Below are positions 1-64,000 of a stretch of 64,000 nt of DNA, in pieces. A program made the position numbers and the translations under genes. The number at the start of each line of letters is the position of its first letter. Position 1 is the first letter of the stretch. The notes beneath the pieces were generated by a model. The model ran no database searches, was not told the DNA's origin, and was given only the letters and a program-made list of their open reading frames with translations. Source of the DNA: Lepidodermella squamata (lineage: Eukaryota > Animalia > Gastrotricha); the NCBI GenBank assembly GCA_047495785.1, contig JBLDXI010000043.1, positions 310,001 through 374,000 on the forward strand, in the 5' to 3' direction.

Positions 1-3000
1 GTGACGCTGGACCCCCGGGCCCAGGCATTAGGGGTGAAAAGGGTTCTCGTGGGCCTCGTGGGACGAAGGCTTGCTGTACTAAACCACCTGTTGAGCGATC
101 CTACGGCCGAACGCCCAGCCTATACGTTGTGCACACGCAGTCGACAAGTGACGTAAGTCCTAATTCATCGACCTAATTTCGGACATCTCTATTTTGATCA
201 TTTGAATTTAATTTAGGAAGCTACGTGTCTGGACGAAAATGCTGAGCTGTTGTGGACCGGCTATTCTTTCTTGTATGGGGATATCAATCGAGTTGCCACT
301 GGCCAGGATTTAGGTACGATTTTTCGCTCATAGTAGTATTGATCGTCCTTTGCCCTATTCGTTTTAGGCCCGATTTAGGCGTAATTTAAATTTCTTTTCA
401 AATTCTGATTATTTGTTTATAAATCGTACATTTTCCATATTTTTTATACTATTCGAAGAAATATCGAGTAAATGTTTGAAATTGAAAACAATGGACGCAA
501 CTTTTTTCCGCAGCAAATAACTTTTTCTCGCAGTATAATTTTAAATAGCGCAAATTGCCTTGCAAATTTTACCAAACGATTTCTAGTTCAAAACTGAGAA
601 GGAAAATATATCGCTTTTAGTCAAGGGTCAAATGTCACAATTTTTTGATCGAATTATTCGAATAAGAGCTAATTTATGTCCTATTCTACAACAAGTTGAA
701 AGGATGTTTGGGCAGTGGTCATTGTTGTATTCAATGATTTTCTATTTCTGTCCAAGACCCCTGAAACGGTTGTCTAGAATCGCTCACTCAAAACGCCATC
801 GACTAATAAGCCAGGAAAGTCCTTTGACACTATAGCTCTTCCCAGGAACGTTCGCTTGGATACCTTGGATAACTTGAACGTTGAAAGTATTGCATACTTC
901 TCTCCTCCCGGGAGCCGGCAAAAAACTCGGGCTGCTCACCAATCTTATGTAGACCAACAAAAGTTTTCCATCGGAAGTTCAGTTCAGTTCCGTTGAAAGC
1001 GTTAAGATGTAATAAGTAGTTAATAAAAGTAAAGAATAATGACTGGTAAAACCAAATAACCAGCGACAAGGGAGCCCGTGTCACAGGCCGCGTGCGAGAA
1101 CAAAGAAAACGCTGTAATCCTGTGGGAAGTGGGAAGAGTGGGAATGACACATTTTCTGCTTCAATTTTGAGAAAGGAATCGTTTAGAGAAATTTGCAACA
1201 AAATTTGCGCTAATTTAGGTTATACTGCGAGAAAAAGTCGATTTGCTGTGGAGAAAAGTCCTTACTGCGCGAAAAAGTGTGTTACTGCGAAAAAAAGATA
1301 TTTACTGCGGGATAAAGTATTTTTCAAAACAATTTTCGAGGGAAATTCGAAATTTAAATTCCGAAATTTCGAAATTTCAAAAATAGGAATTCCTTTATTT
1401 TTGACCCATTTTGGCGCAATTTCGAAAAATCCTAATTTGAAAATTAGATTTTCATTGAAATTGTTATTATTTCTGACTCATGATTTTTTCGAAATCCAGG
1501 TCCATAATTTTCAGTGATTGACCTTATTCTTTCAATGCAAATTGTTTAGGTCGACCTGGGTCATGCATTCCGCGCCTTGACCCGATTCCGTACACCGACT
1601 GCTCGCCTGGCATGCCATGCGTGACGAACCAGCGATCCATGCAAGCCATTTGGCTGCTCGCCCAGCAAAACGTCAGCGCCATCAGCCAGATCCCGTTCTC
1701 AAACCTGTCCAGCTACGTGTCGCGATGTGCGGTTTGCATAGCGAAATCGCCCGTGATCACGCTGCACCGAGCGACGAAATGCCCGGCGGATACGCGCAAG
1801 CTGTGGAGCGGCTACAGCTTGGCCATGTTCACGAGCTCGATGCTGTCCGTCTCGGCTGATTTGTCGCATTCTGGGTCGTGTTTGCAGAAGTTTCAAACGG
1901 GCCTCGCTATCGAGTGCGACACGTCGCAGAATTGCCGGCGCTACAACGATTTCCGCAGGTGGGCATTTTTCATTTTTCTACCTAAAATTAGGAAAAAACA
2001 CTAACTTTTCCCGAAAACATGATAATGCATATTAGACAAAATTATTCGGAAATTTTGAATTTTTTTTGAAATTTCAAGACAAATTCCCATTCACTCGAAT
2101 GATTATGAAATTTTCGCAAATTCAGGTCGAATCCCGCAATGTCCCGCCTTGTTGAGGTTTATATTTGATGGCTATTAAGGATGATAAAATTCAGTACTGT
2201 CGCGATACGATTTCTCGATCGAAAACCAAATTCTGTGAAATAATCTGATTGTAATTTTCAATATTGAATGGGCTGTCACTTGGCCGAAATTTCGGGTTCC
2301 AGCGCTAAATTTGAGTATTTTCCTTGAATGCTCTCGTATTTTTCCGGGATTTCTAGAATTTCAACCTCGAAACTTCGAACAATTCTAAAATTGGTTAATC
2401 ATTCATTGTTGACGTTTTCGAACAGACTTGACCCCTCGGCTACTATTATAGGGATTGGCTATTATTAGCGATTGGGCCACTTTCCTCGTTCCTCGTCTTT
2501 CTTAGAACCTCATTTTTCATCATCAATTCAGCTTAATCATCAATTCTCGGTTGCTCATTATTCCCTCGGTTATCTTTAAATTTTAAAATTTTAATTTTTT
2601 TCAATTTTCAAAAATCGCGCAACCATTCGTGATTTTTTTGCCGATTTGATGCATTTGTCTGATTAGAGTCGATATGGTGTTGCAATGGATTTCACGGTGC
2701 TATCAAAATATTAGAAATATCTCAGAAATAGGAATTGCATTGGTTTTCAACCAACTAATCAAGTCCCGAACCCTGGGATTTTTTTCATTTTTCTTCATCG
2801 ATTAGAATCAGGTTATTTTTCCTGTGAAATTTTCTTTGAAATCACGCTCTCAGTGTAGTCAAAGTTTAGCGGAATCAGCAAAGCCAAATTGGAACATTTT
2901 TTCATATTGGAATAGCTCGGAAATTTAAATCAGGACATCAGGAATCAGAAAATGCAGTTAATTATGACGAAATTCAGCGTACATTTTTCTGGATATTTTT

Positions 3001-5221
3001 ACTTGCTGTCTTTATTTTTTGAGAAATTTATTTTGACAATTTAACAATCTTGTGGCTTCGATTTTCACGAGAACATCACTTGATTTAGATCGCGATCATT
3101 TTTCTTAGATTCAAACCCCGACAAATCGCTTTGGATATTGACTATTGTCATAATCTGTTGTCTAATTTTACGATTTATTTCCCCTAAAACAGCCATTGGT
3201 TGCACGGCCTGAACGATCGAACGCCAGGCGAGGCTGAGAACTGCGTAGTCTGCGTCGACGAGCGAACAAACGACTTCGACCGCGACCTGCCGCGGCCGCG
3301 CATCTACGCCGAACACTACCAATCACCCGCCGCACCCATCAACCCATGCTCATCCGCCCCGGGCACGTTTCCAATCATGACAGCCGGCTATTCGTTACTG
3401 CACCTCGAAGACACGCGAGCCGTAGTCCAAGACCTAGGCTCAGCCGGGTCTTGCCTACCCCGCTTCTCACCTGTCCCATTCTTAACCTGCCCGACTTTCG
3501 GATCCTGCTACGCCAAGGAGCGCCAGACCAAGGCGGCGTGGCTGAGCGGGCTATGGGCGCCTCCGATGGGTGCTTCGAAGAGTTCGATGAACCTAGCGAC
3601 AAGTCCGAGTGTCCTATCTCGATGCAGTATCTGTATATCGGACGCGCCTGTTGTGACGATTCACAGCCATACTACGCTGGTTCCGACGTGCCCGGCTAAG
3701 GCGGGCAAATGGGTGGCGCTGTGGAGTGGTTACAGCTATTTGGGCCATTTCACGAATGCGGCCGGTGGGCAGCAGCCGTTGGATAGTCCTGGGTCGTGCC
3801 TTCGCGAGTTCATGACTCCGGTTTACTTTGAGTGTGCTGGCGCGACGGGCGAGTGCCGATTCCAGGCTGATCAACACGAGTAAGTTGATAGACTGATTAA
3901 ACTAGATCGCTGTGAAAGCAAACACAGGGTGGATTAAGACTAGGGGAATAAATATAGGAAGGGAGGGAACGAACAAGGGGTAATTGAAAGGATAGGAAGG
4001 GAAAGGAAGAACAGGGTCCTCTGGAAAAAGAAGGTTAATACTGTTGGGCGATGTAGAGAATAATAGAATGTAATTTGCAATATGAGCAATGAAGACAAGG
4101 TGAAAGATGGAGAGTCATGAAGAGGATGGATAGGTTTTAATGGTGAGATATGAGGAGAGAGAACGCATGCCTGAGCCCTGAGCTTCATGAGAAATCCGGA
4201 ATATGAAGTTTTGACGGAATAGGGAGAGGGAATTGTTTAAAAAAAGAAGTAATGCGAAATGGAAAAGGAAAGGGAGGGGAATAGGGTAATGGAAAAGGAA
4301 AGTAAGGATAAAATAGATACGAAAAGAAGGGAAGGGGAGGGAAGGCAAACGAAAGAAAAGGGAAGGAAGGGGAAAGGGAAAGAAACGAGAAGAGAATGCC
4401 CCTTGAAGAAACGAAAAAAGCGGAAGGTGTTGAACGCGCGTAAGAGGAAGAATTGAGAAGACAGGTTTATTACAAAAAGTAAAGGACAAGAATAAATGTT
4501 TTTTACTTGGCTACTCGTCACCTTGAAACTGGCGTAAACAAACCGAGCTATTCAATGGCGCAAACGGATAGTAATGTACAGAGAGCTATATGAAGTTTTT
4601 GTAGCCGGAGTAATCTGAGAATCATAGAGAAAAAAATGACCAGAGTAAGCACTCAAGCTAAAATTGCAGAATCTTAATTTTTATTAAAAGTTGAATTCTG
4701 TTGTTCACCAAATTTTGCATGCATATAGAACGCGAGCTGCTCTTTCACGCGGTTTAAGATTTGAGGTGGGCAACCCGTCTGTTGTTACGATACCAAAACC
4801 TCGTTTTCACTATGGTTTCATTTGATTTTGATGAGATCAAGACTGAGCAGCAATTGCCCACCTCAAAACCTATCCTATGTGAAAGAGCAGCTCGCGTTCT
4901 ATATGCATGCAAAATTTGGTGAAAAACGGAGATAAGTTAACTTTGAAACAAAAATGAAGATTCTGAAATTTTAACCTTGAGTGCTCACTCTAGTCATTTT
5001 TTTCTCTATGCTCAGAATGGAGGTCCCAAGCGAACCTTATGAGAAAACTTTGATTAACAATAACTTTGCTTTCTGTTAGTTTCTGGCTTGCCGCATCGAA
5101 CAGTGCTGAAGCGCCGGGTTTGCAGCGCAAAATGCGTCAAACTTTGACGATGGATCGAGGCTCGCAAACTGCCGGTCAAATCAGCCGCTGTGTTGTCTGT
5201 AAAATGGTCATCAACAACTAA
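1..5221 (+). CDS. Type IV collagen alpha chain, 3' part (end of Gly-X-Y region plus two tandem NC1 domains); exons <1-152, 217-313, 1550-1958, 3193-3879, 5080-5221
   Basis: Starts with GPPGPGIRGEKGSRGPRG. NC1/C4 motifs follow four times: (VVHTQS..LWTGYSFL..GQDLGRPGSC..WLL..SRCAVC), (LWSGYSL..SGSCLQKF..HWL..CVVC), (EHYQS..GYSLL..QDLGSAGSCLPRF..WLS..SRCSIC), (IHSHT..LWSGYSYL..LDSPGSCLREF..FWL..SRCVVCKM*). All introns are GT-AG and phase-consistent; stop TAA at 5219-5221. Confidence 0.92.
500..1320. repeat. Foldback/MITE-like element in a collagen intron: ~80-bp imperfect inverted arms (~500-585 and ~1175-1260) plus a 20-bp tandem array (5 units, 1221-1320)
   Basis: The reverse complement of ACTTTTTCTCGCAGTATAATTTTAAATAGCGCAAATTGCCTTGCAAATTT matches AAATTTGCAACAAAATTTGCGCTAATTTAGGTTATACTGCGAGAAAAAGT. 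A TACTGCG..AAAAG unit repeats with period 20. Confidence 0.65.
3940..4470 (+). repeat. Purine-rich low-complexity tract (GA-rich) in a collagen intron
   Basis: Long runs of G/A (ggaaaaggaaagggaggggg...). The ORFs here are compositional artefacts. Confidence 0.8.
4614..5016. mobile_element. MITE with ~150-bp terminal inverted repeats, in the last collagen intron
   Basis: CATAGAGAAAAAAATGAC...CACCAAATTTTGCATGCATATAGAACGCGAGCTGCTCTTTCAC is mirrored by GTGAAAGAGCAGCTCGCGTTCTATATGCATGCAAAATTTGGTG...GTCATTTTTTTCTCTATG. No coding capacity. Confidence 0.8.
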
Positions 5222-5472
5222 CCATTCGCAAGTAAAAACCCATGGATTAATGGCCAACTTCTTATAACCGCGATGAGTTAACTGAATCTCTTATCTCTGT
5301 ATACTACTGATTGACGAATTGTTACCGATTGTCTAATTGTTGCACCCTTGTAAAATGAACATTTTCTTGGCCGTTATGAAAAAAATAAAACTGAACTTTA
5401 TTTCAACGCATTTAAGGGAAAAATGAAATCGCTTCACTCTCATAATGAAAGCGAGAACAAATTATATCTGTT

Positions 5473-6218
5473 CTAAACTCTTATTGGTACTGATCGTCTT
5501 GGGTTGCAGTCTCCTGCTGATGACCAAGTAGCATTTGAGAGGCAATTGATTTCGGCACTTCCGACCAGCTGAAAATTGTCGTTGCACGTGACCTTTCCGG
5601 AAGATCCGACGGAAGTCCCGTCTACAGACACTACACCATTCAAAACAAGCGGCGGCTGACCACAGTGGCGTCGATCTTTAAAATAATACGATGCGATGCA
5701 GAAACCAGGCTCGGTCCATTTACCATCCGGCTTGCACATAACTTGAACCCGGCCTAGTATCCGATACCCAGGGTGGCAATGCAGGACCCAAACATCGGGA
5801 AAAGCCCTCATCAAACTGCCTGCACTTCTCAGCTTCCCATTATTGATTTGCGGCAATGCTCCACAGCCTGAAACAGAAGATGGGAAAAGATTAAATTGAG
5901 CAAATGTTGGACCAGCCGATATTTACTTATCGGGACGCAGCGACTGTTGACAGATGGTTCTAATGGTGGCATGCAAGTCGAAACTGTTGAAGCGGACGTG
6001 TTATTGTAGCCTTCATCGCAGGTAATTTTCACGACTTTCCCACTTTCTATCGAGTCGCCAGGTTCTAGAAATTTACCAACATCCGCCGATGTCTTCGGGT
6101 CAAGCTCCGTGAGATAGCCATTGATAATCGAGGGGACAGCGCAATAATGTTCATAAGCTCGAACGGTAAACAAGCTTGGTATTAGGATTAAAATGACTTC
6201 AGAAAAGGGGAGCTTCAT
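5473..6218 (-). CDS. Secreted protein with three CCP/Sushi modules (exons 6218-5927, 5867-5473)
   Basis: Signal peptide MKLPFSEVILILIPSLFTVRA. CCP patterns: C..P...NG...C..GY...C....W....C (e.g. CHPGYRILGRVQVMCKPDGKWTEPGFC; CGQPPLVLNG..CNDNFQLVGSAEINCLSNATWS). 59-nt GT-AG intron; downstream AATAAA on the minus strand. Confidence 0.88.
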
Positions 6219-6508
6219 TTTACTACAGAAATAAAAAACGCTTTTAAGCTCATGTTTATTTTTGTAAAACATGTCAAAAGTTGTTACACGAGTAAGAAAA
6301 AGCGTGTGCGCCCGTAAATTGAACTCTAAAGCATGATTAGTTAGGGAGTTGTTCAACAAATGACCGCTAACAAGTGAAAAGTGGGGATTGGCAGAACTTC
6401 TGACCTCGTGATGCCGATTTCAAGGTCAATAAACGAGGAATTGAACGATATCAAAGTTATCAGGGCCGCTTTAAGGTTTTCACGTGCAAAATACAAATAT
6501 CTAAATTC

Positions 6509-7111
6509 TATACAATATCTGGGAGCTTTGTAGCGGATAGCGGAAAATATTCGCCTGAAGGCCAGCTATGGAGACCTGAGGCGCAGCCGAAGGTCGGAAT
6601 AGCGGCCTGAATAGTACGCAAGAAGAATTCCCAGTCAACCAGCCAGTCACCCAGCGATGAAACGGTGTCGGCTGGCGACTTGTTTGCTCTAACATCCTCT
6701 CTTGGCGCCACACTGATTCTCGAGTTGATCTGAGCCCGCCCCAGAGCAAGATCGAGCGCAAGTTGCGATCGACGATGATTCTCGGCTCCGTTGGATTTTC
6801 TGCTGAATCGAACCTGACCCAGGCGAATCATCGGCCCACTTGTTCCCGTGTCTTTGCTGCATATTCTTTAACCTTGTTAATTTTCTCGCAATTACGGAAT
6901 AATAAAATTTAGGGGGTCGCGGGGGTTTCGGCGCCTCAGTATTTTGTGAGTTTTGTTTCCGTGCTCAAATAAATCGAAAATTGGGGTGAATGCTGCCAAA
7001 ATTTCAAGCCATGACTTGAGGATAGCATGATATCCTGGTTCAAACAGCCCGGGATAGCAGAAAATATTCCGGGCTGTTTTACGGCGTATTTTCCACTATG
7101 ATCCGGATAAC
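6509..7111. mobile_element. Internally deleted copy of the dispersed repeat at 12168-13165
   Basis: Near-identical ends (TATACAATATCTGGGAGCTTTGTAGCGGATAG... and ...CCACTATGATCCGGATAAC). Lacks roughly the segment 12270-12615 of the longer copy. Confidence 0.85.
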
Positions 7112-7466
7112 TAAAGATATTGAGTTTTTGCATCAATTACATCATCACCTACATCATATATTGCATAATAATCCCATAATTCATAATTGCATCATAATTG
7201 CATAATAACAGTTCGAATAAATTCACCATAGGAAGATCGCTTGTTTCCTATCCGTTACAGTCTTGTCTATGATATAGAAAAGACAACCAAATGGTCTAAT
7301 ATCAAACATGAGGGCATTGAACAAAGGAATTTAATGCATATAGGAGTAAAATAAGGAAAAATCACTTGATCAGAAACTGATTTTATTGCTGGGATAATTG
7401 ATGGCTTGGTCATGAAATCACGCCAGTTAATAGACTGCGCACATTTTTCGACACAATTTCCCATGA

Positions 7467-9492
7467 TCAATTAGCAGGAACTACCGAACAAACGCGGTTA
7501 ACGTAGTTGAAACCACTGCAACCGTTGATGTCTGTCGTAGTCGACGAGGTTTTTCGGTTGTTCACAACATTGAACTTCCAGTCGTAAGTTGGCGCTATGC
7601 CGGCATTGTCCCAACTGCAGTAGTTGCCGCACTCCGCGCCGTTGTACATCTTCATGGCTACAGCATGCTCGATTGTACGCGAAGTGCCATCTCGGAACAA
7701 ACAGTTCGCCTCGCGTCTATCAGGGACTGGTTTACCATTGGCCTGCTGCCGCTGTCTTCGCATCCAATCAACAGCCTCGGCCTGCTTAGATAGCAAAACT
7801 TGAACGCCGTGTCTCGTATTCGCCTGCCAACTCCAAACATCCTCACATGTAACATCTGGATTGATTTTACCCTTGGTAAGTTGGAAAACCCCGTAACCGT
7901 CGTCGTACGATCTAAGTGGGTATCCAGATTGTTCGAATTGCTTCGCACCAGTTTCGTGAATCCCAATGTACTCGGCGTACCACAGTTTTGTCAACGATCT
8001 TACGTAGATGATAAAGTCACTGCGAATTGGCTGGGAGCCGAGAATTTTAAAGCTCAAGCTGCCTGAAACAGCGCCACTCCACGTTAGAACAGCATCGCCT
8101 CCCTGAATGTTGGAACCACCGAATTCGGAGGCTATGTTCCAAGCCGTCCCAGTGTAGCTCACAGTTCGCTTCATGCAAACACCGTCCTGTTTGGTAGGAC
8201 TCAACGTGAACTGCCACTTCAGCGCTGTTGTTTCGTCGCAGAGTTGCGCTTTCAAACTCGGAAATTTCGCTTCCTTTGTTATGTAAATCGTATCGCCATT
8301 TCTGACATCTCGACCCTGGCTGATGACTTTGACGGTTGGACTTGCGGCATTCGATGAGCTCTCGCATGGAGACGGGCACTGCAGGCGGAAATCCCACGCC
8401 GTGCCAGTTGTGCCCTCGCAGTTTGGTTCGACGTTGATTCTCAGTTCGGAGGATGCACTCGTATCTACTTTTGTTTTCTTCCAGTCGCCAGTACCTGTGA
8501 TTTTGAAATACCATAATCAGTTTGGATTGAGAAAACTTTCAATTCGACCTTCAAGAGCGAACTTTAGTGATCTCTCGAATTTCGCCTAGTTTTCGGCGAT
8601 TTGAATTCATATTATTCAAAAAAGGTAAATTGATGATAAAAAGCAGCCCACCTACGCATCCACTGTCGAAAACTAGCTGGTCATCAGAGAAAGCCGTGAC
8701 TCGATCTTTCACGCTGTAAGTCTGATAATTCAACTCGAGCTTGCCGCCACCATTTTGGCCAAGGTAGTACCGCCTCGTCACCGGCGTATCAGCGCCCGAC
8801 ACTTGGCTGTCATCGCAATCAGCACAGCTGACGGAACACGGCGAATTCGGGTCTGCCTCGCATTGCGAACCACAGGCTATCGGCATGTCAATCGGGGTCG
8901 CCCCAGCTGAGCCTTCCTTACCGTCCTTTGATATGTAATAAGGCCGCCAAGATGTAGCTTGACACGACGACTGGTCATCGACGCACATCGACACAGGGAT
9001 CCCGACATCGACCTTGTAAATCACGCTTCGGTCGCTCAACTTTGATACAATCATCAATCCCGAGTTGAATTTACCAGCCAGTGACAATGGAATGGCGTTG
9101 ATTGTTTTCGAATCTCCGAATCTGATGCCGATAGCAGGGTCGCTATCGGGCGATCTTTTCAATCGCTGCATTGTAGGCCCCGGTAGCCAAACGTACATGA
9201 AACTGAGCCGGCCAGCCTCGGCAACTTGAGATGAATAATCGATGCGAACGCCCACTCCCGCTAGTGATTCGCGACTGCTATCCAGAGGGGCCAATTCCGG
9301 CGGTCCTTGTTTCAGGCTTTCAGCGGAGACCGCAAAGCTGCCGTTGGGAAATTCCGCGCTCTCGGTGAGGAAATCTTCAATGTTTTGTTTCTTTTCGCTG
9401 CTTTGCGTTAGAATAACAGCTAAGGCTACAATACCAGCAGCTAGAACAATCGCAACGATGACGCTTGTCACTATAATGCAGGCTTTTCCCAT
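7467..9492 (-). CDS. ~622-aa type II membrane-anchored protein with a Cys-containing ectodomain and a C-terminal lysozyme-fold / lytic-transglycosylase (SLT)-like domain (exons 9492-8652, 8494-7467)
   Basis: N-terminal anchor IIVTSVIVAIVLAAGIVALAVIL. A 157-nt phase-1 GT-AG intron joins the two ORFs in frame (..DSGCV|GTGDWKK..) with no stops. SLT-like motifs occur in the expected order: IGIHET, GYGVFQLT, WQANTRHGVQVL, AMKMYNG, YVNRV. Confidence 0.8.
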
Positions 9493-11170
9493 TTTAAAAT
9501 ATAAAACCTTGTGAATTGAAATGTTTGGTTCAAGGTCGAATATCCGATGAAATAGATGATAGAAAATACTGGGCAAAAATATTGAGGACTGAATTGCGGA
9601 AAATCAACAACACCGATTGTTATAGGAATGTAGGTGGTGTTTTGCATAGTGAACTCAATGATGAATCGGCTATTTTTTGCTGATTAATTTGATTAATTTG
9701 ACGGAGATCAATGAAAAATATGTGCAAAAACTACTACCACAACAAAATTCACCACCATATTATCATCGACGCAGTAAATAAAAATGGACTTCGACTCTCA
9801 AATCCGGCCTACAATGAAGATCGACCTTTCCTTAGAGGGAGTGACTTCCTAGCCTAGGAGAATTTTTGGTTTCGAATTTATGGGATCGGATTCTTGAGTT
9901 TAATTTCCCGAGACCTTTCGGGCTGATGTGTGGGTGCCCCTTTAGCCCGTAACTTTGCACACTGGCTGGCTTTTTGGCTATGATATTAAGAAGTTTTATT
10001 GCCCTGTGAAATTATCATAATACTCGCTCTTATCTGAGCTTTTTAAATTTTTCCTTGGAGAAACTTTAAAGCAGCTGGTTACGCCCAAATGCCGCTCGCT
10101 TTTATCGGGACAATTTTGGTATTCCATGGAAAAATCAGCGGCTATCTATATTATCTATAGTGTGAAAACAATAGTTAGACGTTCAAACCACGAAGGTAGC
10201 TTCAGGTCATGCTAACAACGACACTTCAAAACGCCCGGGTATCAAATGTTGTAATGCTTAAAGAATTATACAATTTAATCACAGCTAATGTTGAAGATGC
10301 TAGATGTTCGTCAATTCTAGGACAATCTTAGTTTTGCCAGGCCAAAGTTGAAACAGTTGAAGGGTGACTGAGAGACGGTTTCATACTGAAATGAAAAAAA
10401 AACAAATTATCCATGAAATTAATCGAAGAACGTTTCAATTGCCATCGGAACTACGGCAACTTCAATTTGCGTGAATAAATATTGCCGCAACTTCAAAACT
10501 TCAAAAAAGCTTAGGAGGGCTTAACTTTCTAGTAAAAACAACAACTTGCTATAATTAGCTATTCAAAAGAAATAAGATGGCAGCCGAACTTTCATTTGTT
10601 GAGATTGCAAATCAATGAATCAGCATGGGGACTCTTTAATGCCAACGAGGGTATCGAACTTTCAAGCTAACGATGCCCTCGCAGCTCACAGTATTGGTTT
10701 CCTGTACGCCGGCATGTGGGCCTTGCGACGGAACTACTGCAGACTGTAGACCTTCAGAAGAGACATCATTTTCCAATGCACCATTTTCCTGGCAAAAATA
10801 ATGCAGTCGCACCTGGTTGAAAAATGAATTGACCGATAATATTGAAATGTTTCGAATCCCACATTAGATAACTTATTATTCTTCGAATTATTGTAAATTC
10901 TCTACATCAAGATGGATTTCGTCCACCGTTTTGTCATCTGTAGCTTTGCTTTGCCAATCAGCAATCAGGAAACATCAGAAACTGTAACGTCAACCGAAAC
11001 GAGATACCGCATGGGTCTTACAAACTAATCTTTCCTGCTTTCCTGCTCGCAGTATCACACCCAAGTGCTCAACAAGATAAAAGACAATAAAATGGAGATA
11101 TGACCTCTGCCTGCCAATGCAGTTTGTATTCTTCCTGCTCTTAGAGGCTGACATTTTTTGCTTGAGGACA

Positions 11171-14100
11171 ATGTTCCAGAGGTTTCAATCATTCTCCGAG
11201 TTCAACAAAATAAAAAAATTAGGTAACGGCGCCTTCGGATCGGTTTGGCACTGCATAACGGACAAAGATGTTGCTGCCGACTATGCTGTAAAAGTCGTAA
11301 ATTTGAGCGCGATTCAACGGAACTATGAAAAAGATCCAGCAATGGCTAGGAAACTAGTCGGTTTGGCCTGCAGTGAGGTTTTTTGTTCATAAATTTGTAA
11401 CAAGACGTTGCGATTATTGATTCTTTATCACAGCATGCCAAACTCCACAATGTAAGACACGTAAACATAGTCGCGGTTTACGGCGCGTTTGAAGGTTAGA
11501 CGCAGACTCGGAGCACTGTTAAAATACACAAGTTGTTCTTAAAAACTCCCAGAAAATTTGCTTGAAATTGACGATACGAACCAGGGTAAGAACAAATGGC
11601 AACAGGATGATAGAATGTACTACCTCGTCATGGAGTTTTGTCCTGGCGGAGATTTGGAAGACTACATTAAACAAACCAAACAAATCAATGGAACCATTGG
11701 AGAACAACTGCTAAGGCATTGGGCTCGCCAATTGGTATCGGCCATACGCTGTCTGCATGAATGTGGAGCGCTTCATCGGGATATCAAACCGAAAAACATC
11801 TTCCTATGTGACGATGGGAAAACTGTCAAGTTGGGTGATTTCGGATTCACGAAAATCTATGATGGGTGATTCTTGCGCAACTTTTGCATCGCGCCCACTC
11901 AACCTATTACTTTTCAGGTCGTCAAGCAGTACTACCTTTGGACTCGGAACGCCGCTTTACGCTGCGCCCGAAGTATTTAAGGAGCAGAACTCACCTGCCA
12001 GTGATTGGTGGTCTCTTGGGGTCACGTTGTTCGAATTAGCTCAACTTCGTCTACCTGTAAATCGTAATTATGCGTATCATGGCTCTTAATTTTCATAATT
12101 TTTACAGTTCGAAACTACTTATGATATTATTAGGTAAGTTAAAAGACCTGCAATGCTTCTAAAATATTATACAATATCTGGGAGCTTTGTAGCGGATAGC
12201 GGAAAATATTCGCCTGAAGGCCAGCTATGGAGACCTGAGGCGCAGCCGGAAGTCGGAATAGCGGCCTGAAGGCGAATATTTGACCTATCCGCGTAAAAGC
12301 TTCCAGATGATATAGTTGCTATCCGGATCACATTCCCCGACTATCCTCCCGAAACACCCAATTTTCGTTACAATAGAGGTAACCATCTCAGCCGAAATTA
12401 TCGAAAATAGCGAAAATGAAAAATCCAACTTAAAATTGTGCATCAAAGTTGCAAAAGCGAATGATTTTCAAACGCTAATCATTTTTCACTTTTTCGCTGC
12501 GATTTGAAAATGCTTTTTCACGCCCGTCCGCATCAGCATGGATCGCATCAATTTCGGGCAAAACGTAAAGCCTATCTCTCGAATCTTTCAGCCGTTCAAT
12601 CTTAGAAGCCAGGCTGCTAATACGCAAGAAGAATTCCCTGTCAACAAGCCAGTCACCCAGCGATGATGGTAGCGAAACGGTGTCGGCTGGCGACTTGTTT
12701 GCTGTAACATCCTCTCTTGGCGCCACTCCGTTTCTCGATTTGATCTGAGCCCGCCCCAGAGCAAGATCGAGCGCAAGTTGCGGCTGGCTCAAGTCTCTAA
12801 GCAATCGGCGATGATTCTCGGCTACGGTGGATTTTCTGCTTAATCGAACGTAATCCAACTGCCAAAACGTCTCGGCCCGCTTGTTCTCGTGCCTTTGCTG
12901 CATTCCCTTAATTTTGTTAATTTTCTCGCAATTACCGAATAATAAAATGTAGGGGGTCGCGGGGGTTTCGGCGAATCCGTATTTCGTGACTTTCGTTTCC
13001 GTGCTCAAATAAATCGAAAATTGGGGTGAATTCTGCCAAAATTTCGAGCCACGACCTGAGTTTAAATCAGCCCGGATAGCGTGATATCCTGGCTCAAACA
13101 GCCCGGGATAGCAGAAAGTATTCCGGCCTGTTTTGCGGCGTATTTTCCACTATGATCCGGATAACCTGAATTATCTATGTAAGCACGACAAATAATTTTG
13201 ATGTATCTCTTTTATTCAGGGAATCAGCACAGCCAAAATTTGATCTCAGATTATCTCAAGAGTTCCGTAACTTCGTACTATCTATGCTACGAAAAGATAA
13301 ATCAAGACGAGCTGGCGTGGATGACTTGCTAGCAAGCTCTTTTTTGACGCTGAACCAACATACCGAAAGAGGAAATACATCCACTCCAACGAACGATAGC
13401 AGCACTGTCATAGATCCTGAAGCGGCGTTGAAGGTGAGCGTAAATGATTTGTTTCGGTATCAATTCTTAAATTCTAACTGTTATCACTGACAGCTCCTTT
13501 TTAAATACTCGAGGCAACGAACAATGTTGCCAGAAATTGAAAGCCTGCTGGAGGATAGGCGACTGAATTTGGACGTGAACAGTCGGAACGACGACGGCTT
13601 CACGCCACTGATGATTGCAGCTCAGGAAGGATTTGATGAATTTATGAAGCCATTAGCAGAAACGCATGGAGCCAACGTTGACTTGGTGGACGATCAAGGC
13701 AGAAGTGCAGTTTACTTGGCTGCTAAAAATGGACATTACAAAGTTGTTCAAGTTCTTTCCAAAGGTTTGAGGGCGAATGTCGAAGTAGCAGAGAATAACG
13801 GTGTTACGCCGGTTTACATTGCTGCTCAGAATGGTCACCTGGAAATCGTGAAGCTTCTCGCTGGAGAATTCAAAGCCGATGTGAATGCAGCTAGGAATAT
13901 GGGTGCTACGCCGTTATGGATCGCTGCTCAGAATGGTCATTCGGAAATCGTGAAGCTTCTCGCTGGATACTTCAAGGCCGATGTAAACGCAGCGACAAAT
14001 GAGGGTGTTACGCCGTTATACATTGCTGCCCAGCATGGTCACTTAGAAGTCATGAAGCTTCTCGCTGGAGACTTCAAAGCCGATGTCAATGCAGCGAAAA

Positions 14101-14423
14101 ATACCGGTGCTACGCCGATTTTCATTGCTGCTCAGAATGGTCACTTGGAAATTGTGGAATTTCTCGTTGGAGATTACCAAGCCGATGTGAATGCCGCCGA
14201 CGAAGCTGGTGTTACGCCGTTGATGATCGCTGCGTATAACGGTCAGCCCCGTGTTTTAGATTTCTTATTGAAGTCACGTGACATAAACGTAAACGCCCGA
14301 ATGCTGTCATACGGATGGACGGCTTTATCCGCAGCAACGAACTGCAAGACTGATGTGGCGCCTGATGATAAGCAGAGATGCATCGAGCTATTGCTGATGG
14401 CTGGAGCCAGTGGTCCGACTTGA
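11171..14423 (+). CDS. NEK-like Ser/Thr kinase fused to 8 ankyrin repeats; exons 11171-11377, 11434-11494, 11553-11865, 11918-12056, 12108-12133, 13220-13433, 13494-14423
   Basis: Kinase motifs GNGAFG, AVK, VMEFCPGGDL, HRDIKPKNIFL, VKLGDFG, GTPLYAAPE, DWWSLG and subdomain XI (FRNFVLSMLRKDKSRR). All splice sites are GT-AG and in phase, leading into TPLxIAAQNGHLEIVKLL repeats. Confidence 0.88.
12168..13165. mobile_element. ~1-kb non-autonomous repeat inserted in kinase intron 5, with a terminal ~150-bp imperfect hairpin
   Basis: Second copy at 6509-7111. 12168-12225 is an imperfect inverted repeat of ~12263-12315. TATCCGGATCA (~12319) is the inverse of TGATCCGGATA at the other end. Confidence 0.8.
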
Positions 14424-14851
14424 ACTGAGCGGGAGGGGGGTGTGAAAACATCTGATTAAAAAATTGCGCTCGCATCCATTACACGTTTCAATTGCCTTTA
14501 TGAGCTTTTAAGCACGTTTTCAAAATTAAATGTGCATACATTTTCGTGTTTCGCATCGCCATACGAAGACAACATTTTACATTGAAGAGTTTCATAATAT
14601 CCAGCCTGGAGCTATGCCCCTTGAAGATTGACAAACATTTCCTCTGTAACATGTTATAATTACAATTAGCACGTGGCTCAACCCTGCCGCTGTTGGTCCT
14701 AGATATACTAGCACACTCAAGAGCACACTTGCATGTCGCGCTCGGTTTTTGCGGTTGCTTCGCAAATTGTTTTGGAAAAATAAGAATAAATTCAAGTATC
14801 CCCTCCTACCTGGCGTCCTCCCGGTGTAGGACGCCATTCAACGGCAATCAA

Positions 14852-15022
14852 GAGATGGCTACTCGGTGCGAAAGCCTGGGGACCATGGATCGATCAGCAA
14901 TAATCGGCTCATGGCTCATGTATAGATGACTCATAGGCCTCATATATATGATGACATGTGATCCAAGTGCTAAATGTCGAAAGACGAATTGCGCAATAAA
15001 GTATGAGTATTAGTATGAGTAT
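14852..15022 (+). repeat. Short dispersed repeat (other copy at 52213-52351)
   Basis: Shared GAGATGGC.ACTCG.TGCGAAAGCCTGGG..C.ATGGAT..GATCAGCAA.AATCGGCTCATG...AGATGACTC.TAGGCCTCATA. Confidence 0.7.
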
Positions 15023-15321
15023 GCTTCGAAATTTGCTGCGCTTTGTTATGTAATTCTTTAGTTAATTTGATTAGTTATGATTACTTAGCGAACGCAAAAT
15101 TGCGTTTTTTATTAAAACAACGGTGAGCTTGGAACTAATTACATGGGACATGGGATTATAAGACAATGATTTGGACAGTAATTAAGGTCAAAACGCATTT
15201 TATTGTCCATTCAACTGTTTTTTGTCTGAGAAATTATAAAAAAAATTAGTGAGGACGTTGATATGAAAATGGCGAAAGCTTGAAAAAAGAGATTTAGTTA
15301 GGTATGTAATTGCTAATTTAG

Positions 15322-16182
15322 TCAGGTAATTGATGTACCCAGGCGTTTTCCGGTCCCATCAAAATTAGCAGCCTCGTCGTCGGCGAGTTCTGGGTCTTCT
15401 TCTTCCCCCTCATCGATAACAAAAAGGTTCAAACCATTAGAATCGTCAATGCGGATTTTGTGCTGCAACAATATAAATTGGGACGACTCGCGCGTCCAAC
15501 AAGTGGGCACAGTCCAAAATCGGCGAAATCGAGCCTTCAAAAGGCCGAAAGCGTGCTCGACTTTACACCTTGTTTGTGAATGTTTGTAATTATAATTCGC
15601 TTTTTCATCATGATGATCACCGTCGTTGAGTTCAGCCCTGCGAAAAGGAGTCAACAGCCAGTCGTATAACGGGTATGCCCCATCGCCTAGCAAGTGATAT
15701 TGCTGGCCAGGAATGAAAGCTGCTAATCGGTGAGATATTTGTTGAAATAGCGGCGATTTGTTGAAAACAAATCGGTCGTTGTTCCCACCGGCATAACCAC
15801 AAAACACATCGATGAATTTTCCGCGTGAATCTGCCACAGCCTGCAATACTACGCTGAAAAAGCGCTTATAATTTATGTAGGCATTCGGATTTTCGAGTAG
15901 AGCTGATGTCGGGATGTGGCATCCGTCGATACACCCAATTACCCCAACAAAGCCATGGCTAGCCTCGAAAAGAGCTGCGATTTCGTCGCATTGTTCGGCA
16001 TCCGGCCATTTTATGAAATGATGCACATTATCTGCTAATCCACGAGTCACCCAGTCACCCGCCTCACCATGCGCAGTGCAGTTGAGGGAGCCGTAGACAA
16101 CACTGTAACAGATAGACGCAAACGATCTTTCTATAGTGAATTTATTCGAGCTGTTATTGCAAAGAGTGCGGCACGCGACCAC
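15322..16182 (-). mobile_element. PIF/Harbinger-family DDE transposase relic (HARBI1-like, DDE_Tnp_4); homology about 15400-16050
   Basis: GVIGCIDGCHIP, YINYKRFFSVVLQAVADSRGKFIDV, GGNNDRFVF, LLGDGAYPLYDWLLTPF, YNYKHSQTRCKVEHAFGLLKARFR. No ATG start, N-terminus truncated, TIRs not identified. Confidence 0.85.
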
Positions 16183-16526
16183 TTTTTATGCCACCCAACG
16201 CCCTATTCACCCTTTATAATTTAATTAATTTCAAAAATCGACCGACCGAATAGTCCCTTTTCTAATTTTTTAAGTTTCGGTAGATAAATACTAGATTTCA
16301 GGGTCTATCGAATGAGCCCAGGTACATCTTGTAGGCTCGCATGGTTATTTTTCTAGAATTTAGAGAAAACAGCTATTTTTGCTGGTTTTCGGCAAATCTG
16401 CCATTTTTCTGCCACGGTTGGCTCTTCCGGAAAATGTTTGAAAATTGTAGAAAAATTAGTTTAACCATATTGAGAATTTTCTCTATCAAACGATATAGAA
16501 TGTGTGCGGTAATTAATTAATTTTGA

Positions 16527-16661
16527 TTTTCCGATATTTTTTGGCTTGAATAACGATTTTTCGCTGCGAACAACTCTGAAAAAAGCAACGCGGCGAGAGA
16601 ATCCAAAGTCCAAGTTGCATGAAAAGGAAATCGTTATTCAAGCCAAAAAAATATCGGAAAA
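16527..16661. repeat. Short inverted repeat (~35-bp arms) just upstream of the truncated GPCR fragment
   Basis: TTTTCCGATATTTTTTGGCTTGAATAACGATTT versus AAATCGTTATTCAAGCCAAAAAAATATCGGAAAA. Confidence 0.75.
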
Positions 16662-16687
16662 GTAATTAATCAAATTGTCTATGCAGC

Positions 16688-17176
16688 AACTACTACAAAA
16701 TCTTCGCATGTATACGAAATGCTAAGAAACAAATGATCGAAGGTCTGGGGCGACTACAGCCTACAGCCAGTATGACAGCAGTCTCCAGTATCCAGAAAGG
16801 CCTTTCGGTGAAAATGGCAGACTGGCGGACTCGTGAAGTGTTCTTCGCCCAACAATCTCTGGCTGTTTTCTTCATTTACTGCTCATTCCACGTACCTGGT
16901 TTGTTTGCATTCATTTTCGAAATTTTCTACACAGATGCTGGGCCGAAATTTGCTTCAAGCTGGCTTCATAAGCTAGGCATGTACTTTGTCTGTCTTCAAA
17001 TGATCGTCGGAGCTTTTGTTCAGATGGTTAAGCCGGGCTGGACCAAAGATCTGAAGCGTTTATAGGCTCTGTTGAAACGTCAATTCAAGGGAAAATATGT
17101 GAGGCCATCGGCTGTTTATCCCGCCTTCCGCCCCAACAGCGCGTTGGCTGCGAGGATGATTCAAGTGAGACCATGA
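16688..17176 (+). pseudogene. 3' fragment of the orphan 7TM receptor family (TM5 end to C-terminus), 5'-truncated, with a premature TAG at 17063-17065
   Basis: NYYKIFACIRNAKKQM..KMADWRTREVFFAQQSLAVFFIYCSFHVPG..WLHKLGMYFVCLQMIVGAFVQMVKPGW is near-identical to 33523-34863. The stop lies where paralogs have Trp, and a homologous tail (RMIQVRP) continues after it. Confidence 0.85.
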
Positions 17177-17696
17177 CCAAAGATTTATCAATGAATAAAA
17201 GCTATTTTTCCATTTAAAATAAAATCAGCTCAAGAATTGAGAATCAAAGCCTAGGTTGCGTCCAATACAGCTGAAAAACCTGTAGGGATGCCGATCACAT
17301 TGGTAAAGAAACATGCTGAAGCGAAATTTCTCATATCCTTTGGCTCTATCCCGTCATTGAATCCCAGATGCGACTAGAGCAACCGCCTACATACAGCTCT
17401 TAAGCCCAGACCTTCCTGCGAGAAGTGATCATCTGAACATGGCGTAGGGGTCATAATGAACTCAAGTATTAACTTATGATTGAGATTCAGTAACGACGTC
17501 ATGACTGAAGTTTTGAATTATTGCTTCATATTTCAATGTCTAATTTTACAATGCGAACATTTCCAATTCAAAATTCAAAATATCCTGTGCAAATGCGGGC
17601 AATAGTCGAATGTGAGGTGCGATCGGACATCATCAATATCAGTGAAAGGCTCACTCTAAATTCTAAAGGATAAAACTGGTTGTGAAATATGAAACT

Positions 17697-17994
17697 GGTT
17701 ACGACGAGGCCAGGCCTTAATTCATCGGTTGCTACCACGACCTCGACGTGGAGCAACTTTCATAGCCATGTAGCCAAGGTCACCTTCATCTTAATCATTG
17801 CTACGACAATCGCCATTTGCCTGATTTCCTGAAGCTCGTCGCGGTTTACCGGCCTACATCGGTTTTGCTGGCTGGAGACTACATACTACATAGCGGATAC
17901 TCGGGACCTTGGAACTTGGCATTGAGAAACTAGCAATGCTGGGTCCTGTTCATCCTCGAAGCATTCGGAACTTTCATGAACATGATCATCTCTT
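17697..17994 (+). pseudogene. Decayed 5' half of an orphan 7TM receptor
   Basis: Reads GYDEARP*FIGCYHDL, VTFILIIATTIA, DFLKLVA, WVLFILEAFGTFMNMIIS with stops and frameshifts. These match GYDEARPQFIGWYHDL and WVLFILGAFGTFMNMLIS of the array genes. Confidence 0.75.
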
Positions 17995-18313
17995 AGGGTT
18001 AGTATTAGAGCGTGTCCTATAAGTAACGCCAACAAAAGAAATACCGGGAAATGGATGATCGGAAACTCTAGAACGAACTTCAAACCTAAACCTGTCGCTA
18101 TGTAAGTCCTTCAGTCTAGCACTCTCGGAATCTGCAATCTGTTAGCGAGAATTATTGACAACTCTTTTCCTGTTACATATCAGTACAATCAATTTTGAGC
18201 GAAAAGCATGAATCAATAATTGTTCTTGCTGTCTGCCTTTATCATGAAGGAATAAATTTCATCTATTTTTTTATTATTTATTCAAAATTTGCATGAAAAC
18301 GCATACTACCAAG

Positions 18314-20725
18314 TCACACCATTTTGTACCGACTTCGTAGTATCTTAGAAACCTCTGAATTATTCAAGCTCTCAGCTATCATCAGGGCAGTTTCGCCTTT
18401 GTTACTCCTCACATGAATATCAGCGCCTTTAGACAGTAAGTATCTCACAGTTTCAACGCGATTGAACTGGGCAGCGACCATGAGTGCCGTCCATCCGTCT
18501 TTGTTCCTCAAATTCACATCGGCCAAAGGCTGATCTGGCTCGTCAGTCTCGAATTCACAGAGAAGCCTAACGCAGTCGGATTTGTTATTAGTCGCGGCGT
18601 AGTGTAGAGCAGCAAAACTGAACTCATTCTGCAGGTTGACGAATCGTTTCAGCTCGACCATAGCCCTAGCCTTATCCTGGCCGTTTTCAAGCTGCTGGAA
18701 CCTTAATTTCGCTGATAATGCCAGACTAAGAAGAGAGCAATGGCTTTTGAGACTCAGAGGGTGTATACAGGTATCGTTATTCGAAAAAGACCAGCCGTAG
18801 ATTGTCTCGCCGTGTCGCTTTCGGTTAAAAACTGTGTTCAGAAGAGCTAATGGGTCGCAAACCGATCCGGATAAGAATTCAACTACTGCCGTCCTCGTCC
18901 CAGCGCTACAAGCCACGTAAAATCCCTGAAGAAAACGAGGGTTCAATTTTTTCAGGCACCTCTATTCAGCCTTACCTTCTCCTGCCGTACGTCTGGAAGA
19001 GGGAAAACCTGCAAAAATTGCTCGATTTAATTCCTGAGTCAATGCGAAATTCTTACAGCTTTCGGTCGGTGAATACAGGCTCCCGGCCATGTCCAGCTTC
19101 CATTTTTCTGACAGGTGATCTCCGAATTTCCCCATGGCTCGAAATGCGCGTTGCATAGCAATCTCCTCACTGATCCCACTGTCGATGGCCCTGGTGTCAC
19201 AAATCCGTTTTGAATTGAAGGAGCGTCGCCACAATTTGTAACCATAGCAATGATGTTAGATTTGGAAAGGGATTTCAGAGGGATGCAATGGCCTGGTACA
19301 GTCCACTCTCCGTTAGCTTGGCACGTAATTTGGTCCATTCCAGTGACCTCATGGCCCTGATCGCATTCCAAGAGCCATGATGATTCAAATTCCATTGTGT
19401 TGTTTGAGTTTTTGAGTTTCCCTCTGGTTACAACCGGCAACGGTCCGCATTCTGTTATTAGGAATTTAGCTTTAGAATTCCTATTATTAGAGTAAGACTT
19501 ACTTATTGGTTGACACTTGCCGCTAATGGGCGGTAAAAATGGCGGGAAACACAAGACTAGAGTGACCTTAGACGTGTAGGAATAACCTTGATTGCAGTGA
19601 ACCATGATTGCTTGCCCAGTTTCGATAATTCTTCCAACAGATACGATTTCCTCTGTGTCCTGGCCAGTTTGAACTTCAACTTTAGTGAAATAACCATAGC
19701 TAAGACTCGGAACAGCACAAAGTTCTGCTGTGGCAGAAGTTGGTGTTATTTCGTAGGCTGCCGTAGTAGTAGTATGAGGCTGAAGGTCAGTATTATTGAC
19801 GATCCAATCAACAATTGGGCAAATTGTATTAAAGCTTCTGTTAAAGCTGCCGGCAGCTAACCCGAAAAGGTAAGGATGCGCGGAATCGTTGCACATCAGA
19901 GGGCTTCCTTTGTCGCTTTCACACTCGCCAACGCTAGCTACCCATCTTTCACCGGTTGAGATGAGCGAAGAATTGTCGAGGTAAGTTACTCTCAATCCAG
20001 AATTTGAACAGTCTAAATTTTGAAATGTATTAGCTTTTCTCAGCGCGAGAAAAATGATTACTGTTGCTTTCAAAGCCCCAGCTAGCAATTATGCCCTCGC
20101 TGCAAGAGTGAGAGGGTAAACATCCCGTAAAAGGATCGGGCAAAGATATGGCAGCGATTTTCGCCGTAAATTTCTCTATTGGTCTTCTCAGGCGAACAAG
20201 AGCGTAGTCGAAAACGCCTCCCTCGTCGAAATCAGGGTGTATTACAGGCGGTAAAGTTGCGAAAACCTCCTCAGCGCCGGGCTCGAATCTCAGAGCTGTG
20301 TTGGAACGACCGAGGAAAGCTCTGAGCCTAAAGAGAGTAATAATTAAAATCCGTTTTCCAAATCATCCAGCTTACAAAGTAGGTGTTGTCCCATTTTTCG
20401 ATAGACAGCTAGCTGCTGTGATTAGCCAGTAACGAGATAGTAAAGATGCTCCGCAAAAGCTGGGCACGTCGTCCTCCGGGAATACAATTTCGAGAAAGCC
20501 CTTGAAAACAATATTGAATTTACAGAAAATTGATTCTGTTTACATTACCAGCCATGGGAATTCATTTCGCAGCGCTGCTTCTGCAACGACATGGAAATGT
20601 GTATTGAAGGCCAGCAGCGAAATCCAAACAATAAAGAACTTTCTGCAGAAGCATCTGTGTTTGCCAGAACTTAATGTAAGACTAGAAAAAGAGCTAGAAA
20701 GTATTGCACAAGGACGCGTGAGCAT
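18314..20725 (-). CDS. Fusion gene A: inactive trypsin-like domain - Thr-rich linker - 3x CCP - ankyrin repeats
   Basis: NEFPWL|GFLEIVFPEDDVPSFCGASLLSRYWLITAASC, FDYALVRL, CESDKGSPLMC, then CCP modules. The donor after HRPKA (intron 19056-19009) leads to a 33-nt exon VFPLPDVRQEK (19008-18976), intron 18975-18926, then the ankyrin exon (AALHYAA, GWTALMVAA, GETALMIA) to the stop at 18314. The exact start codon is uncertain. Confidence 0.82.
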
Positions 20726-21500
20726 CTTTTGCCAAATTACGCGCAGAGATGAGCCTCATGTTGTCGCGAATAATGAAGTTCTGTTTTCTTGAAAAATGCT
20801 TCCCTGATGATACAAAACAAAAGAAATTAAAAAAAAGAAAGACAAAGTGGATGAACTTTTAACAATAAGTTTTTTCTCAGGTTTTCATTGTCTCGAGTCT
20901 GAAGGATTTTGCTCGCGGAATGAGATTTAGACTCTTCCAATTGTTATGAAGAATGACTCAGCATACATAAGTATATCAAAACTACGACAAAAAAACGAGC
21001 TAAACGATCACTTAAGGATCCACAAGATCAATCTCTTCGCATAAAGGAAATTTGATTCGACTGAATGGAGTCTCTTGTTTATGAGGGTTATCAACCATTT
21101 TGCAAAATTTCTTCTTACTTTCCCAATTAAAAGCAATGATGCATCATTCCGTTCATAAAATGCCCGTCCCGTGGAAGACGGACAAGTAGTTCAAATCTTT
21201 GCCCTCAAGACAGCTGTGCCGAAAATATCCGAGTCTCTGAAATCGAGGCCGCCACGCGAAATTCTTTCACAAACACATGCCTTTTAGCTGATTGAAACAT
21301 AGTACGTTGTCTGAAGAGCCACAATATCGAATTTCACCTCGAAATCTCATGGGAAAAGACAAGTCACCAAACAACTCTTCAAGGACACTTTGGACTAAAT
21401 ACTAAATTCGGAAATTCCTAGAAAAAATGTCAGAAAATAAGGCAAAAGGTGTTGATTTCGCTCTTTATTATAATAAAACAGGGTTATATAAGGCGGCTTA

Positions 21501-24087
21501 TTAACTGGCTGCTCCAAATTGCTGCAGCGCCTCGATAACTTCGACGTTACTCAGCGACTGGGCAATTTTGAATGCAGTTTCGCCCTTCTCACTCCGCTGG
21601 TTGACGCTTGCCCGTTTCGTTAGTAGATATTTAACAATTTCCGCGCGATTCCACTGAGCCGCGACCATGAGAGGGGTCCAGCCGTCTTTATTCTTCAAAT
21701 CAACATCCGCAAGTGGCTGATCGACCTCATTTGTCTCAAACTCCGACAGCAGCTTAACACACTTTGACTGGTTCAAAGTAGCAGCGTAGTGAAGAGCTGT
21801 AAAGTTGTACTCGTTTTGAAAGTCGACGAATTTTTTCAGCTCACGAAGGGCTCGCATTCTATCAAGGCCTTTCTGCTGCATGCGAGCTCTTAGAACCAAC
21901 TCCATGATGTTACAGTTGCCCCGGAGGCTGAGGGCGTGCAGGCAGGTGTCGTTGGTTGAGACCGGCCAGCCTAGGATTGTGTTGCCGTGGATGCGACGGT
22001 CGTAGATCGTGCTGACTAGGGCGAGTGGGTCGCAAAAGGTGCCGGACAGATACTCTTCAACCACGCTCAGGTTACCTGAGCAGCAAGCAGCGTAGAACCC
22101 CTGGGAAGAGCAGTGGCAAGTAGTGAAAAAGAGATAGCTGGAAGTTACAAGGGAACATACCTTTTCTTGCTGCAAGACAGGCAGTGGCAGAACCTGAAAT
22201 AACAAACAAATTCAAAGTCAATAATTGTTTTGTAAATTGAACAGTTTTTATTTTTCTGATTTTTTTTAATTTGAGTTTTCGACCACGAGATTCTCATCAT
22301 CAGAAATTCTCAGCTACTAGAAACTAGAATACTGGAATTTATTTACTAGTGATTTCTTACTCGTTGAGGCCGAAATACACAAGTTCCAGGCTGCGTCCAA
22401 GTCGCATTCGCCTGGCATATAATCGTAGAAAATCCAACTATTTCAAACAACGGATCGCACAACAGCATTCGAGTTGCCCCAGCACTTGAAGACCCAGTTC
22501 CTATAATCCCATTGACAACGACTGGTGTTGGTCCACATGTAACTTCGGACTTGGCCGTTGTTACAATTCTAGTAGGCTCTTGTAGACACTGACCAGGTTT
22601 CGACCAATCTCCACTGGCTAAACATTGTATTCTATCAGATCCGGTCAAGCTGTAGCCGGAATCACAGACTATCGACCAATAGCTGACGGTATCGGTCGAA
22701 CTGTTCGAACTTAGAAGTCTTCCATTCGGAATCAAGGGTAAAAAGCCACATCCTGATAAATACGCAAACATTATTACGAGAGGAACCTGAGAATCTCTTA
22801 CTTATCGGTTGACATCTCCCGGCAATTGAGGGTCGGAAAGGAGGGAAGCAAACCACAGATATGATTTTAGATGAATAGGAATAACCAGCTTTGCAGCGTA
22901 TCAACAAAGCTTGGCCTACGTCAACAATAGTCCCAACTGCAGTTACGTTCCCCGTATCGTCACCCGAATCAGGGTCCAATTTTGTGAATTGACCATTTTC
23001 GAGGAAAGGAACCATGCAACTACCCCTGGTTGTCGATGGCGGCGTAGGACGTTGCGTAGTAGTTGTTGTTGTAGTTGCTGTAGTTGTCGTAGTAGTGCTT
23101 GTAGTTGTCGAGGTGGATGTAGTTGGGATTTCAATGTCTGTATTCACTAGGATCCAATCGATCACCCTACAAACGGGGCTGAACACCCTGGGCGCAGGGC
23201 CTTCAATAGTACCGTCGACGAATGAAGTAACGCCGAATAGCCTTAGCTCGCCGGAATTCGTGCACATGAGCGGACCACCGGCATCTCCATCACATGCATC
23301 GACTCTTCCGATCAAACAAGTTTGCGTGGCAGTCCCGCCCCATGTTAACGAGCTTTTCGATCTGAAGGCAGAACAATTCTGGCTTTGTTGAATGTTCACA
23401 TTAGTTTTTCTCAGGACATCGGAGAGACAATCTAAACAAGCTCGGATGAGAAGACAGGAGAAGAATGAAAATATTGGTATCTTACTGAGGCCTTCAAATC
23501 CCCAACCAACTGTAGTGGCATTGCCGCAGTAATCCAAGGCACTGCAGGACCTCGGGAAATCAGGGAATCGAATTGGCCTAATTTTATCGTTAATCGGGGT
23601 TGGCTTTCGAAGTTTGACAAGTGCAAAATCGAAATCATTTCGATTGCCAACTGAGTTGTAGTCGAAATGCACGATAGGTGGAAGGGCAGCAAAAATCTCC
23701 TCTGATCCGCCTTCAAACCTCAGACTCATCGAGTGTCGGCCGAGAAAAGCTCTTAGACTGCAAAAAGCAGGTACATTAATCTAATGAAGCCATTTTTCAC
23801 TTACAGTGTTGGAAAGGATCCATTCCTGGAGACGCAATGAGCAGCTGTGATGAGCCAAGCTCTCGATAGTAAAGTAGCCCCACAAAAACTTGGCTGGTCG
23901 TCTTCGGGAAAGGCAATTTCCAGGAATGCCATCCACGGGAACTCGTTAGGCTGCGCATTCTCACCGGCGTTTGAAAAATCCTGAGAACAACACAATTATT
24001 CTGGCCCAAGATAACGAAAGGCAACAAAACTTGGATTGCTATCAAAATCGCGAGCAAAGCTGCCAGCAAATTGGCTTTGTTAGTCAT
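21501..24087 (-). CDS. Fusion gene B: signal peptide - inactive trypsin-like domain - Thr-rich linker - 3x CCP - ankyrin repeats
   Basis: MTNKANLLAALLAILIAIQ|DFSNAGENAQPNEFPWMAFL..FCGATLLSRAWLITAAHC, DFDFALVKL, DACDGDAGGPLMC, poly-Thr, three CCPs. The donor after FRPQR (intron 22360-22194) leads to a 33-nt exon VLPLPVLQQEK (22193-22161), intron 22160-22101, then the ankyrin exon to the stop at 21501. Confidence 0.86.
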
Positions 24088-24511
24088 TGCCGTGTTTCCC
24101 CAGTGCCAAAGAATGTCAATTGTTAAGCCAGTGGTCAGAAGTTAATATATAGCTACTACTTGCCTGGCGTGTGTTTAGCCACTGTATAACGAGTTGTAGT
24201 AGTATGAGATTAGTAGTATGTATAGTAGTAGTGGCTAGGCGTTTATGAGATGACAGCTAAGGAAATAACAAATGCATCAAATAATTAGCGTGTTATCACG
24301 TGTGTGAAATGCATATTATTAGTTGACTAAATTGCCAAAACAACAACTGGCCATCTCAACTCATACTCGGTCAGTACCTGGTTCATAGGCTCGAACATCG
24401 GATACGTTAGGTTACTCAAAAATTGATTTATTATGTCATAAAACAAGATTCTTCTAACTGAAAGAAAGCTTTGATTTTCGTGCTATAGTGTTTTGTGGAT
24501 TTTGATTCGCC

Positions 24512-26834
24512 TCAAGAGATGATCTGCGATCCCTGACGTGAGCAAGGCGCTGGTTGTTCAGTTGTTTCATTCGCCACCTGAGCTGTAATCGCGGGTTCAA
24601 CTTGCGGCTGAGATTCATTTCTAGGGGTAGGCGGTCCTGGTTTTCGACCAGCAACTCCTACTACAACAGGGCCAGTTACAATCGTGGCGCCTTCAGGGTG
24701 CTCCTTCTCCCATTCAACGATCATTTCGGCAGTTCGAGCTTTAACTGGGATGGTTTGTAGGATGACCTTTTTGAAGGGCGGACAGTTCGATGAAGTCCTG
24801 ATGAAGTCGAGAAATTGGAGGAGAGAGTTCTCAGTGAGCAAGTTGCCATCAAGCTAGAAAAAATCATAGATTAAAACTTGACCAAAATTTCAAGGAATTT
24901 TTTGATATGGGAATGCGCAATAACTGTTAGAAGATTTAGAGCTTACATTGAGTTGTTCCAGAGCGTCATTTCTAGCGAGTCCCTGCCCAATCAAAATGGG
25001 CGTGCTCTTATCTGACAAGCGACTACAAGTTATCTCTAGCGAAGTCATCACATGGTTCGTCTGCAGCATCTCCGCAATATTCAGCGCAACTGAATCATCT
25101 GTGCCATTAGCTGTCAACGAGAAATGCCTCACGCCCAAGTTCTTCTTCAGCCCATTGAATACTAAGCGACAGCCTAGTGGCATGAAATTGTTCCATGACA
25201 AATTGAAATCTTCTATAGAGTCGTTGTATCGAAGTGAGTTGGCGATTTCATCAGCTGCTCCGTCGCTGAGTTTGTTGCGGGACAGATTGAGGGATTTGAG
25301 AGTGAAGGTCACTTCGAGGATAGCACCGAGATCTCGACCAGCTCGGTCGTCGAGGGAATTGCCGGATAGATTTATCGAGACGATATTACGATCTGAAGAA
25401 ATATATCATAGGTAGAATCCATAAAAATTCATTTTCTTCCAATCATCGGGTTCAAACAGCTTGATTTTCAGTGTTCAGTATTCAGTTCAAAATTGTATAA
25501 ACTGAAACTAAAACAGTCTCTCCGTATTTAGATTCATCATTCAGCCCTAATTAAAACAACTCATTTTCACTCGCATTTGGAATGTTTTGCATAAGCCAAA
25601 TAATGTAAATGATGCAACACTGCGTCATTTACCTGATAGCGTATGAAAGGCGAACACGGAAGGTATTTTACGAAGGGGACATAGCTTAGCGGGAAAGCGT
25701 TCGGCTGCAAACCGAAAGAACCCCGGTTCAAATCCGGGTGTTCCCTATGCTACTTTTTCCCCATATCTTTTTGCCAATTTTTTTGTTTTAATTTTGACTG
25801 TGTGGAGGTATTTTGAATAAAACCGTGTTATTCTAGGACAAAAAATCAGTCACCGTTCAGAAATAAAGGATATTTGAGGCAGTGGTTTGCCATTTTTAGC
25901 ATATTTTGGTGATTTTGGTGATTTTGCTTTATTTTTGGCGATCGAAAACATTCTTGCTTGAAGTTAAACAATCAGCAAGTAAATTTGAACGCTCATTTAA
26001 CATTTAACATAAAATCCAGGTACAAAGGTTGCCCTTTCAAAAATTACCCTGATGGGCTACGGTATACTACGGAATCGTTTCTTTTCTTCGAAAAATCCTA
26101 GCACCAGTTTCTTGGATAATCGATAGCAGGAGCTCATCTTTATTTCTTCCGTACCCAATTATCCCATTTACTCATTTTTCAAAAGATAAATGCTTACTTA
26201 TGGCAACAAGTTCTGCGACAAGAGCACACACGCCATTGCCCAGATGGTTATCAGCCAGACTCAGATCTCGAACAGCCACATTTTCCTTCAACGCTGTTAG
26301 CAACCACTTCGCACCATCGATTCCAATCGAGTTATCATCCAGCTTCAGACTCGTAATATTCGCATTGGTATGCAGCGCCAGACACAACGGCCTCAAATCG
26401 TTCGAATCAATCACACGATGGCTGAGATTCAACTCTTCAGTCGCCAATTGCCGGACAGCAATGTTCATCGGAATTAAATTGTTCTGCTTTGTCGCGTTTA
26501 GGTAGGTCTCGCGGCCCCAGACGTCAAACTCGCGCTTACTCCGTTCTTCCATCTCGCGTTTAATATCCAGTTTTGTCTCGAAGAACGAACTTTTCCGCCC
26601 AGCCATTTGCAACGCGACTGGTAGAGGGTTTTTGTTGTTGATTGTCACAGCGGTTACTTGACTTTCGATGAAACTCTCCGGAACACTTTCAGTCATAGAA
26701 ACACGCTTTGAGACATTTTCAGAATTTTCGCCGTCTTTCTGCTCAGGGTCGCTTACGGGCAGCTGCTCAGCAGCTTCCTGAGATTCAGAGTTCGGTGGGA
26801 TAGCTGCTGGAGCTTCCTCGGTTGCAGCCTCCAT
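24512..26834 (-). CDS. Leucine-rich repeat protein, LRRC74-like (exons 26834-26198, 25392-24947, 24853-24512)
   Basis: RI-like LRRs (ELNLSHR, SLKLDDNSIG, DLSLADNHLG, SINLSGNSL, SLNLSRNKL, DFNLSWNNF). The YL....N.IP....RQL...ELNLSH lead-in resembles LRRC74A/B. Introns are phase-consistent. Confidence 0.8.
25675..25746 (+). tRNA. tRNA-Cys(GCA), in intron 1 of the LRR gene on the opposite strand
   Basis: GGGGACA TA GCTT AGCGGGA AAGC G TTCGG CTGCAAA CCGAA AGAAC CCCGG TTCAAAT CCGGG TGTTCCC T folds into a cloverleaf with anticodon GCA and discriminator U. An oligo-T Pol III terminator lies just downstream. Confidence 0.93.
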
Positions 26835-28439
26835 TGAAGTTTTGGTAGCTTATAAGAATTATGGTAGTTCTCTTATTTTGGACGTGTCGAACGCAGCTTA
26901 AAATAATGCGATTTTTCACGCCGCGGGAAAAATCAATGCGCCGCAAAACAATTGAAGCACTCGCATGTGCGGCGTTTCCAGGCGACGCGAGATTGAATCG
27001 ATGAGATGGCTTCCGGTCGGTACTCTTTTGTCGATTTATGCTCGCCATTTACAGACGCTTGTTTTTCACGGCAGGAAAGCTGCGATGGTTGTAATTAGCC
27101 ACCTGTCAAATTGTTTTTTCTTCTTCCTTTGTGTTATTGCGAGAATGGCAGCGGCGAAAAAGTGGAGTGTGCTCATCGTTGCTAACGTAGATGTGCACTT
27201 GAAGGAATAATGAATTCTTACCCTAGCTGCGAAAATAGGGCGATCGAAACGCTAGTGGATAAATAAGCCTAAAGCCTCGATGCATGAGAATGCAGAGCAA
27301 ATAACCTGAACCAATTAACAACTTTGATGATGGTCAACTTAACAGGAACTTGAAGACGAAGCATGAAGATCGCAAAATCGAACTTTTTTAACGCGATTTT
27401 TTGGCCCAAATTCATGGCTATTTTTGTTCTGGCTTGAAAATAATGAGTTTTCAGTGCTGAAATATCACATTTTCACTCATTCCTTTACTTTGAAATGCCA
27501 AAATGCGCATTCCAGCGGAAATTCCGCGATTGTGCAATCTTGATGTCCCGTAAACATCACTAGAAAAATGTGTTATCGCGCACTAGTACCGCAATAATTC
27601 CGGTTAGGAGAATTGGATTGTTGATTGTTTGGTCTCAAAAGACTTGTGAGGTCATCAGCTTTCTAACGGAATAGGGCTCATGATTAGGCCATTGGCGGTT
27701 TATGCTGAATATGGTTTCGAAAAATTGTCGAAAATTGGATTTTTTAAGCGCGATTGCAATTCATTCTTTTAACGATTGTTATTGACTCCCTAATCCGTTT
27801 TCAAAAATTCCACCTGCAGAAAAATTCCCAAAATCAGGGCTACAAATTGATATAAGTTTGTTAAAATATTCTCGGAAATAAGAAAACTGTTGAGTTTTAA
27901 AGTTTAAACAAAATTATGCCGCATACTTTATTTGCGATTGATATATTGCGCTTTTAACCGTTTATCGCCCATCCACCCCGAGGAAGGAAAGTAGATTACA
28001 GATCTTGAGGATCTTGAGGAAAGTAGATTACAGTGAGTTTATGGTTGTTAGGATACTTGACATAAATTTACCATAGCTTAAATAAATAAATTTTTGTTCA
28101 AGAAATACGTTCCTTTTTGTAAAATGATGAAGGGTTTTTTGGAGATCAATAGCAAATTCACTGTAAATGGCTGTTCCGGTGGTTAATTGGTTTTCTTCAC
28201 ATTTTGCATTATTGCTGCAGTAGAGGCTGCTCTGGTATCATCTGCATGGCATAAAATTTTGTTTATCATTACTCATGAATATTTGTACTATCAACCAAAA
28301 CATCTGAAGAATGTGGCTGATAAGATAAGCCTGTAATAAACTTTAAAACAATCATTTGTTAAGATAACTTGGCACAACACAACAGCTCACTACTTTGCTA
28401 CCACATATGTAGAGCCCAGTGCAGAAATTCAATCCGAAA

Positions 28440-29650
28440 ATGAAGGCCGGTCTATACGAAGCAGAAAAGCCAGCGTCCTATGCACCAGGCGCCGTTCTCA
28501 TGGTCTTCGCGTTTCTGTTTTTCGCCAGCGGAGCTACAGTCATATCAATACAGCGATACCTCCGACTGCCGGTGTTCTCGGACAAACTCGAATTTCTAGG
28601 TCCAGTCTTGCTCGCCATGTTCTTCGCCTGCTTCGGCAGTGCGTCTTACCTGTTCTACCGAACGAGGCGGAATAACGCGAAACTCATCAAACAAGCACTT
28701 TTGAGAGGCCCGGAGGTTCAGCGCATCGTCTACGATGAATACGGAAATGTCGTAGAGGACGAAGAAATTCAAGCAGCTGGAGGAGTCTGGTTGAAGAGGG
28801 AGCAGGACACAAAACGGTTGTCTAATCTTTCATCCGATGACAGTGAAGATGGGCCAAGGTATGGAGAGTACTACAACGCGCCCTATCGTGTCTACCATCC
28901 CAAACGCCCTCGTAATGACGTTTATGACCTAATCAAAGCCCATTACATGAGTAAGTTTTCATCTTTTCTGTAATTTTTGTCCATTTTTGTCCTCTTTTAG
29001 GGTTCTACCAGTCTCCTCCTAGTGCTGATTCGGACCTTGGACCCCCTGGCCCAATGCCAAGGGTCGATTATTCCAAAATTTCAGTAAAGCCTCAACCAGG
29101 TGACGGTTTACCAAAGCATTCAACAGGAGGCTCGATCCATGAAGCGGATTCAATCAGCGAAATCAACTTTCCGTCATTCCCAATCATGCCGCCGAGTCGT
29201 AGGATGACAGCTGAAAGCCGACGGTCAGCTCTGATCAAGCCAGCCTCTCATCCTAAAGTAACGCCTCAAGGATCAGGAGATTCGAAGCTGCCATCGATTT
29301 TTGCCGCTGGTCGGTCACGAAAATCGACGGTTGTCTACGAGGATGAAGAGCCGGTTGAGACGGATGACATTTCGTCTGCGTCTTCGATCATGGGTGGTGG
29401 GACTGGGGATCGATTTACCCCGAGGCCGTCTCATGCTACTTTGGCGCCCCGGACTTCAGTTGCTGCAATGCCAATCAGCCATCAGCCAAGTATGGGAATC
29501 GGGGCGTCTCAGGCTAATACGTCATCGAGACAGCGGCCTAAAATTTCGGGGATGATGTCGTTAGGTGCAAATTCGAATGGCAGCTCAGCGAACGAAGCGA
29601 ACATGACCACCCCGACCACTGAGAAGCATATTTCGTTTATGCCAATGTGA
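28440..29650 (+). CDS. Two-TM protein (PIRT/TMEM100-like hairpin) with a long disordered Ser/Pro-rich C-tail (exons 28440-28950, 29001-29650)
   Basis: Hydrophobic segments GAVLMVFAFLFFASGATVISI and FLGPVLLAMFFACFGSASYLFY followed by basic RTRR. A 50-nt GT-AG intron joins the ORFs in frame; AATAAA follows the stop. The family call is tentative. Confidence 0.7.
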
Positions 29651-29752
29651 ACAAATTATTGAATAAAAACATTTTTTGGGTTGAAATGGTTACATGAAAA
29701 ACTGAATATCCATTATCGTGAATCTGTATCTTAAAAATTAGGATTTTCGCTT

Positions 29753-30320
29753 TCATGTGATCTCTAGCTTTGCACCAACTGAGTTCGTGCTCACGTTCGA
29801 ATATGAACAGCTTCCTAAATTTGTATTGCCGACGTTCATGGCTCCAGCTAATAAGACATGGCTACGATGCCACCGACGTTCAGATATCCCCAAAAGCGTC
29901 ATTAAATCGCAGCGAAGTTCGTGTGAGCTAATCACCGTATAGCTGCGTCCAACGTCCGTAATTGTAAATGAACGTTGGCAATCTGGCAACAACAAAACCG
30001 CGCAAGCTTCAATTGCCACATAATGCAGAAACACTTGAAGATTATAATGCTTAGAGAATAATGCGTCAATAATGTCCTTTGCGTATTCATGTTGACACTT
30101 TATTCGATCTTCGATGAATTTTAAAACGATAAAAACGGCATCACTTCCATTCACCATTGTTGACAATGCTACTCCGTCGGAAACGCTGAAGTAATAGATA
30201 TCCTATGAACTGTGACTGAAAAATCTTGAAAATAGGTTTGAAAATTGCCTGATTTACCTGGATCCTGGTGACACGTAGTGCAGATTGAAATGTCTTACAA
30301 AGCCTAATCAGTTCATTTCC
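29753..30320 (-). CDS. Possible small gene of unknown function (partial model)
   Basis: Open frame DIYYFSVSDG...AKLEIT* is preceded by a plausible acceptor, with an upstream exon-like stretch (GNELIRLCKTFQSALRVTRIQ|gtaaat). No recognisable domain. Confidence 0.35.
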
Positions 30321-30572
30321 TGTGCGTATTTGAGCGCGTGCGGAGTGTTAATAACCAGACCTCCCGCGTGATTTTTTTGACGAAGAAAAATGAAGAAAAA
30401 CATTTTATCCAGTTCGGGCTTTGAATCAGATGTTGCTTTAGTCATATCAGATGTCATCAATTTCTTTCGTCGCAGTAGGAAGATTGCTAGTTACTTTTGC
30501 AGTGAAACATGATTACGACAAATATATTTTCGCACCAACTGTCATTTTCTAGTTTCCTAGATTGTACTGAAA

Positions 30573-32873
30573 ATGAGGACTTCATACAAATTAATCTTTC
30601 AGGCTTGCCTTATTCCTCTGCTGCATTGCAATACACTCCGTGATCTTTCAATGCCTGTATTCATACCATTTACGGGTAACTCACCTCGCGATGGCAGCAT
30701 GTGCAGAGCAGCGATGCAAATTGCGATAAACGCCGCCAACAGTCGCTCGGATGTTTTGCCTAGCATAATGCTAAACCCTCAGTATGAAGACGAGGGACAT
30801 CTGGGAGAAAAAGTTCATGAAAAAGTTCTCAATTTCTACTCCGGAGGCAACCATACGTTCAAGTCTCCGCTAGTGGTGGGTCCTTATTTTACGGTGGGGT
30901 TCATTATGTTTCTCTGAGGTTTTGCATTACTTTTTAATCTATAGGCTGGCTGCAGACGACTTGGATCGATCCTCGAATACACTAAATTGGTAGCTATAAA
31001 CACGAACTGCGCCGGATCAATGGAACACTCTGGCTTGAAACGTTATGCCAATATGTACCGACCCCGTCCATCTTCCGAGTTGGCTGCCTTTGTAACTCTA
31101 CGACTGATCAAGGACATTAATCGCTGGGCGAAAGTCGCGATTATTGGGCGCATCGACAACTATCGAGATTTTGAAGATCTTATCAGCACCAACCGGCTGC
31201 TAATCAACAACGGAATTCAAGTCAAGTGGTTGGAAGGCGTTGAAGAGATGATTGAAGATTGGATATTCAAATCCCTGAAACAGTCGAATCTTCGAATAAT
31301 CATTGTTCAAATAACAGTCATTGAGGAGCTAATCAGATTCTTTTGCTCAAGTTACAAATTCGGCATTACTGGTCCGCACTTTGCTTTTATTGTCCAAATG
31401 AGTGCGATTTTCCAAATTGAAGAAATTGCGAATGGTTCCTGCAGCCGAGATGTTATCCAGAAACAAGTGGAAATTACCTTCTGGGTCGGAGCTAAGATTT
31501 TCGCTGTTGAAAACCACGGGAAGACTGACCTTGGTTATGATTTGTCTGAATTTGAGCGAAGGTTTGATGATTTAACAAATTCATCCCGAAAGTCTGGTTA
31601 CATCGAGCGGCATCTGTGTCACGACGCTATGCTTCAAGCTATTTTGACCCTGGATCAAGCGAACAAGTCTCTTATGGGCCAGAATCTTACAATTCTCGAT
31701 TATGCACCACAGCCGAGCTTGGTTGAATCTATTACAAACAGGAGTGCTGGAAATATTGATTTTCATGGGCTGAGAAACAGCCGTTATAAGTATTCACAGC
31801 GTCTCGAGCTGGACGACGAGCCGCTAAGTGTATTCAAATGGAACAGCTCGGTTGGCTACTCTCTTCTCTACGAATTTCGTCGCAACTCAAGCGATGCAGA
31901 AGGCTTGATTTTGCTTAAAATATCCGAGGAGGAGCCATCGATTCGCGACGGTCCGCTAGTCGTACTTTTGCCTACAGATACCGTCATCAATCAACGAATT
32001 TCTGAAGTATTCGGCGCAATTCTGATTCTTCTGAATTGTTCACTCATTTTGTTGCTCGCAAAGTCAGCGATTGGCATTAAACAGTTCAGTGAATGATTTC
32101 TCCTTCTCAATTTCATCGCCTTGGACATTTCTGCTATCTTACTGATTGAAATCGAATCTGGTCATATTGCCTGTGTTTCAGTGAGCATTTTGGCATCCTT
32201 GAGTTTGAGCAACATTCATAGCATGATTTTGTCTCAGTTGATTGTGATTCGAAGGAAATTACGGCCTAAGACTACACAAAAATCACGCCGGAACACCAAA
32301 TCCAAGCTTGGTGTTCCGCAGAGTTCTGAGTTGTCCAAACGAGACAATTTAACGTCTTCGATATTGTGTTTTGGAATGCTAGCGCTCCTCATAATATTGC
32401 TAATTTCACAGCATCTTGTTGAGCCGATACGTGCCGAGATGCGATTTTTAGAAACGACCTACAACGCAACAAATGATTCATTTCTTACACATTATTTCAC
32501 CAGTTGTTCAAGCACTAGTTCGATTTTTTCCAATCTCCTGGTGGCCGCTAATGGACTGGCCATATTGATATCGGGAATTCTAGCCTTCTCCGTTCACCGA
32601 AAGCACAGTTCCGCTTCGATAGCTATGGTCAAAAATTTGGTTTATGCTTCGATCAGCAGCTTGACTTGGCTTGTTGCTTTTGTCTTCGTTGAATTTATGA
32701 TCGCAGGGTCGCGCTATGAATTCTTGATTCTATCACCAATGCTTCTTTGCTACTCGCTTATTTCGGGTTGCATACTGTTGTGGCAACGTCAACTTCAGCT
32801 TTATAAGGCTGTTGAAGCGACGACTCGGAGGTTACTTGGTGCAGGGGTAATTAGGAAGGTGACTTGCCGTTGA
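30573..32873 (+). pseudogene. Divergent class C (GABA-B-like) GPCR: Venus-flytrap/ANF-receptor ectodomain plus TM region, with an in-frame TGA at 32094-32096 (intron 30894-30944)
   Basis: Signal-like N-terminus; VFIPFTG..AAMQIAINAANSRSDVLP; YANMYRPRPS; RWAKVAII; LKQSNLRIIIV; FCSSYKFGITGPHFAFI; HDAMLQAILTL; then multiple TM segments. The frame continues across a single TGA. Confidence 0.75.
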
Positions 32874-33522
32874 ACAGTGAGCACGTTTTAGAAAAAGCAG
32901 ACATAGGCTTTCAGTGGAATTCGCAGACCTTCCTCTGCGGGCTATGTACGATTCCCCATATTATCTCCTCCAGTATTCAAACATTTAAACTCAGAACTCA
33001 GAAGTCTAAAAACCCTTAATCAGTCCGCGAAGTAGGATCCGGGAGCTGTGGTGTTTCCTACTTGTTTTCTAGGACCCAGCCGAAGAAACCCAAGGGCACA
33101 TTCTGTGGTTTTTTCAGCCTTCCTCTGTTTGGATTCCCGGAGTTAGAATGTCGCGACATGCCAGAACCCAGAACCCCTGTACTTCGCACCCTGCTCTTAA
33201 TGGACCAGTCAAAGTTCCATGAAATCCCTCAGTGTACGCAGTAGGATCCTCGAACTGTGGGGTATTTTCGAGCTCAAATTTTACGACCAAAGCCCCCTGT
33301 GGTTTTTTTGGGGATTCTCCATGTTGACCTTGTTAACTGGGGGGTACGATACCCCTCATCCCTCGCCTCACTCCCTCCTTCCCGTACTTCGCGCACGGAA
33401 TGAAAATGGTTCGTTCTCTCTACTGATTTTGCTTGTTGTTGAATGAGATGGTGATATTAAAAAATCAAATTAAAAATGTACTCGTTACTTATTTATTGAA
33501 AAAGGTGCCTAAGAGAACGGTG

Positions 33523-34863
33523 TTAAATAACTCGAGGTTTAACTTGAATGATTCTGTAAGCTTGGGACGCGTTGATATTTGGAACACTCGCAACAGTTGG
33601 GATTGTAGGAAGTTCATATGGCTGCACCGAGCAACCGAACCGGCTTTTAACGCTCGACCAGGCGGCTTTAATGTCCTTTGTCCAGCCAGGTTTAATCATT
33701 TGAACAAACGCGCCAACTATCATTTGAAGGCAGACGAAGTACATTCCTTGCTTGTGAAGCCAACTTGACGCAAATTTAGGACCGATTTCAGTGTAGAAAA
33801 TCTCGAAGATGAACGAAAACAAGCCGGGGATGTGAAACGAGCAGTATATGAAGAAAACAGCCAATGATTGCTGGGCGAAGAATACTTCACGAGCTCTCCA
33901 GTCTGCCAGTTTAACAGCCAAGATTTTCTGCATGCTTGCGTTCGTGGAATTAGTCCCAGCCGTTCCATTCGTCGAGCTACCCATCATCTGCTTCTTAGCA
34001 TTTCGAATGCACGCGAAGATTTTGTAGTAGTTGTTTGCCAGGAGCATTGCTGGAATGTATACCGCAATAGCGTAGTACATAAATAAGAGGAAACTTGAAT
34101 CAAGCCCGCCAGCAATGCGGTATTGAAAGGCAGTACAAAGCCAAACCGGGTTGCCGTCATTCACGCCCTCAACAGCTATCAGCTCCTTCCTCCAAACTTG
34201 AATGGGATGGACAGCCATGACAAACGAGACAATTACACAACAGAAGAAGAGGCCAACGACTAATCCAAGGAGTTTCTTAGTATTAGCTCGATAGTTTGGG
34301 CTGTTTGATAGGATACAGAGCCTGCGTTCGTACGATATGAGCATGTTCATGAAGGTCCCAAAAGCTCCGAGGATGAAAAGGACCCAGTGAACTCCGGTAC
34401 AGGTAGCATCGCTGGGTTCCCAATATCCGGTACCGAGAGTCATGAGAAGGCCAACTGTGTAGTCTCCAGCGAAGCCAATATTCCGGCAGCCTTCAATCGC
34501 GACCAACATGAGGAAATCTCGCTTTACGCCTCGCTTGTAATAGATCACGCAACTTGCAATTGTTGAAGCGATTACAGCGATGAATGTTACTAGGTACATC
34601 AATGTGTAGGACAGACGGCTTTCATAGGTGTCATATTCGAGATCGTGGTACCAGCCGATGAATTGAGGCCTGGCTTCGTCGTAGCCTAAACCCGGCAGGT
34701 AGACATTCACCCAGGCTCCATTGATTAGCTTAGCCAACGACCGATTCCCGTCACCTGAACGGCCCGATGACGTCAGATTTCTCAATGCACCAAACATTAG
34801 AGAAGATGTTTGGTTGGTTCGATTAGATCCAAAAAGGGCTTGAGTCCCATTAAAAGCATTCAT
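33523..34863 (-). CDS. Intronless orphan 7TM receptor (rhodopsin-like), array member 1
   Basis: Seven hydrophobic segments, N-glycosylated N-terminus, ISYERR (DRY-equivalent), TM3/ECL2 cysteines, TM6 FHIPG. Confidence 0.88.
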   Translation of the reverse strand: MNAFNGTQALFGSNRTNQTSSLMFGALRNLTSSGRSGDGNRSLAKLINGAWVNVYLPGLGYDEARPQFIGWYHDLEYDTYESRLSYTLMYLVTFIAVIASTIASCVIYYKRGVKRDFLMLVAIEGCRNIGFAGDYTVGLLMTLGTGYWEPSDATCTGVHWVLFILGAFGTFMNMLISYERRLCILSNSPNYRANTKKLLGLVVGLFFCCVIVSFVMAVHPIQVWRKELIAVEGVNDGNPVWLCTAFQYRIAGGLDSSFLLFMYYAIAVYIPAMLLANNYYKIFACIRNAKKQMMGSSTNGTAGTNSTNASMQKILAVKLADWRAREVFFAQQSLAVFFIYCSFHIPGLFSFIFEIFYTEIGPKFASSWLHKQGMYFVCLQMIVGAFVQMIKPGWTKDIKAAWSSVKSRFGCSVQPYELPTIPTVASVPNINASQAYRIIQVKPRVI

Positions 34864-35291
34864 CGTATAGTTTGATATAGGTGTAGACGTAACGATTTGT
34901 CCTGTAGATTCCCCTCACAACGCTGAGCTTATATAGATGGTTTTTAATCTAGTGAAAAGCGTTAAATTCACATCGTCTCATGTGATAACCGCGGATTAGT
35001 CTACATGAGCGGGGTCGGTGGCCTAAAATGCAGCGACACTTTATGTTGATTAAACATACTTTGCCTGGATTCCAGCAATCAAATATTAGGTGAGTTGATT
35101 ATGGAAGGAACTAGATTTTTTGATCGATTAATGAACTGGAGAGACTTGATACAGCGAGCGCAGCAGATTTTTCTGGAGAGAAATCGAATAAATCAGCTTA
35201 TATCATCTGGAATCTGGCAACATAGGGTTTTCGAGTTTCATACGCCTAAAATCTCAATTTGTTATCATGCCTGAACATCTTGCCTCTCTTC

Positions 35292-35485
35292 ATATCGTTA
35301 GCGTCGTTGAATAACTCGGATTTAGGCTTATTTACTTCAGTTTCAAGGCGACGGATGACAAGTAAATAGTGGTGTTTTTACGTGAATGAAGAGGAAAAAG
35401 CAAATGGCCTTTCACTTTCAACATTTTACCTTGAAACTGACGTAAACAAGGCTAAATCCGAGTTATTCAACGACGCTAACGATAT
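35292..35485. mobile_element. MITE (~195 bp, ~55-bp TIRs); related degenerate copies at ~55822-56008 and ~62388-62420
   Basis: ATATCGTTAGCGTCGTTGAATAACTCGGATTTAG is mirrored by CTAAATCCGAGTTATTCAACGACGCTAACGATAT. Confidence 0.8.
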
Positions 35486-37132
35486 TACGATCAATTTTTG
35501 CTATTTGCTACCAGATTTCGAAATAAGTACACAAATGCCTGTAGTGTGGATATCGATTCTGCGTATCGATTCAGAAATCAACAAACAATCCCACGCTTAA
35601 ATAAATGGGCTACAAAAGATAAAAAAATATAAAAAAAATAAAAATTGTGTGCTGGAAACTAATTTCCAGCTGTTAGATGTTAGACATCTAATGCTTGGTG
35701 TTTGGACGTGGAATAGGTATTCATGTCGGCATGCAAATCCAACGATCGGTCAGCCCATCATAAATACAGGCTGATCATACGTTGAACAGCGCGAGCATCG
35801 ATACGGATTATTCGACATTGGTTATGCGCCCAAGCGACTGGATGTAGGAATTCCCATTGCTCTAGGCTTAGAAGTGGTTAGTGTTGGTGAGTTGTGAGTG
35901 CGATTCGCGATCTGATAAAGCTGAAAAACCTCGCGTTTTCTATGCAGAAGTTGTTGAAATTTCGTCATAAATGCGTCAGTTAACCGTCTTAAAACACGTA
36001 TTAAACAGCAATGTCTGTATTTTCGAGACCATACCTTGAACCAAATTTTAGCAAAAACGAAATATGAGACATGGCCTTCCTTATACTTTGGCGATGGGTA
36101 TTTGACCTTGAGAACATGCATTTAAACTTCTACCGTTGATGTGATTAAGTGCAGATTCCACATATATTGACATGTTTTTAGGAATCAGGCTTGAGGTTTA
36201 AATTTTTGAATAAAATCATTGCGATGAAAACATAGGTAATTCATTAAATTAATGGCAAAGGTGGAACTGTATGGTGGATGTTGCACACGATGCCCGGTGA
36301 CCTCTTTAGAAAATATTATTTATTGAGGCTCCAGCTTTTGTAATTCTCCGCGCATCACCTCGCCAAGTACTTTTGTGCCTTTCTGGACATTTTCCTGCTG
36401 AATATTCAAATTGAAAGTTGGCACCACGGTTACTCCAAGTCTTGCATCAAACCTTCAGATACCCGTCAATACGTGGAGCGAACGTTTTTGAACTCATTAT
36501 TGCTTGCTCAATTACAGTTATCGCTATCATTAGCCGAAGAATCCATTTACAAGATGCGAGTTGCTGGCGCATTCCCACATAAACTTCTTTCTATTGGATT
36601 TTCTAGAACCTTCCATGTCCTTGGCACAGGTTATTAAATGAAACACTCGTATTTCAGTTGTAAACACTCTCAAGCTTGATTAGAGAAAGCGAAATATGTG
36701 CTTGATTTCGCAAAAGTGCTTTCAAAAAGAGTGGGAACTCGCGCCAAGAGAAGACAAAGCTATTTGAACTTAATTTATCGAATCTCAGACACCATAGAGC
36801 GGAGTAGGACCGAAAAAACTGGTAGGGATGGTCCCTACCATCCTTAGAGGTACTTCGCTCTCTGTCTGGAAGAGTGTCTGACAGACACTTTTCCACCATA
36901 ATATTTCGATAACTTCTTACCTCGAGCCCAACTACGTAGTTTGAAATGCTGGAGTCTTTCATTCAATTCAGGTATGGTGAATCAAAAGCGAAAAACACAA
37001 AATACTCAAACAGGCTTGACAATTTTGATAATAAAACCCGTTTATTCTTCAAACGTTTACAACAAAAACGATCTTCGATCGTTTCTTCAACATTTAATCT
37101 TCATATAACAACTATAAACTATAGCAGCTGAT

Positions 37133-38455
37133 TCAAACTATTGGTTTGACATTTACAATTTTGTAGGCTTCGGCAGCATCAGGTTTAGACGAAGTCGCTA
37201 CTTTCGGGAATGCCGTCATTGTTGGACTGACACTGATCGATCGGCCCTTCAAAGCTGACCAGATTCGCTTAATATCCTTCGTCCAGCCGGGCTTGATCAT
37301 CTGAACAAAAGCCCCAACAATCATTTGAAGGCAAACGAAATACATGCCGAGCTTATGAAGCCAACTCGAGGCGAATTTCGGTCCGACGTCGAAGTAGAAA
37401 ATCTCGAAGATGAACGAAAACAGGCCGGGAATGTGGAACGAGCAGTATATGAAGAAAACTGCCAGTGATTGCTTGGCAAAGAATACTTCCCGATCACGCC
37501 AATCTGCTAGCTTTGCAGCGAGAACCTTTTGCATACTAGCAGCAGTGTTCAAGGTTCCAAGGGTTCCAGTACCTCCCGAGGATCCACCCATCATCTGCTT
37601 CTTGGCGTTTCGAATGCAGGCGAAGATTTTGTAGTAGTTGTTGGCTAGGAGCATAGCTGGGATGTAGACCGCAATGGCGTAGTACATGAAAAGAAGAAAA
37701 CTCGAATCCAAATTGCCGGAGAGTCGATATTGGAAAGCGGTGCAGAGCCAGACAGGTTTACCATCGTTTACACCTTCAACTGCGATGAGTTCCTTGCGCC
37801 AGACTTGGACAGGGTAGACAGCCATTACGAATGAAACAATTACACAGGCGAAGAATAGGCCAACTACCATACTTAGGAGTTTCTTAGTGTTGGCTCGGTA
37901 GTTAGGGCTGTTTGATAGGATACAGAGCCGACGTTCGTATGAGATTAGCATGTTCATAAAGGTTCCAAAAGCTCCGAGGATGAACAAGACCCAGTGAACC
38001 CCGGTACAGGTTGCGTCGCTTGGTTCCCAATATCCAGTTCCCAGTGTCATAAGTAGTCCAACCGTGTAGTCCCCAGCAAATCCAATATTTCGACAGCCTT
38101 CAATTGCGACCAGCATGAGGAAATCGCGTTTCACGTTCCGCTTGTAATATATGACGCAGCTTGCGATTGTTGAAGCGATGACAACGAGGAAAGTGATCAA
38201 GTACATCAGAGTGTAGGAGAGTCGGCTTTCATACGTTGAATACTCCAAGTTGTGGTACCACCCAATGAATTGTGGGCGTGCTTCATCGTAGCCCAGTCCA
38301 GGTAAGTAGACATTGATCCAAGCTCCATTGATCAGCGTAGCCATCGAGCGATTGTCTTGACTTGTTTGATTAACTGTGGTCAGGTTTCTCAGGGCAGTGA
38401 ACATTGTCGAAATCGAGCTATTTGTGCGGTTAGAAAGCATACTTGTTGCTGACAT
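37133..38455 (-). CDS. Intronless orphan 7TM receptor, array member 2
   Basis: Very close paralog of 33523-34863. Confidence 0.88.
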   Translation of the reverse strand: MSATSMLSNRTNSSISTMFTALRNLTTVNQTSQDNRSMATLINGAWINVYLPGLGYDEARPQFIGWYHNLEYSTYESRLSYTLMYLITFLVVIASTIASCVIYYKRNVKRDFLMLVAIEGCRNIGFAGDYTVGLLMTLGTGYWEPSDATCTGVHWVLFILGAFGTFMNMLISYERRLCILSNSPNYRANTKKLLSMVVGLFFACVIVSFVMAVYPVQVWRKELIAVEGVNDGKPVWLCTAFQYRLSGNLDSSFLLFMYYAIAVYIPAMLLANNYYKIFACIRNAKKQMMGGSSGGTGTLGTLNTAASMQKVLAAKLADWRDREVFFAKQSLAVFFIYCSFHIPGLFSFIFEIFYFDVGPKFASSWLHKLGMYFVCLQMIVGAFVQMIKPGWTKDIKRIWSALKGRSISVSPTMTAFPKVATSSKPDAAEAYKIVNVKPIV

Positions 38456-38966
38456 GCTGAGGTTAGATGCTTGAAGTTCCGTTGAATAATGCCCGCTGGA
38501 CTGCTGTATTTATAAGCGACTTTTCATTAGGCTGAGTAAGTCTTTCTGCTAGCGAGGGCGATTTTTGTTTAATCAGTGTTATAGCAGTCTCTATTTGCGA
38601 GGCCAACACCCTTGAATACAAGGACATTCCAAATGCTTCTACAAACAGTTCTATTCGGAACGCCAACGGGCGAATGGGATAAGCTTTGAACTCGTGTTCA
38701 AAGACTTGTCTACTGCTTTAGAGTTAGAAATTGCGGTGACATATCACTTTAGGTAATCAGTAACAGAAACGCTATGGCGGGGGAAAGTCCAAAGCTGGGT
38801 CTATGTCTTATTCAAATTTGCTTATTTTATTCGAGTTCTTCCGTAGCGTCATCATCCTCTAGCTATAATCATCAGTTCAAATAAACACAGTATAAACAGT
38901 GCAACCGCGTTTACCAGCTTATTAGCCGCTGAGGAAACCTGGGCTGTTGGCAGTTGGCTGTTCCAG

Positions 38967-40127
38967 TCAAATTGGCGCTACTTTCGCTGACTTGTTAACT
39001 GACGCGAATCTTCCACGAAACCATCTTGGCAGACGTTTGGTCCAGCCAGGCTTTGTCATTTGCACACAATCAGCTAGTGCCATCTCAAGAATCAGTAGAT
39101 ACATTCCCATCTTACGCAACGAAGCCGGAACAACGCTCGGTCCGATAGTTGCGTAAAAGCTCTCCAAGATGTACGTAATCAAAGCTGGTATGTGAAACGT
39201 GACGTAGATAAAGAAAACAGCCACAGCTTGTTTCGCGAAGAATAACTCGCGAGCCCGCCTATATGCTGATTTCCGTGCAAGAGCTTTTAGCTCAGTTGGC
39301 GATGTGTCCCTGCGTTTATCAGCTGTCACTTCAACACTTTGCTTCTTCGAGTTTCGTATATAAGCGAAGATTTTGTAGTAATTGACACCGAGAATTATTG
39401 CTGGGATGTAGACGGTCACTGAGTAATACATCAACAGCAGAAAACCAGAGTCGAAATCGCCGATGAGCCGGTATTCAAAGGGTGCGCAGATCGAAATCTT
39501 ACACTCATCACGAAAGGTAACGACTTCGCGTCTCCAGACTTTGTAAGGCCAAAGAGCTGTAAAATACGATGCTAAAGCGCACCCTAGAAAAAGGCCGATG
39601 ACTAATACTAAGAGTTTTTTCGTATTAGCCTTATATTTAGGGCTGTTTGACAGAATGCAGAGACGGCGTTCGTAAGAAATTATCATTTTCAACACGTTTC
39701 CGAAAGCCCCTGTCGAGTAAAGCAGCCAAAACACGCTTTCACAAGTCCACTCTGCTGAATCCCAGGATCCAGTACCAAGGGTGACTAGAAGGCCTGCAGT
39801 GTAATCACCTGCGAAAAATAAATTCCTCAGCCCTTCAATAGCGACTAGCATAAGAAAGTCTCGTTTCGCGCCGCGCTTGTAGTAGATGACATAGCTTGTT
39901 ATAGTAGTAACTATCACCACTAGGAAGGTGATTAGACATAGCAGGACAAATGATAGGCGACTCTCGTAGGTTTCGAGATCTAGATCGTGGAACCAGCCGA
40001 TGGACTGAGGTCTGGCTTGGTCGTAGCCTGAACCTAGCAGGTAAACATTAATCCAGCCACCGTTTATCAGCTCAGCAAACACAACCGATGTGTTAAGCAG
40101 CTGGTTTTTCTCAAGCGTAGAGTTCAT
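38967..40127 (-). CDS. Intronless orphan 7TM receptor, array member 3
   Basis: Same family motifs (LINGGW..GYDQARPQ.IGWFHDL, ISYERRLCILSNSP, FHIP, KPGW). Confidence 0.88.
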   Translation of the reverse strand: MNSTLEKNQLLNTSVVFAELINGGWINVYLLGSGYDQARPQSIGWFHDLDLETYESRLSFVLLCLITFLVVIVTTITSYVIYYKRGAKRDFLMLVAIEGLRNLFFAGDYTAGLLVTLGTGSWDSAEWTCESVFWLLYSTGAFGNVLKMIISYERRLCILSNSPKYKANTKKLLVLVIGLFLGCALASYFTALWPYKVWRREVVTFRDECKISICAPFEYRLIGDFDSGFLLLMYYSVTVYIPAIILGVNYYKIFAYIRNSKKQSVEVTADKRRDTSPTELKALARKSAYRRARELFFAKQAVAVFFIYVTFHIPALITYILESFYATIGPSVVPASLRKMGMYLLILEMALADCVQMTKPGWTKRLPRWFRGRFASVNKSAKVAPI

Positions 40128-41249
40128 TTTGAATATGTCGAAAATCGGATGAGAACGTCTTATTAACCCGCCTTGCGAACGTAGGTTGTGGGGTGCGTGC
40201 TGATCGATAAAATTTCTGTGTTAGAATGATGCATTAAGAAACCAAAATTCTGTAATCATAGGACGCTAACAACCTCGACGTTCCTCTAAGACAGATCATA
40301 CGTCACCGCGTTTCGCCAACAATTAGCTTATTTTCATGTGCCCACCCCTCCTACTGAATCAGCTAATAAACAAGATGACCACGTCAACAAAAATTTTTCA
40401 CTAGAATCGAACATTTCTATTCCCAACATAAATTTACCTATTTTTCCATGTTTTATCGCACCCTTTGAATGATAATTTGAATCAGTACTGTATGCTTTAT
40501 TTTGAAGTCAAAATAATACCCCATAAGAAATGATATCAGTAATGAAAAGTCAGTCGCTTTATCTCCTTTCAAAAATGCAATGCTGCTGCGTATTTATTAT
40601 ACGGCGAAATAACATCGAGGAGTACTGTTCACTAACCTAACAGCTGGCATTCAAACTGAGAAGCAAGAAAATGGAGGATACAAATAACGCATCAGGTAAA
40701 GCTTATTTGACGAAGCAAAGCCACTTCGGGATAGAAGTTTCGCGAGCTAGTGTGATTTTAATCCTCAACCGCCTTTTGGTACGCTGTTATTCTCTAGGTT
40801 TGATGTTTGCTTGATTACTCTGTAAAATCTCCAGTTTACCAGCTTCTATAATATCTTCGCTCTTCGTAAAAGATTCAAATTGATTTGACTCAATAAGAAT
40901 ATTGTTTCCCAAGCGCCGGGTTTAAAATCTGAAGGCTAAAAAGAAGGCTAAGAACTTTCTGGAACTTTTTGAAGATTTAGCTTCATTTGAAATGTCGTTA
41001 GCTACAAGTTCAAGTTAAACTTCAACAAAAAACCTTTTAAGCTGTTTATATGAACTGGTAACACGTATTTCATAATTGCATGAACACGACCCACGGTATA
41101 GCGCCATAAGAAACAATGGTATAAAAACCGAATGACATCTTCAACGTGGGCATTGCACTGTCTACTTAGGTAACACCCTGTGGGGGCATTAGGTTGTAGC
41201 TCATTCATTTTGTAAAATTTCTTTCATAATACGCGCGCGCCGCTATCAA

Positions 41250-42186
41250 ATGCTGCTTAAATTCGCTATTGTAGCTGCTGTTTCTTATTATCAATTTGTA
41301 GAATCCTGCCCGCACAATAGCCATGGCTATTTAGCCTCGAACAACACTAACAACAATGGCGACATTGTGACCACAAGTGATATCTTGACATTCTACGAAA
41401 CTGGCTCGAAAAACTCGACGAAGGCTGTCATTATCGCCTCTGACATTTACGGCTGGAATAGTGGTCGTAACAGGCAAATCGCCGATCATCTCGCCTCAGG
41501 GGGATTCTACGTCATGATTCCCAAGCTTCTTCAGCCATCTTTCGATGAGGGAACGGACGGCGATGGTCTACCAGCAGTTATAAGTCCAAGCAGAATGGCT
41601 GAGCGAGCAGCTTACATGAAGAAGATCGCGTGGGAAGGCATTGTGAAACCCCGAGTTCAAGAGGCTGTCGACCGGGTGAAGTCTTTCGGAATCACAAAAA
41701 TCGGGATGATAGGCTTCTGCTGGGGTGGTTGGGTCATCATGAAGGCTGGAGCGGATCTCGGCTCAGATTTGACCAGCGTCGTGACCGCTCATCCATCTTT
41801 CAGTGGGGAGCAGAACAATTTCGGCCGGAATATCACTGAAATGATAGAGAAAGTGAAAATTCCCGCCCTTTGGCTGCCGGCGGGCAACGATCCGGCTGAT
41901 TTGTTGGAGAGTGGCGCTTGGTTTCAAGTTCTGAAAAAGAACAGCCCGTCATCTAAGGTTATACCTTTCCCGCGAATGTCTCACGGCTGGGTGCCAAGGG
42001 GTGACATCACTAATCCAACGATTAAGGAAGACGTGGAAAAGGCGGTTAATGACATCACCGATTTTTTCAACGAGAACATGGCAGATACCGATCATACGCA
42101 TACACCCTCAAGTAATTTTAACTATATATATATATTCTGAAATATCTCTAATATTATTTTTCCCAGCAACTGTCGAGGAGAAGTAA
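41250..42186 (+). CDS. Secreted dienelactone hydrolase / CMBL-like alpha-beta hydrolase (probable intron 42112-42166)
   Basis: Signal peptide MLLKFAIVAAVSYYQFVES; DIYGW..RQIADHLA; nucleophile elbow GFCWGG; AHPS; AGND; HGWVPRGD (Cys-Asp-His triad). Confidence 0.88.
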
Positions 42187-42519
42187 CAAATCCAAGGCGG
42201 CGATGTCATACATAATTCACAGGCGAAGAATTATTTTGTGATGTGGCTGCTTGGCTTTGAATTTGTTGCGACAGAAACACTTTGTCATAACCATCATTTA
42301 CCGTTTAACTGAGTTAACTATGATGCGAATAAATCAGAGGCGGGTCCAAAACCTTAAAACCTTATTTATCAATGACAGAATTTCGTCAATCTTCTGAAAT
42401 CCTTCGATCGTCAATTTTGCCAGTATTGCGGGTCTCTGTCTGTAAAAACATGTTCTTCCTTGAAATTATTCCAAGCTAACAGATAATCGAAGGTTTGCTG
42501 TTTAAGGGTTGCATTAAAA

Positions 42520-43677
42520 TCAATTGGATGGTGAAACTACGTACTTGGACAGTAATATGCGGCATCTTTTCAGACAGCCAGGTTTCGACATATGAACAAC
42601 GCAGCCAACAATAGCCTGTAGGCAAACAAAGTACATTCCCATTTTATGTAGCCAGGCTGAAGCGAATCTCGGCCCGAAATCAACAAAGAACAGCTCGAAG
42701 AGAAACGCAAAAAACCCAGGGATATGAAAAGTTGAAAAGAAAACGAAGGCGATAATAGCTTGTTTAGCAAAAAACAGCTCCCGTGTCCTCCAGTCCGCTG
42801 CTAATTTTTCAGCGCGGGTCCTCGATGCCAAATTGGTGCCACTTGTCCCGCCAGAGCCCAACAACATCTGTTTCCTCGCATTTCGAATGCAAGCGAAAAT
42901 CTTGTAGTAGTTATAAGCCAGGAAGGACGCTGGGAAGATGACAGAAGTCGTGTAGTACATGAAGAGAAGAAAGCTGGAGTCTAAATCCCCGATGAGCCGA
43001 AACTGGTAGTTGCCGCATATCAACACTGGCTGGCCATTATTAATGCCATCAATAACCATCCACTTCGCAGTCCAAACTGGAATAGGCCAAACCGCCATGA
43101 GAATTGAACAAAAGAGGCATGTGGCAAAGAAGAAGACTACCCAGGCCAGTAGTCGCTTTGTATTAGCCTTGTAGTTGGGGCTGTTCGACAGAATGCATAG
43201 ACGGCGCTCGTAAGAAATCAAAGCATTCATGCAAGTGCCAAAAGCTCCAAGGATAAAAATTATGAGTTGACTCACTGTACAGCCATAAGCATCTGTGTCC
43301 CAGTATCCTGTCCTGAGGGTTAGAAACAGACCGAAGGTGTAGTCGAGGCAGAAGAGGACATTTCGTGCCCCATCAATCGCGACCAGCATTAAGAAGTCCA
43401 TTTTCACGCTTCGCTTGTACAAATCGAGACAACTTGCGATTGTTGTAGCTGTTAAAATTACGAAGGTCACTAGGTACAGTAAAGTGTATGACAGACGGCT
43501 TTCGAGTGTTTTGCTTTCGAGATCATGGTACCAGCCGATAAACTGTGGCCTAGGTCCCTCGTAGCCCAAACCTGGTAGGTCGACTTTCACCCATCCTCCA
43601 CTGATTAGCACTGCTTTGGGAATGAAGCTGTTAACGGAGTAATTGCTCGAGCTTATTTGAAAAAACGTAGTGTTCAT
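42520..43677 (-). CDS. Intronless orphan 7TM receptor, array member 4
   Basis: Same family motifs. Confidence 0.88.
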   Translation of the reverse strand: MNTTFFQISSSNYSVNSFIPKAVLISGGWVKVDLPGLGYEGPRPQFIGWYHDLESKTLESRLSYTLLYLVTFVILTATTIASCLDLYKRSVKMDFLMLVAIDGARNVLFCLDYTFGLFLTLRTGYWDTDAYGCTVSQLIIFILGAFGTCMNALISYERRLCILSNSPNYKANTKRLLAWVVFFFATCLFCSILMAVWPIPVWTAKWMVIDGINNGQPVLICGNYQFRLIGDLDSSFLLFMYYTTSVIFPASFLAYNYYKIFACIRNARKQMLLGSGGTSGTNLASRTRAEKLAADWRTRELFFAKQAIIAFVFFSTFHIPGFFAFLFELFFVDFGPRFASAWLHKMGMYFVCLQAIVGCVVHMSKPGCLKRCRILLSKYVVSPSN

Positions 43678-44419
43678 TGCCGATTATTCACGAGCTTGAA
43701 ATTCGTGTAGTAAGATCTTTGTATGTGAAATAAGCAACAGCAATTACAATCGCAAGGATGTCGAGAGCAGGAAAAAGAAAATGTTTAGGTTCAGCAGTTT
43801 CCTAACTTGACGGCGCATCTACGATTCCACCCACGGCGAAATTTAAGAGCTAGGCAAGGCAGGTTGCGCCTGTGAATAATACGTTAGCCTTTCATCATAG
43901 GAGTAAAATTTCACCTTAAATTTCGTGCCAAGCAAGCTCGCTCGCAGGTCTTCTTTTTATAATATTAAAATCTAGAATTCTCTGAACCTTATGCAACTAT
44001 CTATAAGGAGCCAAGCAGGCTGTTAGAAAACGACTCATGAAATGGAAAACGAAAAATGTTTTTGTCGCCAATCAATTTCGAGAAAACACTCAGCGTAAGC
44101 TCGACCTGCACCAGCCGCCTCGCTCCACCTGTCCGATGTCATACCTGACTATTCTGCACCCTCGACCGCTCTCGCCGACGGGTTGCTGAATCTCACTCTG
44201 TGGCTCTGATTTACTCAGCGTTAGCTCGAGCTTTAAAATCTTATGCCCACAGACCATGACCTTCAGCATGGTGCCGTAATTCGTCTACCCGATCCGCAGC
44301 AATTCAGTGTAATGGTGCTTTCCCAAATGCGTCCGACGTTGAAAACTTCGGCTAGCGAAACGAAAAAACGAAAACGAAAAGCTTTTTATTTTGTCCTTTT
44401 TTCCAGATAATGTACAATT

Positions 44420-45060
44420 TGGATGTTAAGAAAAAAGGCGCAGGCACAGCACGAAAAGGCGATTGTCCGGGACAGTGCGCCACTCATAACACCGGACGGG
44501 CACATACTGAAATTATCACAAGGAGCGGAATTATCAGACACAGCAGAAGACAGAAGGCTAGTGATTAGTGGTAGGACAGCAGAGACGGAAGGTAGAGGAC
44601 GGGAGAAGAAGAAACAAGGAAATAAGCAGGAAGGGGAAGAAGAAATAGGAGAGAGACTAACATTGTGGGACAGGGAGCCGTGCGGCAGGCGAGCGTTGAG
44701 AAGGAAGACAGGTGACTTCACAGGCGGCGACGCGGAAAGCCGAATATTCTCGATGTCTTCGCGAAGCGGCAGCACAAAGCGGACGACGTTGTCGGCATAG
44801 CGGCACTGGACGGCTTGTAAGTGCGAGGACAGACTGGGCAGGCGACAGCGCTGCTCCAGCGCACTAACACGAACACGATCATCGAGACGGACATGGAAAA
44901 TGGCGCGCAGACAGTTATTCTTAAGCACGTCTAGGCGGCGGAGCTGCGTCTTCGCAGCAGACGCAAAGGAAACGAAGCCGAAGGTGGCGATGGAACGGAC
45001 GAGCGCCAAATAGGCGGTGCGGCGCCATCGGAAAGACAGCCCTGGCCAGCAATTGCTAAC
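44420..45060 (-). mobile_element. Non-LTR retrotransposon (LINE) 3' fragment: RT thumb/C-terminal region and 3' UTR
   Basis: AYLALVRSIATFG..ASAAKTQLRRLDVLKNNCLRAIF..RV..L...C.LPSL resembles the post-RT region of Jockey/I-like LINEs. GC content is elevated. Confidence 0.65.
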
Positions 45061-45099
45061 CTGAAGCCTTTTAGAGCCCCTGGAATCGATGGTGACGGC

Positions 45100-45363
45100 A
45101 ACGTCTTTTATAAGTGGGGTGGTGTGCCTCTACAGACTCACAACTCACCTCGATCTCGCCATCTTCTACGGGAAAATCAGTATGCTTTCGTGAGCATCGC
45201 TCGTTGGCCGACGTTCCAGTTCGTCTCGCCCAGCGCGTGTATCAGCCCCGCCATATTCCGCTCTATTGCGACCTTCGGGGCTGTTGTTTTCGCCTCTGCC
45301 GCCAAGACGCAGCTTCGCCGTCTGAAAGTACTTCAGATCAACTGCCTTCGAGCTCCCATGTGA
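45100..45363 (+). mobile_element. Second, diverged LINE fragment, inverted relative to the first
   Basis: RSIATFGAVVFASAAKTQLRRLKVLQINCLRA is the same motif on the opposite strand. Confidence 0.65.
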
Positions 45364-45766
45364 TTCTCGTCAGCTGTGTCTGTTACCCTCTCTGTCTTTA
45401 CCCTCTCTGCCTATTATTATTGATTTTGATTTTGCTTTGATTGTTAGATTTATGTTGGCTGCCTTTGAATGATTGATAGAGAGGGACAATGGACAATGAA
45501 AACATTTTTATTTCGTTCGCTATCTCGCATTGAGCATCATAGGCTAATCCTGCTCCAAGCCAACTATTCGATCGAATTCGAGAAGATTTAGGACCTGAAT
45601 GATTGAGAATGGCAGCATTTCTGCTTGAACTCGAGATGTCAAGGAAGCGCGAATGAGTGATTAGCAAAAATGTCCGCGTTATGACATTGAAGTTATTTCG
45701 GTAGCATTTTTCCTTTTTCCCACGATTTATTTAAAAGCCTGAACAACGGAATGAATAAGCAACTTC

Positions 45767-46903
45767 TCATAATGTGGGGGAAATTTTAAACTTGCGATAT
45801 GATCGCAATCTTTGAAAATACCTAGTCCAGCCTGGTCTAATCATATGCATTGAAGCTCCAACAATCGTTTCTAAACACGGGAAATAGAGTCCTAATTTAT
45901 GAAACCACGCCGACGCATATCTCGGCCCAATGTCCACCCAGAATATTTCCAACAGAAATGAACACAATCCCGGAATGTGGAACGTGATGAAAACAACAAA
46001 GATAGCAAAACACTGCTTGGCGAAAAATGCTTCGCTCTCCCGCCAAGTATTGACCTTTGCAGCCTGGACCCTTCTATTTAATGCAGGGGAGCTGATCGTT
46101 CCATTATTTCCTGTCGACCTTATGTACAGCTGTGCTTTTGCCTTTCGAAGGCATTTGAAGATTTTGTGGTAGTTGATTGCTAGTAACATTCCAGGAATGT
46201 ACGCTCCGATTGCGTAGTACATGAATTGTAGAAAGTGCGAATCCAAATCGCCGACAAGTCGATATTGGAACCCGGAACAGATCCAAACTGGTTCCCCGCC
46301 ATTGACTCCTTCGATAGATATGAACTCCTTCCGCCAAATATTAAGAGGCCAAACTCCTAGTAGAAACGGAATCACGATGCAGCCGATAATAATTATGCCG
46401 ACCCATATAAGGAGTCTTTTCGTACCTGCCCTATAGTTCGGGCTGTTCGATATAATGCAGAGGCGCCTTTCGTATGAGATCATCGTTTGCATGAAAGTCC
46501 CAATAAGGCCCAGGGCGAACAAGGCCCAGTGAACCCCGGTGCAGGTCCAGTTATCGGCCTCCCAATAACCGGTTTTCAAAGTGAAAAGCAATCCGGTTGT
46601 ATAGACGGCTGAGAAGCCTATGTTTCGAATCCCATTTAGCGCGACAAGCAGTAGGAATTCCTTTTTAACCCCTCGTTTGTAGTTTTCGATGCAGCTGATC
46701 GCAGTTATGATAATCACTGCGATCAAAGTTATGAGGTACAGAAGGGTATAGGAAAGACGGCCTTCAATCGAAGTGTATTCGAGATCGTGGTACCAGCCGA
46801 TGAACTGAGGTCTGGAGTGGTTGTAACCAAGACCATGCAGGTAGACATCAATCCATCCTCCATTGATCAATCTCGCAATAGCATTAGTGATGTTTGGATC
46901 CAT
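45767..46903 (-). CDS. Intronless orphan 7TM receptor, array member 5
   Basis: Same family motifs; ATG at 46903. Confidence 0.88.
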   Translation of the reverse strand: MDPNITNAIARLINGGWIDVYLHGLGYNHSRPQFIGWYHDLEYTSIEGRLSYTLLYLITLIAVIIITAISCIENYKRGVKKEFLLLVALNGIRNIGFSAVYTTGLLFTLKTGYWEADNWTCTGVHWALFALGLIGTFMQTMISYERRLCIISNSPNYRAGTKRLLIWVGIIIIGCIVIPFLLGVWPLNIWRKEFISIEGVNGGEPVWICSGFQYRLVGDLDSHFLQFMYYAIGAYIPGMLLAINYHKIFKCLRKAKAQLYIRSTGNNGTISSPALNRRVQAAKVNTWRESEAFFAKQCFAIFVVFITFHIPGLCSFLLEIFWVDIGPRYASAWFHKLGLYFPCLETIVGASMHMIRPGWTRYFQRLRSYRKFKISPTL

Positions 46904-48026
46904 TGACAAGTTGAGAGCTAAGATGAATATGCAGTTCGCTGTTAAAACTTTACCATCTGCCTATAAATTTTCTTAATCAATCGAACTTGGAAACAAAACA
47001 TAAAATTCGCTTAGCGCTGTGTTTGTTTCGGAAATGGGTGTGTAAAAGCGCGTGGAAACTTAAATACCTTGCTATGCTACGAAGAAGTAGGCGCCGGAAC
47101 AGCGCCGTCGCGTTTGTTATCCGAGATATGTTGTCTTTGTGATTTATTGTAGCAAATGAACCGCTGCAAACCACTTGGGCTTAATGTTTGGTGCGTGGTG
47201 CGTTAGTTTCATTTTTACAATGTCCATGCCATCGATGCATGCGTTTTCAGCTGGTTAAACGGAGAACAATTTTTTTGACATTTTTTTCGGCAAAAGTAAA
47301 AAGTAAAAATAAGCTAATCTGTTGCTCAAAAGTGGTACCCAATCCCAGATCCCAGCCAAATTTCATTCATGTTTGCACGATGTCCTACGAGCCGTGATCA
47401 TAGGACACTACGGTGTCATACAAGGCAAAAAGTTTGGGAACCTCTATATTACTAAAAAAATGAAGTTACACGTAAAATGTGACCTCTTCCCATGATCGAT
47501 AATTCGTTTTTTTCAGTTAAGGAATTTACAGAAAGGTTAAAAATGGGTTCCCACGGCGCTACTGTTGCCAATCCAATGATTCAGATTGGCTCTTTGACTA
47601 ATTAGTCTTTCTTCAAGTTTGTGGTGTGTGGGTGTGCTAAATGAAACGGTCCATATCCAGCTTCTCGATTTTCGGTAAGTTTAAGGAGTCTCATAATGTC
47701 TGTACAAATCGTCACCTTAGATAGAGAAATTAGAAGCGATAGTAGGAATCATTATATGATCGCATTGATAAGCCATTGATAATATCGTATTTATTCATAC
47801 TCGGTTAGTCAACTGAGGGTGCAAGCCAGAGCATGCATGCTCGACTAGAGATTGGAGTTGGTGACTCTTTACGCAGAGTAGCAAAACAGTTTTATAAGCC
47901 ACGTTCTCGGAAATGTCCCCGAAAGGCCTCCAAGATGCTTCTTGGATAGCATGGGATTAAGTACAGATTAATCCAAGTTTTATTTTAAAAGCATCAATAG
48001 TATCGGAAGGAAAACGAACATTTCTC

Positions 48027-49125
48027 TCACACTATGGGGGAAATTTTATCTTTTGCATATGACCGAAGCCGTTTGAAAGGTTTTGTCCAACCTGGTCTAA
48101 TCATATGCATCGTAGCGCTAACAATCATTTCTAAACACGGAAAATACAGGCCTAGTTTATGAAGCCATGCCGAGACGCATATCTCGGCCCAATATCCAAC
48201 CAGAATATTTCCAACAGAAATGAACACAATCCCGGAATGTGGAACGTGATGAAAACAACAAAGATGGCGAAAAACGCTTCCCGATCTCGCCATGCTTTGA
48301 CTTTGATTGTCTGGATTCTATTAATGGTGTTAGCCGTGCTGCTCGTTCCGTTATTACCAAACCATTTGGTAATCAACTGGTCCTTTGCTTTTCGAATGCA
48401 TTTGAAGATTTTGTGGTAATTGATTGCTAGTGACATTTCAGGAATGTAGGCACCTAAGGCGTAGTACATGAACTGGAGAAAATGCGAGTCTAAATCTCCG
48501 ATGAGTCGATATTGGTACGCAGTGCAAATCCAAACTGGTTTCCCGTCATTGACTCCCTCAATAGCTATCAGCTCCTTTCGCCAAAGATTAACTGGCTGAA
48601 CTCCAAGGAAAAAGGGAATCGCGATACACGCGAAAATTATAATTCCAACCCACAAGAGAAGTCGCTTTGTGCCTGCTCTAGAATTTGGGCTATTTGACGT
48701 AATGCAGAGGCGCCTTTCGTATGAAATCATCGTCTGCATAAAGGTCGCAATAAGGCCCAGGGCGAACAAGGCCCAGTGAACTCCGGTACTTGTCCAATTA
48801 TCAGCCTCCCAATAGCCAGAGTTGAGGGTAAAAAGCAACCCGGCTGTATAGACGGCTGAGAAACCGATATTTCGAATCCCATTCAGCGCCACGAGAATTA
48901 GAAAGTCCCTTTTGACACCTCTTTTGTATAGTTTTCCATGCAGCTGATCGCAGTTATGATAATCACTGCGATCAAAGTTATGAGGTACAGAAGGGTATAA
49001 GAAAGACGGCCCTCCATCGTGTATATTCGAGATCGTGGTACCAGCCGATGAACTGAGGTCTGGAGTGGTTGTAAATGTTGATCTCCATTGATCAATTTCG
49101 CTGAAGTTGTATTTTGTGATGTCAT
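48027..49125 (-). pseudogene. Frameshifted orphan 7TM receptor (close to member 5)
   Basis: Homology is split over three ORFs (48898-49125, 48152-48892, 48027-48293). There is a deletion in the N-terminal motif and loss of KQCFA in TM6. Confidence 0.85.
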
Positions 49126-50236
49126 TGTTTACTGAAAGGGTAGAATTTGTGAAAAAATAGGATGCTTATAAACGCATTCCCATCAGACATTAAAACTGAG
49201 AGATTGGACAATAAAAGAGAGATTTTTTCCGTATTTTTGACGGAAATGGCGTAAGATTTGTGAAACTGAAGTGGCTGAACTATGAGATAGTGAAGGGGCG
49301 TCGGAACAGCGCGATCACGATCTAATTCCGAGATCATGTCTTCAGAGGTAGGTTTTTTCGGGTAAAATGAATCAGTACATTTTGCGGCGCAGCAAGTACA
49401 CTGAGATTTTGTGGGTGCTTGTTTGCGTTCCTTGTTTTCCTTGGTCGGTTTGTAAATCGGTCATTTGTCCGATAATGTAATCAAAATTGATCTATTTGTT
49501 ATGGGAGGGTCGAACTGTAAGCATTATATTTTGCTGGAATTAAAGGCGATTACTTGTAGTATTCGGATATTCATTTACCGCAAAGTCACAAGTGAGCGCC
49601 GCGCTTGGGTAAAATGTACCACCCGGTAATTAACGAGCTCAATCATGATAGCTAGACTACCCTCCAAGTGATGCTAGATTTTCTTTGAACCCCCGCACTA
49701 ATCATAATAATGTTCTACCTAGATATTTCAAATGGTTTATCGGCTTGAAGATTTTCGCTATAGAATGAATCCTTAGTGCTAGACTTTCTGAGGCAGGGTC
49801 CATCCCTGGCAGCTCAAGGATTCAAGATCGCACCCTGAATGAATTAGTATAGCTTTGTTGTAGTACGGGGTTGCAAGTTTTAAAAATCCTACGACAAATG
49901 TCACGCTTCAATTTCCGCTCCTTATTCAAGTGCTACTTCGACTTTCGCAATCTTCCATAATCAATCGAATCAAAGGAGATATTAGGGTATACTTCATGTT
50001 CACTTCGAGATGAACGTTATCAAATGGAGCTGAGGTTGCCACGCCGATGAAATATCAAATCTATTTTTTAAACGATATTCGAGAAGTCATATAACTACAG
50101 ATGTACGTTGAAGAGTATGAGCTCCTTTAATTGTAAATTGTAAATAGAGACAGCCAAAACTGTAAGATGTGACAATGAGACTTGACCAGGTGTACGAACG
50201 TCTTGTATTCGACTTTCGATTCGGAGGCAGATTATG

Positions 50237-51394
50237 TTAAAACATGGGTGAAATTTTAAACTTGTGCCCAAAGTGAAAGCGAGGCTTCTTTAAAGATTTC
50301 ATCCAGCCAGGCCTAACCATATGAATCAAGGCGCTTACAATCATCTCCAGACACGGAAAATACATGCCGAATTTATGAAGCCAAGCTGAAGCGAATCGAG
50401 GCCCAATTTCAACCCAGAATACTTCGAACAGAAACGCGAAAAACCCTGGAATGTGAAAAGTGATGAACACCACGAAAATAGCGAAACATTGCTTCGCGAA
50501 GAAGGCTTCTCGATCTCGCCAAGCATTGAGCTTGGAAGCTTGAAATCTGCTCATGGTCGAATTGCTACTTGTCCCGTTATTGCCACCTGACTTTATAATT
50601 AACTGCTCCTTTGCCTTACGAATACATTTAAAAATTTTGAAGTAATTGATCGCTAGCAGCATTCCAGGGATGTAGACTCCAAGAGCATAGTAGAGGAAGA
50701 GCAGAAAGTTCGAGTCCAAGTGTCCAATTAATTTATAATGGAACCCAGTGCAAATCCAGACTGGATTCCCACCATTCACACCTTCAATAGTTATCAACTC
50801 CTTCCGCCAAATTTGAACAGGCCAAACAGCCATGAAGAACGGAATAACGATGCAGCCGCACAGAAGAATTCCAACCCACATTATGAGTCTTTTCGTGTCA
50901 GTTCGATAGTTGGGGCTGTTGGAAAGAATGCAAAGGCGTCGTTCGTATGATATCATCATTTGCATGCAGGTTCCAATCAAGCCCAGAATGAATAGACCCC
51001 AGTGAACTCCAGTACAGGTCCAGTTGTCTGCCTCCCAATAGCCAGTTTTCAAAGTGAAAAGCAATCCAGCGGTGTAGTCTGAAGCGAAACCGATATTTCG
51101 TACTCCGTTCAAAGCGACCAGCAGTAGGAAGTCCTTTTTAACACCTCTTTTGCAGTTTTCGATACAGCTCACCACTGTTATTATTACAACTGCGATTAGA
51201 GTTATGAGGTACATGAGAGTGTAGGAAAGACGGCCTTCAAATGATGTATAACCAAGATCGTGGTACCAGCCGATGAATTGAGGCCTCGAGATGTCATAGC
51301 CGAGACCAGGCAGGTAAACATCCACCCAGCCTCCATTTATCAGCTTAGCCATCGCCCCACTCTCGATGATAGAACTAGTGTTGTTCGAGGCCAT
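50237..51394 (-). CDS. Intronless orphan 7TM receptor, array member 6
   Basis: Same family motifs; ATG at 51394. Confidence 0.88.
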   Translation of the reverse strand: MASNNTSSIIESGAMAKLINGGWVDVYLPGLGYDISRPQFIGWYHDLGYTSFEGRLSYTLMYLITLIAVVIITVVSCIENCKRGVKKDFLLLVALNGVRNIGFASDYTAGLLFTLKTGYWEADNWTCTGVHWGLFILGLIGTCMQMMISYERRLCILSNSPNYRTDTKRLIMWVGILLCGCIVIPFFMAVWPVQIWRKELITIEGVNGGNPVWICTGFHYKLIGHLDSNFLLFLYYALGVYIPGMLLAINYFKIFKCIRKAKEQLIIKSGGNNGTSSNSTMSRFQASKLNAWRDREAFFAKQCFAIFVVFITFHIPGFFAFLFEVFWVEIGPRFASAWLHKFGMYFPCLEMIVSALIHMVRPGWMKSLKKPRFHFGHKFKISPMF

Positions 51395-52212
51395 TCTCAA
51401 GTTTACTGATAAGCTTAGTGTTGCGCAGTTGCGTTAAAAAGCATGTCCACCTCGATCTCGAACTCAGAAAACACGACAGGAAAAACGCGCCTTTCTGTGA
51501 TTTCCTGGAAATGTCTTTCCGGAGTTGAAAAACGCGTAGATCTGGAATGAATATGCCGTGCTAGGTTCCTTGTTTGGCATATTTTACAACACGTGCACGT
51601 CTGCTGCCATTAGGAGATAATGGCGTTGTTGGGTGGTTAATGATTTCACAAATCTGAACTGATTACTTTTCAGTGAAGGGCATCAATGGAAGTCTGAGAA
51701 AGGCAGCATGCCTTTCGTTGCATTAACAGTAAAAGGCATTTATCGATGGGTTTTTGCCATCGTTAGGCTCAACTTAAGGACGTTGCGCGAAGAATAGTCG
51801 CTACGAGGTACCTTTCTATCGAGCTTGAGAGATCCTAGAGAGCAAACCAGAAACATGGGTGGCTTTTAGACCGATAAATGACAAATTGGAGGCGGAGAAA
51901 ATTATTGCGAGTCCCCTCCTTATGGATACTTCAGTCTACTTCCAATCAGCCAGATTTTTTTTAAGGTCATCTTTTAATGATTTCACAGGTCAAGGAAATT
52001 TCTGTGCCCATTGGAATTATTCATACTTCATACGTTCCTATAGAACCGCACAACGTCAGCTTTCATCTGCGGCTCTGAGACTGTAAACAAAAGAAGAGTC
52101 GCGCTGCCTATTGCCAACTGCAGCCAAGGATTCAATTCTCGAGTGCGAAAGCTGCTGGTAATTCCCACCAAGCAGTTTCTCCGAGGCCGCAACTCTCTTC
52201 CTCCTCGTGAAG

Positions 52213-52351
52213 GAGATGGCCACTCGTGCGAAAGCCTGGGAACTATGGATTGGATTGATCAGCAACAATCGGCTCATGTATACACAGATGACTCTTAGGC
52301 CTCATAATGCGATCCAAATGTCGACTTGCGCAAACAAGTATGAGCATGAGT
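52213..52351 (+). repeat. Short dispersed repeat (other copy at 14852-15022)
   Basis: Direct sequence similarity, as described for 14852-15022. Confidence 0.7.
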
Positions 52352-52689
52352 AAATGCACAATTTACTATGAAAATTGACGAAATATCTCAGTTTTGGCAA
52401 TACTTCTATGAACATGCGGCCACCATGCACCAGAAACAATTCTGCAGTACTCTCAGTCCAATTCATGTACACGACGACAAAACAGCTCGTCTCATCTCAC
52501 GTTGGCTGCTCATAATGAGACATTGGGGCGCTGAAATGTACTACGAATCCTGTACTTCGTAAAGTTCATAAACAAAACGAGCCCTCTAATCATCGGGAAT
52601 CTGGAATGATTTGAATAAACTGTCAAAATGCTGGACAATTTTACCTAGAATGTATCGTTACTGCGCAGCCAACATCCAGAAACCAACAT

Positions 52690-52880
52690 TTTATGCAACC
52701 AAGCTGACGCATGGCGAGGCCCCACCTCAATCCAGAACAGTTCGAACAGAAACGAGCAAAATGCTGGTATATGGAACGTGATGAAAACAAGGAAGATCGC
52801 GAAACATTGCTTGGCGAAAGAAACTTCGCTATCACGCCAAGCATTGACTTTTGCAGCTTGGCGCCTTCTATTTAGTGCTA
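52690..52880 (-). pseudogene. Isolated TM6-TM7 fragment of an orphan 7TM receptor
   Basis: LNRRRQAAKVNAWRDSEVSFAKQCFAIFLVFITFHIPAFCSFLFELFWIEVGPRHASAWLHKM, truncated on both sides. Confidence 0.82.
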
Positions 52881-53714
52881 TTACGTCAACCATGGACCAT
52901 CTCTTCAGGGGCAGAGGTGGGTATTTCCGATGTATTGGCACAGCGAGCTGTGTAATGAGCTTTTTGAGGTTGTCCATGATTCGCTTTGTGAATCGGTCGT
53001 TCAGCCATCCAGGAAATCAAGCGTTAACGATGTTGTGTGCGATTGCACCAGATGTTTTGTTCAGCTCCAACCTATCAGAAAACGCTAGCTCGTATATCCA
53101 TCATCTTTCAGCTGGAATGAATGGCTTCGATGATCGGTTATCAGGTGATTCTATTTTCAAAGGTTCGTTTGGAATTTGTAAATGTGTTTCAGCTGGAAAT
53201 AACCGTCTAATTCAAACTTCTCAGCTCGAATTTCTTCAGGAAAGATGGCCCGGAACTTCGATTAAAAACTTGGTTTTACAGGTCAAGTGAACCTGTATGA
53301 TAGTCATTACATAGACTCCCATTCAGCTTTACCTTAGTCTGTGAGACTTATCTGCTGAAAATCCCGATATGCCTGGCGAAAATCTATAGCCAAATCCATA
53401 ACTTTCATAGGTATTGGATATCTCTCCAGACATCGCCAAGAGCCAGGATATTGGACTCGAACCTTAATAACTATTCACTTTCTCTATCTAATTATCAGCC
53501 TCTTGAGTGCCCCGAAATCCCTTCGCATTGATGGCGGTTTCAGGTTCTTCTTCTTCTTTTGTAGAAACAAAACGTGCTGTCTAATCATTTCGATCGCAAT
53601 TTCAATACATCAAAATACTCGAATTTTTTGCTAGAATGTATAATATAACATCGTAGTAAGATGCAAGCTTTGGAAATCAGCAATTTCAAGTCTCCTGTAA
53701 CCGCAGTCGATCGA

Positions 53715-55564
53715 TCAATAATCATCATCCTCGTCATCATCGTCGTAAGCTATGATAAGTTTCACGTAAGGCCGCTCCTTATCCAACGGCGTTGCACAGA
53801 ATGGGCAAATGGCGCGGCAAGGCTCTCGAGGCGGTTTGATTTTACTCCAAACTCTACAAAGCGAGATATCCTCGAATAAACAAAATCAATATTGGACTTA
53901 TTAGGTGACTTACAAAGCGGTTTTCTCAGGAACCATGTGGCCACAAGGGTTAAAGCAATGAGTTGCAGGGAGTCTGTCCAGAAAGAATCTTGGTTCGAGG
54001 GAGAACTGTAGCTTGGTCAGCTTGCCCAGCTTCGCGCAATCCTTTACGAGGCACTTCTCTTGGGGAAGCATGGTTCCGTCTTCGCCCCGCCTTCGAGTGA
54101 CAACATGGCCGCATCCCATATAACCTGAACAAGTAAGAACCATTAGAATCAATGTCAGACAAGGCTCCTCTATTATCAAGTGGTTCCGACCACAGGATTC
54201 AACCAAAAACTTGAAAATTAGCAACTTTCAGTAGAAAGCCTGAGAAGAAATACAGTAAACTATCGGGAAGGCTACTAAAATGGCTGGCCCAGAGTGATAA
54301 TAGTCCCTTTTCACTTACAGTGAGGATGTTGGTCAAGTTCGTCCTCGGTCAGCGCATCCGGAGCTGCATCAAAGCTGCGATTAGGGAGACCCAACGAAAT
54401 AGCGTCGAATGATACACAGGAAATAATCCTGCGTTGTTTCCTGCTTGTTCCAGGCGGTTTGTCTGACAATGCATTCCTTAGCCACGCTGTACTCTGTTAA
54501 ACATATTTGAATAACATCAATAGCATCACTGGGCATCTTACAAGTTGAGGCGCGTTCAAAGTGGTATGCGATCGCCAAAGTAGCATCAGGCCACATAAAT
54601 CTATTATCGTCCCGTCTGGTATGTAGTTCGTATCCTCAGTAGGCTTAGCGGTTGGGCTAGGTGGTTGGCGGATACTACCGATTTTAAACATGCGACCGCC
54701 GACTGAAACTTCCATCCACTCAGGGTTCCAGGCCCGAATTTGGTCGAGAGTGGCCTCCAATATCTTGAAATCTTGCGGCGGTCGCAGGACAAGAATTCCA
54801 TTCGTAGTAAACCCATCATACTGCCCATCGCCCAGGTCCAGGGTGCTGGCGTGTTGGCTTAGAAATATCTGGTCCGCATCGTCAAATGCAGCGGCGAAAA
54901 TGCGGGGATTATGGGCGTCGTGATCATCGCCTGGTCGCTGCATTGGTTTGCGGTTCACCATAATCCTGGCTGCGAAGCGAGACACGGTTGAGCCACCAAC
55001 GGGTATCGGAGGCGGCATGTCGACGCAAAAATTAATCTAGTAGAATTCATGCAAAATTTGGTTTCAACAAAATATATTTAGATTTTAGAAAGTTTGAATA
55101 ACAGCATTGCCATGAAGTTTCATTCGAATGAAAGTGATGGCAATTTTCAATATTTTTCTTCGTAAGCTTACTTTTGGACTTTCAGCTCGGCCAACTTGGA
55201 ACATATCCTTGTCCAAAACGGCTGTGCACGTCACCTTAATTTTCTTGTCACCGTGCTCCATGTGAATCTCAGCGTCACGCGACTCAGGGTTCCGTGGAGA
55301 CATTGAGTTGAGTTGAACATTTGCCATTGAAGCAGCTACGTCGGCATTTTTCGACTGAACGTCGATTCTCGAGGCAATGACAGCAGTTGGGTACTCAGCT
55401 CGGTACAGCTCCATCAGGTTCTTATGAGCCGGCTGCGCCCCTGACCACATGCAGCCATTTGTCCTGAAAGTTTTTGAAGAGTTACAAACTGAAATGAAAT
55501 GGCAAAGAAAAACCTACCCTATCACGACTAGCTCGCCGTATTTTAGACCGATGTCAGTTTCCAT
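53715..55564 (-). CDS. PELI: Pellino E3 ubiquitin ligase (FHA-like plus RING-like domains), multi-exon, divergent
   Basis: METDIGLKYGELVVIG|TNGC; DMFQVGRAESPK; STVSRFAARI; RIFAAAFD; DGFTTNGILVLRP; WMEVSVGG; DGTIIDLCG..LLWRS; CGHV; THCFNPCGHMVPEKTAL|VWSKI..CPFCATPL..YVKLII. These are hallmark Pellino motifs. Confidence 0.92.
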
Positions 55565-55821
55565 GGCACTGAATTAGAAATGCTTCCAAAAGCTAAAAGA
55601 GGCAATACTATCGAGGCGTTTCTCTACCACTGCGTTATCTTATCGCCTGTTGGATTTAAGAATGAGTAACGCTGCTTTTTGAAAGCCTTTTGATAAGCCT
55701 GTATGATACGATTACAAACGCTGATAACAACTTCTTGTTCCAGAGTGAATCCTACCGTGAAAAATAACAATTTAGGAGGAACGTAGAACTGCATATCTAA
55801 TATGAATCACCATTGGCTGTC

Positions 55822-56008
55822 ATGTCGTTAGCGTTGTTGAATAACTCGAAGTCAGGCTAGTTAATACCTTCGTATCAACGTGACGAGTGACACGTAAAAT
55901 GCGGCGTTCGCATGGAGAGGCAAAAAACAATTACTTTTAACTTGCCAACTTTCCTATTAGACTGCCAAAACCAGCCAAATTATCCGAGCTCTTCAACGAA
56001 GCCGAAAT
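55822..56008. mobile_element. Degenerate copy of the MITE family at 35292-35485
   Basis: GTCGTTAGCGTTGTTGAATAACTCGAA...TCCGAGCTCTTCAACGAAGC. Confidence 0.6.
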
Positions 56009-56353
56009 CAATCTATATAAGGTGCACAAGTACTATATTGTAATTTGAACTATAGACACAGTATTCCAGGACATCTTGAGCTCTGAACTTAACTTTGCGC
56101 CTTAAACCAAAAAAAACAATCTTGATAGAATTAATGAAATAAAGACGTGTAGGTTGAGCTTCAGATTCCCATGCTTTCTGTTTCGCTCTTCCGATAATAT
56201 TGATTGATGTCGAATTTTCGACGTCTTGCAAAGTCTTACAGTAAAGAAATCGGATAAATTGGACTCAGAACGATGTTAGATTTATTTAGAATCTGTTGAA
56301 TCTTTGCTAGCACTGACGTTTTTCAACAATTTAATGGCGAAGACGAGCGTTCA

Positions 56354-56854
56354 TCAACCTTCATATGTCGCCAATACTTCTTTATCGTATTTCCCGGCCA
56401 TAATATCTGTAGCCAAATGACGGGCCCACATGAAGAACGAAGTTACATTCTCGCAGAGTGGTCGAGACTGGAACATCCGCAAGCAATGAGCCATACGAGC
56501 CCGGCGCAGGAGAGCTGATCTGAAATATATCAGTAAATTGTTTCCAACATCTGGAGAATGATTCAGCAGACGAAGAGTCATAATTATTTTCGCAGCTACG
56601 AAACAGAACTTTTAAAAAAGGAATTGAGGATGTTAATCATTCTTACCATTAGTAATTTTGCGCTGATAGTTTCCGGAGTCGACCGCGGTGGTAGTTTGTA
56701 GCTCCTGAATTCGATTATGTTGAAATATATTATCTCTCTGGAATGCAGTGACTTTGGTCCTCATAATTGCTTTCTTGCTTTGCTTGCCTTCCGCCATTTG
56801 CAGGCTTATGAGCGAAACAATAGAAAGAAAAACTAAACCCAGATCGAAAAGCAT
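56354..56854 (-). CDS. Small putative secreted protein (~149 aa) of unknown function (intron 56646-56596)
   Basis: Signal peptide MLFDLGLVFLSIVSLISLQMAEG. A 51-nt phase-1 GT-AG intron joins the two ORFs in frame. Confidence 0.55.
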
Positions 56855-58023
56855 GATTTTCCTTGAAATTTGCTGCCAATGCGGCCGCTTATATACCCGG
56901 ATTCACGCTTATTATAGATGTCGTCTTTTAAGTTTCGAGCCCAGACAAACTTTTGCCGTTGAACTTTTGAATCCCGCACATCGCATATTAGAATCGGACT
57001 TGACAGGCTGTCGCATCAATCCGGGTGTTCAATTACGACATTCCGACGAAATGAGAATGGTGCTTATCTGTCACAACAGCTTCATATTGACTGATATCAT
57101 ATAATTTAGGTGACATTTTTCATCGTCTCAATATTGAATTATGGATGCTGTCTGTGGCATGAGGGAACATGGTTTTCGAAAAAAACATTCAATATACCTG
57201 GTTGTGGGTGAACTTTATAGGAGCTTAGGACATCAGTCTAGACAACATTTTTTGTTCGGAAATGTTCAGTCCTGATGCTATACGATGGATCAATGCCAGG
57301 AGCTTAATCATGGACTGTTGAAAAGTATGTGGACATTTCTTCCAAGTTCCAAGCTATATAAGTCAAAGCCAGAAGTGTCGACAAGGTGGCACCGGACATG
57401 AGTTGACATCAAAACATTTCATGCGAATTCCTAAGATAATTCGGTGAAACGATCGCTATTATTTTTGAACGAATCGCGACGTGATTGCGGTCTCAAATTG
57501 CGGTCGGAAATCGTTTGTTGCTTATTAATTGAATTGAGGCTTCAATAGTCACCCTCATTACGATGTCTCAGCTAGATTATATAGCTCACTTCATGAACCC
57601 ATCGGCGAGGCGAAGGCATAGTCAGCATTTATTTTGTTACCCCGTACATTTCACCATGAGTCCTATGAGAGAAAGGGTCCTAATCAGAGTGCAACTGGGG
57701 GTGGGGTATCATCCCAACATTGCATTACAAATGTTGGCCCCAAAAATACTCCCGAGCTCCCTAGGATCCTACTTCGCCTACTGACTAGACCCGTAAAGTG
57801 CGCAGTTGGCAAGCCAACAAAGAAAAGGCGGTACACTTTCCAGAACCTTTGCCATAACTACCGTTCTTGGCGTGAAAACGGACCGTTTAATTATCTGACA
57901 GAAAGGTCAAGTCTGTTGGGAAGAGAAAACATATGCTCGCCAAGCTATTATTGGCGCTTATCACCCTTGAAAATGTCTAGAGTCTAGAGTGGAGTTTGAA
58001 CGCTTTTTCTTTCTGATTTACCT

Positions 58024-58030
58024 TATAAAT
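58024..58030 (+). promoter_or_regulatory. Candidate TATA box for the knottin gene
   Basis: TATAAAT about 60 bp upstream of the ATG at 58089. Confidence 0.45.
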
Positions 58031-58088
58031 ACGCTTAGCCACACCCCAAAGCTGCAAACAACCGTCACTTCCAAACTCTTGTGAAATA

Positions 58089-58475
58089 ATGCTTCGTTTA
58101 GCGACTCTGAGCCTGCTATTGGCCGTTGCTTATGCAACTTCAATCGGTCTGACAGATTTTGCTGCCACTGAGGAATGCAAGACTAAAGGATACTGCCAGC
58201 ACACCGCCGACTGCTGCGAAGGCTACGAATGCCACGACCAGCCCAAGGGACCGAGGAACTGCCAAAAGACCAACATACCTGGCAAATGCTTGGCTGGAGG
58301 CGAAATTTGCACGCCCAACCCGTTCACTGATGGCGGTTGCTGTTACATGTAAGATTATTCAGTCGATCGATCGGCAAATATCTGGAGAATTTAATGTTTT
58401 TCTTACAGCGGCTGCTACAAGAGCACTGACGGTAGCTTCAGGTGCCAGCGCCCAAGGCCCCCACCTTGCTGCTAA
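58089..58475 (+). CDS. Secreted 108-aa double inhibitor-cystine-knot (knottin)-like peptide (exons 58089-58348, 58409-58475)
   Basis: Signal peptide, then C-x5-C-x5-CC-x4-C-x9-C, then C-x6-C-x9-CC-x3-C-x9-C, then PRPPPCC*. 60-nt GT-AG intron; AATAAA at ~58532. Confidence 0.85.
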
Positions 58476-59832
58476 GTGCAAGGACATTGCGATGACATGC
58501 ATAGTGGAACTTGTATGAATTTAAACAAGCAATAAAACTAAAGGGGACAGTTCACACCCAACGTAGTAGAGTTGTATGATTTCCTATACTGCATGTGATC
58601 ATAGATCATTGACAGGTATTTCTATCGCAAGAATACCTAAATATCAACAAATCACCAGACCATTGGTCGCATCAATTTCTTGCTGTCGTCGGATTTTATA
58701 GGATTCATAGACTGAACGACAATTGTGCTCATGGCGTGGAGATGAATAAATATATTGACTCAAATCATCTGAAGCAAATGTCTCGTGTTTCAAGTTAGAT
58801 CACCACGCAGATGTCTTGAGGAATGGCAATGGCAGTGGTTCTTAAACTATTTTCGCCTCCCGGTCAAAAATGGCGAGTGGCTGGCGACCTTTCCGGCCCC
58901 ATTGCTTCTGGAACTGTCAACCGGCCGCTTCTAACAATAAAATAGGACATTCCCGGCCGCACGCCTCAATAATCGAGAATTGAAGTTCTCGAGTGCGCTT
59001 TTAAACCGATTGGTTATTGAAGTGGGGTTTGAGCGGTGGTTCTTGACTGAATGTTTACACGTCCCCAGGTTGGTCATTCAACAGAAGTCGCGACCCACCA
59101 CTCTCAAAAAGTCAACAAGTGAAAGAAATGTTATGTAATATATTGGCCTCCAAACTTCAAACCCGTGCATCATTTAACCGTGCGAGTTCTAGCTAACGAT
59201 ATTTTTCCAGAATTCTTCCTGAAAATGGGCTCAAAATGCGTTAATAGTGGGCTTTTCTCGCCGCGACTCTCGCGAACCCACGACCGCAAAGCCTTCCGCG
59301 ACCCTTTTCAAATTTGCACGCGATAGCTGAGGTGGGCTAGACCGTAAGCGATTCTTGCAGTGGACACTTCGAAGGGGAGTCCAGAGCTGCGTAATAGCCT
59401 AGCGGGCTGTTTTTTCGTGAACAAGTTGGTAATTGAGTGTGGGGCTTCTCCTTATTGAAATATTTGAAAGTGAATCAGCGAGCGAAGCGAGGAACCTTTA
59501 ATTAAGAAAACTGTGGCTATTTATCATTCGGATACGTCGAATTTTGCTGTAAATGCGCAAAAATTATGTGAAACCCTGGACTGTTCACCTCAAAAGAGCC
59601 GTCCGACGGCACACAATGCAAGAGATAGGCGGACCTCTGCCGGCAGCATGCGGCCGGAAAAACGGGATTTGAGAACCACTGGGCTATGGCGTCTTTGCCA
59701 TCTTCCTCCTCGAGATCAAATGATCATATAGGCAGATCGTTTAATCCGCCCACGGCCAAGTTTTCCTGAAGACTTTTCTGTCAAAATTTGTTAAAAGCTT
59801 ATAATATAAGAGAAAGAGGTCGTGATTTATTT

Positions 59833-60737
59833 CTATACGATTGGTTCGCCTTTGATATCAAACTTTTGAAAAGCATTAGCAACTTCACGCAAGCCAGCTA
59901 GGCCGAGAGCTGTCTCGCCATCCGGTCTCCGCTCGCGTATCGAAGCATCAGCACTCCGCTTCAGCAGATACTCAACCATTTCAGCCTGGTCGTTCGCCGC
60001 CGCAAACATCAACGCAGTCCAGCCATCGGCTGTTTTCTGCCTAGCATTCACATCGGCGACAGAGCAACTTGAAGTTCGGCCTCTTGACGCTGGGAAAATG
60101 CACAGCAGATCTGCAACTTTTCGAGAGCCCTTGGCTGCGGCGAACATCAGAGCTGAATTGCCGTCTTCAGCCTGGAGGTTCACGAATTCTTTCAAGCGTT
60201 TCATCGCGAGATCGAAGCCGTACTCGTGCGTATCGAGTTGAAACTTCTTATTGAGCACAAATTCGACGATTCGGTCGTTGGAATGCCAGGCTGAGAGATG
60301 CAAGCAAGTGCTGCCAGTCGCCCATGAGTAAAAACTGTATCGCAGTGAACCGTGGCGATACGAGTCGTATTTGGTCGCGAGCAGGGTTAAAGCTTCGGTT
60401 TTCGATTTCCCGACGAATAACGCCTCCAATTCAGGTAGATTGCCGTCGATGCAGTAGAGCAAAAAGTTCTGAAAACATTCTCCATCTTAATAATGTGATA
60501 AACCGGGAATCCGTGAATCCTCTTCACTTTGCAATAAAAGCAGTATATACTTACCCGCTCTTCCCTATCTGCAGTTTTGCTGGATGTGAGGAATACTCGA
60601 AAGACAAAGTAGCCAGTGGTGAGAAATAACCCAGCAAGTGCTATGCGCTTTAGTGCATTTGCTGAGTAGGTTTTCTTCAAACGCCGGACATCGGATGAGT
60701 CGAGTTGTGAAGAATTTGAATTTTTCTTTCGCTGCAT
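59833..60737 (-). CDS. Signal-anchored (type II-like) ankyrin-repeat protein (exons 60737-60555, 60468-59833)
   Basis: Basic N-terminus, hydrophobic IALAGLFLTTGYFVFRVFL, and an 86-nt phase-0 intron leading into ankyrin repeats (STCLHLSA, NSALMFAA, GWTALMFAA, GETALGLA). Confidence 0.8.
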
Positions 60738-62571
60738 TGTAATTCTTGCTCGTTAATTCTTATTACACTATAATTTGGCCACTGCCTGGTATGGCTGCGC
60801 ACGATTTGGGGCTATCTTATCTCTCCCTATTGAACTCATTTCGCACTCCCAGATTAGGCATTTACTTGGGCATTTTCATGAGTGATTTTATCTTCAACTT
60901 GGCGCAGTAAAGCATTAAGAACAAATGAATAAACGGAGCATATTTGGTTACGTTACCAGCCCCCGAAAAGTGAGAAGTGCCGCGACCCCTTAGCACCGAA
61001 AAAAAACACATGGGGGACCTTTTGGTTTATTCGGATAGATCTAGAAATTCCCGGATCCAACTTCACACACTGGAATCTCTGGAATACGCCGAGAGTGAGT
61101 TGATTGAGAGATCGAACTAAGAATTCAACATAATTGATAGGGATCCATCCTGTCCGATGGGAGGAGTTCAAAAATTGAGGTATAAATATTAGGTTGGTCG
61201 CACCACAGATCTATATTTTAATAATTCAAAATGTTCAACTTCATTTGAATGACGCCGCCTAACAAGCCCCAACCCTCGACAGGGCACGTAGCATACAGGT
61301 ATACCTTGACAAATAAACTTAAGATTATTAGAACGCAATTTATCTATTGTTTACAGTTAGCACTATGTCAGCCATAGTAAGTTAGAGCACACTTTTTCTT
61401 ATCTCCTATACTTATCGCCCAAGTTGCTAATGGGCGGTTCGCAATTTCAGCTTATCGCAGTGAGCGAAGTAGAATCTTTGAGCTAGGAGCTATTTTCGGG
61501 ACCAAATTTCGGGACCATAGCCTCTACCTACTATATTCTCATGGCGTTCCACAGGCCTGGTTTACGGGGTCAAGGTGACTAGCAGCGCAAATTTAATTTT
61601 GGTTATTACGGCCCGTTCTTGCTATTGCTCTGGGTGAATTCAATGTCAAAATATGCCCCGTGCTTCAGAGTAGTTTCCCCAAGTTGCATTCTATTTCAAA
61701 ATGCGGCAACTGAAGTAAATTGGCTAGGGTGTACAGATCTGCGACGAAATTCCGGCTTAGTAAGGGTCATCATTAGCATTCGCGTCTTTACAAGGATTAT
61801 GGCCTGCGTGTAATCAAATATATACCATCATTTGTTATTCCAGTTTTTACACAGATTCCCGATACCCTCATAGGTTCGTTACAGCGATGTGTCTGATAAG
61901 CTAAATAAAATGAAGCGAATCGGCGGCGGCTCGAAGCGGTCTGAAATATCGAAAAGCGACGCCGATCAACTTGTATGAGAGTTAGCAGCAAATCCTTCGT
62001 AAGAAATTATACGTATAATAATAAGAAATTTTACTTCAAAGATAACGTTGAAGACTAAACCTCTCCAAATGCCCAGATTATTCTAAACCTTGGATTTTCC
62101 GTGAATGAGTGGGCCCGGCAATTCTGCATGACGTGATACTGCTGGTTCAGTCCGGTTTTATTTCGTAATTGTCACTCTTTTGTTTGAAATCGAACATTGA
62201 AATTCAGAAAATCCGGAATTGAGAGCCGGGGAAATCTCGGCCATAGTGTGAGAAATACATTGAAGAACAGCGAGGTTATTCAAGGATAGCGTGAATAGCG
62301 AGGAGATGCATTAAAAAATGGAGCGCTAGCCGACAGTAAATCCCAGTAATTTACCGGGCGTCGTCTAATGAAGTTTTATCACATCTTTAGCGCCGTCGAA
62401 AAACTCGGATTTAGGCGTTTTTACATGAGACCCAAAGTGATTGGTAAAAGATAAAAAATCGTTAGGTTTTGTCACTTCGTTAACGCCGTTTTTTACTTGT
62501 CACCCGTCACCTGGAAATGAATGTTTCATTTTGAGTTTTTATGGTTTTAGCTTTGAGTCACGTTTTGACAG

Positions 62572-63962
62572 GTTGTGTACAACGAGCGATACCACCATTG
62601 TGCCAGATTCAGCAGCGACATTGAAGGCAAGATCGCATACAATGCAATACAATTTCTCAACATTACCTACAGTTACTATTTGAATACTCGAGTCAGCGGA
62701 GAATGTTGCCTGAAATTGAGAAATTGCTGGAGGATAGGCGTCTGAATTTGGATGTGAACAGTCGAAACGACGACGGCTTCACGCCACTGATGATTGCAGC
62801 TCAGAAAGGATTCAATGAATTCATGAAGCCATTAGTAGAAACGTATGGAGCCAACGTTGACTTGAAAGACGATCAAGGCAGAACAGCAGTGTACATGGCT
62901 GCTAAATATGGGCATATCAGAGTTGTGCAAGTCCTCGCCAAAGATTTGAGGGCGAATGTCGAAGCAGCGGAGAATGGCGGAGCGACGCCGTTATACATAG
63001 CTGCTCAGAATGGCCACTTGGACATCGTGAAACTTCTCGCTGATGACTTCAAGGCCAAAGTGAATGCAGCGGCAGATGATGGGGTTACGCCGTTATGGAT
63101 CGCTGCTCAGGAGGGTCACTTGGACATCGTAAAGCTTCTTGTTGGAGACTTCAACGCTGATGTGAATGCAGCGGCGGATGATGGCCTTACACCATTAACA
63201 ATTGCTGCTCAGCAAGGTCACTCGGAAGTCGTAAAGCTTCTCGCTCGAGACTTCAATGCCGAAGTAAATGCGGCGAGGAACGACGGTTCTACGCCGTTGT
63301 TTTTCGCTGCCTTCTACAATCATGCAAAAATCGTGAAGCTCCTCGCTGGAGACTATGAAGCTGATGTGAATGCAGCTAGGAACGACGGTGTCACGCCGTT
63401 ATTCGTCGCTGCTTACAACAGTCACTCGGAAATCGTGAAGCTTCTCGCCGGAGACTTCAAAGCCAACGTGAATGCAGCGACGAATGATGGCGTTACGCCA
63501 TTATTCGTCGCCGCTCAGGAGGGTTACTTCGAAATCGTTAGGCTTCTCACTGAAGACTTCAAAGCCGATGTGAATGCTGCCAGACAAGATGGTGTTACGC
63601 CGTTATTCGTGGCTGCTCAGAATGGCCACTTGGATGTCGTGAAGCTTCTCGTTAGAGACTTCAAAACCGATGTGAATGCATGGGCTGATGATGGTTCTAC
63701 GCCATTATTTATGGCTGCTCAGAATGGTCACTTGGAAGTTGTAAAGCTTCTCGTTGGAGACTTTAACGCCGATGTGAATGCAGCGACGAATGACTGCGTT
63801 ACGCCTTTATTCATAGCTGCTCAGGAGGGTCACTTGGAAGTCGTGAAGCTTCTCGCCGGAGACGTCAAAGCCGATGTGAACGCAGCGAGAAATGATGGTC
63901 TTACGCCGGTATCCGTGGCTGCTCAGATGGGTCACTTGGATATTGTTAATGTTCTCGCATAA
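62572..63962 (+). CDS. Ankyrin-repeat protein (12 repeats, mostly 34 aa), paralog of the kinase-ankyrin C-terminal half; small upstream exon 62572-62626 and GC-AG intron 62627-62672; 5' end unresolved
   Basis: MLPEIEKLLEDRRLNLDVNSRNDDGFTPLMIAAQ is nearly identical to the sequence from 13524. The homologous linker exon (TIVPDSAATLK|LLFEYS) is retained. No kinase motifs are seen upstream. Confidence 0.8.
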
Positions 63963-64000
63963 TCGTTCTATGCAGAGAAGGCGCGAGATAAGGGTGCTGT

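What the first reader, a model, noticed from the sequence alone, without database searches (positions are those of the whole stretch)
1..5221. Type IV collagen carrying two tandem NC1 domains (four C4 half-domains)
Seen: after the last Gly-X-Y triplets the spliced frame encodes four complete C4-type repeats, each closing with a C-x2-C motif, joined by a short linker (DERTNDFDRDLPRPR). Established: a canonical collagen IV NC1 has two C4 repeats; three NC1s trimerise and two trimers form the hexamer that cross-links basement membrane. Inference: one protomer would carry six NC1 units. It could form an intramolecular 'hexamer' (capping the network) or branch it, a different matrix geometry. The first NC1 is more degenerate than the second.
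Basis: partly seen in the sequence, partly recalled or inferred. Interest (0 to 1): 0.8.

Follow-up and report, generated by a model that had tools for sequence, protein, structure and literature searches.

The report
Short collagen with doubled NC1 end-knob
This is the tail end of an intact, conserved animal gene for a short relative of basement-membrane (type IV) collagen. Its chain ends in two complete copies, not one, of the globular NC1 knob that normally joins such collagens. I found no paper describing this layout, and its expression and function are untested here.

Summary
Five GT/AG exons (3-152, 217-313, 1550-1958, 3193-3879, 5080-5221) splice into one frame. That frame runs: end of a Gly-X-Y helix, a Cys-Cys knot, NC1a, a 16-residue linker, NC1b, stop. 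It holds four C4 repeats and 24 cysteines in the 4x6 pattern.

Evidence that the gene is real:
- All 20 exonic allele differences listed for a DNA run are synonymous.
- An ortholog (68% identical) lies on metagenome scaffolds from two assemblies. There the helix, NC1a, the linker and most of NC1b are one uninterrupted ORF with four Pfam C4 hits. The doubled knot therefore does not depend on the disputed splice.
- That ortholog sits head-to-head with a second doubled-NC1 gene.
- The scan has noted two more doubled-NC1 genes elsewhere in this genome (s1-422040, s1-430153), so this layout was found before on other DNA.

Limits:
- No RNA data could be laid on this gene. Exon 4 is in phase, so an exon-4-skipped single-NC1 isoform is not excluded here.
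- The ortholog's helix is short (about 330 residues), so this is a short-chain relative, not a classical collagen IV.
- Both NC1 copies lack the chloride-switch and sulfilimine residues of collagen IV hexamers.

Verdict: a new variant of a known kind.

The parts
3..152 (+). Exon (5' end cut by the window): last Gly-X-Y triplets, Cys-Cys knot (72-77), start of NC1a (TPSLYVVHTQSTSD from 111)
   Evidence: donor GTAAGT at 153; aligns to the ortholog
217..313 (+). Exon: first Cys and the W-x-G-Y-S core of C4 repeat 1 (NC1a)
   Evidence: Pfam C4 E 0.0015; AG at 215-216, GT at 314
1550..1958 (+). Exon: rest of C4 repeat 1 (to CAVC at 1726-1737) and body of C4 repeat 2 (1738-1958)
   Evidence: Pfam C4 3.4e-25, 2 stretches; 8 allele differences, all synonymous
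3193..3879 (+). Exon 4 (687 nt, phase 2 at both ends): tail of NC1a with its closing CVVC (3194-3253), linker (3254-3301), C4 repeat 3 (3302-3634), body of C4 repeat 4 (3635-3879)
   Evidence: Pfam C4 3e-35; 75% identical to P0005:544-770; 11 allele differences, all synonymous as a haplotype
5080..5221 (+). Last exon: tail of C4 repeat 4 with closing CVVC, C-terminus ...KMVINN, stop TAA 5219-5221
   Evidence: intron at the same place and phase in the ortholog, C-terminus ...KLLINN conserved; AATAAA at 5384
153..216 (+). Intron 1 (64 nt), absent from the ortholog
314..1549 (+). Intron 2 (1,236 nt), absent from the ortholog; one DNA contig lacks 1,210 nt of it
1959..3192 (+). Intron 3 (1,234 nt), between the NC1a body and its tail; absent from the ortholog; same position and phase within the C4 repeat as intron 4
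3880..5079 (+). Intron 4 (1,200 nt), shared with the ortholog (60 nt there); holds a purine-rich stretch and a very high-copy palindromic repeat (4614-5016)

Best explanation
The window holds the 3' part of a functional gene for a secreted, short-chain, collagen-IV-like chain whose C-terminus is a doubled NC1. The order is: triple helix, Cys-Cys knot, NC1a (two C4 subdomains, shortened last loop), a conserved 16-residue linker, NC1b (two C4 subdomains, full length). It belongs to a small family. An A-type ortholog and a head-to-head B-type partner lie in a metagenome organism, and scan notes report two further loci in this genome. Shown: the architecture, its integrity, and purifying selection on both copies and on the linker. 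Inferred: three chains (possibly A and B types together, as their head-to-head pairing suggests) wind into a protomer locked by the Cys-Cys knot. Its end then carries six NC1 domains, or twelve C4 subdomains, which is the material for two six-subdomain rings. NC1a and NC1b are only about 29% identical to each other yet each is about 70% conserved between species, so they probably do different jobs. I think it most likely that NC1a, next to the helix, selects and registers the chains, and that NC1b, the more canonical copy that keeps the long interface loop, makes the contacts between protomers. Both copies lack the chloride-ring and sulfilimine residues, so any trimer-trimer joining would use other chemistry than in classical collagen IV.
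For: Canonical splice sites and an open frame. Pfam C4 on four exons. Two full NC1 hits. 24 of 24 cysteines. All 20 listed exonic allele differences synonymous. The ortholog P0005 has helix, NC1a, linker and NC1b in one ORF with 4 Pfam C4 stretches, seen in two separate metagenome assemblies. Non-synonymous difference is 0.19-0.29 against saturated synonymous sites in every domain, and the linker is 74% identical. The last intron and the C-terminus are conserved. NC1a alone folds with pLDDT 90.8 and matches solved NC1 domains at TM 0.80-0.84. The head-to-head partner also has NC1a plus NC1b. The ortholog has a signal peptide and a short helix.
Against: No RNA evidence for this gene: the only run found holds DNA. 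Exon 4 is 687 nt and in phase, and joining exon 3 directly to exon 5 gives an intact single NC1 with a very canonical ...RSFWL... junction. The 5' part of the gene lies outside the window. The division of labour between NC1a and NC1b and the ring geometry are inference only; AlphaFold2 of the tandem gave NC1a pLDDT under 50. The domain tree is unresolved.
Confidence: 0.72

Rival explanations
1. Exon 4 is an alternative (cassette) exon in this species. The gene would make both a single-NC1 chain (exon 3 joined to exon 5) and a doubled-NC1 chain, so the doubled knot is a regulated isoform and not the constant product.
For: Exon 4 is 687 nt with phase 2 at both ends. Skipping it keeps the frame and recreates a canonical S-F-W-L junction. 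Introns 3 and 4 lie at homologous places of C4-2 and C4-4.
Against: The ortholog has no intron 3, so there the doubled form is the only product of normal splicing. The NC1a tail and the linker inside exon 4 are conserved. A hybrid of NC1a body and NC1b tail has no counterpart in the relatives.
Confidence: 0.15
2. One reading: the three NC1b domains fold back face-to-face onto the three NC1a domains, forming an internal hexamer that ends network growth.
For: Six NC1 per protomer equals the content of a hexamer. NC1a has a remodelled interface loop, with a deletion where Lys211 would be, conserved in A and B types.
Against: Only about 13-16 free residues join NC1a to the first strand of NC1b. 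In solved single-chain NC1 trimers, the C-terminus of one NC1 is joined to the N-terminus of its ring neighbour by a linker like the native inter-C4 one, on the helix side of the ring (PMC8093946). Reaching the far pole of an inverted second ring would need a much longer tether; this rests on my recollection of the trimer's dimensions. The residues that drive face-to-face joining in collagen IV are missing.
Confidence: 0.08
3. Assembly artefact, dead gene, or two genes wrongly joined by the reader.
For: The genome may come from an amplified single-animal library, by the scan's unverified identification. No expression is shown here.
Against: NC1a and NC1b are only about 29% identical, so this is not a collapsed or duplicated assembly. 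The same order is seen in two independent metagenome assemblies. Polymorphism is synonymous-only. Exon 4 starts with the tail that NC1a needs.
Confidence: 0.04

Closest known systems
Classical collagen IV (COL4A1/A2 type; solved NC1 hexamers 1LI1, 1M3D, 5NAX)
   Same: C-terminal NC1 made of two C4 repeats with 12 Cys. NC1b is 37-46% identical to canonical NC1s, and the NC1a model matches them at TM 0.80-0.84. Interrupted Gly-X-Y helix. Head-to-head gene pair in the ortholog's locus.
   Different: Two NC1 in tandem instead of one. A helix of about 330 residues instead of about 1,400 (ortholog). A Cys-Cys knot between the helix and NC1. No Asp/Glu78, Arg/Lys179, Phe/Tyr64 plus Asn66, Met93 or Lys211.
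Spongin short-chain collagens / short-chain C4 collagens of invertebrates (Aouacheria 2006 as cited in 10.1101/2021.10.08.463732; Fidler 2017, PMC5395295)
   Same: Truncated collagenous domain with an NC1-type end. NC1b groups with short unnamed NC1 proteins (P0033, P0036, P0055) in the tree.
   Different: Those are described with a single NC1 and without the HSQ motif. Here NC1a of the ortholog keeps HSQ (HTQ in the window, HYQ in NC1b), and the NC1 is doubled.
Engineered single-chain NC1 trimers (6MPX, 6WKU, 8TXN; PMC8093946, PMC6527180)
   Same: Several NC1 domains in tandem on one polypeptide. They show that tandem NC1s can fold and sit side by side in one six-subdomain ring.
   Different: These are man-made, have three NC1 per chain with very short linkers, and no triple helix. 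Here there are two NC1 per chain, a linker about 11 residues longer, and three chains per protomer.
Stand-alone NC1 gene of ctenophores (PMC5395295)
   Same: Shows that the NC1 module has been reshuffled in animal evolution.
   Different: It is a separate gene without a collagen helix, not a second NC1 on a collagen chain.

Membership tests
Collagen IV (classical) | NC1 domain: two C4 repeats, 12 conserved Cys | tested here: met
   Met twice over: Pfam C4 on exons 2-5, two NC1 HMM hits, 24 Cys, NC1a fold TM 0.83 to 5NAX/1T60
Collagen IV (classical) | Long (about 1,400-residue) interrupted triple helix | tested here: not met
   The window shows only the last triplets. The ortholog's whole chain is 853 aa with about 330 residues of interrupted helix
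Collagen IV (classical) | N-terminal 7S domain | tested here: inconclusive
   Outside the window. The ortholog has four Cys just after its signal peptide, but no 7S comparison was made
Collagen IV (classical) | Chloride switch (Arg76, Asp/Glu78, Glu175) and chloride-binding residues (Arg/Lys179; Phe/Tyr64, Asn66, Tyr/His189), criteria of PMC6527180 Fig. 13 | tested here: not met
   NC1a: R, M, E (ortholog L, M, E), Ser179, Asp64. NC1b: R, T, E, Thr179, Thr64, Pro66
Collagen IV (classical) | Sulfilimine pair Met93-Lys211 | tested here: not met
   NC1a: Ile or gap at 93, and the loop around 211 is deleted. NC1b: Lys/Asn at 93, Thr/Arg at 211
Collagen IV (classical) | Head-to-head gene pair | tested here: inconclusive
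   Present for the ortholog: start codons 293 nt apart on opposite strands. In the window the upstream region is not included
Spongin-type short-chain collagens | Truncated collagen domain plus NC1 | tested here: met
   Ortholog architecture
Spongin-type short-chain collagens | No HSQ motif at the start of NC1 (as stated in 10.1101/2021.10.08.463732) | tested here: inconclusive
   Window NC1a HTQ, ortholog NC1a HSQ, NC1b HYQ in both

The most novel reading that the evidence does not exclude
A natural counterpart of the engineered single-chain NC1: a family of short collagens whose protomers end in twelve C4 subdomains (two rings). This would give a two-valent or otherwise new network node, held together without chloride ring or sulfilimine bond, and so a matrix geometry not known from any basement-membrane collagen.
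Probability: 0.25. Interest if true: 0.75.

Novelty: new variant of a known kind. Interest (0 to 1): 0.6.

Why it matters
The NC1 domain decides which collagen IV chains combine and how protomers join end to end; all described natural chains that I could find carry one. A conserved chain with two diverged NC1 domains shows that this connector can be multiplied in nature. It offers a natural test of ideas so far explored only with engineered single-chain NC1 constructs: how C4 subdomains fill rings, and what is needed for trimer-trimer joining without chloride or sulfilimine chemistry. It would also add to the picture of matrix diversification in a barely studied animal group. The scan's unverified lead is a gastrotrich.

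Tried and rejected
No splice joints could be read.
- Word-index protein searches with exon 4, with the ortholog's NC1 part and with the B-type gene found no further doubled-NC1 proteins.
- Two scans of JGI metagenome contigs found nothing.
- The ESM Atlas gave only ordinary collagen IV and short-chain clusters, all below score 0.9.
- AlphaFold2 of NC1a-linker-NC1b failed for NC1a, because all canonical homologs aligned to NC1b. The relative geometry is therefore unknown.
- Introner idea: the three ~1.2-kb introns are not alike.
- Synteny between the window and the metagenome scaffolds: none beyond the gene itself.
- Domain tree: NC1a of A and B types group only weakly (support 68). Holding NC1a and NC1b of the A genes together is not rejected (p-AU 0.79), so the order of duplications is open.
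- Literature: no paper holds 'tandem NC1'. 'Two NC1 domains' gave one irrelevant review. The main collagen IV evolution papers do not mention a doubled NC1.
- Intronic ORFs have no Pfam match.
Full report
**What is in the sequence.** Three-frame translation of window 1-5400, with the splice-site contexts, gives five plus-strand exons: 3-152, 217-313, 1550-1958, 3193-3879 and 5080-5221. All are bounded by GT...AG. They join into one open frame of 494 residues that runs off the window's 5' end. In order, the product is:
- about six final Gly-X-Y triplets;
- a Cys-Cys pair (nt 72-77);
- a first NC1 (NC1a, C4 repeats 1 and 2, closing CAVC and CVVC);
- the 16-residue linker VDERTNDFDRDLPRPR (3254-3301);
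- a second NC1 (NC1b, repeats 3 and 4, closing CSIC and CVVC);
- a stop at 5219-5221.

An AATAAA follows at 5384, and a convergent Sushi-repeat gene begins on the minus strand at about 5473. Pfam C4 hits exons 2, 3, 4 and 5. A model built from nine canonical NC1 domains finds two full-length NC1 hits, 127 and 162 bits. All 24 canonical cysteines are present.

**Is it a living gene?** The one sequencing run that holds this stretch is DNA: its contigs cover the introns. It comes from a heterozygous sample, or from the source sample itself. Of the differences listed, 20 fall in exons. Nineteen are synonymous on their own, and the two in codon 316 together still give Leu, so all 20 are silent as haplotypes. 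Eight lie in exon 3 (NC1a) and eleven in exon 4 (NC1a tail, linker, NC1b). No RNA run was offered, so expression and the splice joints themselves remain unshown.

**The decisive relative.** An exhaustive HMMER search of 1.84 billion representative proteins with exon 4 gave one close hit, P0005 (E 6e-141), and then only ordinary single-NC1 proteins at E 4e-35 or weaker.
- P0005 lies on an ENA metagenome scaffold (L001). Near-identical copies lie on scaffolds of the same and of a second assembly (L002, L003).
- There, the collagen helix, the Cys-Cys knot, NC1a, the linker and NC1b up to ...DQH are one uninterrupted 2.3-kb ORF, with four Pfam C4 stretches (E 2e-69).
- A 60-nt intron follows at exactly the place and phase of window intron 4. 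A last exon then ends ...CKLLINN, against ...CKMVINN in the window.
- With a 38-codon signal-peptide exon, the full chain is 853 residues, of which only about 330 are interrupted Gly-X-Y.

In that organism the doubled NC1 needs no splicing between the copies. It also shows that the doubled form is the normal product in a relative.

Window and ortholog are 68% identical over 491 residues. Synonymous sites are saturated and non-synonymous difference is 0.19-0.29. NC1a (70%), the linker (74%) and NC1b (68%) are about equally conserved.

**A family, not a one-off.** On L001-L003 a second collagen gene lies head-to-head with the first, with start codons 293 nt apart, as in COL4A1/A2 pairs. It too reads helix, C-x2-C, a degenerate NC1a (Cys65 and Cys71 lost), a linker and NC1b. 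The scan's notes report two more doubled-NC1 short collagens on other pieces of this genome (s1-422040, said there to be expressed; s1-430153). I did not check those. Outside these loci I found none:
- none among the 150 best representatives;
- none in three word-index searches;
- none in two metagenome scans.

**How the two copies differ.** NC1a and NC1b are about 29% identical to each other. NC1b is the more canonical copy (37-46% identity to collagen IV NC1s). NC1a lacks about 20 residues between the W-L motif and the last C-x2-C, the loop that carries Lys211 in collagen IV. This deletion is shared by the A and B types. With a deep alignment, NC1a of the ortholog still folds with pLDDT 90.8 and matches solved NC1 domains at TM 0.80-0.84.

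I used the numbering of human alpha1 NC1, checked on the motifs ASR76ND78 and SM93A and on P0007, and the criteria of PMC6527180. By these, neither copy has:
- the chloride switch (position 78 is Met or Thr);
- the group-1 chloride residue (179 is Ser or Thr);
- the group-2 set (64 and 66 differ);
- the sulfilimine pair (93 and 211 differ or are deleted).

Arg76 (except in the ortholog's NC1a) and Glu175 remain. The start motif is HTQ in the window and HSQ in the ortholog for NC1a, and HYQ for NC1b.

**What it most likely does.** Shown: the architecture, its conservation, and a signal peptide in the ortholog. Inferred: a secreted short collagen whose three chains are locked by the Cys-Cys knot and end in six NC1 domains. 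Solved engineered single-chain NC1 trimers (6MPX, 6WKU, 8TXN) and their description (PMC8093946) show two things. An NC1 trimer is a ring of six C4 subdomains. And tandem NC1s can be joined C-terminus to N-terminus by linkers like the native inter-C4 ones. Here the last Cys of NC1a and the His of NC1b's first strand are 21 residues apart, against 10 in those linkers, so about 11-16 residues are free.

Twelve subdomains per protomer could fill two rings. Whether these are an NC1a ring and an NC1b ring, or mixed rings, cannot be told. Because the two copies are old, diverged and separately conserved, I favour a division of labour: NC1a for chain registration next to the helix, and NC1b for contacts between protomers, by chemistry other than the chloride ring and sulfilimine bond. 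AlphaFold2 on the tandem gave confident NC1b but NC1a under pLDDT 50, so it says nothing on geometry.

**What remains open.** Exon 4 is 687 nt with phase 2 on both sides. Joining exon 3 directly to exon 5 keeps the frame and gives ...RSFWL..., a very canonical junction. Introns 3 and 4 also sit at homologous places of repeats 2 and 4, and only intron 4 is shared with the ortholog, which lacks introns 1-3. A single-NC1 isoform in this species is therefore possible (I give it about 15%), and only RNA can settle it. The order of events (tandem duplication versus the A/B gene split) is unresolved. The domain tree joins the NC1a copies only weakly, and it does not reject NC1a plus NC1b of the A genes as one clade.

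**Organism.** The organism is not identified here. Other agents' notes suggest the gastrotrich Lepidodermella squamata, whose genome paper does not mention collagen.

**Novelty.** No paper in the library holds 'tandem NC1'. The collagen IV evolution papers I opened describe single NC1 domains, a stand-alone NC1 gene in ctenophores, and short-chain spongin-type collagens, but no doubled NC1. I rate it a new variant of a known kind, already met twice by this scan on other DNA of the same genome.

Noticed in passing
window 4501-5040 (intron 4): A self-complementary repeat of about 400 nt (4614-5016) with summed contig word depth up to about 13,500 in the DNA run, against about 80 in the flanks. 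It is a very high-copy element, probably a small transposon.
   Followed up: partly
window 4001-4500: A strongly purine-rich stretch (GC skew 0.61, AT skew 0.44) inside intron 4. Its minus-strand ORFs are low-complexity and have no Pfam match.
   Followed up: partly
window 319-1530 and 3887-4177: Single DNA contigs at about half the local depth join 319 to 1530 (1,210 nt of intron 2 missing) and 3887 to 4177 (289 nt of intron 4 missing). The introns look size-polymorphic between haplotypes. No terminal inverted repeat was seen at the 320/1529 ends.
   Followed up: partly
window introns 1959-3192 and 3880-5079; L001 9331-9390: Introns 3 and 4 lie at homologous positions of C4 repeats 2 and 4, just before the x-W-L motif, both phase 2. 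The metagenome ortholog has only the second of them and none of introns 1-3. This means either intron loss there or gain here.
   Followed up: partly
L001 3619-6576 (minus) and 6870-9532 (plus); same in L002, L003: A head-to-head pair of doubled-NC1 short collagen genes with start codons 293 nt apart. The B-type NC1a has lost two cysteines and is missed by Pfam.
   Followed up: partly
window 72-77; L001_A and L001_B at the helix/NC1a border: A conserved Cys-Cys (A type) or C-x2-C (B type) lies right after the last Gly-X-Y triplet. It resembles the cystine knots that lock other collagen trimers and is not a feature of classical collagen IV.
   Followed up: no
window 5473-6359, minus strand: A convergent neighbour gene with Sushi/CCP repeats (Pfam E 5e-18). 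Its 3' end lies about 250 nt from the collagen stop.
   Followed up: no

Follow-up and report, generated by a model that had tools for sequence, protein, structure and literature searches.

Can an animal protein carry ankyrin repeats through the secretory pathway? Few protein-binding modules are commoner in animals than the ankyrin repeat, which is regarded as cytoplasmic or nuclear. Nevertheless, a first, sequence-only reading of a 64,000-nt stretch of the Lepidodermella squamata genome (hereafter, the window) proposed that two neighbouring genes, here A and B, encode secreted proteins in which ankyrin repeats follow an inactive protease, a Thr-rich linker and three CCP modules. Our analysis confirmed the fusion genes themselves and partly supports the interpretation of their products as secreted proteins. 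We consider it likely that A and B each yield one ~700-aa secretory-pathway polypeptide joining dead protease, stalk, CCPs and ankyrin domain.

Two tandem paralogues and their modules

The A and B proteins are 49% identical in alignment and share their module order: a predicted signal peptide, a dead S1A domain, a Thr-rich linker, three CCPs, a microexon and an ankyrin domain (Table 1). The two minus-strand genes match the tandem duplication of a whole fusion gene that had been claimed. Between A and B, pN is 0.16-0.45 against a pS of 0.72-0.99 in each domain, with the microexon and the ankyrin exon no exception; thus, purifying selection has acted on both genes along their whole length. A and B are old tandem paralogues, and both are probably functional.

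Table 1. Positions of the genes and modules described in the text (numbered from the first letter of the window)
Feature	Position	Strand	Remarks
Gene A	24087-21501	minus	719 aa, 7 exons; open spliced CDS 2160 nt; all introns GT-AG
A exons 1-7	24087-24031, 23980-23805, 23757-23486, 23431-22802, 22752-22361, 22193-22161, 22100-21501	minus	
A exon 1, predicted signal peptide	24031..24087	minus	MTNKANLLAALLAILIAIQ; likely cleavage after SNA in exon 2
A inactive S1A (trypsin-like) domain	23133..23980	minus	exons 2-4, residues ~20-268; Pfam Trypsin, PDB alignments
A Thr-rich mucin-like linker	23025..23132	minus	residues 269-304, TTSTSTTTSTTTTTTATTTTTTTQRPTPPSTT
A CCP1, divergent	22803..23021	minus	73 aa, four Cys, CCP tryptophan missing
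A CCP2	22750-22580	minus	Pfam Sushi (PF00084), E 6.5e-16 (two stretches, with CCP3)
A CCP3	22543-22370	minus	Pfam Sushi (PF00084), see CCP2
A intron 5	22194..22360	minus	167 nt (other eleven introns of A and B, 47-60 nt)
A microexon	22161..22193	minus	33 nt, VLPLPVLQQEK, phase 0 on both sides
A ankyrin exon	21501..22100	minus	199 aa + stop, ~five repeats; Pfam Ank/Ank_2
Gene B	20725-18314	minus	705 aa, 7 predicted exons; model guided by homology, with the frame open and GT-AG ends on all introns
B exons 1-7 (predicted)	20725-20549, 20500-20376, 20327-20062, 20012-19503, 19451-19057, 19008-18976, 18925-18314	minus	
B microexon	18976..19008	minus	33 nt, VFPLPDVRQEK
B ankyrin exon	18314..18925	minus	203 aa + stop; Pfam Ank_2 E 7.7e-32
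Gene C	60737-60555 + 60468-59833		basic N-tail + TM (type II signal anchor), then same ankyrin subfamily
Gene D	6218-5473		signal peptide + same three CCPs alone

The first domain has a trypsin fold, matching Pfam PF00089 (E 1.3e-12 for exon 4 and 7.1e-5 for exon 3) and, in the PDB, kallikrein and elastase. A retains His57 (aligned to elastase), Asp102 and the Asp189 pocket (aligned to plasma kallikrein), and its Ser195 is replaced by Ala, with GDAGGP opposite GDSGGP of plasma kallikrein. In the alignment of B to A, His57 is replaced by Ser (TAASC) and Ser195 by Lys (SDKGSP), and Asp189 is also lost. Furthermore, the IVGG activation N-terminus is absent in both copies: in A, SNAGENA lies opposite the elastase VVGGEDA immediately after the signal peptide, and the basic cleavage site is absent. 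With Ser195 and the zymogen-activation N-terminus both gone, the domain is incapable of cleavage. The pseudo-protease claim therefore holds for both copies, each of which lacks a complete His57-Asp102-Ser195 triad and an Ile16-Val-Gly-Gly start. No separate copy of the protease-like domain was found within the window.

Of the three CCPs that had been proposed, two are canonical by Pfam Sushi, and CCP2 and CCP3 show the invariant C, C, C, W, C in alignment. The first is divergent and a candidate CCP: it has no Pfam match and is CCP-like by profile (hhalign against the CCP2/3 profile, probability 52%, E 1.4e-4) and by fold, its AF2 model (pLDDT 78) finding its best PDB matches in CCPs of factor H, CD46 and CR2 (TM 0.55-0.63, E at least 0.04). 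Gene D consists of a signal peptide and these three CCPs only, which shows the block of CCPs to be a secretory module.

The ankyrin exons match Pfam Ank_2/Ank with E 1e-21 to 1e-32, and in A an AATAAA stands 32 nt past the stop codon. The AF2 model of the A ankyrin domain (pLDDT 70) superposes over its whole length on five-repeat DARPins (TMt ~0.8), and has two additions, a long extra helix and a poorly modelled insert of 30 residues that lies in its first half. The ankyrin exon of gene C begins at the same position and phase as in A and B, with similar junctions (REER/NFLLYC in C, QQEK/GFYAAC in A and RQEK/GFYVAC in B), and the residues preceding it are kept as coding sequence in all three genes.

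Splicing of the CCP exon to the ankyrin exon

The apparent end of the CCP reading frame had been interpreted as a GTAAGA donor, and this was read in both copies: the CCP3 exon ends in phase 0 at RPQR/gtaaga in A (last base 22361) and at RPKA/gtaaga in B (last base 19057). Both microexons have an acceptor and no ATG, and splice in phase 0 into the ankyrin exon. They are 64% identical, with pN 0.16 against pS 0.84.

RNA evidence came from the Logan assembled contigs of run X1, which is labelled "RNA?" and which we presume to be RNA. Six joints of A with GT..AG ends are present in these contigs (24031/23980, 23805/23757, 23486/23431, 22802/22752, 22361/22193 and 22161/22100). The last two lie on two contigs that overlap within the microexon, and their shorter sides measure 32 and 21 letters, respectively; none of the X1 contigs listed covers CCP3, microexon and ankyrin exon in one piece. 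For A, the RNA joints fall at the predicted sites, so that the in-phase splicing proposed through the 33-nt exon (22361/22193 and 22161/22100) is seen in RNA contigs; for B, the corresponding chain (19057/19008/18925) is predicted from the homology model. Gene B is transcribed over its full length at a lower depth (2-15), and the depth is zero across the intergenic positions 20800-21399. The indels of a second, more divergent run (X2) fall only in A introns 5 and 6 and in intergenic DNA.

The main alternative reads the same region as two products, with the cis-fusion as a minor by-product: a short secreted dead-protease-CCP protein would end at the stop and poly(A) signal near the start of intron 5, and the ankyrin repeats would form a cytosolic protein of their own. 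The latter would arise by spliced-leader trans-splicing at the phase-0 microexon acceptor, the leader supplying the AUG. Intron 5 is indeed the only intron in which both genes have an in-frame stop 4-5 codons past the donor together with a poly(A)-type hexamer: in A the stop comes after 4 codons, with three hexamers (AATAAA at +18), and in B after 5 codons, with ATTAAA. The unusual length of A intron 5 (Table 1) and the contig depth of the A ankyrin exon, about twice that of the upstream exons, point in the same direction, and the doubled depth could reflect extra transcripts starting there. However, the cis joint 22361/22193 has a depth of 12.5, similar to the 9-20 of the flanking exon contigs, whereas depth falls to 2.07 in the intron bin 22200-22399, compared with ~16 in the flanking exons. 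Moreover, of the 11 contig loose ends 8 are listed, none of them at the acceptor 22193, and the 48 nt of B intron 5 are too few to accommodate cleavage and an intercistronic spacer. Coding conservation ahead of the ankyrin exon in A, B and C also argues against two products, as does gene C, which joins the same ankyrin exon to a membrane anchor. Overall, we regard the two-product reading as unlikely; polyadenylation after CCP3 with a separate ankyrin 5' end is possible as a minor isoform.

Probable passage through the secretory pathway and proposed role

The N-terminus of A has K4, a 14-residue h-region and the 19-residue Kyte-Doolittle maximum of the protein (1.72); the likely cleavage site, SNA/G, is read by the -3/-1 rule. 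The n-region of B is unusually long, at 29 residues. The sequence-only reading placed no TM between the N-terminal signal and the ankyrins, and the hydropathy scan agrees: in 19-residue windows no TM-like hydrophobicity was found outside the N-terminus, the next peak (1.45) lying within A CCP3. GPI signals and KDEL/HDEL are likewise absent, the C-termini being QQFGAAS in A and SRYKMV in B. Since the signal peptide is followed by neither a TM nor a GPI signal nor a motif for ER retention, the ankyrin domain would be translocated with the rest of the protein and be lumenal or extracellular. Thus, of the secreted fusion first proposed, the structural part is supported, with one mRNA and C-terminal ankyrins on an extracellular-type mosaic without TM: for A by the RNA joints, and for both copies by the conserved frame and splice sites and by purifying selection. 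Gene C, in which this ankyrin subfamily stands behind a type II signal anchor, adds to the support. The signal peptide is predicted, and we infer its cleavage and secretion of the product.

The fusion mRNA could instead be real and its N-terminal segment no functional signal, or the protein could be retained or degraded in the ER, so that the ankyrins never act extracellularly; a factor residing in the ER or in secretory granules would be one example. The signal peptide was called by hydropathy heuristics, and the n-region of B is atypical. Moreover, neither disulfide stapling nor any other secretory-pathway adaptation is clearly recognizable in the ankyrin sequence: the conserved Cys occupy ordinary core positions, and A and B have only one N-glycosylation sequon (NDT) in common. 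Against this, the protein bears several hallmarks of secreted proteins, namely CCPs with four conserved Cys, a Thr-rich stalk and the disulfide cysteines typical of S1A domains, and neither a retention motif nor a second hydrophobic segment is present. Together with the purifying selection over the full length of both copies, this makes a non-secreted product improbable, in our view.

Also improbable is that B is a decaying duplicate and A alone functional. In favour of decay, His57, Ser195 and Asp189 are gone from B, the intron 3 predicted for B drops ~17 codons retained in A (A-like sequence persists there, out of frame), and the RNA depth of B is lower, with no B junctions among the joints listed. 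However, the 705-codon frame of B is intact with all splice sites conserved, RNA contigs cover its whole length, and pN is far below a saturated pS in all domains; in a pseudogene this old, stops would be expected.

In the secretory reading that we favour, a cleavable signal peptide would route the protein into the secretory pathway, where the Thr-rich stalk would presumably be O-glycosylated. The microexon may form a short Pro-rich hinge between the CCPs and a compact five-repeat ankyrin domain. The protein would most likely be a non-enzymatic, multivalent extracellular adaptor, in which dead protease and CCPs may serve for ligand binding, in the manner of haptoglobin and of the serine-protease homologues (SPHs) of arthropods, and the ankyrin domain may bind a partner common to the A/B/C subfamily. 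Indeed, the ankyrin surface is conserved, not variable, across these three local members, which points to a common partner rather than to a diversified recognition repertoire. A recognition or scaffold role in immunity, symbiont handling or mucus is speculation.

The CCP block (gene D) and the ankyrin exon (gene C) also stand separately in the window, which makes the locus a clean example of exon shuffling. More tentatively, this animal lineage may have recruited ankyrins as a secreted binding module, shuffled by phase-0 exons onto many secretory N-termini (a signal anchor alone, CCP arrays, or dead protease plus CCPs), giving an extracellular adaptor or recognition system without a described animal counterpart, of which A and B would be the protease-homologue-armed members. 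If the genome proves rich in similar genes, this would be a lineage-specific extracellular ankyrin system, comparable in principle to LRRs or Ig domains.

Comparison with known systems

Database searches with length-limited queries found no close relative and gave no support to the fusion architecture being already widespread. Among known proteins, haptoglobin and the masquerade-type SPHs are, like A and B, secreted and use a non-catalytic trypsin fold as a binding module beside CCP or adhesive modules. However, A and B place the protease first and the CCPs after it, with a mucin stalk between them, have no clip or CUB domain and end in ankyrins; we know of no haptoglobin or arthropod SPH with an ankyrin domain.

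C1r/C1s/MASP, factor B/C2 and Limulus factor C also combine S1A and CCPs in one secreted polypeptide, and a sequence comparison of exon 2 with the PDB lists MASP-1 among its matches. These complement and clotting mosaic proteases are active zymogens with CCPs N-terminal to the protease, whereas in A and B the domain is dead, placed first, without an activation site and fused to ankyrins. The reversal of the complement-protease order, already part of the original proposal, is borne out in A, which reads protease, stalk, CCPs.

Notch and TRP channels, like A and B, combine ankyrin repeats with extracellular modules in a single polypeptide, but there a TM separates the modules and keeps the ankyrins cytoplasmic, while A and B have no such TM. 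In the literature searched, the only secreted animal ankyrin proteins were the latrotoxins of widow spiders, of which 9go9, 7ptx and 7pty are among the PDB matches of the ankyrin exon. Latrotoxins are large pore-forming toxins of ~20 repeats, released in venom and without a classical signal peptide; unlike A and B, they lack protease, CCP and mucin modules, and no specific sequence relationship links them to A and B. In turn, DARPins, the best structural matches of the A ankyrin model, are compact five-repeat stand-alone binders that work outside cells; they are artificial, and the natural domain of A differs from them by its insert and extra helix. A natural, transcript-supported secretory ankyrin protein, with its repeats behind extracellular modules, would widen the set of known extracellular binding scaffolds.

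Splicing and transcription of the tandem genes

The window is compact eukaryotic DNA (~43% G+C, introns of 47-60 nt), in which two like-built minus-strand genes, A and B, occupy the stretch between 24087 and 18314, the tandem duplication seen in the sequence-only reading. Gene A has a coding sequence of 2160 nt with an open frame (719 aa, seven exons), and the homology-guided model of gene B gives an open frame for a predicted protein of 705 aa; all introns in both models are GT-AG. By direct reading, the point where the CCP frame seems to end is in both copies a phase-0 GTAAGA donor (RPQR/gtaaga in A, RPKA/gtaaga in B). The next exon has 33 nt, with an acceptor and without an ATG (VLPLPVLQQEK in A, VFPLPDVRQEK in B), and is followed in phase 0 by an ankyrin-repeat exon that begins GFYAAC or GFYVAC. 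This is the arrangement that the same reading had described.

Then, we compared the region 18200-24199 with the assembled contigs, not the reads, of X1, a public run of 2015 labelled 'RNA?'. The contigs skip all six predicted introns of A, with GT..AG ends throughout (joints 24031/23980, 23805/23757, 23486/23431, 22802/22752, 22361/22193 and 22161/22100), so the coordinates 22361/22193/22100 proposed for A before this comparison were correct. The last two joints come from a pair of contigs whose overlap lies inside the 33-nt exon; the shorter flank of the joint measures 32 letters in one and 21 in the other. Since X1 skips exactly the predicted introns, and its depth is zero across the intergenic 20800-21399 and ~2 in the bin with A intron 5, it behaves as RNA. 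Gene B, whose splice chain is a predicted one, is also transcribed (X1 depth 2-15). In X2, a run of 2024 that is probably DNA from a more divergent individual or a sister taxon, indels are confined to introns 5 and 6 of A and to intergenic DNA, with none in the exons, which is what real introns and exons should give.

Two features of the RNA contigs were seen beside these results. At 22160, an X1 contig on the A microexon runs on with nine letters, CGTAGAATC (plus strand), similar and not equal to the start of the ankyrin exon. These letters may belong to another allele, or to a paralogue located elsewhere. In copy B (18578-20379), eight 'opposite strands' joints, ~100 nt apart, probably arose by fold-back during assembly, where depth is low.

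The main alternative is that the CCP part and the ankyrin part are expressed separately, which we consider unlikely, though less so for a minor isoform than for the main product. It draws on intron 5, which in A is 167 nt long versus 47-60 nt for the other eleven introns and contains a stop after four codons, an AATAAA at +18 and two more poly(A)-type hexamers; in B, the same intron reaches a stop after five codons and contains an ATTAAA, and such hexamers are absent from all other introns of the two genes. Moreover, the contig depth of the A ankyrin exon is ~2x that of the upstream exons, and the phase-0 acceptor of the microexon would fit spliced-leader trans-splicing with a leader-donated AUG. 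However, the cis junction has a depth of 12.5, on par with the neighbouring exon contigs (9-20), A intron 5 is nearly without depth, no loose contig end lies at 22193 among the 8 of 11 listed, and intron 5 of B has just 48 nt. The coding conservation of the residues that precede the ankyrin exon in A, B and a third gene, C, and the membrane anchor joined to a homologous ankyrin exon in gene C, also favour the fused product.

The two copies differ elsewhere in their introns. An intron at the boundary between signal peptide and protease domain (24030-23981) is present only in A, and one inside NEFPW/L-FLEI (20548-20501) only in B. Intron 3 of B (20013-20061) shares its donor position with that of A (23432-23485), with the acceptor ~50 nt deeper into the exon of A; as predicted, it removes ~17 codons that A keeps. 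A-like coding sequence, now out of frame, is seen inside it (ALRKANTFQNLD, cf. DVLRKTNVNIQQSQN).

Domain composition, predicted secretion and selection

Pfam matched Trypsin (exons 3 and 4), two Sushi domains (exon 5) and, in the last exon of both copies, Ank/Ank_2. Aligned with plasma kallikrein (DACDGDAGGPLMC against DACKGDSGGPLVC), A retains Asp189 and has Ala for Ser195, and aligned with elastase it retains His57 (TAAHC). Its protease domain starts directly after the signal peptide (SNAGENAQPNEFPW against VVGGEDARPNSWPW in elastase), and therefore has no propeptide, basic cleavage site or Ile16. In B, His57 is Ser (TAASC), Ser195 is Lys (SDKGSP) and Asp189 is lost. By these residues, the protease domains of A and B are dead: compared with active S1A peptidases, both lack an intact catalytic triad and an activation site, and compared with complement-type proteases, they differ in domain order and activity.

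The first putative CCP, CCP1, has four Cys and no Pfam match. Aligned to a profile built from the window's six clear CCPs, it scored a probability of 52% (E 1.4e-4), and its AF2 model is all-beta (pLDDT 78), the best PDB matches being CCP modules from factor H, CD46, CR2 and CD55 (TM 0.55-0.63); we took it to be a probable divergent CCP. The model of the ankyrin exon, of moderate confidence (pLDDT 70, residues 22-51 poor), superposes along its whole length on five-repeat DARPins. Stapling of this domain by disulfides was considered and dropped, as the conserved Cys fall at ordinary core positions.

Each protein has a sole hydrophobic segment, at the N-terminus (LLAALLAILIAI in A, FFIVWISLLAF in B), and Kyte-Doolittle plots (19-residue windows) bore out the claim that no TM-like segment follows it. 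In the absence of a stop-transfer segment, the ankyrin domain would have to enter the lumen together with the CCPs and the protease domain. Extracellular proteins typically contain such elements as the Thr-rich run, which in A has 36 residues, the cysteines of the CCPs and those of the S1A disulfides. The gene structure described in the sequence-only reading is confirmed, with transcript support for A, and the earlier structural interpretation is likely, namely that A and B are secreted, TM-less fusions with C-terminal ankyrin repeats. It is rather improbable that the N-terminal signal is non-functional or that the protein is retained in the ER. In A the N-terminus resembles a standard signal peptide, with one Lys, a 14-residue core and SNA/G, and in B the segment has a long n-region; the hydrophilic C-termini of both show neither a GPI-type tail nor a KDEL.

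The two proteins share 49% identity. With synonymous sites saturated (pS 0.72-0.99), pN is 0.16-0.45 across all domains, with 0.28 vs a pS of 0.83 in the ankyrin exon and 0.16 vs 0.84 in the microexon; at the DNA level, three exon pieces alone are still alignable. These values point to an old duplication and to purifying selection maintained over the full length of both copies, and a decaying copy B is unlikely.

Related and other genes of the window

Querying the window with the spliced A protein (tblastn) retrieved two further relatives, genes C and D. Gene D and the CCP block of A and B are paralogues that share a phase-1 intron after CCP1; in D, a stop comes directly after CCP3 and is followed by a poly(A) signal. 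In gene C, ankyrins of the same subfamily as in A and B (37% identical to A) are preceded by a basic N-tail (RRLKKTYSANALKR), a single TM segment and 11 spacer residues. By the positive-inside rule, C is predicted to be a type II protein with a lumenal or extracellular ankyrin domain. Thus, the CCP and ankyrin parts of A and B also occur nearby as separate secretory genes. The ankyrin exon of C begins at the homologous position in unchanged phase, with a similar junction (REER/NFLLYC vs QQEK/GFYAAC in A and RQEK/GFYVAC in B), and the exon behaves as a phase-0 shuffling unit. Furthermore, A, B and C have identical residues (D-G-W-T, L-M-x-A-A) on the face with which ankyrins usually bind, which argues for a shared partner of the domain over diversified recognition.

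We also weighed the multi-ankyrin ORFs at 13524 and 62703 as candidates for the secreted family and rejected them, since their upstream exons resemble, by eye, the C-terminus of a protein kinase domain. On this reading, they would be cytoplasmic kinase-ankyrin genes outside the secreted family; their N-termini are nearly identical, MLPEIE[S/K]LLEDRRLNLDVNSRNDDGFTPLMIAAQ. The six rhodopsin-type GPCR ORFs, intron-less and of 380-446 aa, form a tandem receptor array, and the adjacent ANF_receptor and 7tm_3 ORFs are probably one class C GPCR gene.

Features of the window, with window-relative coordinates
Feature	Coordinates	Strand	Remarks
Gene A	exons 24087-24031, 23980-23805, 23757-23486, 23431-22802, 22752-22361, 22193-22161, 22100-21501	minus	read from sequence
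Gene B	exons 20725-20549, 20500-20376, 20327-20062, 20012-19503, 19451-19057, 19008-18976, 18925-18314	minus	homology model
Gene C	60737-60555, 60468-59833	minus	272 aa; basic N-tail, one TM, ankyrin; splice junction predicted
Gene D	6218-5927, 5867-5473	minus	228 aa, two exons; signal peptide, CCP1-CCP2-CCP3
Multi-ankyrin ORFs	13219-14423, 62580-63962	plus	~49 kb apart
Rhodopsin-type GPCR ORFs	33523-34863, 37133-38455, 38967-40127, 42520-43677, 45767-46909, 50237-51400	minus	weak matches
Dienelactone-hydrolase ORF	41250-42140	plus	inside GPCR array
ANF_receptor and 7tm_3 ORFs	30987-32873	plus	adjacent
DDE_Tnp_4 (Harbinger/PIF-type) transposase ORF	15322-16182	minus	E 1.7e-26
tRNA gene	25675-25746	plus	Rfam 71 bits; sole Rfam match
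RNI-type leucine-rich-repeat ORF	24890-25312	minus	upstream of gene A, between A and tRNA
Collagen IV C4 (NC1) ORF	3200-3883	plus	two stretches; E 2.9e-35

Comparison with known proteins

An exhaustive HMMER search with the ankyrin exon among 1.84 billion representatives gave 115,639 matches, mostly giant multi-ankyrin proteins with summing repeats, from which the architecture was not discernible. The word-indexed searches covered targets of 0.55-1.75x the length of the ORF query, a range below that of full-length 700-aa relatives. Within it, the 349-aa CCP-rich ORF of B matched nothing at 1e-5, the ankyrin exon two generic ankyrin proteins only, and the 355-aa protease ORF of A only weak trypsins, mostly 24-29% identical (horseshoe crab, copepod, metagenomes), the best identity being 39% in a short match over one fifth of the query. 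The best of the weak matches to the ankyrin exon and the protease ORF are arthropod proteins, which is no sign of affinity. A metagenome scan with the ankyrin exon returned one generic ankyrin match, and ESM Atlas look-ups gave generic or uninformative ones. None of eight long window ORFs was present in an exact look-up in a collection of 15 billion, and L. squamata proteins are apparently absent from public protein sets. Close relatives of A and B were found in no collection at the lengths searched, a result compatible with Trypsin-Sushi-Ank proteins elsewhere.

The literature searched described no Sushi-ankyrin protein, and no secreted animal ankyrin protein other than the latrotoxins, which are among the PDB sequence matches of the ankyrin exon and have nothing else in common with A and B. 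Among 8.4 million papers, just three contained one or more of four phrases for extracellular or secreted ankyrin repeats, and one of the three concerns latrotoxins. Functionally nearest are haptoglobin, a secreted non-catalytic S1A homologue beside adhesive modules, and the arthropod serine-protease homologues, which are also secreted and combine a non-catalytic S1A domain with such modules. Extracellular mosaic proteins that contain a dead protease are of a known kind; the notable part of A and B is the predicted extracellular location of the ankyrin domain.
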